Positions 1-64,000 of a stretch of 64,000 bases of DNA are shown piece after piece; the first letter of the stretch is position 1; every line of letters begins with the position of its first letter. Where the stretch lies: positions 15,686,001 to 15,750,000 of the forward strand of contig NC_082730.1 in the NCBI RefSeq assembly GCF_030144855.1, written 5' to 3'. A program made the translations under genes and the position numbers. The DNA comes from Hypanus sabinus. Its lineage: Eukaryota. The notes below the pieces were generated by a model that had not been told where the DNA came from, did no database searches, and saw nothing but the letters and a program-made list of their open reading frames with translations.

Positions 1-854
1 TTCTTAAATAGACTTTCTAAACCAGTAAGGAGGACTGTGAGTACAGTGATCATCTGTGTGTTATTATCAGATGAGGAAATGGGATTGATCACTGGAAAAT
101 AAAGCCCCTGCAGCCTCCAAATGATCAGCTGATGGAATACATCTCGTTGGCTGAAAATTATGATAACATGATGTATTTCCTGTCTTTTCTCTTTCTCTAC
201 AACAAACCAGACAATTACATTCAGTGTAGTCACTGTTTATTGCAAAGTTCTGCAAAAAAAGGATTAAATTCTTTTCCAAAGAGAAATTCTTTCAATGATC
301 AATACCTGAGATATTGGCAGAAAAGTGCTGGGAATGCTCAGCATGTCAGATGGCAGCTGTGGAGAGAGGAACAGCTGATTCTTCAAGGCAATGATGGCAA
401 ATGGAAAATGTGAACGATAACAAATCTTGAGGTGCACAGGTAGTATAGAAGGAAGCACAAAAGAGAGGGTTTCTGATAGACTACAAGGCACGTCAGAAGA
501 GATGACGGGTGAGGCAAAAGATGGGTGGTAATAGGATTAATGAAGATTTAAAGATGGGCGGGCTTTGAAATGTGATATCTGCATCGATGACATTTCATTG
601 AGGATGGGATATTCGGATTCTGTATGAGCTGGTGAGAAAACAGATAAATTGTTGACCTCATTGTTGAATTTGCAAAGAGGTTTTATGGCCAGTTGGAAAA
701 TGAGATGCTTTTTTTTTATTTTGGGCAGTTTGTTCCTTCTTCCTGAGGGACAATCTGCTACAGAGCTCTGGAGAGATCAATGAGATGTTCATGGGACTAT
801 GTGAGTATTGTCAGGTAATCTGCTCCATCATATAGTGAAGGAGAAATATTCTCT

Positions 855-856
<2 letters not shown>

Positions 857-887
<31 letters not shown>
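857..887. repeat. (CA)n microsatellite
   Basis: Uninterrupted acacac run of about 30 nt. Confidence 0.95.
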
Positions 888-891
<4 letters not shown>

Positions 892-1135
892 ATGTTGGAA
901 ATGCTCAGTAAATCAGACAGAATTTGTAGCGAAAAAAAGAAAATTTAAATTTCAGATCTGAAATCCTTATTACAATATCCAAAGATAGTAGAGCAGGTGG
1001 AAGGTGAAAGAATATGATCCTTTCTGGAGACACAGTCAGCAGCAGGAGCAGAGCACAGTGACAAGGTTTCTCACAGGTCAGCGAGACTTGTTTAAAAGGA
1101 GAGCTTCGCGGGCATTTGGACGGGAGCAGAACACA

Positions 1136-2136
1136 GTGACTAGTGGTGTTCCGCAAGAGTCAGTGTTATTACTGCTTATTTTAAGCTGTATACCAATGAT
1201 TTAGATGAATGAATAGATGGCTTTGTTGCCTAGTTTGCAGATAATACAATGATTGGAGGGGCAGGTAATGTTGAGGAAACAGATAGGCTGCAGAAGAATT
1301 TAGACAGATGAGGAGATTAGGCAAGAAAGTGGCAAATGAAATACCGTGTTGTAAAATGCATGGTCATGCATTCGAGTAGTATAAATAAATGTAAAGACTG
1401 TTTTCCAAATGGGGTGAACATCTAAAACTCTGAGATGCAAAAGGACTTGGGAGTCCTTGTGCAGAACAACCTAAAGGTTAACTTACAGGTTGAGTCAGTG
1501 GTGAGGAAGGCAAATGCAAAGTCAGCATTCATTTTCAGAGGTCGAAAATACAAGAGCAGAAATGTGATACTGAAGCTCTGTAAAGAACTGCTGAGGCCTC
1601 AACTAGAGTATTCTGAACAGTTTTTGGCTCCTTAGCTAAGAAAAGATGCGCAGGCATTGGAGAGGATCCAGAGAAGGTTCACAAGGATGATTCCAGGAAT
1701 GGAAGGGTTACCATACGAGGAATGTTCAATGGCTCTGGGTCTGTACTCATTGGAAATTAGAAGGATGAGTAGGGATCTTATTAAACCCTTCGAACGTTGA
1801 AAGGCCTAGAAGACAGAGTATATGTCTCCCATGGTGGACAAGAAGGCCCAGCCTCAGAATAGAGTGGCGCCCATTTAAAATAGAGATGCGGAGAATTTTC
1901 TTTAGCCAGAATGTGGTGAATTTGTGGAATTTGGTACCACACGCATCTGTGGAGGTCAAGTCATTGAGTGTATTTAAGGCAGTGATGGAAGAGTTCTTGA
2001 TTGGACACAGCATCAAAGATTACGGGAGAAGGCTGGGGAATGGGGTTGAGGAAGGAGAAAAGGATCAGCCATGAATGAATAGCGGTGCAGACTTGATGGG
2101 CCAAATGGCCTAATTCTGCTCCTATATCTTATGGTC
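1136..2136 (+). mobile_element. CR1-type LINE, 5'-truncated, decayed RT C-terminus and 3' UTR
   Basis: Translates with lesions to VTSGVPQESV...NDLD...FADNT...DLGVLVQ...RPQLEY; ends in typical tail ggcctaattctgctcctatatcttatggtc. Confidence 0.85.
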
Positions 2137-2235
2137 ATTCTGAACATTGTGCAGTAACCAAAACAGAGGTTTGCTCTGTGTGGAGAATAATTATTGTGTT
2201 GCAGCCTGGGTTCCTAAGGTTCTGAGATTCAGTAT

Positions 2236-2552
2236 GGGGGCCATGGTAACATAATGGTTCACACAAAGCTATTACAGCTCGGGGCGTTCTGGAGTTTGCA
2301 GTTCAAATCCAGCGTTCTTCTGAAAGGAGTCTCTGAATGTCCTCCCTGTGGGATGCTGGATACACTCCGGGTCCTCCAGTTTCATCCCAGTCCAAAGACG
2401 TACCAGGTAGGTTAATTGGTCAATGGAAATGTCCCGTGATTAGGTTCAGGTTAATCTGGTTTGTTGGGGGTTGCAGGAGTGGTGAAGCTCAAAGATTGCA
2501 AGGGCCAACCAACTCTGTGCTGTATCAATAAATAAACAAACAAACAAACAAA
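2236..2552 (+). mobile_element. tRNA-derived SINE with (AAAC)n tail
   Basis: A-box-like tggtaacataatgg, B-box-like gttcaaatcc, 3' aaataaacaaacaaacaaacaaataa. Confidence 0.6.
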
Positions 2553-2610
2553 TAAATGTTTATGTCCATAACACACATGGAATTGTGAGCAGTAATGTTG
2601 TATTTTCCAG

Positions 2611-2657
2611 AATCGAAGCCCAAAACATCTCACAGAAAAGGCAACAATGATACCCAG
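2611..2657 (+). CDS. Putative cytoplasmic exon of the upstream inhibitory Ig-family receptor
   Basis: tattttccag acceptor, gtatgg donor, 47 nt open (SKPKTSHRKGNNDTQ); ends phase 0, matching the phase-0 start of the ITIM exon at 4291. Confidence 0.55.
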
Positions 2658-4290
2658 GTATGGATATGAATGCTTCAGAATGTTTAAAATTTGGATTACA
2701 TGGGAGTTTACATATCATTAATTCTCCTTAGTACAGTCCAGTGTTAAGATTTTACACAAATATCCGAACACTCCTCTTATTGAATCCCATCAGCATATCC
2801 TTCCAGCTATTGGTCCCTTGCTGTCGTGCTCATCCAGCTTTTCCTTCAGTCTATCCGTAATATTTTACGTGACTAATCTTCAAAGGGTTTCAGTCTTTAT
2901 TACGTTACTGAAAGGTGAAAAGTGAGACTGGTCCTTTCTCTACCTTTAGAGATGGAACACCTAATTGTGTAAATCTGTCTTTGGGTTCAATGACTTTACA
3001 GTTTACATTTTGTATATTCCCTTTGAGTCTCAAAGTCTGATGTGAAATCAGAAAAAAAAAGGGCAGGTCTATTCAGAATAATAAATTGGGGGTGACACAG
3101 TAGGGTAGCCATTAGTGTAATACTATTACAGTGCCAGTGACCTGGGTTCAGTTCCTCTCCTGTCTGGAAGGAGCTTCTATGTTCTCCCTGTGCTGACCTC
3201 ACCCATCCACTTTCTCACTCTACCCCTCAATCCTGACACCAGTATGAATATTCAATTGTCTCTTCAGTCTGTTATCAACAATATTATTTGTGATATTTTC
3301 CACAGTTTTCAGCTTGCTTGTTAATATTATATTCTGATTAAAATATCCCAATTGATTTATCTTTTTCCTAATTGAAGAATTAGGTTCAATCTTATTAAAG
3401 AGTTTCAATTGTTTTCTCAATTTCATCAGTTGCTTTTTACTTTCCCAAAAGTAACTGCAAGGTGGAGACTGTCGGCAACACTTTCCCTCAAAGAGCTGTA
3501 CCCTCAGAGAACTGTATCTTCCTCTTGTGCATCCTCCAGTCTCTGAATCCCACCACCAATGTCAGTAGCTTCCACTGCCCAAATCCCACAACCTAGGCGA
3601 ATCCCACAAATCCATGAACTCCTGCAATTCTCTCCTCTTAACTTTTGTTCATTAGGGATACAGCAGAGAAACAGGTCCTTCTGGTCCACGAGCTACCCAA
3701 TTACACCCATGAGATCAATTTACCTGCTATGATAAACCATTTTGTCTGTAAACCATTGGGCTTTGTAATTTTCCCAAATTCACAACCTCTTCTCTCACTG
3801 AGCCAGTGTGAACCACCTAGGACTAGTTTAGAGTGTTGGTGTTGTAAATCGACATGCTGTTGCTCTACATTTAGTAGCAGGTCATCAGTAAGGATCACAG
3901 CCACTGAGTCATAAGATGTTATCAATCGGTATGGAAAATTGAAGGATTGAAAGGATCAGGGATTATTTAAAGTGAGAAAACTAAGGGTTATCTGGTAGAT
4001 GTTTGCAAGACTATCCAGTTGTTTTATAGGATAGTGAAGGTGTTTACACTTACAGATGAGAATAGAACCCGAGCTATAAACATAAGATAGGTAATTGTAA
4101 AAGTCCAGGAACTTAAGACTATAAAATCATAAAGTATCGGAGCAGAATTAAGCCATTTTGCCCATTATACTGCTCTGTCCCTCTACCATTTCATTCCATG
4201 TTCCTGCCTCCTTCCTTCAACCTTTCACACCTTCACCTTTCACACTCATCATGCATACAATAGATCTTGGAATTTAATTTTTTATTTCAG

Positions 4291-4566
4291 GAAATGTCCA
4301 TATTGGAAGAAAATGTCATTTACGCAGATGTATGCCATGGTTAAAACAACAAGGCTGCTGCCCAGTCAGCTAACAATGAAAATGAAATTGTGTATGCAAA
4401 TATGAAACGTAAAAGAAAATCGAGAGCTGTACACTCTGTTACTGCTGAGGAGACCATCATCTATGCAGATATCAACTTTCAAAGTCAACCTGCAAAGCCC
4501 AGACAGAATCCTTTCTCTCCCAGTACTGCACAGGACTCTTCAGTGGCAACTTATGTTACTTATTAG
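4291..4566 (+). CDS. Terminal exon of an inhibitory receptor with three ITIM-like motifs; one in-frame TAA at 4342-4344
   Basis: ttttttatttcag acceptor; EMSILEENVIYADVCHG*NNKAAAQSANNENEIVYANMKRKRKSRAVHSVTAEETIIYADINFQSQ...ATYVTY*; motifs VIYADV, IVYANM, IIYADI all in one frame. Confidence 0.8.
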
Positions 4567-4624
4567 GAAAATTGCTTACTGAAGTCTGTGCTGTTTATTT
4601 CCCCATCTTTGTCTTGCTGGTGTA

Positions 4625-4830
4625 TTACATATTAGGTACCTCCTGTACCTAATAAAAAGGTCAGTGAATGTATGTTTGTGGGCTCCTACCACTGTAGCCC
4701 ATTCTCTTCAAGGTTCAGCGTGTTGTGCATTGAATGATGTTTTTCTGCACACCACTGTTGTAATGCATGCTTAATTGAGTTACTGTCACCTTCCTGTCAG
4801 CTTGACCCAGTCTGGCCATTCTCCTCTAAT
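4625..4830. mobile_element. Fragment of an abundant non-autonomous Tc1-like MITE
   Basis: attaggtacctcctgtacctaataaa end motif; overlapping part resembles the MITE arm at 10660-10812. Confidence 0.55.
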
Positions 4831-5016
4831 GGATTTGTCTATTTTCTGATCTTTTGGCTTCTTCTGGGAGTCAAGAATGACAAGCAGTCTTAATTCTAAA
4901 TATCACTAATTTTAAAGTACAAATAAACATACAAATACTCAGCAAACTAAATAAAGAGCTGAGAAACAATGCAAAGAGGTAAATGAATGGCAAAGAACAC
5001 AAATATATCTGATAAC

Positions 5017-5200
5017 TTGGCCTCCACAACTGCCTGTGGCAGTGAATTCCACAGATTCAGCACCATCTGGCTAGAGGAATTCTTCCTCATCTCTGATCTA
5101 AAGGAATGTCCTTGTATTCTGCAGCTGTGCCCTTTGGTCTTAGGGTCCCCTACTATAGGAAATATCCTTTCCACATCCACTCTATCACAGCCTTTCAATA
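5017..5200 (-). mobile_element. CR1 LINE 3' fragment
   Basis: Minus ORF MKGCDRVDVERIFPIVGDPKTKGHS...VLNLWNSLPQAVVEA. Confidence 0.8.
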
Positions 5201-7138
5201 TTCAATAGGTCCCAAAGTACAAACGTTCAAAGTTCAAAGTACATTTATTACCAAAGTGCATATACATTGTGCATACAACCATGAGGTTCTTCTCCTTACA
5301 GGCAGCCACAAAACAAAGATGCCCAAAAGAACCCTTAAATAAAAGACCAATAAACACATGCAATGTGCAGAGAGAGAGAAATAAAGAAATGGTGCAAACA
5401 ATAAAAGTAAGCAACTAGCATTTAGAATGAAGCCCGGAGCAGGCCACAGCCTCAACCTCATTACAGCGCATAGCAGTTTTAACACTATGGAGCACACAGA
5501 CATGCAGCCTAGAACTGCCAGGACAGACTACAGCCTCACCCTCAGTGCAGCATATAGCGGAGTAAGCATGAAGGATCAGCAAACAGAACCAGCCGGCACA
5601 CACCTCTGGTCCTGATACTCTGCCTTTTCAATCCATCTGGCCCTGTGTTTAAATTGTCTGAATATTGGGTCATTCCTCACTCGCTGCATCGATATGCTTT
5701 GGACCTGACCCCGCCAATCATGTTTCAGCTCATATCTGACTGTTCCAAATTGGCCCAGCACTTAGATCAATTAAACCTCGCTCTCGGTGGATGGGCCTCA
5801 AATCCGTCCCTCCTCCATTCTGATTTTGCTTTGCTCCACTAGAATTGACATTGCCTTGAAGGTGCCTCAATCTCACCCCAACTTTGCCTCTCCACCACAC
5901 ACTTTAATCCTCGACTCAGCCTCACTTTCATTCACCTCCTCATCGTTTCAGTGCTCATTTACCAGAAATATTTACCGCAAAAGTGTTATTAATGAAGTAT
6001 TTTGTTCCTTTCTTTGTTTCATTAACAGCAGGAGATTAGTATCTTGCCTTCAGCAGTGCCCCCTTACACCAAAACTTCCCCATCCATCTAAACTCCAGTG
6101 ATTACAGGCCCAGAGCCATCAAACTCTCCTCTGGGCTGGACTAGGGGTGGTGGAACTTCCTACTCACACTCACAATAACACTCAATGTGGGCTGTTTACA
6201 TTTCCATCATTAACTCCTCACCATGAACACTTCCCCAAAGACTCAGTGTTCCTAACATTTTAAATCAAGTAGAAATAAACCTTCTGGATGAACTTCGGGA
6301 GTCCATGATCAACATTTCAGATTAATCCCCTGCTTCAGGACAACTCCAGCCTTTTATTTCTGCTTCAGCTTAGAACATCTGTTGTTGCTTGTGTGATGAG
6401 ATCCTAAGGTTTACTCATCATGGACTGTGCCTTTAAAAAGAGAGAGAGTGGGTGTACACTGATTCAGAAAGGAAGAGAGAGCACCGAACAGCTCGTGTGT
6501 TGCCATGGTTATGGAAGGGCGGAGCTATATAACGGACAGCTGGCATTCAGCATGTTTGGGATATATACAAGGTCAGCTGGCTTTTCAGACAGACACACAA
6601 GACACACAAAAGAAATATACACTGGATGAGCTCTGAATGCCCACAAAAGGGTGGGGTTTGCTCGCAGTGTGGAAAGGAGGTAACCGGTGGAAGGCTATCG
6701 GTGTGTTTAACCCTTGGGTTGATAGCTTTACTGAATGAAGATGGTGCCCTTTTGTGTGATCACAGTCAATGACTTTAACAGGACCTCGGAAGACAACGTG
6801 GGAAGAATCGATGGCATCGGCTTACTGGGAAAACAAATCAGCTCTCTCTCTCTCTCTCCTCAAGTCTATTCAACTGAATATCATGAACTGAACTGACTTC
6901 ATTCTTATACAATCGTAAGACTGTATCAATTACCACCTAAGCTTGAAGAAGTTTGGGGTTTTATATTTATACATTTCTATATGCATAAACTCTGCTAACC
7001 TGTTTGATTTATCTGGTTTTATATTACTGATTTACATAGCTAATAATAAACAGTGTTTTTATTTATATTAAAACCAGACTCCAAGTGTGTTCAAACTCTG
7101 CTGGTTCTTTTAACCTGTTACGGGGTACACAACAAAAT

Positions 7139-7156
7139 TGGGGGCTCGTCCGGGAT
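7139..7156 (+). promoter_or_regulatory. Primer binding site complementary to the tRNA-Pro 3' end
   Basis: TGGGGGCTCGTCCGGGAT, the canonical 18-nt PBS-Pro, 4 nt after the LTR end. Confidence 0.92.
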
Positions 7157-8519
7157 ATGAATAAATTGTTGGAAGCCATTTGAAATTGTTGGGGGCTTAG
7201 TTGAGTGATTAACAGTTGATTTGATTGGGGAAAATCCCTTTAAATTTGCTTGAACAGAAAATTAGCAGCAATGGAGATTAAGGTTGGTAAGTGTCTGGTG
7301 GGACAATCCCCTGAAGCATTGGATGATGCTAAGAGGGATGTGCTGTTGGGAATTGCTCATAAGTTAAAACTTAAGGTGACCACTAGAATGAGGAAGGTGT
7401 AATTCAGGCATTAATAGCGGAGCATTATATATCCAAGGGAGCACTTGAAGAGGATGTGTGGGAAATGTTTGTCGAAAGTAAACCTACTAAGGCTGAGGTT
7501 CAGCTTCGGATAGGAAAATTAAAGAGGGAGGATGAGAAAGAGGCTGAGACCCTTTCAGAGTCTGCTAGGTTAGCAGACAAGTATGGCCTTAACCCATAAG
7601 GTTACGTATTTCCCAAGTAAAAGCTACCAAAAGAGTAACAGAGATAACAAGGATAACCCACAGGTTAAAGCAGAAAGTAAGTTGGGAACTAGTGTCAAAA
7701 GTAAGGAGGAAGGAAAGAAGTCAAAAGGAAAGTTTTACAGCTTTACATGTCACTTTGTTAAAGCCTGGTCATGTGGCGGCTAGTTGTTTTGCTCTGAAAA
7801 GAGAAAAAGGAAAAGAAAAGGAAACAATCCCAAATGCTTGTGTTCAGTCAGTTGAGACACCGCTAAGAAAGGAGGGGTCTGACCGAGCGTGAGAGGGATT
7901 TGAGCGGTTTATCTCAAATGGGTTTATGTCTATAAAGGAGGGGTCAACCCCGGTTCCAGTGAGAATCTGGCGAGATACTAGAGCTCTTCAGTCACTAATA
8001 TTGGACAGTGTTTTCGAATTCAGTGATGAGACAAAAACTGATATTTATCAAAGGTATTGTAAAGGGGACTGAGTCCACGCCTTTGCGTGAAGTAATTTTG
8101 AAATGCGAATTGGTATCATGACCTGTTAAGATACGGGTACAATTGGAATTACTGATAGACAATATTGACATATTGCTTGGTAACAAACTTGCAGGTGGGG
8201 ATGTTTATTCAGCAGTGTAGCTAACAAGCAAGCCTGTTGCTGACGACCCACACATGGATACTGATTCAGTAACCTGAAGCACTTCTAAAAGGTCTGCTGA
8301 TGCAGATAGCTCACGACACCAGGATTCTGAGGTCAGGGTTTCAAATCATGATGTTTTATCAGAGACTTTTCTACCTTCCATGTTTCAGTAGGGCTTGGGT
8401 AGTAAGGTGGATGAGAGAGGTTTGTCATTATCCAGGAATGAATTTATAGCAGAACATAACCAAGATCCAGAGATTGCTACATTAAAGGAGATAGCTCTCT
8501 CAAGGATGAGGTTCAGAGG

Positions 8520-9670
8520 GTGTCAGTAGGCTCTTATCTTAAGGATGGGGTGTTAATAAGGAAGTGGAGATCACCTACTGTGCCTGCAAGTGAGGTTTGG
8601 GCTATTGAGCACCAAGTTATGGTTCTGAAAGCTTACAGGGCTGAGATTTTAAACATGGCTCATAATATGCCTTTAGGTGGACATTTTGGAGTGAGCAAGA
8701 CAGTGCAAAGGATTACGAAGGAATTCTACTGGCCTAAATTAAGAAAAGATGTTGTGAGTTTTTGCAGGGCCTGTCACACTTGTCAAGTTGTGGGGAAACC
8801 TAATCAGGCCATTCCAGTGGCACCACTTAGGCTGATACCTGCTTTTGGTGAAACTTTTTCTAGGGTCATAGTGGATTGTGTTGGCCCATTGCCAAAGACT
8901 ACAGCTGGCCATCAGTATTTGTTAACAATTATGTGTGCTGTGTCTAGGTTCCTGAAGCGGTTCCTCCCTGAAATATTAAGGCTAAGACTGTGGTAGAAGC
9001 TCTCATCAAGTTTTTCACACTAGTTGGTCTGCCCAGAGAGACTCAATCTGACCAAGGTAGTAACTTTACTTTGAGAACATTCTAGCAGATAGTTGGTGAA
9101 TAGGGAGCTAAGTAAATTGTATTGTCTGCATATCACCCAGAGTCCCAGAGAGCCTTCGAAAGGTTCCACTATTAAGACCATGATTAAAACATATTGTGTG
9201 GAAAATAGAAAAGACTGGGGTGAAGGTGGGTATTTATTTTTGTTTACTGTCAGAGACTCGATTCAAGAATCATGAGGGTTTTTCCCATTTGAACTTGTTT
9301 TCAGTCACAGGGCCAGAAGACCCTTAACCTTACTCAGAGAACAGTGGTCTAATCAGGAGGTGTGTGCTCAATTATGTTTTGTAATTTAGAGATAGACTTA
9401 ACAAAGTTTGTGACCTTGCATAGCAGAATTTGCAGAACTCTCAGAGGAAAATGAAGGTCTGGTATGACAGAAAAGCTAGAGAAGAGATGTATCATGTTGA
9501 AGATAAGGTTCTGGTTCTGCTCCCCCTCTTGACTAACCCCCTTCAAGCAAAATTTTGTGGACCATACCAGATAATTAAGAAAATTGATTCTTTGAATTAT
9601 GTTGTGAGGACTCACGATCGAAGGAAGACTAGACAAGTGGTACACATAAACATGATAAAGCCTTATCATA
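8520..9670 (+). pseudogene. Gypsy integrase, frameshifted
   Basis: ORF pieces 8520-8996 and 9430-9876 carry the zinc-binding, catalytic and C-terminal integrase motifs. Confidence 0.85.
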
Positions 9671-9942
9671 ACTCAGAGACAGCATCTGTGAGTACTGTTG
9701 AGAAAACAAGTGAAGTCATAGAGGCTGGTAACGAGGTACCAGATCATTTTAACAGGCTCCAAATGGATTTTACTGTCAATGTTTTCATAAACAACAGAAT
9801 TCTTGAGCCTTTTACTTCACTCAACTTAGCTCATGGTCCACAAGCTGAATATGACCTGGACATGTTTTTACTGTAATTTTCAAAGTTACTTGTTTCCATT
9901 AAGTTGTTCCTTTCTCTTCAAATCTGAAAATGCCTCCCTAAG

Positions 9943-10261
9943 TTTCAGGTGCATTATGGGCAAAGGAGAAATTAAGAGGAGTTGTGGAAGAGTGATCACA
10001 ATCGATTGTTACTATGAAGCAAAGTACCACTTACACACAAAGCATTGGTGCCATAGATAGAATCAACAATGTTTAGTTTAAGTGGAAAAAAATGGGCAAC
10101 ATGGACGGAATGGACGAGTGTCAATCACAGATAACCCAGAACAAGGAATATTTAGTGTTACTATAAAGGATCTTCACTCTGAGATACAGGAAGGTACAGC
10201 TGTGGAATTACAACACCAGGTGCCGATCCAATGTTTAATGTACATTTACAATTATCTGATG
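9943..10261 (+). pseudogene. Receptor copy 1: CD300/pIgR-type Ig V exon
   Basis: Acceptor at 9941-42 (in-phase alternative 9947-48), gtaggt donor; VSGALWAKEKLRGVV/RVITIDCYYEAKYHLHTKHWCHR*NQQCLV*VEKNG...GRVSITDNPEQGIFSVTIKDLHS/DTGRYSCGITT...VHLQLSD; extra WC...C cysteine pair; 2 frameshifts and 2 stops. Confidence 0.88.
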
Positions 10262-10659
10262 GTAGGTTTCTCAGGGATTGACATTGCGCCTTTGATAAAA
10301 TAAATGACTCATCCATGTTTCCTCTGGGAAGAATCAGAGTGTTAGATGTCCTGAGGAGTGATGAAATGCTGGACCTGAGGTTAAGCTTTTTGAATGGGGA
10401 AATGCCCATCTCATGGATGTGTCTGAAGAACAGCAATTGCCTCATCCCCCTCAGTCTCAATACACAATACAAGACCTTTGTCTACTCTGGTCCCTGTCCA
10501 TCCCTCACTCTGTCTGCATTAATATCAGTGCCAAATCCTTCCCTCTCCACAACCAGGTCACTGAACCCAGTCACAATTTCATTTTCTCCTGAAAGTTATC
10601 AAGCACGTGACAAATATCTCACAGGATGCTGCATTTTGAGCACAAAAGCATGGCTTCTG

Positions 10660-10812
10660 AGTGTATGCTTATGGCCTTCTGCTGCTGCAACCCATTCACT
10701 TCAAGGTTTGATATGTTGTGCTTTCAGATGCTCTTCTGCACACCAATGTCATAACATGTGGTAATTTGAATTCCTGTCATCTTTCTGTCAGCTTCAACCA
10801 CTCCGGTCATTT
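10660..10812. mobile_element. Left part of a Tc1-like MITE split by later CR1 and L1 insertions (continues at 12866-12897 and 18584-18900)
   Basis: Homologous to 4690-4830; resumes ctgacctctctcattaacaagg after the CR1 and ends gtgtatctaataaagtggc near 18900. Confidence 0.65.
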
Positions 10813-12865
10813 GTAGAAACATAGAAAACCTACTGTATAGAAAACCCTTCGGCCCACGATGTTGTGCTATACATGTCCCTACCTTAGAAATTACTGATAG
10901 CCCTCTATTTTTCTAAGCTCCATGTACCTATCCAAAAGTCTCTTAAAAAACCCTATTGTATCCACCTCCACCACCATTGCCAGCAGCCTGTTCCATGCAC
11001 TCACCACTTATGGTGTAAAAAACTTACCCCTAACATCTCCTCTGTACCTACTCCCCAGCACCTTAAACCTGCGTCTTTTCGTGGCAACCATTCCAGTCCT
11101 GGGAAAAAGCCTCTGAATACCCATACAATCAAAGCCTCTCATCATCTTGTACACCTCTATCAGGTCACCTCTCATCCTCTGTCACTCCAAGGAGAAAAGG
11201 TAGGGTTCACTCAACCTGTCTTCATAAGGCATGTTCCCCAATCCAGGGAACATCCTTGTAAATCTCTGCAGCCTTTTATGGCTTCTACATCTTTCCTGTA
11301 GTGAGGCAACCAGAACTGAACACAGTACTCCAAGTGGAGTCTGACCAGGGTCCTATATAGCTGTGACATTACCTCTCGGCTCCTAAATTCAATTCCATGT
11401 TTACTGAAAGCCAATACACCATGTGTCTTCTTAACCATAGCGTCAACCTGCACAGTGGCTTTGACTTGGACCCCAAGATCCCTCTGATCCTCCACACTGC
11501 CAAGAGTCTTACCATTAATACTATATTCTGCCATCATATTTGACCTACCAAAATGAACCACTTCACAATTAACTAGGTTGAACTCCATCTGCCACTTCTC
11601 AGCCCAGTTTTGCATCCTATCAATGTCTTGCTGTAACCTCTGACAGCCCTCCACACTATCCACAATACCCCCAACCTTTGTGTCATCAGCAAACTTACTA
11701 ACCCATCCCTCCACTTCCTTATCCAGGTCATTTATAAAAATCATGAAGAGTAAGGGTCCCAGAACAGATCCCTGAGGCACACCATTGGTCACTGGCCTGT
11801 ATGAAGGTCTACAAGCACTCTTTGCCTTCTGTGGGCAAGCCTGTTCTGGATCCACAAAGCAATGTCCCCTTGGATCCCATGCCTTATTACTTTCTCAATA
11901 AGCCTTCCATGGGGTACCTTATCAAATGCCTTGCTGAAATCCATATACACTACATCTACTGCTCTACCTTCAATGTGTTTAGTCACATCCTCAAAAATTC
12001 AGTCAGTCTCGTAAGGCATGACCTGCCCTTGACAAAGCCATGCTGACTATTCCCAATCATATTATACCTCTCTAAATGTTCATAAATCCTGCCTTTCAGG
12101 ATCTTCTCCATCAACTTACCAACCACTGAAGAAAGACTCACTGGTCTATAATTTCCTGGACTATCTCTACCACTTTCTTGAATAAAGGTACAATATCTGC
12201 AACCCCCCAATCCTCCGGAACCTCACTCATCCCCATTGATGATTCAAAGATCATTGTCAGTAGCTCAGCAATCTCCCCCCTTGCCTCCCACAGTAGCCTG
12301 GGGTACATCTCATCCAGTTCCAGTGATTTATGCCAACTTGATGCTTCCAAAGGCTCCAGCTCATCCTCTTTCTTAATATCTGCATTCTCAAGCTTTTTAA
12401 TCCACTGCAAGTCATCACTAGGATCACCAAGATCCTTTTCCATAGTGAATACTTAAGTATTCATTAAGTACCTCTGCTATTTCCTCCGGTCCCATACTTT
12501 CTTTCCCACTGTCACACTTGATAGGTCCTATTCTTTCACGTCTTATCCTTTTGCTCTTCATATTCTTGTAGAATGCCTTGGAGTTTTCCTTAATCCTGCT
12601 CACCAAGGCCTTCTCATGTCCCCTTCTGGCTCTCCTATTTTCCTTTCTAGGCTCCTTCCTGGTAGCCTTATAATCTTCTAGATCTCTAATATTACCCAGA
12701 TCTCTGAATATTTTGTAAGCTTTTCTTTTCTTCTTGACTAGCCTTATTACAGCCTTTGTACGCCATGGTTCCTGTACCTTACCATAACTTCCCTGTCTCA
12801 TTGGAACATACCTATACAAAACTCTACACAAATATCCCCTGAACATTTGCCACATTTCTTCTGTA
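10813..12865 (-). mobile_element. CR1 LINE, about 2 kb, 5'-truncated
   Basis: RT motifs NYRPVSLSSVVGK, DVVYMDFSKAFDKVPH, GVPQGSVLGPLLF, SKFADDTK; 3' tail reads tagaaacatagaaa on +. Confidence 0.92.
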
Positions 12866-13042
12866 CTCTGACCTCTCTCATTAACAAGGCAATTTTGGGG
12901 GGACGTCACGTGATGACGTAGGATCGAGACGCTGGAACTCAGCCCTCCCGTAAAAAAGTTAATAAATTAATGTTTAAGTGAAGAAAAGTCAATCAATACT
13001 TTTTTAAGGTTACTCATAAACTACTCTGGATTGTTTTAAGCT

Positions 13043-14112
13043 ATGCCTCATAAACAGAGGATGAAGAAAACTACTTCTGCGAAGACCGCTCAAGTTGGAA
13101 CAGAATCAAGGCTTACTTCTACCGAAGAACCGCGGACTCAGGTACAACACACCACCGGTGAAACAGAAAAGGAGACTGCGGCAGCATTGGCCATTTCTAA
13201 AGGAAAAGATCAACGAGAACTGTGCAAGCGTAAAGGAACGAGCATGCGCAAACGAGTGCAACCAGAACTACAAAACCCAGCAACGACTGAAACCAACAGT
13301 GAAAGTGAGTCTGAGAGAGAGTCGGACTCTCTGGAAAAATCAGACGAAGATGGAGAAGAAGAAGAAGATGAAAGTTCCTCTGAAAACACAAAAAAGACTT
13401 TGAGGCAAATAATGCATAAATTAGAAAAATTAAATGCATTAAAAGTAATTAAAGAAAAAATAACAAAAATGGAGGCTATGTTTGATAAAATGACAAACAA
13501 ACAGGAAAAAATGGAAAAGAAAATTACAGATTTGGAAGTCAAAGTGGAAGAAATGGATGGAAGAATGAAGAAGATGGAAGATGATAATGATGCCTGGACA
13601 TCAGAAAGAAAACAACTCGTGGGAAAAATTGATAAGCTCGAAAATTTTAGTAGACGCAACAATATTAAAATTGTTGGACTTAAAGAAGGTACTGAAGGAG
13701 AAGACCCAATAAATTTTTTTCAAAAATGGATACCTGAAAAATTGGAAATGGGAGAAGAAACTTCAATTGAGATTGAAAGGGTGCACAGAGCCTTAAGACC
13801 AAGATCTCAAGATGATCAAAATCCGCGATCAATTCTGATAAGATGTTTAAGATACCAGGATAAAGAAAAGATTTTGAAGGCAGCTGCCCAAGGTGCTAAA
13901 AGAAGAAAAGGTCCATTGATGATAGCAGAGAAACCAGTTCTTTTTTATCCTGATATAAGTTATAACCTTTTATGTTTTATGGAAAAAAGGTTATAAGTTT
14001 TTAATGCGTCACCCAGCAATACTGATAATTTTTTTGGAGGAGGGAAAAAGATTTTTTTCTGATTATCGAGAAGCGGAGGTGTTCGCACAAAAACTCCCAT
14101 CTCTTCGCTAAT
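13043..14112 (+). pseudogene. L1 ORF1p (coiled coil and RRM, frameshift near the C-terminus)
   Basis: Heptad-rich segment, then LENFSRRNNIKIVGLKEG, IERVHR, PRSILIR, FYPDIS; deletion/frameshift near 13970; shifted frame ends TAA at 14110-14112. Confidence 0.9.
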
Positions 14113-14565
14113 TAAACGTAGAGACTTTTAAATATAATGGTTAAAGATGAAGACAGAGATAGTGAATGGAACTGATGGACATTTAAGGACGATATAAGGG
14201 AGAAAAGTAAAATTTTAGAAATAATAACTGAGAATAGTATGTTTTTTTTATATATATACTTTTTATGTTGCGGGGGGGCTGGGGAGCTTTGAATCGGCTA
14301 CTACGGGATTCACGTGTGTAATCATAGCGATTGCCATGACCCGTACAATAGAGGGGGGTAATGTTGTGTTTTTTTTTCTTTCACAACATTAGTAGGGGGG
14401 TATTTTGTTTTTTTCTTTACTTTCTATTTTTCTTCTATTCTTTTGCCTGGATGATTGGTGGGGACACACATAGCAACATGGAGACTTCTAAAAAGATTTC
14501 CCAGGATACAATGAAAGTTTAAAGATTAGATATTATTATAGATTGGAGTAACATAATTAAAAATA

Positions 14566-17500
14566 ATGACTAATCTATTGAATTTTTTTAAGTTTTAATG
14601 TTAATGGGCTTAATGGACCAATAAAAAGAAAAAGAATTTTAACATATATTTAAAAAATGAAAATAGATATAGCTTTCTTACAAGAAACTCATTTAACGGA
14701 TGTAGAACATCAGAAATTAAAAAGAGACTGGGTTGGAAATGTTATTGCAGCTTCATTTAACTCAAAGGCGAGAGGAGTTGCAATTTTGGTTAATAAAAAT
14801 TTACCAATTAAAATACAAAATGTATTAACTGATTCGGCAGGAAGATATTTAATTATACATTGTCAAATTTTTTCAGAACTATGGACTCTTATGAATATTT
14901 ATGCACCAAATGAAAATGATGTAAAATTTATACAGGAGGTTTTTTTGAATTTGGCTAACGCACATGATAAAATATTAATAGGTGGAGATTTTAATTTTTG
15001 TTTAGATCCAGTTTTAGATAGATCAACAAAGGCTATTACAAAATCAAAAGTAGCAAAATTAACTCTATCATTGATGAAAGATTTAAATTTGAATGATATA
15101 TGGAGAAGAATCAATCCAAAAGAAAGGGATTATTCATTCTATTCAAATAGACATAAAACATACTCTAGGATAGATTTTTTCCTATTATCAACAAATACTC
15201 AAGATAGAGTGAAAAATGTGGAATATAAAGCAAGAATATTGTCTGATCACTCTCCTTTAATAATGACAATGACAATGATAGATAAAGAGGAATCAATTTA
15301 TAGATGGAGATTTAATTCAATTCTATTAAAACGTCAAGATTTTTGTGATTTTATGAAAAAGCAGATTCAGTTCTTTTTAGATACAAATTTACATTCAGTT
15401 GATGATAAATTTATATTATGGGAAGCAATGAAAGCATATTTGAGAGGCCAGATAATAAGTTATACTTCTAAAATTAAGAAGGAATATATGATAGAAATAG
15501 ATCAAGTGGAAAAAGAGATTATAAAATTAGAAAAAGAATCTCAAAGAAATATGACAGAAGAAAAACGAAGACAACTTATTAATAAGAAGTTAAAATATAA
15601 TACACTCCAGACATATCGAACAGAAAAAGTAATTATTAGAACTAAACAGAGATATTATGAACTAGGTGAAAGATCACATAAAGTTCTTGCATGGCAGTTA
15701 AAAACAGATCAGATTTCCAAAGCAATAAATGCAATTCGAACAAAAGTGAATGAAATTACTTATAAGCCTCTAGAAATTAATGAGGCTTTTAAGAATTTTT
15801 ATTCTGAGTTGTATAAATCAGAATCAAAGAATGATGATATTAAGATAGAAGAATTTTTATCACAAATAACTCTTCCAAAATTAAATACAGAAGAACAAAA
15901 GGGATTAGATACGTCTTTAACATTGAAGGAAGTTGAGGAAGCTTTGGGATCACTTCAAAGTAATAAATCTCCAGGTGAAGATGGTTTTCCACCTGAATTT
16001 TATAAAAAGTTTAAAGATTTATTAATTCCTCCTTTTATGGAGTTAATATATCAAGCGGAAGGAACACATAAACTTCCAGAATCTTTTTCAACAGCTATTT
16101 TAATAGTATTGCCAAAAAAAGATAGAGACCTTTTAAAACCAGCATCATTTTTAAACACCGATTATAAAATAATAGCAAAAATCTTATCTAATAGATTGTC
16201 TAAATGCTTACCAAAATTAGTGCATATGGATCAAACAGGATTTATCAAAAATAGACAATCGGCAGATAATGTAACCCGGTTATTTAGTATAATCCATTTA
16301 GCGCAAAAGAGGGAGGAAATGAGTGTGGCAGTTGCTTTAGATGCAGAAAAAGCATTTGATAGATTGGAATGGGATTTTTTATTTAAGGTATTGGAAAAAT
16401 ATGGATTAGGAACATCATTTATAAAATGGATTAAAACCTTAAATACTAATCCCAAAGCTAAAGTAGTGACAAATGGTCAAATTTCAACATCATTTCAGTT
16501 AACAAGATCAACTAGGCAAGGTTGCCCATTATCACCTGCTTTGTTTGTGTTGGCAATAGAACCACTAGCTGAATTAATTAGAATGGATCCAGATATTAAG
16601 GGTTTCAGAGTTAATCAGGAAGAATACAAGATTAACTTATTTGCTGATGATGTTCTACTTTATTTAACAGATCCACTACATTCACTACGCAAATTATCCT
16701 ATAGATAAGAAGAATATGGGAAAATATCGGGTTATAAAATAAATTAGGATAAAAGTGAAATTTTACCTCTTACTAAAGGAGATTATAATCAATGTCGATT
16801 AATAACTCAATTTAGATGGCCAACAAATGGTATAAAATATTTAGGTATAAGAGTTGATAATGACATAAAAAACTTATACAAATTAAATTATTTACCACTT
16901 TTGAAAAAAATTCAGGAAGATCTTGATAAATGGATGGCATTACCAATAACATTAGTAGGTAGAGTAAATACTATAAAAATGAATATATTCCCTAGACTAC
17001 AATATTTATTTCAATTATTACCAATACAATTACCCCAGAAGTTTTTTCAAGAGTTAAACAAATATGTGAGGAAATTTCTCTGGAAAGGTAAGATGTCAAG
17101 AATATCGTTGGAAAAATTGACATGGAAATTTGATCTAGGAGGATTACAACTTTCAAATTTTAAGAATTATTATAAAGCAAATCAACTTAGATTTATTGCA
17201 TCTTTTTTCGAGAAAGATAAACTGGCATGGGTTAGAATAGAACTAGATGAAATAGGAGAAAACGTACCAGAAGATTTTATATACAAATGGGAATCTAAAT
17301 GGATACGGGAAAAGAAAGGATCTCCTATATTAAAACATTTGATTGATTTATGGAATAAGATAAATGTTGATGATGAGACAAAAAAATCTTTATTAGCAAA
17401 GAGATCTTTAATTCAAAATAGACTTATTCCTTTCACAACGGACAATCAACTTTTATATAATTGGATTCAAAAAGGGATTAGATATATAGGGAATTGTTTT

Positions 17501-18328
17501 GAAGGAGGTATATTAATGTCATTTGATCAATTAAAGAATAAATATAAAGTATCAAATAATACTTTATTTTGTTACTTTCAATTAAGGGCTTATTTAAGAG
17601 AAAAATTAGGTCAAACAATGTTATTGCCGAAACCTAATGAAATAGAAATTTTAATTTAAAAAGGAAATATTAAAAAATTTGTATCTTGTATGTATAATTT
17701 GATTCAAAAACAGGCAATTAAACAAGGAGTTCATAAGTCAAGACAAAAATGGGAAAGTGATTTGAATATTAAAATTGAAGAAACAAATTGGTCAAGACTA
17801 TGTCTTGATAGCATGACAAATACAATAAATGTTCGGTTAAGATTAGTGCAGTATAATTTTCTACATCAATTATATATTACACCACAAAAAATAAATAAAT
17901 TAAATCCAAACTTATCGGATCAGTGTTTCCGATGTAACCGGGAAACTGGTACTTTTTTACATTCTACATGGTCTTGTTCTAAAATTCAACCTTTTTGGAC
18001 AAATTTAAGACTTTTACTGGAACAAATTACAGGAACACAATTTCCTCATAATCCAATATTACTCTTATTAGGTGATATTGAAGGGATAAAACCAAAACTC
18101 AAACTAAATAAATACCAGAAAGAATTTATAAAAATTGCACTGGCAGTAGCCAAAAGAGCTATTGCAGTTACTTGGAAATCGGATACATATTTAAGTATAG
18201 ATTCTTGGAAGAAAGAAATTTATGGCTGTATTCCATTAGAAAAAATTACTTATAATTTAAGAGATAAATATGAAACATTTCTGAAAATTTGGAGCCCTTA
18301 TTTACAAAAGACAGGATTAAATCTATAA
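14566..18328 (+). pseudogene. L1 ORF2p (APE endonuclease, RT, C-terminal Cys-rich domain)
   Basis: FNVNGLN, FLQETH, GGDFN, YSRIDFF, LSDHSP, KSPGEDG, LDAEKAFD, TRQGCPLSP, LFADD, CFRC...HSTWSC; +1 frameshift in the T-run near 14585, stops at 14651, 16706 and 17657, short in-frame deletion (YRPISL missing). Confidence 0.93.
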
Positions 18329-18959
18329 ATGTTCTGAAGATGAAACAATTGGTTATTTGGGGAAAGAAATAAATATACATATTAAAGTTATTATGAATTC
18401 CATGGAGCATGTGGAGATCTTCCAACAACCAGGCAATCTTTCTTTCTTTTTTTTCTATAGGGCAGTTAGGGGGGAGGGGATAAGGGGAGGGGGGAAGGGT
18501 TATATACATTGTTTTTCCACACTTCATTTTGTAACTACTTAAAAATGCAATAAAAAAAGTTTAAAAAAAACAAGGCAATTTTGCTCAAAAAATTACTGCT
18601 GCTTGGATATTTCTTGTTTTTTGTACCATTCTCTGTAAATTCTGCAGATATTTGTGCAAGAAAATCCCAGGAGATTAGCACTTTCTGAGATACTCAAACC
18701 ACACAGTCTGGCACCACCTATCATTCCACAGTCAAAGTCAATTTAATACACTTCTTCCTCATTATGATGTTTGGCCTGAACAATAACCAAACCTCTTTAC
18801 TATGTCTGCATTGTTTTATGGACTGAATTGCTGCCACATGATCAGCTAATTAGCTATTTGTATTAACGAGCAGGTAAACAGGTGTATCTAATAAAGTGGC
18901 AGAAGTGTTTGATTTTCCAATATTCATTCAGTGTCTGAATATTTAGTAGTTTTCCAAAC

Positions 18960-19278
18960 AACCGGTGTCTGTTCCTGTGCTTCGATATCTGTCTCCTGCA
19001 AATGTCTCGTGTTGGGGGCTCTGTGTCAGTGTCCTGTGAGTCTGCAGTGGGATCCCTTCTCATTCAATATACATGGTATGAAAACATCTCATCTATGAAT
19101 TCAAAGATCTCTGAAAACAGTAAATTGGATCTACATTGACAATCCTTCGAACACCAACACCATCAATATTACTGCACAGCCTCGAATACTCATGAAGCAA
19201 AGTCTAGTGAAATAGTGAATGTGTCCAACTGCAACAAAGGAGGCAATTGGAGTCTTGTCATTCGATTCACTGGCACTG
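18960..19278 (+). pseudogene. Receptor copy 1: FcR/FcRL-type Ig C2 exon
   Basis: PVSVPVLRYLSPANVSC/GGSVSVSCESAVGSLLIQYTWYEN...LDLH*QSF...YYCTASNTH...VNVS; gtaagt donor; acceptor reads ccaaac where copy 2 has ccacag. Confidence 0.85.
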
Positions 19279-19519
19279 GTAAGTGGTGGAGGCTGTGAAT
19301 CATTAGGATGCTTGATTGAGTATAATGTACTGTTTTCAAGATTCAAGATTGCTTAATTTATTTCCAGCACACAAGCGTACAGAGAACTAAATAATTGTTA
19401 TCCCAGATCCAAGGCAGTATGAAAAAACACAATAAGATTCAACACAGGTTTCTATGTATCTAATTTTTAAATTACCCGATCTGAATGTTGATGATATGTG
19501 TCCTCATTTAAGATACTCT

Positions 19520-20250
19520 AATACGTGAAACTGGTTTGCCCACGGAAAGCAGAGGATGGCCATAGAGTGCATTCTGTCAAGAGGTGGTGACCAGTGGTAT
19601 TACACAACTACCTGTTGGCTCTTGTTCTCAATCCTCTGATTAATGAAGGCCTCTCCTTTTCAGGGACACCTGTCCTTTGTGCTTTCTATAAAGGGGCTTG
19701 ACTGAGGAAGTGGAAGGGTTGCTTCACATATTTGCCCAGAACAGAAATGTTAGTGATGCAGCGTGGAGTGTTTAAGATTGTCAAAGCTTACAGGATGCCG
19801 AGCTGGGCTGAGAAGTGGCAGATGGAGCTCTGGCTGGAAGACTGTGAAGTAATACATTTTGGAAGATGAAACTTGAAGGCAGAGTATAAGGTTAATGGCA
19901 TGATGTTGGGGTTGAGACCCAAATATCCTTCAAAGTTGACAGGCAAGTTGATTGGATGATGAAGAAGGCACATGCTGTGTTGACCTTCATTCATCGGAGT
20001 ATTGAAGTCGAGAGCCTCGAGGTAACGTTACAGTGCAAAAAATACTGGTTACTGCACACGTGGAGTACTGTGTTCATTTCTGGTCACCTCATTATGGGAA
20101 GGACATGGAAACCTCACAGGGTGCAGAGGAGATTTATGGTGATGCTGCCAAATGTATCAGGGATGTTTAAGGACTCTTAGATGGGCACATGGATGGTTGT
20201 GTGCTGTGTAGGGGGAAAGGTTAGATTGATTGCGGAGTAGGTATAAGGCT
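19520..20250 (+). mobile_element. Decayed CR1 fragment shared with copy 2 (31560-32350)
   Basis: RMPSWAEKWQME-like motif; same intronic position in both gene copies. Confidence 0.7.
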
Positions 20251-20877
20251 TGCCCCTGGGTCAGTTGTACGGGCATCCGAACTCTACTGCCCTGACTTCT
20301 ACTCTCTGAATGGCTCACTCCATCTGCATCAATTCTGTAACATACTATAATGGCTTAACCCCTTGAACTCGCCTCACCATCGCTTGCCTCCTCACCATTT
20401 GCAGTGATAACTTGAAGCAATTTACCTTGAAAAGATTTTCTAGTGATATTTTCAGTTGAAATTCTTGCTTTTCGAACTACCAGTGAGCCGTCACTCTTAT
20501 TCGGTAGCCCCATGTTAACCAGAGGTCTTTGTCCAACATCTCCACGTGCACTCAGTACAGAGCTGTGTTTGTCCCTCTGGTGGGCATTGTGACACCAACA
20601 GCAGATCTCCCAGAGCTGGCAGATGTCAGTTGCCTGGCTGCAACTTTCACTTCTGTCTGCATAGGATTAAATAGGGTTTGCAATCCCACCAATTCAAACC
20701 ATGTAACTCCCCCATCAACATCCGTGTTCAATATGCACAAGAAACAGAAATTACTCCCCTCCATGTAACCAATCAGCCTTTTACTCAAGGAATCAATATC
20801 CATCTGTCAATCGTGTGTACTTTCTTGGCCGCATCTGGAAACACATGAGACTGAATTTTCTTTCCTTGCCTCAACAG

Positions 20878-20923
20878 GGCATGAATATTCATGTGAAACA
20901 TTTAAAACAGTGTCAACTGCAAG
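20878..20923 (+). pseudogene. Receptor copy 1: 46-nt stalk exon
   Basis: ttccttgcctcaacag acceptor, gtaaat donor; phase 1 to 2 (GHEYSCETFKTVSTA); same size and phase at 33195-33240. Confidence 0.7.
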
Positions 20924-21554
20924 GTAAATCACTTAATCCAGTTCTGTTTAAATGTACAATGTACTCACTGCTGGTGCTATGATTGGTCCTGCTCCTATAT
21001 GAGAGATTATTAAAGGGTAAATTTCAGCTTTATTATACTGAATGCCTGTGAGATTATTACTTTCAGTTCTGCAACCAGTCATACAACCAATGCTCTACTA
21101 CATGTTTTAAGCCCAAGACTCCAAGATAAATTAATCTTTCTAAATATTCTGTAATAACTTGGACATCAAAGTTGATGTTAGTTTTTATTTTGGAAGTAGA
21201 TTATTGGAATGAGTAATGGATAAACACAAGGGATAACTTCACTCAACTTAATTTGCTCCATCATTGAAATGTTCTCACAACCAATGGACTCACTCCATGT
21301 CCTTCATATTTTTTGCTTATTTATTAATTATTATTTCTTATTTTGCTACTTGCACTGTTTGTTGTTTTCTGTACTCTGGTTGAACACTGGTGGTCTTCCA
21401 TTGATTCTATGTGGTTATTCATCTCTAGCTTTATTGAATAAGCCCACAAGAAAATGAATCTCAGAGCTGTATATGGTCACATATATGTACTTTGATAATA
21501 AATCTACTTTGAACTTTAAGCTTCAGGGTTCATATCCTGCTGTTGTGTAACAGA

Positions 21555-21860
21555 TTCATATGGTCCCAGAGTTGTACAACACAGACAAAGACCGTATGTC
21601 ATTCCAATGCGCATGCATCTACTGTTCTGTGCAAGTGTCTTGGGCACCTTCAATTGTTATATGGTTTCAGATGGTCTGGCCTCCACAGAGCCCTGAACAC
21701 AACATCAAGGCTGTGTGGAGAGACAGAAGCAACTGAGATAGCTAAGGTATGCAGAAGAACTGTGGCAAGTTCTCCAACATGCTTGGAACAACCTACCAGC
21801 TGATTTTCTTATTAAAACTGCATGACAATCTACTTAACAGAATTGATACAGTTTTAAAGA
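21555..21860 (+). mobile_element. Tc1 transposase C-terminal relic
   Basis: Decayed WPPQSP-NI-AVW...EELWQVLQHAWNNLPADFLIKLHD; orthologous relic at 33895-34330. Confidence 0.75.
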
Positions 21861-24005
21861 CATCTTTAAGGAGCTGTGCCTTAGAAAGGTGGCATCCATC
21901 ATTAAGGACCCCAACCAGGACATTCCCTCTTCTCATTGCTACCATTGGGAAGGAGATTAATTATTTTTGAAAGCATCTTTACTTGACACAACTATTTTAC
22001 ACATTCCTAAGATTTTTCACACTACTGTATATAAACCCTATCTTCCAGCACAAGACACAAAGCCTTCTATGGAGTTGTGACTTAAGATCTCATTCAGACA
22101 CTTCACAAACACTGACTGTGACTCAGTTTCTACCAGTCTCTGGGTAAAAAAAAAATCCATTCAAATCCCTATCTCATCTAGCTTTATTCATCTCTGAGAA
22201 TGGGAAAGTTTGCTGTCATCTATCTAACTTGAACATCTCCTAATTTTACATATTTCAGTCATATCCACTCTTAACCACAATGCTCAATGAAAAGCCAGCC
22301 TGGTCTCCTCTCATAATGTTTGTCCTTAAGAAATAAGAATCATTTGTGACACCCGAAGGGGTTGTCATGAGGTACTCTCCATAACTCTTCTGTCATTAAC
22401 CTCATTCCATGGTGTGAGATGAGTTATGTTTGTGAGTTTGCCAAACCCCAGGATGCTGCTTCCCCTTGCTCCGATATTCACTGACTCCAACATGGCAAGT
22501 AGAGCAATAAGGTAATAACCTATAGGGTTGGCCAATGTCTCAACAAGAGTAATTGCAGAAACAAATGTGTAATTTGTAGATGACACTCAGACAGTAAATA
22601 GGATTTTGAAGAATTACACAAGATCCTGATCAACTGGGTATTTGTGCTGAGGGGTAGCAAATGGAGTTTAATTCAGAAAAGTGCAAAATTTTGCATTTTC
22701 AAAAGTCAAATCAAGTAGGGTTTTTACAGTGATTGGTCAGGCTCTGGGAAGTGTTAAAGAACAATGGGATCTTGGAATTCAGGTAAACTCCTGAACATGG
22801 AGTCGACAGGGTAGTGAAGAAGGGATTTGGCATCAGTCAGACTAGACAAATTGAAAGGTAATGTTGCAGTTGTACAAGACAATTGGTGCGATGACACTTG
22901 GAGTATTGTGTTCAGCTTTGGTTCTCTGCTAAAGAAGAGATGTTATTGAACTGGATGAATTGTAGAAAAGTTTTCAAAGGACATATATATCACCGTATAC
23001 AACCCTGAGATTTGTTTTCATGTGGGCATACACAGTAATTTCAATAACCATAATTGAATCAATGAATGACTACAATGAAAGATGTCGCCATTGTCTTGAA
23101 ATAATTTGCTTTTATTCCTACATGGTTCCTACTTTCTTATCATCATAAGTGCATTTTATTCTGGCCATTTTCATTGCCCTGATTGATTTACCCCATTCTT
23201 TTCCCAAAATACAAAGTCTCTCATTGGTATTTCAGATCTTCTATTGTGATCTTCTGTTTTGAAACTGTTGATCTGAATTTCCCTTTGCCCAATATAGTTC
23301 AGGGAATAATGAGATATTTTTGATTGCCAATGGTTGTTCTTCTCAGTTCTATATTCAGTCATGCATCATTCATTGTATTTCTAGTCTACCTACATGGTCT
23401 CAACTTCTGTCTTCCTCACAGAATCAGAATCAGGTTTAATATCACTGGCACAGGCCATGAAATTTGAGGTTTTGTGGCAGAAATACCGTGCAATACATAA
23501 AAAAATATAAATTACAATAAGAAATAAGTAGTGCAAAAAAAAAGCAAAAAAAAAATGTGAGGCAGTCTCCATGGGTTGGTTCATTGTGCTTTCAGGAATC
23601 TGATGGCAGAGGGGAAGAATCTGTTCCTAAAACATTGAGTGTATGTCTTCATACTCCTTCCTCTACCTCCTCTCTGATAGTGACAATGAAATGAATTCAT
23701 GTCCTGTGTGGCACATACCTTACAGCTGTGTCCGGTTCCTCCAATGACATTTCAGTATCATAAAGGCAACTCTGCTCTTCATTATTAAATTCTCTATCAT
23801 TCCTAATTCCATTTTCACTTTGTACTTTCTATCTCAAAGGCATTATTTGTACATGACGAAGTCACAGTGATTATGTGCCTGCAACTGATGATCAAAGGTT
23901 GTTCCCATCCCCCACCCCACTGCTCAGTAAACTGCTAGTTTACTCTTCTGGTTGAACTCCTCTGGCTCTGCTTATTTACCTTGCTCCAATCCTCTAAGGT
24001 TACAG

Positions 24006-24017
24006 AGGAAACAGGAG
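24006..24017 (+). pseudogene. Receptor copy 1: putative 12-nt microexon
   Basis: ttacag|aggaaacaggag|gtaaat; frame-neutral, phase 2 to 2; conserved as aggagacaggag|gtaaat at 35926-35937. Confidence 0.4.
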
Positions 24018-24086
24018 GTAAATGTTTCAACTACAAAGCCATTTTGTTTCATCTCATCCGTTCTGTGTCTCTTCCTCTTTGGTCAG

Positions 24087-24243
24087 TTTCATGATATGGA
24101 AGGTGGTTCGTTGGCTGCTCTTCACTCTGCTGATGATTGGCACTTTTTCAGTCACATGGTTCACAAGAGAAATTTAGGAAGGTTTATGGACCTCAATGGA
24201 ATTTGCTTTCAAATATCCTGATCATTTGAAGGAAGACATTTAA
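24087..24243 (+). pseudogene. Receptor copy 1: transmembrane and short cytoplasmic tail exon (activating type, Arg in TM)
   Basis: cttcctctttggtcag acceptor; FMIWKVVRWLLFTLLMIGTFSVTWFTREI*EGLWTSMEFAFKYPDHLKEDI*; no ITIM. Confidence 0.8.
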
Positions 24244-24499
24244 ATACATTTAACTTATTGAATGCCCAATCCAAAGTTCTTTGCAGATCTGCAGATGCAG
24301 ATGATATGTGTGCAGAATGCTTGGTGTGAAATTATTGGAGTCCATCTCAAAAGTAGAGTTTCAAGTGTTGAAGGGTCTGATGACTTGACCATTGCCTTTT
24401 ACAGAGATATGATGAACCAGCTCCTTACAGACTGGTAAGGTAAAGTGAAGACTTCTGGATCACAGAGACTGTGCTGAAGTTTTGCAAGATCATATACTT

Positions 24500-25030
24500 C
24501 GAACACTACAGCACAGTACAGGCCCTTCAGCCCTCCATGTTTTGCCGACCCATATAATCATTTAAAAAAAGTACTAAACCCACACTACCCCATAACCCTC
24601 CATTTTTCTTTCATCCATGTGCCTGCCCAAGAGGCTCTTAAATATCCCTAATGTTTTAGCCACCACCACCATCCCTGGCAAGTCATTCCAGGCACTCACA
24701 ATCCTCTGTGTATAAAATAAATAAATAAATAAATTACCCCTGATGTCTCCCTAAACTTCCCTCCCTTAATTTTGTACATATGCCCTCTGGTGTTTGCTAT
24801 TGGTGCCCTGGGAAACAGGTACTGACTATCCACCCTATCTATGCCTCTTATAATCTTGTAGACCTCTATTGAGTCCCCTCTCATTCTTCTACACTCCAAA
24901 GAGAAAAGTCCTACCCCTGCTAACCTTGCTTCATATGACTTGTTCTCCAATCCAGGCAACATCCTGGTTAATCTCCTCTGCACCCTCTCCATAGCTTCCA
25001 CATCCTTCCAATAATGAGGTGACCAGAAAT
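24500..25030 (-). mobile_element. CR1 LINE 3' fragment with internal (TAAA)n
   Basis: CVHFWSPHYWKDVEAMERVQRRLTRMLPGLE...RGDSIEVYKIIRG. Confidence 0.88.
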
Positions 25031-26984
25031 GAACACAATTGTACTTGTACTTCTTTCTACTTTGTGTAACTTTTATCATTTGTAGGGAGTTGACCTCTCT
25101 TGTCATTCAATTGTTAGCTTCATTAAGGTGAAAAAAATAATGTTACCATACTTCAAGACAGTGACTTTTTTTGTTTAGAATTCCACTTCCAACAGGTCAC
25201 CCCCAATGACCTCAACATTATGGCACCTTTTTGCAATGTTTTCATTTTATTGCCCCAGTAACAATTTTTTAACCCTATCATGGCTGAGAACTGCTTAAGA
25301 CTATTTTACTCTATTAAACTCTCTTTTATCCATTGAAATACCTGAGGGTGTTGTATGTTCCAAGAATGAATAAATAAGAATTTTAACTGATTATTTATAA
25401 AGTGTTAATAAGTGTTATCCTTTTGGTTTTAGTTGAGAATGAAACTTTTTACATGGTGACCAGATCGATACAGGTTCCTGGATTTTATTGATGGAGTCAG
25501 GACCATAAGACCATAAACATAGGTGCAGGAATAGGTCATTCAGACCATCAAGTTTGCTCTGCCATTCTATCATAGCTGATTTATTATTCTCCTATTCTCC
25601 TGCCTTCTCCCCATAACCTTTGATGCACTTGTGAATCAAGAACCTCTCAACTTCCACTTTAAATATACCCAATGTCTTGGCCTCCACAGCCACCTGTGGC
25701 AATGAATTTCAGATTCACTACCCTCTGGCTAAGGAATTTCCTCTTCATCTCTGCTCTAAAGGGTCATCCTTCTAATGTGAAACTGTGTCCTTTGCTCCTA
25801 GGCTCCTCAGCTATTGGAAACTATTGCATATTTTATAATTCAATTATATTTGACTTCTGTCAATGGGAAGGAGGTACCAGATCCTCAGGTCCCATGCCAA
25901 CAGGTTCAAGAACAGTGTAGCTATCAGGCTCCTGAATTAGGGGGTATAACTTCAGTCAATTTCAGTGTTGAGGTATCACAGAACACAACTTATGGACTCA
26001 CTTTCAAAGATTCTCCAGGTCATGTTCTCAGTATTATATATTTATTCATTATATTTGCACAGTTCGTCTTTCTCTGCAAATTGTTTGTTTCTCCATATTT
26101 GTGTGTGTTTGTCATCGATTCTGTTGTATTTCTTTGTTCTACTTTGAATGCCTGCAAGAAAATGAATCTCTGGGTAGCATATGGTGACATTAACGTACTT
26201 TGATAATAAACTTATCATGGTACTTTCTGAACTTTGATAAAGTGCATGATTGCTGACCTATCATAATGCACTTTGATGAAATGAAGTGAGAGGTTTCAAT
26301 GAGAAATACCTGCCCCACCCCCATTCTTCTAAACTCCAGTGAGTACAGGCCCAGAACCATCAAACACTCCAAACATTAACCCATTCATTCCTCTGATCAT
26401 TCTCATGAACCTCCTCTAGACCCTTTCCAAATACAGCACACCCTCCTATAGATAGGGGTTCCAAAACTGTTCACCATATTCCAAGTGCAGTCTGGCCAAT
26501 ACCTTATAAAGCCTCAATTCTTGGATAACTTGCCAGCAACTGACTGGAAAACATTTTATGATCCCACCATGGTATTTTCGGGCATGCACAGGATTGTGAT
26601 TAGATTTAAACACAATGGTTAAATGACCTTGTCACTTCCCCAAATTGTTCTTGTTGTTCAGTGATCTAGTTGCTGAAACAAAGTAGTTTTGCTGAAGATG
26701 TTTTGTTTCTCTGCTGATCAGCATATTGAACCATGTTTGTTGAGAAGTTTTCTAAGAAGTGATGGGACAATGCAGGAACAGACTAGAGCAATAGATCAAT
26801 GATTAGCATCTGTTGTTACTTCTTTATATTCTGTTTTGTAAGACAAGTTTTTTTAAAAAAACAGAAATTCTAGCCACATCCTTCACAGAGAGTGAACGTT
26901 ACACAGATGACAGCAGTGACTGATGCAATAGAGTCAGCACTCATGCTATACAATGTATCATTTACAAACAGAGGCAATGTGTAA

Positions 26985-27790
26985 TGAGGATGAAGGTGTT
27001 ATATTTGAATGCGCGCAGTATACGGAATAAGGTAGATGAACTTAAAGCTGAAAATGGGCAAGTATGATGTTGTAGGCATCACTGAATCATAGCTGGAAGA
27101 AGATTATAGTTGGGAGCTTAATGTCCAAGAACACACATTGTATCAAAAGGACAGGCTGGAAGGCAGAAGGGGTAGCATTGCTCTGTTGGCCAAAAATTAA
27201 ATCAAATGATTAGAAAGAGGTGACATGGTATCAGAAAATGTTGAATCATTATGGATAGAACTCAGGCACTGCAAGGGTAAAAAGGCCCTGATGGGAGTTG
27301 TTTACAGACACCCAACAGTAGGAAGAATGTGGTCTACGCATTACCATGAGAGAGAAAAAGTGCATGCCAAAGGGACAATGTTACAATAGTCATGGGGTGA
27401 TTTTCAATATGCCATTAGATTGGGAAAATGAGGTTGGTGCTGGATTCCAATAGGAGGCATTTCTCAAATGCCTAAGAGATTGCTTTTTGGAGGACCTTGT
27501 GGTTGAGCCCACTAGAGGATTAGCTATTCTGGAGTGGGTGTTGTCCAATGAACCAGAATTGATAGCAGAGCAGACTAAAATAACCCTTAGGAGCAAGTGA
27601 TCATAATATGATCCAATTCACCCTGAATTTTGATAAGGAGAATGTAAAGTCAGATGTATCAGTGTTACAGTGGAGTAAAGGGAATTAGAGAGGCATAAGA
27701 GGGGATTTTACCAGAACTGATTGGAAAAGAACACTGGTAGAGCAGACAGCAAAGCAGCAAAGGTTGGAATTTCTGGAAACAGGTCGGAAG
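26985..27790 (+). mobile_element. CR1 ORF2 endonuclease fragment
   Basis: LYLNARSIRNKVDEL...YDVVGITES...VMG-F, decayed. Confidence 0.8.
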
Positions 27791-27800
27791 GCACAGGATA

Positions 27801-28380
27801 CAGTGGTACTAGAAAGTTCGTGAACCCTGCAGAATTTTCTCTACTTCAACATAAATATGACCTAAAATGTGATCAAATCTTCAAAACTAGACAAACAGAA
27901 TGCAATTAAAGTAATATTACACAGACATTATAGTTGTTCATTTATTTATTTACTTATTGAGAAAAATGATCCAATATTACACATTTTTTGGGGAAAAAAA
28001 CATGATCCTCGTGTAATGCCTTCTATGAAAACAATTTGAAGCTAGGTGTTCCAATCATTGAGATGAGACAGGAGAGGTGGGTTGTAGAGGTGTCCTGTGT
28101 CATGGCCCAGATTGGGTTCCCTTTAAATTTATCTAGTTTGCGTCACGATCTGGACCGTTGACTCCTTGTTTCCCTTTAATGTTCACATACTTTTTCCAAC
28201 AAATACATGTAATATTGGATCATTTTTCTCAATAAATAAATGAACAAGTATGACATTTTTCTTTTATTTATTTAATTGGGTTCTCTATCTAGTTTTAGGA
28301 CTTAGTGAAGATCTAATCACATTTTAGATAATATTTATGAAGAAATAAGAGAGAATTCTACAAGATTCACAAACTTTCTT
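27801..28380. mobile_element. Internally deleted Tc1-like element with long terminal inverted repeats
   Basis: Starts TA|cagtggtactagaaagttcgtgaacc; 27935-27985 is the reverse complement of about 28200-28245; right end ttcacaaactttc. Confidence 0.7.
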
Positions 28381-28594
28381 TATAAACATCCCAAAGAGGA
28401 AGAAATATTCTGAAGGCAAGATGACAAAACTGTGGCTTTGTATTTTTTATATTTTGTGGGGGGTTTTTGTTCTCCATCAGATCCAGAGTAACAATGATTT
28501 TGTTCTCCTTTACACTTGTGTACAGGAAATGACATTATATAATCTTGTGTAAATTTGATTTTAGCTATCTATTTTTTGATAACTTCACCCTCAG

Positions 28595-28911
28595 CTTCAG
28601 GTGCTTAATAGGCAGAAGATAAAGTGAGGAGTTGTGGGAAGAGTGATCACAATCGATTGTCACTATGCACCAATGTACCGTTCACACAAAGTATTTGTGC
28701 TGCATGCGGGGTCACCAGTGCACATCATTAGTGAATACAAATGGGACAAATGAGCAGTATGGAAGAATGACAATCAGAGATAACACAACCCAGGGAATAT
28801 TTACTGTAATTATCGAGAACCTTGTCTCTAATGATACAGGAATTTACAGATGTGGAATTACAACATCTGATAATCATCCAGTGTTTGACGTGCATCTACA
28901 CATACCTGACA
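28595..28911 (+). pseudogene. Receptor copy 2: CD300/pIgR-type Ig V exon
   Basis: ASGA**AEDKVR/VVGRVITIDCHYAPMYRSH/KYLCCMRGHQCTSLVNTNG...GRMTIRDNTTQGIFTVIIENLVSNDTGIYRCGITT...VHLHIPD; gtaggt donor; 2 stops and 2 frameshifts. Confidence 0.88.
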
Positions 28912-29329
28912 GTAGGTTTCTCATTGATTGACTTGATGTTTCCACCAAAATGTCTGATTCATGTTTTGTCTGGGAAGTGTCAGGGCAGCAGGAATATACT
29001 GAGGCTCAGCAGAAGTGCAAGAACCCTGTGCTGAGAGGGCAGGGGTCAGGAAATCCTACTCATGTTGTCCATCCCACTGACTGGACACTGATTTCCAGCG
29101 GGAGGTTCAGCACATTTTCCTGACTCGGAACTGTATGAAATGTCACCCTGTCAGAGGTTTGCATTCATACTAAAGCCAATAATCCTACTATCACAGAGAA
29201 GTGCACATCAACCACACCCCAGGGATAGTTTCTTTCCTTTTCTCTCATTCCCATATGGAAAATACAGCAATGGAATTACAGAAGAAAATTGAACATGGAA
29301 CAGCCAGAACAGAATAAGGCCTTTCAGCC

Positions 29330-29800
29330 CATCATGATTCCATTGAACATGTTCCCTGGACTGAAAGGATTAATATGAGATACATTGGATGGTACTGAGC
29401 CTTTTCTCACTAGAAGAATGAGCTGGGATCTCATCGAAACCTACAGCATATTGAAAGGCTAGAGTATACATGGACATTATGTTTCCAGCAGTGGAGGAGT
29501 CTAAACTGGAATGAAAAAGACTCAGAACAGAAGGACATTCTCTTTAAACATAGCAGAGCAGAAATTTCTTTAGGCAGAGGGTGATGATTCTGTGGATTTC
29601 ATTGCCACAGAAGGCTGTGGAAGACAAGTTATTGGTATATTTAAAGTAGAGGTTGATAGGTTCTTGATTATTAAGGATATCAAAGGTTTCACAGAGAAGG
29701 CAGCAGAATGGGTTTGAGAGGGAAAATATATCTACATTATTGAGTGGCAGTGCAAACTCAATAGGCCAAATGGCCTAATTCTACTCCTATGTCTTATGAT
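29330..29800 (+). mobile_element. CR1 LINE 3' fragment
   Basis: Same 3' UTR tail as 1136-2136 (ggccaaatggcctaattctactcctatgtcttatg). Confidence 0.8.
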
Positions 29801-30291
29801 GTCAGTCTAAGCTAATTCCATCTGCCTACAATTGTCCATAATCATTCCAGTGCCTACCTTTTGTGGATTAGTCTAAATGGCTTTTAAATATTGCTGTTAT
29901 ATCTGCTCCACCTATTCACCTGATAGGCCGTCACCACGTTCATTGTAGCTAAGGAACTTGTCTCACAAATCTCCTTTAAATTGCCCACCTCTCACCATAA
30001 AACAATATTTGCATTGATTTTTTTCAAACACCACTGGAGACTGTCTCCTTGCTGCTGAGAGAGATGCTGATTTTCACACTAGCACATCACATCCTCAGTA
30101 TCATCACTGCTGTCCTGATCTGGATTCTCACTGTGTTTTGGGACGATGGCAGATGTGGTGGTTCAGGCATCTGGGAGGGTGCAGAGGCACATGGACTTAG
30201 AGGTGAGACAACCACCTGTAGGCTCTGGCTGAGATGCAGAGTTGCTGAAATCTTTATTGATTTTCTGATGTTCACTGATTCTTTTCCACAG

Positions 30292-30603
30292 AACCAGTAT
30301 CTGTTCCTGTGCTTCAATTTCTCTCTCCTTCCTGCAAATGTCTCGTGTGGTGGGGGCTCAGAGTCACTGTCCAAGAATCCCTTCCCAGTCAATACACCTG
30401 GTATGAAAACATCTCATCTGTGGATTCAAAGATCTCTGAAAACAGTAAACTAGATCTACATTGTCAATCCTTCAAACACCAACACCATCAATATTACTGC
30501 ACAGCCTCAAATACTCATGGAACAAAGTCTAGTGAAATAGTGAATGTCTCCATCTACAACTGAGGAGACAATTGCAGTCTTTTGATTCGATTTAGTGGCA
30601 CTG
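30292..30603 (+). pseudogene. Receptor copy 2: FcR/FcRL-type Ig C2 exon
   Basis: cttttccacag acceptor, gtaagt donor; PVSVPVLQFLSP...QYTWYENISSVDSKISENSKLDLHCQSF...YYCTASNTHGTKSSEIVNVSIYN*; compensating indels delete the B-strand Cys context; TGA at 30561. Confidence 0.85.
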
Positions 30604-33194
30604 GTAAGTGGTGGAGGCTGTGAATCATCAGGGTAATTGATGGAGTATAATATACTGTTTGCAAGATTCAAGATTGTATAATGTTTTTTCCAATATTCAA
30701 GTGTAAGGAGAAAAAAATAATTGTTACTCTGGATCTGATGCAGCACAAAAAAACACATTAAGATATAGATCACAATAATAAAGTAACACAATAAATATAA
30801 ATACATCAGACAGTTTATCTACATTGATTGCATGTTCATAAAGCACCACTAGGCACAATTGTGCTTGTAACTCAGGTGGCTGATATGAACTGATAAAGTC
30901 GTGGTGGTGGGTTTTGTGGAGGGGTGAGTTAGTGGAGTGGGAGTGCTAATCTATGTTCTTAAGGCTATATTCAAGCATTTATTGAATATTCTGTCTCCGC
31001 TGTGACAAATCTTGCAGAGAATGACATGTCATGTTCAGTAGTTGATTAGTGAGTCTTATACCAGAGAGTATCCTGTCTTGCTGAGTATGGTAACTTTGTA
31101 TCCAAATGGCTGATGTTTCTGGTCGCTGTCTGAGATTTCTCATCTTTGAAAAACAGCAAATGCCCAAACTCGCTGCTTTTGGATTTGTAAATGGTTTCCA
31201 GTGGTTTGTTTCATGGAGAATAGAGAGACCACAGGCTAAACCACATGCAGTTAGTGTAAGAACTCTGGAAGAATGGGCACTACTGGTTGGCTGGTCTCTG
31301 AAGACTACTCCATTATTCAATATAATCCTGGCTGATCTATACCAGGCCTTCTCTGCTATTCTGTGCCATTTTCACACAGTTTTCCATTCCCTGAACTATA
31401 TTTTAAAAAAATCTAGTTTTTTGTTCAAGTATCCCCACAGATACAGCCTCCACAACCTTCCAGGTGGAGAACTCCAAGGATTGTGAAGAAGTTCCTGTGC
31501 ATCTAATTTTAAATTACTCAATTCTAATCTTGTTACTATGCCTTGTCATTTGAGATGCTCTAACAATTGCAATTGGTTTGCTCACAGAAGTCAAATGGTG
31601 GTAGTAGGTAATGTATTCTGCCAGGATGTGGTGACCACTGGTATTGCACAATTATCTCATGACTCTTGATCTCAATCCTCTGATAAATGAAGGCCTGTTC
31701 TGGAATCTCTGTCCTTTGTGATTTTAGTAAAGGAGTTGTCAGAAGAAGTGGAAGGATTGCTTAACATGTTTTCAGAGTACACAGATGTTGGCGGTGCAAT
31801 GGAGAGTGTAGAACTTTGTCATAGGTTGCAATGGGACATTGACAGGATGCAGAGCTGGGCTGAGAAGTAGCGGATAGAGTTCTCGCTGGAAAAGTATAAA
31901 GCAATGCATTTTGGAAGATGAAATTTGAAGGCAGAGTACAATGTTATTGACAAGAGATTGGGATCCAAACCCAAATATCCTTCAAAGGTAACATGCAAGT
32001 TGATAGAATGGTGAAGAAGGTGAATGTTGTGTTGGCTTTCATTAATCAGAGTCTTGAAGTCAAGAGCCATGAGGTAATGTTACAGCTCTATAAAACTCTG
32101 GTTAGTCCACACTTGGACAATAGTGTTCATTTCCTGTCAACTCTTTACAGGACGGATGTGGAGCTTTAGGTGTTGTGGAGATTTACCTGATGCTGCCTAA
32201 CATAACAGGTATACTTAAGGGACTCTTAGATTGGCACATGGATGGTTATGTGTGGTGTAGGGGGAAGGATTAAGTTGATTGTGGAGTAGGTTTAAGGCTG
32301 GCATAACATCATCGGCCAAAGGGACATGGTGTGTTGTATTGTTCTATGTTATATACAAAAGGGTCCTGAAGGACAGATTTATTACACTGAAAGTGGGGGA
32401 GGGGGTTAATCTGGAACAAAATACTGCATGAATTGGTAGAGATGGATAACATAAAAAGATTTTAAAACATTTCTGGAAAAGGGATGTGGGCTAAATGCAG
32501 GCAAGTGTGACCAAATCAGTTAAACACACTTGTCAGTGTGACTGAGTTGAGCTGAAGGGCCTTTTCCCATACTGTATAACTCTGATGTTTAATGATGTTT
32601 GTCTAACCAATATTAGAACAGGAACAGAAGTGATTCTGTAGATGGTGAACAACAAGAGCAACAAGATGGGGGGGGGGGGGTCATAGCTTTGCTGCTGCTT
32701 ATGCGTGAGGGGGGAGCTGTGGGGGGGGCTTTGGGGTTCTAACATTTAACTGTCAATCATTTTTTGGGGGCACTCTGTTTTCGTGGATGGTTGTGAAGAG
32801 AATAAATTTCAGGATGTATATTGCATACAATTCTCTGACATTAAATGTACCTTTGAAACACACAAAATGCTGGAGAAACTCAGCAGGTCAGGCAGCATCT
32901 ATGGAAAGGAATAAACTGTAAACATTTCAGGCCAAGATCCTTCATCAGAAAGGGTCTCACCCTGAAACTTCAACATTATCAACAATTGTACTTGGCCCAA
33001 TATGTCCACATACATTCAGTGTTCATCCCTCTGGTGAGTGTTGTGACCCCAAAAGCAGATCTCCTAGAGCTGGCCTTCATGTAACCAATCAGCCCTTTAC
33101 TCAAAGAATGAGTTTCCGCATGTTACTCATGTACTCTTGCTTGACAGCACTTTGAAAACATATGAGACTGAATTTTCTTTCCTTGCCTCAACAG

Positions 33195-33240
33195 GTTGTG
33201 GATATTCATATGAAAATATTCCAGTAGAACCAAATGTGAG
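33195..33240 (+). pseudogene. Receptor copy 2: 46-nt stalk exon
   Basis: ttccttgcctcaacag acceptor, gtaaat donor; GCGYSYENIPVEPNV. Confidence 0.7.
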
Positions 33241-35258
33241 GTAAATCACTTGATCCAGTTCTGCTTAAAGGTACAATGTTCTCATTACTGATGCTATGAT
33301 TGGTCCTGCTCCTGTATGAGGGATAATTAAGGGGAAATTACAATTTTATTTCTTTGTACTGAATGCCTTTGAGAATATTGTTCACAGTTCTATAACCAGT
33401 AGTAGAACCAATGCTCTCTTACATGTTTTAAACCTGAGACTCCAAGATAAATCAACCTCTCTGAATATTCTGTACTGACTTAGACATGAAAATTAATATT
33501 GGTATTTAATTTGGAAGTAGATTATTGGCATGGATAATATATAAACAAAAGGGATAACTTCACTCAACTTCACTTGTCTCATCATTGAAATGTTCCCACA
33601 ACCAATGGACTCACTTTAAGGATTCTTCATCTCATGCCCTCGGTATTTTTTGTTTCTTTATTTATTATTTCTCTTTCTTCTTTTTCCTTTTGCATAGTTT
33701 GTTGTCTTCTGCACTCTGGTTGAATGCTCTAGTTGGGTGGTCTTCATTGAATCTATTGTGATTATTATTCAATAGATTTATTGAGTATGTCCACAAGAAA
33801 ATGAACCCCAGGGTTGAATATGGTGACATATATGTACTTTAATAATAAATCTTCTTTAAGCTTCAGGTTTCACATCATGCTGTTGTATAATAGAATCACA
33901 TGATCCCAGAATCGTACAACACAGAGAAAGCCCATGAGGCTTTCCACTGGGCATCCACTACAGTACTGTGCAGAAGTCTTGGGCACGCTAGGTGTTTTAT
34001 ATGGTCTCATGTGGTATGGTCTCCATAGAGCCCTGATCTCAACATTATCGAGGCCGTCTTGGAAAGATAGAAGCAACTGAAACAGCCAGATTCTGCAGAA
34101 GAGCTGTGGCAAGTTCTCCAAGTAGATTGGAACAACCTACCAGCTAATTTTCTCACAGAACTGCACAATAGTGTACCTAAAGAATTGATTAACTTTTAAA
34201 GGCAGAAAGTAGTCACACCCAAATATCAATTTGATTTAGCTTTTTACTGTTTACTTCTCTTTGATAGTTAGCTTTTCATATCATTATTTTTGAAAGCATC
34301 TTTACTTTACAGAATTATTTTACACTTCCCTAAGACTTTTGCACAGCACTGTATATGAATATTATCTTCCAGAACATGTGTCGAAGCCTTCTATGGAGAG
34401 GTGACATAAGATCTCACTCAGACACTTCACAAATACGGACTGTGACTCAGGTACATGGTTCCCTGAAAGTGGAGTCTGGGGTAGACAGGGTAGTGAAGAA
34501 GGCTTTTGGCATCAGTCAAAGTAGAGCAATTGGAAGATGATGTTGCAATGGTTCAAGACAATTGATGAAATGATACTTGGAGAATTATGTTCAGTTTTGA
34601 TTCTCTGCTGAAGAAGAAATGTCATTGAGCTGGATGAATTGAAGAAAAGAATTCAAATTTCAAAGTCCATTTATTATGAAGGTATATGTATGTCACCATT
34701 TACAACCCTGGGATACACTTACATGTGGGCAGACTCAGTAAAAACAATAACCATAAGAGAATCAACAAACAACCGCAATGAAAGATGTTGCCATTGCCTT
34801 GAAAGTATTTGATATTATTCCTAAATGGTTCCATTTTTTTTTATCATCCTAATTACATTTTGTGGTCATTTCATTGCCCTGATTGATTTACCCTATTGTT
34901 TCCCCAATTTACAAAGTCACTTATTGGCATTTCACACATTCTGTTGTGAGTGAGTCCTATAAAAAAATTTTAATGTAATTTCCCTATATCTACAGTTGTC
35001 CAGAGAATAATGATATTTTTGTGATCAGATTTTTGATGATATTTCGGTATCATGGAGGCACTTCATTCTCTATCATTCCTAAACCGATTTTTCACTTTGC
35101 AGTTTCTAATTCAAAGATCTAATTTGTTTGTGACCAAGTCCCAGTGATCAGGTCTGTATCTGATGATCACCAGTTGCCCCCCATACCCTCAGTAAATGTT
35201 AGTTAACTCCTCTAGATGAACTGCTGCTCTAGCTCTGGTTATTTGCCTTGCTCCACTC

Positions 35259-35915
35259 TGTCCAGCGGCAGGCATGGCTTATTCTGATTGTTGGAAGTCG
35301 CTTCCTTTGTGATTGGTTAGCTTAGAAAGAAGCTTATTAGTTATTACACTCTGGGGTGGGGCTGCTGGCCTTTTGGGGCACAGGGAAGCTGGTGGACAAC
35401 TGTAGTGTACTGGGGGATGATATTGTATTGTACTGTGTTTTGTATGTAACTTAGCAGAGAATTCACAAAGGTCATCCTTATCGTCACAAGGGTTGGATCA
35501 CATGGTGTTGTAACTTTCAAGGGGTGGTGTGCCCTGTGGAGGGGCTTATTCTGATTGTCAAAAGCTGCTTCCATCCTGATTAGTTAGTTTAGAAACTGCA
35601 GATGGTTTTCCCATTGGTAAACGGCCTGGTGTCCAGTGTCAAATATCCTGGGTATAAAAGAGCACATGGAAGAGGCTGGCTCTTTCTTCCTTTGTTTAAG
35701 GCAAGTGGTGCACATAACCATCGGGCAGGTATGCTTTGCATGTGCTTTTAGCTAAGTGTGTTTGTAGATTCAACTTTGTAGTTTCTGTAACTTGGGAACA
35801 TGAATATTTGGTAGAATTTTTATTGTTTGTAAAAAAAAAAATGATTAACATATTTATTTACAGCCAGTGTTTTCTGTCTCACTTGCCAGACCCATAAACC
35901 TGATTCAACGTTACA
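35259..35915. mobile_element. Solo LTR (657 bp)
   Basis: TG...CA ends; 5-bp TSD cactc at 35254-35258 and 35916-35920; internal tataaaa near 35654; absent from the paralogous site near 23990. Confidence 0.9.
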
Positions 35916-36006
35916 CACTCCACAAAGGAGACAGGAGGTAAATATTTCAAACACAAAGCCATCTCGTTTCACCTCATCAATTTTGTATCTCTTCGTCTTT
36001 GCTCAG

Positions 36007-36164
36007 TTTCAAGGTATGAAAAGTGGGTCATTGGCTACTCTTCACTCTCCTAAATGATCTGCATGAGTTCAGTGATGTTGTTCACAAGAGAAACTAACGT
36101 AGGCTTATGGACATCAGTGGAATTTGCTTTCAAATATTCTTTTCATTTGAGGAAAGACAGTTAA
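36007..36164 (+). pseudogene. Receptor copy 2: transmembrane and short tail exon
   Basis: FKV*KVGHWLLFTLL/MICMSSVMLFTRETNVGLWTSVEFAFKYSFHLRKDS*; alignable to 24087-24243. Confidence 0.78.
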
Positions 36165-38299
36165 ACACATTTAACTTTTCTTATCCAATGGTCAATCCAA
36201 AGATATTTGCAGATAATATTGACAAGATGTTGACACACTGTAAATGTGCAGAATGCTTGATGTGAATATATTGAAGTCCAAGCTCCAATAACAACTCTAA
36301 AGCAGAGCTCCCAGTGTCAATGGATCTAATGATTTGATCATTGCCTTTTACAGAAACCTGATGAATCAGACCCTCAAAGATTGATCTATAAGGTAAAGTG
36401 AAGGCTTCTGGATCACACAGATTGTGCTGGAATTTTACACAAAGATCAAATATTCATTCTTCTTCCCACTTTGTGCAGCTTTCTCATTTGTGGAGAATTA
36501 ACCTCTGTTGTCATTCAATTGTTAACTTCATGAAGGTGAAAAAACGTTACCATACTTCAAGACAGTAACTTTTGTTTTATCATTCCATTTCCAACATGTC
36601 ACTTACCTTGGTCTCAATCGCATGGCACCTTTTCACAATGTTTTCTTTTCATTGCACAAGCACCAATTTTTAAGCCTACCATGGCTGTGAACTGCTTAAG
36701 ACCATTTTACTCTATTAAATGCTGTTCTATGGATTCAAATGCCTGAGGTGGTGGTTGTTGCATGTTTCAATAACTAATAAATCAATTAAAATTCTTCTTT
36801 TTAAACTCTAGTTGTAACTTTTATAAGATATTAGTTGAATTAATGCAAGACCAAAATCATAGTTTTACTTGTAGGTTCTTTTTAACTGACATAATTTATA
36901 TTTTCAACAACTTGTATCTTTAACAAACTCTTGTTTCATGGTATGTGGTGATTCATCCCCACTTGCTGGCAGAAAGTGATATTGCAGTTACTTATTGGTT
37001 TATTACACCTTTTCATTTTTTAATTAGCTAAATGTTAGCACATAATACGTTATAATTGTGTAGCATTTTAACTCATTTGTCTTTATCTAAGGAATTTTTG
37101 TTATCTGGATTATAAAGATTTTTCAAAACTGCAATACTGAAGCTATGGAATATCTTTAATTTCACGCCTCTCATCTGCTTGGTATCACTGTTACTTTGTC
37201 TGCTTAGTTATGTATAGAACGGGTGAACCCAAATGCAGGACACTGGCTCGGAGATAGAGTCAGGATTCAGACAAGGGTGCGAACATGGCTGGAGCTGAAC
37301 GGCAAACAGGAGGATGAACAGAAAGGCAGGCGGCAGGCAATGCTTCTCTTGACTTGGAGAGACAGAGTTAACATAGGCAAACCTCAGTACTGCAACAAAA
37401 CTTAGAATGCACAATCCTAAACAGCCGGGAATCTGAATTACCACACTTTCTGAAAAAAACAATCTGGCAATGAGTGGACACAAAGCCGGGGTATTTATGC
37501 TGCAGGTTTGGATGAGAATCAGGTGTGTCACAATCAAGGAGCCCAGGAGGATACAGGGAAAAGGGAATGAGGAGAATATGAGGAATCAATGGTCAGGACC
37601 ATGACAATACCAGCCCCCACCACTCAACAGGAGCCACCAGGTGAACCACCAGGCTTGTCGCAATGGAAGTAATGGATGAGGGATGAGTCTAAGATGAAGG
37701 ACTTCCAGACCTTGCGGCTCCAGCAGAGATGGTCCTGAACTGAAGGCACAGCAATGTCATCTTCATGGGCAGGAAACAGAGGGGGTTGATAGCCTAGGGG
37801 ACATACCAGTGGTGGCGCTGGTCAGGGAGTTGTGGACATTCTCAATCCAAGTGAGGTGCGTGCTCCAGGATGACAGGTTACTGGTGGAAATGCAGCGCAG
37901 TGCTGCTTCCAAGCCCTGATTGGCTCACTCCATCTGACTGTTAGTCTGTGGATGGAAACTAAAAGACAGACTTGCTGAAGCTTCGGGGCTTGACAGAAGG
38001 AGTTCCAGACTTGGGAGATAACTTGGGGGCCCCGGTCAGAAATTATGTCAGAGGGAATTCCATGAAGGCAGAAGATGTGTTGGACAACAAGTGTTTCACA
38101 GACTGCAGGGAGTTTGGGAAGGGCTATGAAGTGCACGGCTTTGGAAAAACAGTCCACCACGGTGAGTATAGCCATGTGAAGGGGGTAGTCCGGTGACGAA
38201 ATTGAGAGCTACGTGGGACCAAGGGCGGCCAGGGACAGGTAGGGGACAAAACAGACCAGCAGGTGGCCAGTGGAAGGCTTTTCCATGGGCACACACAGT

Positions 38300-38858
38300 A
38301 CAAGTCGTCGAGTCACTTTTTATTGTCATTTTGACCATAACTGCTGGTACAGTACATAGTAAAAATGAGACAACGTTTTTTCAGGACCATGGTGTTACAT
38401 GACACAGTACAAAAACTAGACTGAACTACGTATAAAAACAACACAGAAAGAAGAATCTACACTAGACTACAGACCTACCCAGGACTGCATAAAGTGCACA
38501 AAACAGTGCAAGCATTACAATAAATAATAAACAAGGCAATAGGGCAGTAAGATGTCAATACCAGTCTGGGTATTGAGGAGTTTGATAGCTTGGGGGAAGA
38601 AACTGTTACATAGTCTGGTCATGAGAGCCCGAATGCTTCGGAGCCTTTTCCTAGACAGCAGGAGGGAGAAGAGTTTGTATGAGGGGTGCGTGGGGTCCTT
38701 CATAATGCTATTTGCTTTGCGGATACAGCGTGTAGTGTAAATGTCCATAATGGCGGGAAGAGAGACCCCGATGATCTTCTCAGCTGACCTCACTATCCGC
38801 TGCATGGTCTTGCGATCCAAGAAGGTGCAATTTCCAAACCAGGCAGTGACGCAGCTGC
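38300..38858 (-). mobile_element. Rex1/Babar LINE 3' fragment nested in the sushi integrase
   Basis: CVTAWFGNC...RIVRSAEKIIG...RCIRKANSIMKDPTHP...TRLCNSFFPQAIKLLN; interrupts the integrase ...STC|TVC motif. Confidence 0.85.
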
Positions 38859-39343
38859 GCAGGTGGATACAAAGGAGCAAGTGACAGCATCTATAGTGGG
38901 CCACCAGAAATGTTGCTAGAAAAGGGACAGGGTTTGACCGATTCCAGGATGGCAGGTGAACCGGGAAGTATGCCCCCACTGGAAAACCTGAGAACGGACA
39001 GAGTCAGGCACAAAGGGACAATTACCTGGGTCAGGTTGAGTCCATTGGACCTCTCTAACCACAGACTCGATCTCCCAAGTGAGGGCAGCCATGCACAGGA
39101 TGGTGGAAAGATGGTATCAGGATTGGAAGGGTCCTCCTCGGAGATATACTGATCAGACAGAGCATCGGGCTTCACGTTCCTGGAACCAGGATGGTAGGTG
39201 AGGGTGAAATTGAAGCAGCCAAAAGACAGTGCCCAACGGGCTTGGCGGGTGTTAAGGCATTTAGCTGTCTGAATGTATGCCAGGTTCTCATGATCTGTCC
39301 AAACGATGAATGGGTGTTCTGCTCCCTCCAGCCAGTGGCTCTA

Positions 39344-39511
<168 letters not shown>

Positions 39512-40048
39512 CTATGAACTGGCGAGATGGGTTAGGCTGGACCAGGATGGGAGCGGAGGTGAAAAGCCTCTTAAGCTCTGAGAAGGCTGAGTCTGCTTCG
39601 GGAGTCCAGTGGAAGGAGGTCGCAGGAGAGTGAGCTGAGTAAGGGGCGCTGCCACCCGGCTGAAGTCCCTATGAAGCGACAGTAGGAATTGGTGAATCCT
39701 AGAAATTGCTGGACTTGTTCAAGCATCTTCAGTTTGGGCCACTCTGCCACCACCCGGATCTTTTCGAGATCTGCCCTCACCTGCCCACTCTCAATGATGT
39801 ACCCCAGGAAACTGACGGAACGGGCATGGAATTCGCATTTCTCAGCCTTAATAAATAGTTTGTTCTCCAAAAGCCTCTGAAGAATCTGGCGGACATGGTG
39901 CGTGTGCTCCTGGAGGTTACAGGAGAAGATTAGGATATCGTCCAGATAAACGAAAACAAATCAGTTGATAAAGTCCCTATGGATGTTGTTGACCAGAGTC
40001 TGGAACACTGCGGGAGTGTTGGTCAAGCCAAAAGGCATTGACCAACTA

Positions 40049-40634
40049 CAGTTGGCCCTGGTGTAGATTATCTTGGATCGGAATAAAAAAAACAGAAGTT
40101 TTCTTACCAAGTAAGTCGGAATACGTACATCTGGTATTATTTAGTGGCAGTTAGTCAAATGTTTGTCTTAGTATGGTAAAATATGGACTATATACTATGT
40201 ATAATAAAACACTTAAGAAACATATGTATTTCAATAATTAAACCACTGTGTTGCTTAGCAATAATTGTAGCTTTCATCGGGGCAGGGCCTTTCTCACTTT
40301 CTCCTTTAAAACTGTTCTGATCATTGACCGACTGTAGCCTAATGCTTTTCCAATGGCCAACGGCGTTTCACCTTTTTCTGATCGCTTTATTTCCACTTTA
40401 TTTTCAATTGTGATCGTGATTACTTTCGTGAACAGAAACACTGCAAATTCAGAGCTCCACCGCCGGGTCCTAATGTCCACCGCACTGAGACTGATTAAAT
40501 AAAGTCCGGGATTCCGCTGGGTCCTAAAAACCACCTCACTGAGACAGGTTAAATAAGGGACTTGAGCATCTGCGGTTTTTGGTATCCGCAAGGGGTTCTG
40601 GAACCAATTCCTCGTGGATAAGGAGGGCCGACTG
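40049..40634 (-). mobile_element. Tigger/pogo-type DNA transposon (deleted) nested in the sushi RT
   Basis: TIRs cagttggccct / agggccgactg, TA duplication on both sides, N-terminal HTH ITIENKVEIKRSEKGETPLAIGKALGYSRS. Confidence 0.88.
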
Positions 40635-43439
40635 TATTCAAAATGGTCAAGGGGGTGTTAAAGGCTGTCTTCCATCCATCTCCCTCCCTTATCCTGACCA
40701 GGTGACAGGCATTCCACAAGTCCAATTTAGTGAAAACTAGGGCTCCGTGAAGGGGCTCGAATGCAGAGCTGACAAGGCGCAAGGGATACTTATTCTTTAT
40801 AGTAATGTTGTTCAGGCAACAGTAGTCGATGCATGGGTGTAGTGAACTGTCTGTTGGTTTCCGGAGAGAAGGAGAAGCGGGGTTCCATGCAGTGCATGAC
40901 TTGGGCCAGGAGTCTACCGTCTAGTGCCTGAGCATCCAGGGGATACACAAAGGCTCACGAGGAATACCGACTTGGAGGGCTAGATTTTCATCCATGAAGT
41001 TTCCCTCTGCGCCGGAGTCCACTAGCGCTTGCAGAGGCAACGGCTGTTGGTTGTAACACAGAGTGGCTTGAAGCTGCATCCAGGGTTGGGGGATGAAAGG
41101 GAAGGTTTTCTGGCTCACCAGAGTCCCCCCGCTACTGGTGAGAACTCCCTTTTGGCCAAAGGGGGCAGGAGACAAGGAAGTGGCCAGACTGACCGCAATA
41201 TAGATACTTGCCTGCTCATTCTCCGGAGATGTTCAGCGGGAGAAAGCTGGGTCCACCCCAGCTGTATGGGTTCCTCTCCCAGAGCGGTCAAAGTGGCACT
41301 GCTGGGAGCTACTTGGGGTGCAGAAGGAGGAGAGAAGCTTGCTCTGGCAGGAGGCGGCAAAGAATGTCGAGAACTGGCCAAAGGTGGTGGACGACCAGTT
41401 CTCTCTCTATGGCGCTCTCGGAGGCGATTGTCCAACTGGGTGGCCAGGGAGATCAGGTAATCCAGAGTGTCAGCATTGTTTCTCGCAGCCAACTCATCCT
41501 TCACCAGGATGCTGAGTCCATTCAGAAATACCCCCTGGAGTGACTCATCGTTCTACCCCAAGTTGGCTGCTAACATCCTGAACTCCACTGAATATTCAGC
41601 AACACTGCAGAAGCCCTGAATGAGTAGGCACTTGGCGTCTTTATCACGGACGGGGTGATCGAAGACTTTTCTCTTCTCCACAATAAAACTGGCAAAGGAG
41701 GAGCAGATATCCAGTTGGTTGTCCCAAACTGCTGTGGCCCACGCTAATTTGCTCCCCCGTAACAACCCCATGACATAAGGAATTTTAGACTTATCTGTGG
41801 AGTAAGTCAACAACTGCTGTTCAAACACCAGGGAGCACTGAAGGAGGAAACCCTGGAACTTCCCCAAATCTCCCACGATCTACTCCGGCTCTGGTACATG
41901 AGGATCTCTGAGCGGGGGTGTTGGTGCAGTTTGGGGGGGTGGGGTTGCCACTACAGGCTGTCTGGGCTGGCTAAGCTGGGTTCCAGGAGTGGGTTGAGTG
42001 ATATGATTGGAGACCTAGTCCAGCTGGTTACCGATCTGCGTGACGTGAGCAGACAGGGAATGGAGATTCTCCATTCCCTCCTGGAGGAGTTGGTTGTGCT
42101 GTCCCAATAGGGAACCCTGGCTGGCGAAGGCTTGTTGAATGGTGTTGTGTCCGTTGGGTCCATGGTGGCCAGATTGTTCTGATGCACAGAATGGGTGAAC
42201 CCAAAGCACAGAACACTGGCACGAAGATAGAGTCGGGATGCAGACGAGGGCGTGAGCGTGGCTGGAGCTGAAAGGCAACCAGGAGAATGAACAGAAAGGC
42301 AGGCAGCAGGCAATACTTATCTTGACATGGAGAGACAGAGTTAACACAGGCAAATCTCAGTACTGAAACAAAACTTAGAATACACAATCCTAAGCAGCCG
42401 GGAACGTGAATTACCACACTGGATGAAACAACGATCTGGCATTGAGTGGATGCAAAGCCGGGGTATTTATGCTGCAGGTTTAGATGAGAATCAGGTATGC
42501 CGCAATCAAGGAGACCGGGAGAACACAGGAAAAGCGAATTAGGAGACTATGAGGAATCAACGATCTGGACCGTGACACTTAACAGTTGTCTTTTGTTTAA
42601 ACTTTAAATAAACGATTGAAAGAATCAAACTTTTTCACTCTATTGAACTACTAAAAGAACTTAGTGTTTGTTAATAGTAACCCCTGATGTTAGTAAGTAG
42701 TTTATCCATTTGGTGTAGTTGAGAATGAAACTTCATGCATCTCAATAGATCACATTCAATCTCTGGGATTTTCTTAAAGCAGTCAAAACCAAAGAAGCAA
42801 GATTAGGCCATCTGGCCCATCAAGTCTGCTCTACCATTCCATCATAGCCGTTTTATTATTGCTCTCAACCCTATTCTCTTGCCTTCCCCCATAACTTTGA
42901 TGCCCTGAATAATCAAGAACCTATCAACCTCCCCTGTATGTCTATCCAATAACCTGACCTCCACATTCACTCTATCCAGGTCATTCAATGTGTACTTTGA
43001 TAAAAAATTTACTTTAGACTTTGAACTAGAAGCAGAAGTAGGTGATACACCACCTCAGTTGGTTTTCAAAGAAGGTGCTAAAAACCCAAAAGTAAAACAG
43101 CAGGCTAGAAACATTCAATAGTAGCATTCCTCCATATGAGGCATATGTTCTTCTCTATAATTACATCATCTGTCTATGAGATTCATGGAGGAACATGATT
43201 AAAGGAGGTTGTGTGCTTTTTTTCCTCCTCTACTGGTTTATTTGATCTTCAACTAATTATTCTAAACAAGTAAGTAAAACCATGTCACACAATTGAAATG
43301 CTGTTCATTCTCCTGAATGGCATTAGATTTCCAAATCTGTTCTATCTTGTCATCTCTGGTTAGGACAAAATTCCAATGCACAACACACCAGTTTCAACAA
43401 AGAATTCATTTGTAATTGACTGCCATAAAATAGGTGAGA

Positions 43440-43700
43440 TCATAAGGGAAGGAGACCTTTCTCCTATAGTTCATTTTCTTCTCCTATTGGATTCCATCAT
43501 CTTCAGCCCTTGATCTTTCCCACCCACCTGCTTCAGTTACCATCTTCTAGCTAGCCTGTTTCCCCTCCACCTGCCCTACCTTTTTATTCTGGTATCATCC
43601 CCCTTCTCACTCCTGAAGAAGGACCTCAGCTTGAAATGTCAACTACCATTTCCATAGACATGGCCTGACTTGCTGAGTTACTCTAGGATTTTGTGTGTTT
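43440..43700 (+). mobile_element. Penelope-like element 3' and terminal-repeat fragment
   Basis: Pyrimidine-rich tract plus terminal repeat homologous to 49330-49700. Confidence 0.65.
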
Positions 43701-43883
43701 TAGTTAGAATTCACATAGTTGTGCTTGCAAAGATCAGGCCAGTACTTATTAGCTGTCACCTGGCTGTCAACTCTCAGATTTGTTCGTACAGTAGATTAAA
43801 TGAGGAAACATTATCAGGCCCTCAAATCACAAGAATTTAATTAATGTTGACTCAAAGGACATTTATTAAGTGAATACAATGTA

Positions 43884-43990
43884 TTGTTACGTACCCTGTA
43901 ACTGGGTGTCTAACCAGCAGAGAAAGAAGAATCCGTTGGAGTCTGGTGGTACTATATTCAAAAGTGTTTATTCAACCTGTGGTATGCTAT
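43884..43990 (-). mobile_element. LTR U5 fragment related to the Gmr1-type LTR at 6390-7134
   Basis: tgttacgtaccctgtaac...aaccagcagag...ttggagtctgg aligns to the reverse complement of 7050-7134. Confidence 0.75.
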
Positions 43991-43991
43991 C

Positions 43992-45535
43992 ACAAAATCT
44001 GTGATATGTTAATTCACATGAACCTTTATTTAACTGACAAAAGTACAAAGAAAAGATTTTCAATAGTTTTACTGACCAACTTTGTAAATATACACAAATT
44101 TAGAATTTGATGGCTGCAACACACTCTACAAAAGTTGGGACAGAGTTAAAATAAGATTGTAAAGTGCACAGAATATTCAAATAACACCGGTTTGGAAGTC
44201 TCCACATTAAGCAGGCTAATTGGTAGCAGGTGAGGTATCATGTCTGGGTATAAAAGCAGCGTCCGTCAAAGGCTCAGTCTTTGCAAGCAAGGATGGGTCG
44301 TGGCTCACCCCTTTGTGCCAAAATTCGTGAGAGAATTGTTAGTCAGTTCAAAAGGAACATTTCCCAACACAAGATTGCAGAGAATTTAGGTCTTTCAACA
44401 TCTACAGTACATAATATTGTGAAAAGATTCAGAGAACTCAGAGACATCTCAGTGTGTAAAGGACAAGGTTGGAAACCACTATTGAATGCATGTGATCTTC
44501 GAGCCCTCAGGCAGCACTGCCTAAGAAACCATCATGCTACTGTGACAATTATAGCCACTTGGGCTCAGGAGTACTTCAGAAAACCATTGTCACTTAACAC
44601 AGTCCATCGCTGCATCCAGAAATGCAACCTGAAACTGTGTTACGCAAGGAGAAAGCCAAACATCAACTCTATGCAGAAACGCCGGCGAGTTCTCTGGGCC
44701 CGAGCTCATCTCGGATGGACCGAAAGACTATGGAACTGTGTGCTGTGGTCAGATGAGTCCACATTTCAGCTAGTTTTTGGAAAAAATGGGTGTCGAGTAC
44801 TCAGTGCCAAAGATGAAAATGACCATCCTGATTGCTATCAGCGAAAGGTGCAAAAGCCAGCATCTGTGATGGTATGGGGGTGCATCAGTGCCCACAGCAT
44901 GGGTGAGTTGCATGTATGTGAAGGTACCATTGACTCTGAGGCGTATATTAGGATTTTAGAGAGACATATGTTGCCATCAAGGCGACGTCTCTTCCCGGGA
45001 CGTCCATGCTTATTTCAGCAGGACAATGCCAGAGCGCATTCTGCACGGGCTACAACAGCATGGCTTTGTAGACACAGAGTGTGTGTGCTTGACTGGCCTG
45101 CTGCTAGTCCAGATCTATCTCCTGTTGAAAATGTATGGCGTATCATGAAGAGGAGAATCAGACAACGGAGACCACGGACTGTTGAGCAGCTGAATTCTTA
45201 TATCAAGCAAGAATGGACAAAATTTCCAATTGCAAATCTACTACAATTAGTATCCTCCGTTCCAAGACGATTAAAAAGTGATATTAAAAGGAAAGTTGAT
45301 GTAACACAATGGTAAACATGCCTCTGTCCCAACTTTTGTTGAGTGTGTTGCAGCCATCAAATTCTAAATTTGTGTATATTTACAAAATATAATTAAGTTG
45401 GTCAGTAAAACTATTGAAAATCTTTTCTTTGTACTTTTGTCAGTTAAATAAAGGTTTACGTGAATTAACATATCACAGATTTTTGTTTTTATTGCATTTT
45501 GGAAAATATCCCAACTTTTCTGGAAATGGGGTTTG
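43992..45535 (+). mobile_element. Tc1 DNA transposon, IR/DR type, left TIR truncated
   Basis: Right TIR of about 215 bp ends ggggtttg|TA; left TIR matches except for the missing outer ~45 bp. Confidence 0.95.
44293..45315 (+). CDS. Intact Tc1 transposase (DD34E, 340 aa)
   Basis: MGRGSPL..., paired-like HTH, WSDES, FQQDNA + 34 aa + E in SPDLSPVENVW; no stops; tataaaa at 44249. Confidence 0.95.
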   Translation: MGRGSPLCAKIRERIVSQFKRNISQHKIAENLGLSTSTVHNIVKRFRELRDISVCKGQGWKPLLNACDLRALRQHCLRNHHATVTIIATWAQEYFRKPLSLNTVHRCIQKCNLKLCYARRKPNINSMQKRRRVLWARAHLGWTERLWNCVLWSDESTFQLVFGKNGCRVLSAKDENDHPDCYQRKVQKPASVMVWGCISAHSMGELHVCEGTIDSEAYIRILERHMLPSRRRLFPGRPCLFQQDNARAHSARATTAWLCRHRVCVLDWPAASPDLSPVENVWRIMKRRIRQRRPRTVEQLNSYIKQEWTKFPIANLLQLVSSVPRRLKSDIKRKVDVTQW

Positions 45536-45537
45536 TA

Positions 45538-48251
45538 CATATAACCCATAATTATTTAAACAGACAAGGATGCTTAATCAACAAGATATTTGCAATATTA
45601 CTCAGATATTACTGAAATATATGAAATACACAACACTTCTTCCTGCTTAGCTATAAATTCCAACTTAATATAGAATGCATCTCAACTATATAATCAGTAT
45701 ATTATATAATAACACTACTGTACACAGATATCAATGGCATAGTAATTTTTAATTTATCCCATTCAGGCTTAAAGATTAAATCACTGTGGAGGATGTCTTG
45801 CTTTTGTGAGATAATGTCTTTCTTGATAAAGGAGGTCAACCTGCTTAGCAGGTGAGACATGGCTGTGAAAACAATCTGAGGTTCTGAAGCCTCCTCCTTG
45901 GTGGTTGTAGGAGTTGATTCTGAGACTGCAGGAAATGGTTCTGACAGCTCTGGACACCTACCTTCTTCCTTTTTCAGCTTCTAGCTTGCGTACCTTGTTC
46001 TTGGGAGGGTGCATTTAATTCACTAGTATGATCTTATTAATCTTTCTATTGCTCCCTTTCTGATCCGATCTCTTCTCTTGGTTTCCTGATCCACAACATC
46101 ATCTGATGAATCCTCTGTTTTCATATTTCTCTTTCTTTTTGGCCTTCCATCCATCCAGCTGGGCTTTGGTCATTGCAGCTGCTTTTGCAAACACCTTTTA
46201 GTCTTCTACTTAATGCACGCAGAATAGGTTCTGTTTTATACTCACAAAAGCCGAATGCTTGCAACTTTCCTGAAGCTCCCTGAACTCTCTTCCAGCTGCC
46301 AACTAACATAGCAGAAGCTATCTCAGATAAGGTGACTACAAAAAATGTTGTAGTTGGCAATGCTTTCATCACTTTCACAATTCCTCTGAGCAGCATGGTC
46401 CCTCCTTGGTCCAATATGCTTTCCATCCAGTGGCACAGAGATTGGCACCAACATGTTTGTCCTCTTGGGTTCATGGTGTTCGACATAAAGACAGTTGTGA
46501 CAGCATCTAGTATCTTATTTAATTCACTTTCATTTGACTTGATTGCAGGGGATGTGGCATGCAAATTGTATGGTTATCCTATCAAATTGTAGTTGTCTCA
46601 GCCAATCATGTCCCCACAATGCTGGCCCTTCTGTTTTTACCACATAAGAGCTAAACTTAGTTTGTTGTATTTCACTGTTATGAATGTCATTCCCACAGGA
46701 TTTATTATTTCCTCAGAACAAGCTCTTAATTGAATATCTGCAGACTTCAGTTTAGTATCTTTGAAATACTGTTCAAACTCATTTCCTGGAATGACTGAAA
46801 CTGCTCAACCAGTGTCTAATTCCATTTTAATTAATTTGCTGTTCACTTCTGGTGTCAGCCAAATTGCTTGTCTATTCAAAAACACGAGAAATCTGCAGAT
46901 GTTGGAAATCCAAGCATTACACACAAAATGCTGGAGGAGCTCAGCAGCACCTGTGGAAAAGAGTAAACAGCTGACATTTTGGGCCAAAGCACTTCATTAG
47001 CATTAAGTTCCTCCAGAATTTTCTGTGTATTGCATGCTTGTCTATTGTTAGTTTTCATATAATAAATCTCAAGGCTATACAGTCTTGTGTTAGCCTCATC
47101 ATTATCAGATTCTTCATCAACAGCATGTAGATTAGTGCTCTTTTTGAAATTGCAACTTGACTTTTTATGTTTTTCTCTTCTCCGTGCAGTCCATTTATTT
47201 TTGGCAGCCTGACATTCCCTTTGTATATGTCCTACTTCATTGCATTTTCTGCAAGTTTCACCTTTACAACCACATTTGTTCTGTGAATGGGAGCCCCTGC
47301 CTCAAGAGTACACGATTTGTTCAGCCAAGGCAGTTTCCGTTTAGATGCTGCAATTTTGATCAAGCTCACTTTCATTCCTGACTGCAACTCAATTGTCTAC
47401 CTGTGGCTTCCATTGAAACAGCAGTTTAAACTGTTCTTTTGAATGTAAGTTGGGAACCGTTTTTGAATGCTTTCTTTTAAGATTCCATAAACTAAACAAT
47501 CTCAGTGCATCTGACAATGCTCAGACAATCTCTTCAATTCAGCCAAGTATGCTGAAATGCACTCCCCTTCCTTTTGATTCCACTTATGAATCCTAAAGCA
47601 CTCTGCAATCAGCAATAACTTCAATTCTAAGTATTTGTGCATCACTTTGACAATCTCAGCAAAGTTCATTTCTGATGGTTTGGTTGGAGCAGTCAAACTT
47701 TGAAGCAAACTGTATGCCTTTAAACCCAATGCACTCAGTAAAACTGGCACTCATTTCTCATTGGCTCATTTGCTTCAAAATACTGTTCCAATTGCTCAGT
47801 TTCTGAGCCAATTATATAAACAAGAGAAAATTTGCAGATGCTGGAAATCTGAGCAACACACACAAAATGCTGGATACAGTCCTACTGAAGGGTTTCAGCC
47901 TGAAGCACCGGTGGGACTTTTTTTCCATAGATGCTGTCTGGCCTGCTGTGTTCCTCCAACATTTTGTGTGTCTTACCTAATGTGTAATTAAACTCGTCAA
48001 TCTTTCTGATGTAGTCAAACATTTTTGATTCTTTAATGATTATTATCAACCAATACTCGCTCTTTGAACCTTTAAATCCTTCCTTTCTCTTTATAGATTT
48101 CAGCTTGATATGGCAACTGTTCTACTCTGGACCATTGAAACCTGCAGAGATTGGTAAACACTGCCCAGTCTATCACAGGCTTGTCAATTCCTTCCATACA
48201 AACCCATCTTCATGTTGTGTTGCACTAGGAAGTCTAACAGTATCGTCACCA
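45538..48251 (-). mobile_element. Mag-like Gypsy relic carrying a captured host mRNA fragment
   Basis: PBS-like tggtgacgat 48242-48251; gag from ATG 48022 (PVLLSALGLKAYSLL...NQKEGE); protease MELDTG (DTG at 46808-46816); linker; RBM25 insert; integrase C-terminal tail PELSEP...; PPT 45634-45646; 3' LTR from 45633, cut by the Tc1. Confidence 0.8.
45962..46486 (-). pseudogene. RBM25: Intronless internal fragment of RBM25 (N-terminus, RRM and following region)
   Basis: LVP...GKHIGPRRDH...PTTTFFV...SWKRVQGASGKLQAFGFCEYK...LRAL...DQETKRRDRIRKGAIERLIR..SELNAPSQE matches RBM25 as I recall it; several small deletions and frameshifts. Confidence 0.9.
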
Positions 48252-48979
48252 ATGCCCACCACTCTGGCCATTCCCTTTTCTCTCTTCTATTATCAAGGGC
48301 ATGCTGTATTAGTACCAGAAAGTGAGGCAATAGTTGAGGGATGCACCCAGAGCATCCTTAGGTTCTGTTGGTTGTTAATGCAAACAATGCATTTCACTGT
48401 ATATTTCAATATACATGTGATAAATGAATCTGAATCTGAATAAAAAGACACAGGAGCTTAAAATCTCAGCTACCAGACTCAAGAGCATTTTCTTCACCAC
48501 TGCTGTCAGACTTTTGAACGAATCGTCTCTGTCACAGTCCTTCCTGGTGGTGCTACCAGTTCTCAAACTCTTAATTCGACCTCTTCCGCCATCATCGCTT
48601 CACCATTTCTTTCCGCACAAGTTCAGTTTGCACTGCCATACTTTGAACCGTTCCAGTGTTTAGCACTAGTTGCTGTTCTGTCTTGTGAACATTATGTGAG
48701 CAAGGAATTTCATTGCACCCTGGTGAATTGAAATAAACTAATCTGATCAGATGGATGCCTAGAAATCAGATTTCACCATTATTTGCTGCTGTAACCCTGT
48801 GTGCATTCAGGGGACATTTACAAATGCACTTGTGAACCACTTTTCCTCGTTGTAGTGCACTTTAGTTTTATCAGTGCAGATCTCAATGGAGTCTGCCCAT
48901 GAAAATTGTGGCTGCTGCACCATTATAACTGTATAGATGGCTGCCCTGAAGGAGGGAATATACACAGGGCAGAGAGATC

Positions 48980-49700
48980 CATTCACTCACTGCATCAGGA
49001 CACAAGCCCCATCCCCTGCTATATCACTCACACACCCAGACATATGCTCTGGAGTCAACTATTGTGTCCAATGCAGCCTTCTCTACATTGGTGAGACCCA
49101 TCGGAAATTGGGGGGGGGCCCACTTTGGAGTGCACCTCTGCTCCACCTACCAGAAGTTGACCTGCCCAGTGGCCAAACACTTTAATTCCGATCTCCATTC
49201 CCATTCCAACATGTCGGTCCACGGCCTCCTTTTGAGACTACCCTCAGGGTGGAGGAGCAACAATCTATATTCCATCTGGGTAGCCTCCAACCCAATGGCA
49301 TGAATATCGACTTCTCCTTCTGGTTAAAAAACGCCCCTTCCTTTTTCCTCTATTCCCCCATTTTGACATATTAACACCTCTCACTTGCCTATTACTTCCC
49401 CCGGGTCCCCTCTTCTCTTTCTCCTATGGCCCACTCTCCTCTCCTATTAAATTCCTTTTCCAGCCATTGACCTTTTCCACCCACCCAGCTTCACCAATTA
49501 CCTTCCAGCTTGTCACCTTACCACCCCCCCTCCACCCATGTTTTTATTCTGGCACCTTACCCCTTCCTTCTCAGTCCTGAAGCAGGGTCTCAGCCCAAGA
49601 CGTCAACTGTCTATTCACTTCCACAGATGCCACCTGACCTCCCGAGTTCCTCCAGCATTTTGTATGCGTTGCTTTGGATTTCCAGCATCTGCAGATTTTC
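48980..49700 (+). mobile_element. Penelope-like element: GIY-YIG endonuclease relic plus terminal repeat
   Basis: YCVQCSLLYIGETHRKLG...PVAKHFNS...HSHSNMSVHGL...EEQQSIFHLGSLQPNGMNIDFS. Confidence 0.85.
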
Positions 49701-50849
49701 TGGTGCTTACGATATGCTCAAAATAACCGCAAATCACTGAAAGACTGGATAAAGCATTGAATCTCTGGTGAAAAGCTGTTGCTGGCAGATAGACACACTG
49801 AACTGATCTGTTGCACAAACAAATCAGTAATCCATCAGATTCAATGAGGGAGTGCAAAATGGATCTCCCTTGGGTCACCTACATTCGCACATGTTTACCA
49901 ACATAGTGCAGGATTTGGATACACAAGAGAATGCAGATGTTGCAATCTACAGTAAGAAACAAACTGTTACAGGAACTCAGCAGGTCAGATTGCACCTGTG
50001 GAGGCAAAGAAATGGTTGACATCTTAAGTCAAGACCCTGCATCAGCACTGAGATTTTTAGATGATGTACCTCAAGTTCAAGTTTAATCATTCAACCATAC
50101 ATGAACCTGCATGGATACAACCAAATGAAACAGTGTTCCTCCAGGGTCAAAGTGCAAAACACAACACCAACAGTCATACAAAGCACAAGGAACAAGTAGC
50201 ACATAAAAGATAGCAGTAAACATACAGTCACACAAAAATTATAATAAAGCTCAAGTTCCTAAGTAAAATATCCCATAAAATGATGGTGCATGGGTGTTGT
50301 CAGCAAGGACAAGCAGTTCTCAGCAGTCCACAATCCAGCTTGCATTCCATTGAGTGACCACCAGAGAGCAGCACCAATGGGATGGCCAATCCCAATCCAG
50401 CATAGACATCATGCCATATTGTCTCTGCTGTCTTGCCTCCTGGACTGCTGCAACAGGGAAGCCTGAGACCAAGTCATTGCTACAACCAAGGCCACGTAAC
50501 TCCCATGCCATTGGTCTTTCCAACAAACCAGTAAATTGAACTTGCAGTATCTTACATTACCAGTATCCAACAGTGTCTTGTGTTCATAAGAAAAATGTTC
50601 AAGACAATCACTCTCAGTTAGTCTGAACACCTCCTTTGTGCATTGACTCCAACCCCTTTTTGCAGCACACTGCAACATGGTCCACACCAAGTCTAGCTCC
50701 CCAACTAGTAACTCACTGAGGTAGGCCTCAAGTAATTGAAGTTCTAAATGCCCAGTATTGCCTTACAATTGTAAAAGAGGCATTTATATAATACAAAAAG
50801 ACCTTTGGTTGGCCCCAGAGGGGCTGCTGCATCCGAGCATGGCATTGTC

Positions 50850-52605
50850 TTACTGGTAAATTGTTGGTTGTGGAGAATGCTGCATTGCAACATGCAAGGA
50901 GGAATTTGGCTACATTCCAATTCAGTGTGGTGTGTCCTGCTGACATTGCTCAGAGTGCATTCTTTAGATTCTAGCCAAGCCATTTGTAGCTGGGTGGTAC
51001 GATGCAGATGTAATATGTTTTATTCCATTTATTTTCAGAAATGTTTGAAACTGTTCCACAACAAACTGTGGTCCATTGTCACTGACTAAGTGTTCTAGAC
51101 CACCAGTGCTTGAGAAGAGGCTTCTCAACACATTGACAGTGTGTGAGGCTGTAGTGGAGGCTTTTGGGAACACCTCTAGACACATTGTAACCGCATCCAC
51201 TACTATCAAGAAATTTGTGCCAATGAATGGTCTGTCAACATGAATCGTCTGCCAGGGCAAAGCATGTTATTCCCAGGGATGGAGGGTCCTGCTCTTGGCA
51301 TCTTCTGGACATGTTGGCATCCAGAACAGTGAATGGCAAGCTGCTTGATCTGTCGATCTATCCCAGGCCATCAAATAAAGCTTTCATTTTGACTATGCCT
51401 AGATGACCAACATGTAGTTCATCCAATACTTTAGCTTTCAGCTTGGATTGTAAAACTCTCAATCCCCATCTAAGGCAAACCTTGTGAAGGTCAAGTTCAT
51501 CCTTGCACTGGTAAAAATGGGGCAACTGGAATTTATACTGCACATTCCAACCGTTTTATATTGCAATGTGGAACTGAGACAGTTGGGGTCTTTTCTGATT
51601 TCTGTTTGGATCATCTCTTCCTTTATAGGAAGATTTTCAATTTGCATTTCATCAATGGTTTCAGTTCTAAATATTCCTGCATTACATTCATGATATCAGC
51701 AATGCTCATTTTGGTTAGTTTGGTTGGAGCACATAAACTTCTAAGCATTCTGTATGTTTTTCTACCTATTGCACTCAGCTATGCAGGCCCTTGTTTTATT
51801 GGTTATTTAATTTGCTTCGAAATACTTCTGTTCATTCAGTATACATCATCCAGTAATCTGTTGTGCAATCGAACACTTCTATCTTTCCAATGTCACCAGC
51901 CATTTCGGCTTTTTTTTAAGTTCCAAGTTCAAAGTTTTATTGTGAAAGTACATACAGTATATATGTCACCATATACAACCCTGAGATTCATTTTCTTGTG
52001 GGCATACTCAACAAATCAATAGAATAATAATTATAACACAATGAAAAACATGAAAGACACTCAACTAGGACTTTCAAAGAAATTCAGAAGACAACAAATT
52101 ATGCAAATAGAAGAAGAAACAATAATAATAAATACATAAGCAAAAAATATTGAGAACATGAGATAAAGAGTTTCTGAACGATTGCCATACTTGTTGCTTG
52201 TTAATTTTGTCCATTTAGTGCCTTTTTTTTAACTCAAACCTTTTGTTCCCCTTCTGAAAAGAAATGCCCTGCACTTCTTTCACTCGAATGTCTCTCTCCC
52301 CTTCAGAACAAAAGAAAACTATATTTCAACAGATAGTCGTCTTGGGTTCATTTTAAAACTTCCTCAATGTCACTGTTATGTTTTGTACCTTCAGAATCTA
52401 ATTGAAAGAAAAACACGGAAGCCGGGACATGCTTTATCTACTTAGTTTTTCATTATTGAGGCAATTTCATATGACATTGTGGCATGATGATATAAGCTCT
52501 TCATGTACTTCTTACATATAAACAATAATAAATTATGCAAACAAAGAATACTTAATCAAGCAATAATTAATTATTCAAATATTACTGAAATATTGAATAC
52601 ATTAC
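50850..52605 (-). mobile_element. Second Mag-like Gypsy relic (5' LTR, gag start, RNaseH-integrase)
   Basis: LTR about 52375-52605 (tgttatg...ttaca); gag N-terminus 51690-51900; LHVGHLGIVKMKAL, PWQTIHVD, LVSDNGPQF, YHPATNGLA. Confidence 0.82.
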
Positions 52606-53702
52606 AGTTACAATGGGAAGGTGGCAGACTGAATGTTTTTGCACTAACTTCAGTTGATAAGAAACTAATGCCTTCATGTGAGCAGATAACACTGAGGATT
52701 ATACTGAAGAGAATCACTCTTGGGAGTGTGCCCATCCCAGTTTCCCAGTGGGCAGAGTTACCGCTGAAACTGGGACAAATTACCCCAAAACACATGCACA
52801 ACTATTATTATGTGTGTTTTAAAGATTGCAGTAGACCAAAATCCTTAGCCAAAAATATTCATCTATGTTTACCAACCACTGTTCTGTGATGGTTAAGAAG
52901 TACTAAATCAATTAGTGTAGTCACTATGAATGGAGAAACAGTTAAAATGTGGACAATGTTTTTATTATAACAGACAAATGAATTGCACTGAGGATAGATA
53001 ATAATGTCTCTTTGTCGCCATCTATCAACACAGGATCGCCTCAAGCATGCAAATCTCTCTGTTCTACTCTCTATAAAGATTCAAACTACATTCAGATTTG
53101 TCTTCTTACAGGCAGCCATAAAGCAAGAAACCCAAAAAAAGAATTTTAAATTTTAAAAGAGACCAGCACCCAATGAACAGAGAAAGAGAAAAAGCACAAA
53201 TCATGCAAACAATAGAAGCAAGCAGCAGCATTCTGAAACAAACAGAGTCCTTTGATCCGAATCCCCAGAGCAGGCCCTAAGCCTCAGTCTCAGTTCACCA
53301 TATTAGTGGGGCAAATTGCTGCGAAGCTCACAAACACAAAGCACAACAGCTGGGGCCATCTCACAGCCTCAGCGCCATGGAGAGAGGAGTGAATATCGTA
53401 TAAGAGTGAGCAAAATTGGCCTGAGCCTTTCTTCCAGTCCCGACACATTGCCCTTCCAGCCTTTCCGGGTTAGAGGTTAAATTGGCCAAACAGCAGAGCA
53501 TGCCTTGCATTAGGACCCGGGCCCCACCGGAAGAATTCGCTTAGAGCAACATAATCTCATCCCCACATTGGGGAAATTGACTGTTTTTGAGCCTGATGGT
53601 CCTGGTGTGGATGCTACGTAGCCACCTCCCTGATGGAAATGAGACAAGTAGTCCATAAGCAGAGTGGGGAGTGTGTTCCCTCATGATAGTGCTGGCCATT
53701 TT

Positions 53703-54090
53703 CACTTAGTCAGTGACAATGAACCACAGTTTGTTGTCGAACAGTTTCAACCATTCCAGAAAATAAATGGAATAAAACATATTACATCTGCATCGTACCA
53801 CCCAGCTACAAAGAGCTTGGCTAAAATCTAAAGAATGCACTCCGAGCAATGTCAGCAGGACACACCACACTGAATTGGAAGGTAGCCAAATTCCTCCTTG
53901 CATGTTGCAATGCAGCATTCTCCACAACCAACAATTTACCAGCAGTGCTGTTCCTGGGTCGTCCCTTGTGCTCACACTTGGATCTCCTCAAAACCCAATC
54001 TCAAAAGGAGTATGCAGGACAAACAGCCAAGACAAATTCAGGCTCTTTAAGCAAGGAGGTTCATGGTTTCACTCCTAGACAAGCAATAAG
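53703..54090 (+). mobile_element. Inverted copy of the Mag-like integrase segment
   Basis: About 240 bp nearly identical to the reverse complement of 50850-51092. Confidence 0.85.
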
Positions 54091-54544
54091 GCTGATCAAT
54101 TACTTCATGCTCTAACCCACTCCACCACCAGCACTTTATCACTCACTGTCAGAGTCATCTTATGTACACACACTCCTGTACCTAGTGTCACTGCATGTAC
54201 ATATAATCTATGTATATAAGCTATCTTATGTATTTATATTTTTTATTATTGTATTCTTTACCTTACTGTGTTTTTTTTGTACTGCATTGCATCCAGAGTA
54301 ACAATTATTTTGTTCTCCTTTACACATGTGTACTTGAAATAACATTAAAAAAGCATGACCCTTCAATCTTGAGGACAAACTCACTGTTCTCCAAGAATTA
54401 AGATGTGGAGGTGACAGAAATACAAGAACAGGAATAGACAATCCAATCTATAACCATGTATTTAACCAGAAGAGAAAATTACATTTCAGAAGTGTCTACA
54501 GAAATGCATACATTTTATGCATTCTGAATCCTCAAGTAAATAAC

Positions 54545-54760
54545 ATCATGTTTTGTAATTTCAAAACATTAAACTAATTTAAAGGAAGACATAGGAGTCT
54601 AAAATATAGGACTAACCTGGTTCACTTTAAGCACATATCACATGATAGTGTAATGATATATGTAATTCATGTATTTGTATATATAACCCATAATAAATTA
54701 TTTAAAGAACAAGAATGCTTAACCAACCAATATATAAACAAGATTACTCAAATTTACAAC
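54545..54760 (-). mobile_element. Mag-like LTR relic
   Basis: Homologous to 52375-52605 and 45540-45633 (aagaatgcttaa...tacaaca). Confidence 0.6.
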
Positions 54761-54799
54761 AAACATTCTCATCAGTTTTGATTTGCGCAATATACTCAG

Positions 54800-55140
54800 C
54801 AAGTCATGCAATATCAATGGAGGAGAATAAATAGTCAATTTTTCATACTGAGACCCTTTGTCTCAGTATGGAAAGGAAGGGAGCAGAAGCCAGAGTAAGA
54901 AAGTGGGTGAAGAGGATGGAGTACAAGCTGGAAAGTGATAGGTGAAACCTGGTGAGGGGAAATGAAGGTGGTTAGGGGAGGAGATAGGATGAAGTGAGAA
55001 GCTGGGAGATGATAGGTAAAAAAGATAGTGGGCTGAAGAAGAAGGAATCTGATAGGAGAGGATAGTGGACCATGGAAGAAAGTGAAGCAGGAGGGGTAGC
55101 AGAGGGAGAAGGGAAGAGGGGAGCCAGAAAGGAGAATGGA
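54800..55140 (-). mobile_element. Penelope-like 3' and terminal-repeat fragment
   Basis: Purine-rich reverse complement of the 49330-49620 type sequence. Confidence 0.7.
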
Positions 55141-55909
55141 TTTGTGAGCAATCTGCTGATCAGTGGTGTGCCATAGTTATAATGGTGAACCATCTCCTTA
55201 TAAATTTCTCATGACTGTTTGAAAACATTCAAGGCCAAGGTGAGTACAAAAAAGCAGAACTGAAGTTTGACTCTTCATGACAACCAAGTAATTCACCTCC
55301 TGAGCAGTCCAAGTACTCTCAGATCAGATTCAGATTTATTTATCACGTACATCAAAGCATATGGTGAAATGCACCACCTGCATGAACAACCAACACAGCC
55401 AAGGATGTGCTAGCGACAGGCCACAACTGTCCCCACACATTCCAGCACCAACATAGTATGCCAAAAATGTTCTGCAGAAAACAAGCAGCAACAATGACCA
55501 CAACAACAAAGCAGATCAAAAGCAGCAAAACAAGCCCCTTTCCCACTCTCTCAATTTCTAATTACATGTCTTCTAACTTGGAATTGCATTTTGTTCAGTG
55601 GAGCCCTTACTGAGACAATGGCATAGTTACAATCCTGATTAATCAGTGTGAGACTGATATGCAGAATCAAGTTGCTTTAGTCGAACAATACACACTATGT
55701 TCCTCAAACTTTCAAATTCAAGATTATTGTCATAGGCATACATACCCAGGGTATAAATGTCACAAAAATTAGCTTTTTGCAGCAGCAGCAGCACAGTGCA
55801 TTACAGATACGAAAAAGGATTTTGTTACAAACTGCATGATTCCCAGCTGAGTTTAACACATCTGTACATTGAGTAAATATAATTATCATTGATAAATGTT
55901 AGTATATAG

Positions 55910-56268
55910 AAACATAGAAAACCTATAGCACAATACAGGCCCTTCGACCCACAAAGTCGTGCCGAACAATTTCCTACCTTAGAAATTACTAGGCTTACCT
56001 ATAGCCCTCTAATTTACTAAACTCCATGTACCTATCTAAAAGTCTCTTAAAAGACCCTATCGTATCTGCCTCTACCACTGTTGCTGGCAGCCCATTCCAC
56101 GCACTCACCACTCTTTGAGTAAAAAACTTACCCCTGATATCTCCTCTGTACCTGCTCCCCAGCACCTTCAACCTGCGTCCTCTTGTGTCAACCATTTCAG
56201 CCCTGGGAAAAAGCCTCCGACTATTCACACAATCAATGCCTCTCATCATCTTATACACCTCTATCAGG
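55910..56268 (-). mobile_element. CR1 LINE 3' end
   Basis: LIEVYKMMRGID...FFTQRVVSAWNGLP; tagaaacatagaaa tail. Confidence 0.9.
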
Positions 56269-57025
56269 TGTATAAGATACATATGCTTGCTATTTGTATG
56301 TGCTAAGTGTGCTTTGTGCTGCGTGTGACTATTGGCACATTGGTCCTGGAGTAACGCTGTCTCATTTGGCTGTATTCATGCATGGTTGAATGACAATTAA
56401 ACTTGATTTGAATTGAATTGAATTGATTTCTCTGTCTACCTCATTGAGGCTCGTGGATCCTATTTATTTATCTGCACTGTACGTTCTCAGTAAATGTAAC
56501 ACAACATTTTGCATTTCCCTTTGTACTACCTTGATAAATTTTTGACTGGAATGATCTATCTGGATGGCATGCTAAACAATGTTTATCACTTCATCTTGCT
56601 ACAGAAGACAATAGCAAGCCACTAAAGAGCTGGACTGCTATTCACTCTCAATAGACAATACTTGAAAGAATTAAAAATTAAAAGCTGTTAATGGTATAGA
56701 AATTTATTTTATTTATTTATTGAGATAGAGTATAGAACAGGCCCTTCCAGACCTTCGAGCCATGTCACCCAGCAATCCTCCAATTTAATCTTAGCCCAAT
56801 CACAGGACAATTCACAATGGCCAATTAACCTACCAAAATGGGAGGAAACCCATGCGGTCTCAGGAAGTACATACAAACTCCTTACAGGCAGTGGTAGGAA
56901 TTAAACCTGTGTCTCTGGTACCGTAAACCGTTGTGCTAACCACTGCGCTACCATACCGCTAAATGCTTGAAAGAAAATTACTTAACATGAAGTGCTATAT
57001 TCAAAAGCTTCTTCCTCAGTCATCT

Positions 57026-57765
57026 CAAGTCAACTTTTATTGTCATTTTGACCATAACTGCTGGTACAGTGCATAGTAAAAATGAGAAAACGTTTTTCAG
57101 GACCATGGTTTACATGACACAGTACAAAAAACTAGATTGAACTACATAATAAAAAAAAACACAGAGAAAGCTATACTAGACTACAGACCTACACTGGACT
57201 GCATAAAGTGCACAAAAACAGTGCAGGCATTACAATAAATAATAAGCAGGACAGTAGGGCAAGGTGTCAGTCCAGGCTTCGGGTATTGAGGAGTCTGATA
57301 GCTTGGGGGAAGAAACTGTTATATAGTCTGGTCGTGAGAGCCCGAATGCTTTGGAGCCTTTTCCCAGACGGCAGAAGGAGAAGAGATTGTATGAGGGGTC
57401 CATGGGGTCCTTCATAATGCTGTTTCCTTTGCGGATGCAGCGTGTAGTGTAAATGTCCATGATGGCGGGAAGAGAGACCCCAATGACCTTCTCAGCTGAC
57501 CTCACTATCCACTGCAGGGTCTTGCGATTCAAGATGGTGCAATTTCCAAACCAGGCAGTGATGCAGCTGCTCAGGATGCTCTTGACACAACCCCTGTAGA
57601 ATGTGATGAGGATGGGGGGTGGGAGATGGACTTTCCTCAGCCTTCGCAAAAAGTAGAGACGCTGCTGGGCTTTCTTTGCTATGGAGCTGGTGTTGAGGGA
57701 CCAGGTGAGATTCTCCGTCAGGTGAACACCAAGAAATTTGGTGCTCTTTACAACCTCTACCGAGG
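57026..57765 (-). mobile_element. Rex1/Babar LINE 3' fragment
   Basis: [21 protein letters not shown]...; closely similar to 38300-38858. Confidence 0.87.
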
Positions 57766-60700
57766 AGCCATCTGATTTCTAAATGGATATTGAATGCTTG
57801 AACACTACCTCTCTACTTTTTTATTTTTTTTTTTTGCACTTATTATTTAATTTATCTATTTAATATATGTATTCATAATGTGATTCACAGATTTTTCTCT
57901 ATTATTATATATTTCAATGTACTGTTGCCACAAAATTAACAAATTTCATGACTTATGCCAGTGATATTAAAACTGATTCTGATTCTGAAATGCATCTAAA
58001 TACATTTAAATCAATTCAATAAAATAAAGAAATCAGCTGGTACTCGCAATCTCCTTCAAAGAGCATCTTTATCAGTCTGCACCAGGCAATTCTAACCTTT
58101 TTTATTGCATGGACCAATACCATTAAGCAAGCACTCTATGAACCCCAGGTTGGGAACTTCTGCTCTTCAGTGACAGGACACTCAAGATATCCAATGAGGC
58201 AATGCAATAGTCCCATCAGGAGCAATCAATGAAGCAGAAGTTCTTGTTTCCACCTATGTTCAGGAGTTCCAACTTATAAATACTTATGTAAGTAAAATCA
58301 AGCAATACACGGCCGAGTTCCCCATGGTTTATTGACATATTGATTCAATCCACCTTGAAGTCTTACTTACCATGAGCTTAATAAATGATGGAACAGGTCT
58401 GAATGGCTTACTCCCCTGTCTAATACTTAAGCCGGTATGTTTGTAAGAGCAGAAGGAGCCAAAAGCGGTTATTATGTTGAAGAAAAAATTAGCAGTGTTT
58501 GTTTTCAGTGGTTTGGACCAGAGCTTGTTTACTTACACCTTCATGCAAGCAAAAGATCAATATCCTTCACCACTGGAAACATTTACTGGCAAAAGCCACA
58601 CACTTAGTGCAGAGTGGAACTATGGCATTCTCTGCTAACTGTGGTATGCTCTGCTGTTTGGAGGCTGGTTTCTGTTGTCAGGCTGGGAGTGTGTTAAAGC
58701 AAACCCATTGAGAAAGCAACACCAGAAAAGTGGAAAAGGAGAAGACTGAGTTTCTGGCCCTGATGTAACTTCCCCATTGTTAGGGAAGGATGTGAACCTA
58801 CAGTTAAGAAGAATCTTTCAGTGGCACTAGACCAAGAAAAGTTCAGTCACATTTGTAGGCATTTGTTCCAGGAAGACACATCTTCATGCAGTCTCATACT
58901 TTGCATTTTTGATAAATCACACATTCAAATGCTGTTGTTTGGATCCAAAAGGCACCATTGCATTGATCCATCACTTGCATGATTTCTTGCCCAATAATGT
59001 ACACAGACTCCTGGTCAGACAACACCTCCAGATACAAATTCTCATCTACCTTGTCAAACTGATTTCTAGCTTTATTAATTATATTTTTCTGTGATCTATC
59101 CAGCCCAACTATACTACATGATCTCCTCTACTTCAGGCCACTATTACATCCCTTCACCCTCACTTTATCTCCCTGTGTCTCAATAGTGACTGAACATAAA
59201 ATTACATGTTCTTTGACTTCTGTATTGTAAGGAGACACTTGAACACACACTGTGTAGAAGTTACAGCAAGGCAATGGTTAAGATAATGTCCAGGTTATAG
59301 ATAGTGTACTGTCAACCCAGGCAAATGAGGCCTTTGAGGAAAAGTCTTTGAAGAGAATAGCTTCGCTTTGCACAGCACAGAACCAAAGCTATTTGGCATC
59401 CCAAGACAAGGATACAAATGAAGGAGTTTAGAGCAACTTTATTTCATACTTTATTAATTCTAAAGTATTATTGGCTTTTAATGAGTAGATTATATTGGTT
59501 ATTAAAACTTAAATTGTTGTAGTGTGATTGGTGATTGATCATGCAAATAAGCAATTTGAATATACACAAGGTTACCAATTGGTCAATATTTACGACCAAT
59601 TAATCAATTCTGTACAAAATTGGCATTTCTCTGTGCTATTCAGACTTGTACTTGTGCACAAGTAAATAAAGTGTGATTGAGGAATGAGCTCGAGTTCCAG
59701 AGTCCATTTAATCAGTGACCACAATAGCACTTGGCCCTGATCAATGGAACGACTGAACAAGCATTTTGAGAACCCCAGAGGGATGTTAGTCGGCATCTTA
59801 GCACCAGTTTTCCAGGATCTATCTGATATGGCTCTCCACTCCAGTAACTCGAGCAGTATTCTCTACAGCTGCTGAAGAAACAAATTGTCTCCAAGGACAC
59901 TAGTGCTTTGTATATGATTACAGATGCGGTGAAGCTGTCACACACAATACTTAAACTTCCTAAGTCTCATTTCCGAATTAGGAGGAAGACAATAGGAAAG
60001 AAGTAATCTTCCTTTTTCCTTTACCTGAACTTCCATCATTATATATATTTATTTACTGTGACTTACAGTTTTTATTATGTATTGCAAAGTACTGCAACTG
60101 CATAATAACAAATTTCATGACATATACCAGTGATATTAAACCGATTCTGATTTTGATTCTAATTCTGATTCTGATCATTTCAAAATTGCCATACTTCTTG
60201 AGACCTGGAAAATGTTCAATGGTTGAAACAAGAATCTATGAAAATCAATCATTTAAATGCATCATATTCCATATAAATTTAGTCACATGTTCAAATTTAA
60301 AATTGTTTTGCTGTAATTATCTGTCTACGTCTCTAGTAATATTAAATAGCTGCACATATTTACAGAATAATATTCCGTTAATAAAGATGCTTCTGAATGT
60401 TTTGAGATAACGGAGTTTCTTCCAAGAATATTACTATCCCACAAAAGCAAAGCTCAGGAAAAGTCTGAAGTCAGAGGCTATATTTGGATTTTGAAATTAA
60501 TTTCACTGCAATACTCACAAAATTCAACAGATGGAGTTAATCAGCCAGGAGACATTTTACTCTAAACTTGAAGTTAGTTCATTTTAACCTATATTAATTT
60601 TTATTGCCTGTTTTTTGCACTTAGAGTAAACAGGTGGGTAATGGGCTAAAGATATGTCTCTATTAAATGAAGTGTAAAGCACATCTTCCCTCCACCAGCT

Positions 60701-62609
60701 AGCCAGTAGCTCACCCTTGGGTAAGGTGTAGCACCTGTAAAATCATTATATAAATATTTTAAGCATTTACAGTATGTCTATAAATTGTCATTTAATCATT
60801 CAGTTTAACTATCATGAATGCCTATATTTCAAAAAGTGTAAACTTCACTAACAACTTTGATGAAAGCAAAGTTTGCCTCCCACTTTACCCCTTGTAGATT
60901 GAGAAGCCTACGCCCATCTGGCCCAGATCAGATTGGTGCAGTGAGAGTAGTTTGTGAGAGGTGTTCAATAACGACAGTTAAAGCCTACTGTATTCGCATG
61001 GTCTGCCATCACAATGAGAAATTATGGGATAATTGCATCAGTGGACTTTGTTGCTAAGAACAGCCTGGAAATGAAGTATTGCAATTCATTCCAAGGAAGA
61101 ACCTGATTTACTGCTAGGAATTGAATAACATCAAAATCAGAATCCAGTTTAATATCAGCAGCATATATCATGAAATTTGTTAAAATTGCACTAAATCACA
61201 TCACTCAAAATGACATGCTATTCATTAACTTTCTTATATTGATAGTGAATGATCAGCCATGATCTCAGAATGGCGGTGCAGACTCGAGGGGCCGAATGGT
61301 CTACTTCTGCACCTATTGTCTATTGTCTACTTTGTAGCTAATAGTAAAGAATTTGGCAAGTACAGATGTCAGTCTAATCTGTATTACAAATCCTATTTCT
61401 ACCAATAAGCAAGGTAGTATAATGTTTTTTCAAACTGTGACACCACTGTGATATAATCACAACCGATTTCCTTTACAAGATAGACATAGAGGAAAACTTA
61501 GTGATACCTGGGGAGATATAAATGTGCAGACAGCAGATGCCACTGCTGGCAGTAAAGAACACCAGGACAGTGATAACTGTGTCTCGGCATTTCTACAAGC
61601 AACATGACGCAGAATATGAAACCACTGGAGACCGAGTGCATTTCCACAACGGCTTTACACTTGTTGGCTGCCTTTTAATACAAAGTGGAGGAAATCTATT
61701 ACAGGTCCATCCCAGCAAATCATTATCAAAATTCTCCATTTTATATGCAGAGCTATGAAATGTCCCCTCATTCTCATCTTGCTTAACCAGGTTTCTTAGA
61801 GGCAGTCGAAAGAGCAGGCAGCAGTGAAGCACCAGATATAATTTATATATAATTTTAAAGGACATCATTAAGATGCTTCATGATTGACTAATAAGGTAAG
61901 AGCATGAGCAACAAGGGATCGAATTGCAAAACAGAGAGCAAGCTGACTTCAATTCAGAAATTAAAGAGTGGGAGGAAAGAGAATGATGATAACATCGACT
62001 CAAGCCTGAGAGGAAAGGGAAGTTATTCCCGTAATTATGGCCCCGTCAGTCTGAATATCTGTCCTGAACACAATATTGCAGGTATGATTTCACCACCACG
62101 CAATATATTTTCAATAAGACATATCTAATATTATCCAGCTATAAAATCTAATGTACCATCCCCCTTGCACATTCTCCATTGTAGATCACTTAAATCTCTT
62201 CTGAAAATAATACCATTTAGCTCCTTTTATTTAAAAAATACATTTTCTGTCCTTTTTTTCTACCAAGACTGCATATTTTTCCACATTAAACTCTATCTGC
62301 TACATCTAAGTCCATCATCACAGTGTATGTATGCTGGCAGGTACTGGTTGAGCTCACTGGGCTTCTTTGTCACTTTTATCCTATAGAATTGCATGTAATT
62401 GTTAGAATCAAAACTACCCTGTGATTTTGGTAATCTAAGGATAAGGAATTCCACTTCATTGACAACTCATCCACCAACATACGTCCACTTTCCCCCATTA
62501 TCAGTAAAATTAGTCAATTGGTTTATTGATGTCATATGTACTGAGGTAAAAAACCTCATGGTGCCTGCCACTCAGACAAATCATTTAACTACATCAGCTA
62601 TATTGAGAC

Positions 62610-62865
62610 AGTTTGGATGGCGGTGTAAAGATACGTCTCTACCAAGGGAGGTGTAAAGTGCTCCTTCCCTCCACTAGCCTGCAGGTCATCCTTGGGCAAG
62701 GTGTAGCACTTGCTTAGACCCCTGATCAGGGTCACATGAAGCTACGGCAGCAGGTGGTGGATGGTCATACCATATCACAAGCCCTGGTTATGCGACCACT
62801 GATGCCAGGCAGACAGTCTCTGAAGAGTATTGCTAATGGCTGGGATCACCCATCTTGTAAAATCA
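62610..62865 (+). mobile_element. Possible RTE-type LINE 5' UTR fragment (shorter copy at about 60670-60740)
   Basis: Repeated ccttgggcaaggtgtagcac motif; family assignment is from recollection only. Confidence 0.35.
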
Positions 62866-63689
62866 AAAGAAATTTCTATAGAATTGCAGTGCAGGTGTAG
62901 GCTTTCACATATGAAACAGCAGAGGCATTTTAAGTTTAAGAAAAACCATAGCAACTCATTTATTGTAATCCAAGCACTGAACACAAAGCGTGGTAAAAGT
63001 AATCACATAATTATGTCATCACATCAGAAAAGCCTCTTAAAGTGAACCCCAAATCAATGTCAGTGCCTGTGAATTATGTATATTCCCACCAACTACATTA
63101 CTCTACACAGGCAGACAATAAGGTGCAAGGTCACAATGGAGCAGATTGTGAGGTTGAAAATCCATCTTGGAATTAGAATTGGTATTGGTTTATTAATGTC
63201 ACATGTACTGAGGTACAGTGAGATGCTTGTCTTGCATAGTGTTCATGCAGATCAAATCATTACATAGCACATTGAGGTAGAACAAGATAAAACAATAACA
63301 GAATTCAGAATAAAGTGTAACAATTACAGAGAAAGTACAGTGCAGGTAGACAGCAAGGTGCAAAATCATAACAAGGTTGATTGTTAAAGTTCTATCTTAT
63401 CATACTAGGGAACCATTCAACAGCCTTATAACAATAGGTAAAAGCTGTCTTTGACTGTGGTGGTAGGTGCTTTCAGGCTTTTGTACCTTCTATCCAATGG
63501 GAGAGTGGAGAGGAGAGAATGTCTGGGGTGGGAGGGTTTTTATGTAGGCATATTTAAGGAAGCAGCAAGAAGTGTAGAGTCTATGAAAGGGAGGTTTGTT
63601 TTTGTGTTGTGCTGAGCTGTGTCCACAACTCCTTTGCAGTAATAGGCAAAGCAGTAGTCATACCAAGCTGTGATATATCCAGATAGAAT

Positions 63690-63975
63690 TTTTCACGGCT
63701 GAAATGGCTAACATGAGGGACATTGTTTTAAGGTGCTTGGAAGTAGATACAGAAGGGATGTCAGGGGTAAATTTTTCTTACAGAGAGTGGTGGGTGCATG
63801 GAGGTGGATACAATAGGGTCTTTTAAGAGACTTAGATAGTTAGATGGAGCTTAGAAAAATAGAGGACTGTGCAGGAGGGTAAATCTAGGTAGTTTCTAGA
63901 GTAGGTTACATGGCCAGCACAACATTATGGGCCAAAGGGTCTATAATGTGCTGTAGATTTCTATCTTCCATGTTC
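63690..63975 (+). mobile_element. CR1 LINE 3' end
   Basis: Reverse-complement homolog of 55910-56200 (ggtgcttggaagtagatacaga...). Confidence 0.85.
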
Positions 63976-64000
63976 TATTTTCTATGGTGTATCAATAAAA

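Follow-up and report, generated by a model that had tools for sequence, protein, structure and literature searches.

A decayed chimera of a Ty3/Gypsy element and an RBM25 coding fragment in the genome of Hypanus sabinus

Retrocopies of cellular genes in vertebrates are usually credited to LINEs, and the 14,081 retrocopies that have been catalogued in cartilaginous fishes were linked to non-LTR elements, with no RBM25 named in the main text of that 2026 preprint (10.64898/2026.06.26.734816). LTR-mediated chimeras, in which a piece of mRNA sits inside an LTR retrotransposon, are described by Tan et al. (2016; PMC5131818) for Drosophila, mosquito, zebrafish, chicken, and mouse, as well as human. 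In zebrafish, 5 of the 7 recent retrocopies that could be assigned were LTR-mediated, and three were flanked by Gypsy sequence. The same source reports secondary transposition of chimeras and, for old LTR-mediated cases, loss on one side (PMC5131818). Its description of such retrocopies also includes microsimilarity at the switch points. Our search of the open-access literature (subscription journals mostly lie outside it) turned up neither an RBM25 retrocopy of such a kind nor LTR-mediated retrocopies in cartilaginous fishes. The word "rbm25" does not occur in the nine supplementary files of PMC5131818 that we searched, but this does not exclude the gene, because the parents are given there by Ensembl identifier.

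Here we describe a chimera of host RBM25 and a Ty3/Gypsy element on the minus strand of a 64-kb window (by which we mean the whole stretch of DNA that was analysed, 64,000 nucleotides of contig NC_082730.1). The chimera is a real feature: read along the minus strand, the order is gag, protease, a coding piece of RBM25, an integrase-like C-terminus, a polypurine tract (PPT), and the remnant of a 3' LTR (Table 1). The core of pol is replaced rather than interrupted. The continuation of the linker is absent, as are reverse transcriptase (RT), RNase H (RH), and integrase (IN), and similarity picks up only at the integrase C-terminus. The gap is about 2.5 kb, or about 850 codons unaccounted for relative to a full-length relative. 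Within this interval, none of 150 hits showed similarity to the core of RT, RNase H, or integrase. The Ty3/Gypsy domain order in the window is limited to gag, protease, and the tail, and the full protease-RT-RH-IN order is found in the full-length relatives P0238 and P0204.

Table 1. Parts of the chimera and of its immediate surroundings, by position in the window.
Feature	Position	Strand	Evidence
Tc1-type DNA transposon, a later insertion that cuts the LTR at a TA	43994..45535	+	DDE_3, HTH_Tnp_Tc3_2
5' part of the 3' LTR (100 bp), stopping at the TA of the Tc1 insertion	45536..45635	-	LTR similarity
Polypurine tract	45636..45648	-	Sequence
Putative integrase C-terminal tail with stop codon	45769..45961	-	Alignment to P0123 C-terminus; motif in relatives
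RBM25 fragment, probably processed, aa ~53-240 including the RRM	45962..46454	-	Protein search and frameshift-aware alignment
Junction segment of 32 nt, possibly an upstream RBM25 exon after decay, a piece of the element's leader, or filler	46455..46486	-	Three candidate readings
Aspartic protease with its DTG motif at 46816-46808, then the post-protease linker	46487..46876	-	Alignment to Gypsy polyprotein
Second short repeat, a later insertion with 12-bp TSD	46877..47034		Self-comparison
Main part of gag with the zinc-knuckle region, damaged by stops, frameshifts, and deletions	47035..47816	-	PF00098; 144/190 nt identical to neighbouring gag
Short interspersed repeat inside gag	47817..47971		Self-matches to 32858-32907, 46880-46935, 49651-49709
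Gag start, ATG at 48022	47972..48022	-	37/54 nt identical to gag start of neighbouring element
LINE ORF2 C-terminal fragment, outside the element	48097..48298	+	Matches to LINE ORFs from elsewhere in the window by tblastn (E 3.9e-10 and 1.2e-5)

Gag, the DTG protease, and the linker, which an earlier note on this DNA had recognized from the letters alone, align together with the zinc knuckle to a Gypsy polyprotein from the fish Metynnis (P0123) up to position 46487, and the gag body has a PF00098 match. A protein search with the flank against 1.84 billion representatives returned 2023 matches at E ≤ 0.001, with P0123 leading. (The gag start was placed by nucleotide similarity; its protein alignment by itself is not above shuffles.) Upstream of gag, we found no match to a 5' LTR, a primer-binding site (PBS), or a leader. 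The lack of a 5' LTR agrees with the earlier note, and because both the 5' LTR and the PBS are absent, there is no LTR pair and no target-site duplication (TSD) of the element. A PBS-like site had been proposed at 48251-48242, and we rejected it because it lies inside the tail of a LINE ORF2 on the plus strand. Several features had been overlooked: two repeats inside the gag region (47971-47817 and 47034-46877), deletions in the RRM, and the truncation by Tc1 at 45535.

The identification of the insert as RBM25 is borne out by protein searches. The open reading frame at 46124-46573(-) matched 262 of 857 candidates, and the named ones were RBM25 or RRM/PWI proteins. All 106 named RBM25 references (taken from 120 listed matches, with 14 unnamed or mixed ones left out) match the window only in its 46-kb bin, with a best E of 2.6e-23. 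In a frameshift-aware alignment, residues 53-240 of lizard RBM25 correspond to 46454-45962, with 97 of 163 codons identical. The parts of the insert that vary between lineages score best against RBM25 from lizard, Xenopus, and bichir, not against the teleost copies, and a search for a closer RBM25 from the host lineage gave none among 96 candidates. The first 50 or so residues of RBM25 and everything beyond the Lys-rich stretch are missing. Thus, the extent that had been proposed holds from the RRM to the Lys-rich stretch, but the extreme N-terminus is absent. Damage to the insert comprises 2 stop codons, roughly 4 frameshifts, and, within the RRM, two deletions of about 30 and 20 nt. Between these two deletions, at 46294-46232(-), 20 conserved RBM25 codons around RNP1 are unchanged, and elsewhere about a third are changed (p = 0.024 in a scan test that allows for position, for a run that was picked post hoc). 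A downstream stretch, KLEEEKGKK, could also be read into the 27 nt that close the insert, but we did not adopt this. This reading was the best fit in 33 of the 106 references, with 4 substitutions (low-complexity stretches reach 5), and it demands an additional deletion of about 120 nt.

The best-supported reading is that the insert is processed, that is, that it probably derives from spliced RBM25 RNA. We took recurrent breakpoints among 105 named gene models of other vertebrates, compared with a reference, as likely exon boundaries; these fall after T52 (3 of 105 models), at K110 (2 of 105), at G182 (2 of 105), and after D243 (9 of 105). In the human RBM25 gene, a third internal junction lies inside RNP1. 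The insert spans the K110 and G182 junctions without intron-sized sequence, and there is none anywhere across residues 53-240. However, the K110 junction lies within the 30-nt deletion and the G182 junction lies beside a short deletion, which weakens the case for precise splicing. The insert is sense-oriented with the element, both of its ends are internal to the RBM25 coding sequence, and both are near inferred exon boundaries, so the earlier description of it as co-oriented, mRNA-internal, and intronless stands. It also stands that poly(A) and a TSD are lacking: the longest run of A in the insert is 5, and no repeat abuts the insert junctions. Of the direct repeats shared by the two junction zones, the best agrees at 10 of 11 nt, and we rejected it as a TSD because it abuts neither junction and because the flanks are different parts of pol. 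More broadly, the earlier note had named a single-exon match or intron sequence, a TSD or poly(A), and differing flanks as evidence against its reading, and none of these was clearly found.

Where the Gypsy sequence gives way to RBM25 is less sharp than had been claimed. RBM25 is clear only from 46454 and Gypsy similarity stops at 46487; the proposed start of RBM25 at 46486 was not confirmed, as 55 of 500 shuffles matched the upstream RBM25 residues as well as the 32 nt in between (46486-46455) do. Part of this segment and the first bases of the insert (46474-46449(-)) match 22 of 26 nt at 52351-52327(-), in the leader of a neighbouring related element. This is the best match in the window (1 of 100 shuffles was equal), but an unrelated LTR element scores nearly as high where its gag begins, at 42167(-) (30 versus 33). 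The 3' junction is purine-rich, as reported. Right after the insert is a donor-like AAG/GTAGGT (45964-45956(-)), which could be the start of an intron or element sequence.

On the other side of the insert, 45944-45772 matches the exact C-terminus of P0123 with a score of 63, versus a maximum of 35 in 40 shuffles, and a similar C-terminal motif ends 4 of 14 long relatives. The tblastn E value of the tail against P0123, which is also the top relative for gag and protease, is a weak 2.6. The integrase tail of the earlier note is therefore upheld by the alignment score but not by a database search with the tail's open reading frame (0 of 62 candidates), and the assignment, which rests on one distant relative, would be weak on its own. 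Downstream of the tail, in the expected order, are a stop, a purine tract, and the start of an LTR. The purine tract (45648-45636) comes directly before an LTR that begins with TG at 45635, which confirms the PPT and 3' LTR that had been proposed. The LTR remnant is 75% identical to the LTR at 52609-52513 and 80% identical to the LTR at 54757-54674. We did not find the remainder of the LTR beyond the Tc1 element. The Tc1 element is young, with an open 340-codon transposase, but its left inverted repeat is short of about 50 outer bases and abuts the apparent end of a different LTR, which implies a deletion that also took the rest of the chimera's LTR.

The window contains no long host-gene open reading frame: those of at least 130 amino acids are mostly transposon-like, and other LINE and Gypsy fragments are present. 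In its repeats, the stretch appears to resemble rays or sharks. A related Gypsy element at 52620-50830(-) has a 5' LTR and leader and then jumps directly from early gag to integrase, a further large internal deletion, here with no visible insert. It resembles both flanks of the chimera (gag at 144 of 190 nt, LTR at 75%), which supports a single family on both sides but does not prove a single insertion. The LTRs at 52.6 and 54.7 kb carry PBS-like ends of their own. The latter (54767-54521(-)), the third LTR of this type, has a PBS-like remnant with no gag behind it, and its 80% identity to the chimera's 3' LTR remnant makes it a candidate for a displaced 5' LTR. An integrase segment of 240 bp occurs twice, in opposite orientations (50853-51092 versus 53703-53942, 96% identity, with different continuations), which reflects either a recent rearrangement or a feature of the assembly. 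Farther away are an LTR element (37210-42577) that has both of its LTRs (86% identical) and encloses the remnant of an RNase H and a fragment of a LINE; a tandem segmental duplication, old and about 6 kb long (19000-25400 and 30300-36800, 77-90% identity, spacing of about 11-12 kb); and a nearly full-length LINE of the L1/Tx1 type (13040-18328(+)), with ORF1, with an ORF2 that is broken into three long frames, and with endonuclease and RT domains. We found no second copy of the chimera within the 64-kb window and no fused Gag-protease-RBM25 protein among the matches listed in our protein searches. An exact look-up of 8 open reading frames from the window in a protein collection found none of them (0 of 8), and an Rfam scan of 43-56 kb gave no match. 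The chimeric open reading frame had no match in Pfam, PDB, or the atlas, because its RRM is too decayed.

The chimera probably arose by LTR-mediated retroposition with a double template switch. A spliced RBM25 transcript would have been packaged together with the RNA of a Ty3/Gypsy element. During minus-strand synthesis, RT would have copied the 3' end of the element and the integrase tail first, jumped to the RBM25 RNA near the Lys-rich stretch, copied about 0.5 kb of it, and returned to the element RNA just past the protease. The product would be a chimera that keeps both ends of the element and loses about 2.5 kb of RT-RH-IN, which is the layout that we see, and enzymes supplied in trans would have integrated it. 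Neutral decay would have followed, leaving the two repeats in gag, the Tc1 element in the 3' LTR, and the stops, frameshifts, and deletions that are present today, and the 5' LTR would have been lost or displaced along the way. The insert has no abutting TSD, whereas a neighbouring repeat retains its 12-bp TSD, which favors a template switch. Two things speak against it: a near-intact LINE in the window carries endonuclease and RT domains, and the locality is rich in large deletions.

These last two points lead to what we consider a rather unlikely but serious alternative: a LINE (L1/Tx1) could have placed a 5'-truncated retrocopy of RBM25 into the pol of a resident Gypsy element, and one later deletion could have removed the 3' part of the retrocopy along with its poly(A), its downstream TSD, and RT-RH-IN. 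A single deletion would yield the same layout, so the swap of RT-RH-IN for RBM25 mRNA that the earlier note claimed has the best support but is not the only reading. Deletions are frequent both in this locus and in its neighbours (the jump from gag to integrase and the missing Tc1 end), and the retrocopy counts reported for cartilaginous fishes are tied to non-LTR content (10.64898/2026.06.26.734816). However, the deletion would have to span multiple kilobases and yet spare both ends of the element, the insert shows no sign of being younger than its flanks, and by eye there is no T/A-rich nick motif within about 20 nt of the 5' junction. The shared orientation of insert and element would be a chance of 1 in 2.

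We give much less credence to two other origins, which we rate about equally. One is DNA repair in a resident Gypsy element, where a double-strand break or a gap would have been patched with RBM25 cDNA or RNA while pol was deleted. Two internal ends without poly(A) or a TSD would also be expected from repair, and the 32-nt junction segment could be explained as filler, but repair does not predict the retention of both element ends or the reading direction, and template switching is documented for exactly such a layout (PMC5131818). The other is that splicing set the ends of the insert at exon boundaries, with capture of, for example, a read-through transcript or a pre-mRNA that retained the intron after the Lys-rich exon. 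The clear match does begin with V53, where 3 of 105 models suggest an exon start, and it stops about 3 codons short of an exon end inferred from 9 of 105 models, with the donor-like bases immediately after it; also, switches near exon junctions were reported for one family in PMC5131818. Yet the 5' side of the insert lacks a pyrimidine tract that resembles an acceptor, three codons are lacking before the inferred boundary, and the donor-like hexamer may be element sequence (the 7-nt motif AG/GTAGG occurs 9 times in 128 kb).

Insert and flanks appear to be similarly decayed, which fits a common age. At conserved residues defined by an 80% threshold, 19 of 82 are changed in RBM25 and 9 of 42 in Gypsy (Fisher p = 1.0), and at a 90% threshold the counts are 17 of 71 for the insert and 3 of 20 for the flanks (p = 0.55), but these comparisons have low power and the yardsticks differ between insert and flanks. 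Judged from its sequence, the present copy is a dead pseudogene that is neither mobile nor coding, because gag and the protease are broken, the 5' LTR is absent, the 3' LTR is cut, and the RRM is deleted. This copy carries a splicing-factor RRM, as the earlier note had pictured, but not a working one. It is conceivable, though we think it quite unlikely, that an ancestor encoded an in-frame Gag-protease-RBM25(RRM) fusion and spread as a non-autonomous family in a cartilaginous-fish lineage. In that case, the LTR promoter would have expressed the RNA-binding domain of a splicing factor, perhaps aiding the packaging of the element or the control of its splicing. The only hints for such a fusion are that the linker and the RRM core share one 150-codon open frame today and that the codons around RNP1 form an unchanged run, as might result if the sequence had been copied a second time or had been under constraint for a while.

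If our preferred explanation of a template switch is correct, then this locus would extend LTR-mediated capture of mRNA to another vertebrate lineage, and it indicates that such events remain recognizable despite heavy decay. A single dead copy changes little, but a multicopy in-frame family, if true, would be a real case of domain acquisition.

Like a processed pseudogene of the L1 type, the insert is an intronless and decayed copy of a housekeeping mRNA. Unlike one, it lacks the 3' end of the mRNA, poly(A), and a TSD (a later deletion could have removed these), and its flanks are discontinuous parts of one type of element. With K02A2.6-like polyproteins such as P0123 (Metynnis, KAL6460959.1) and P0126 (Poecilia, XP_014876941.1), the chimera is collinear from gag to the linker and again at a basic, proline-containing C-terminal motif, but it is missing RT, RNase H, and the integrase core. 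At only 42-49% identity, these proteins are relatives and not the family itself; we take the K02A2.6-like Ty3/Gypsy relatives to belong to the Mag clade. Cellular exons also lie within an LTR element in place of pol in two cases that PMC5131818 cites, maize Bs1 and human HERV-K/FAM8A1. Bs1, however, is described there as having three parents, being present in several copies, and encoding a product, whereas the RBM25 chimera has one parent and no intact reading frame. The closest counterparts, as described by Tan et al. (2016), are the BLASTOPIA retrocopies of Drosophila, the Gypsy-flanked retrocopies of zebrafish, and the IAPEy and MERVL retrocopies of mouse. These too are partial mRNAs truncated at both ends that replace part of the internal reading frames without poly(A) or a TSD, and the vertebrate ones are often decayed. 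The RBM25 copy differs in its host lineage and its parent gene, is older and more decayed, and has only a remnant of the 3' LTR with no adjacent 5' LTR. The capture of RBM25 most likely adds one more case to a known route by which elements take up mRNA and does not represent a new system.
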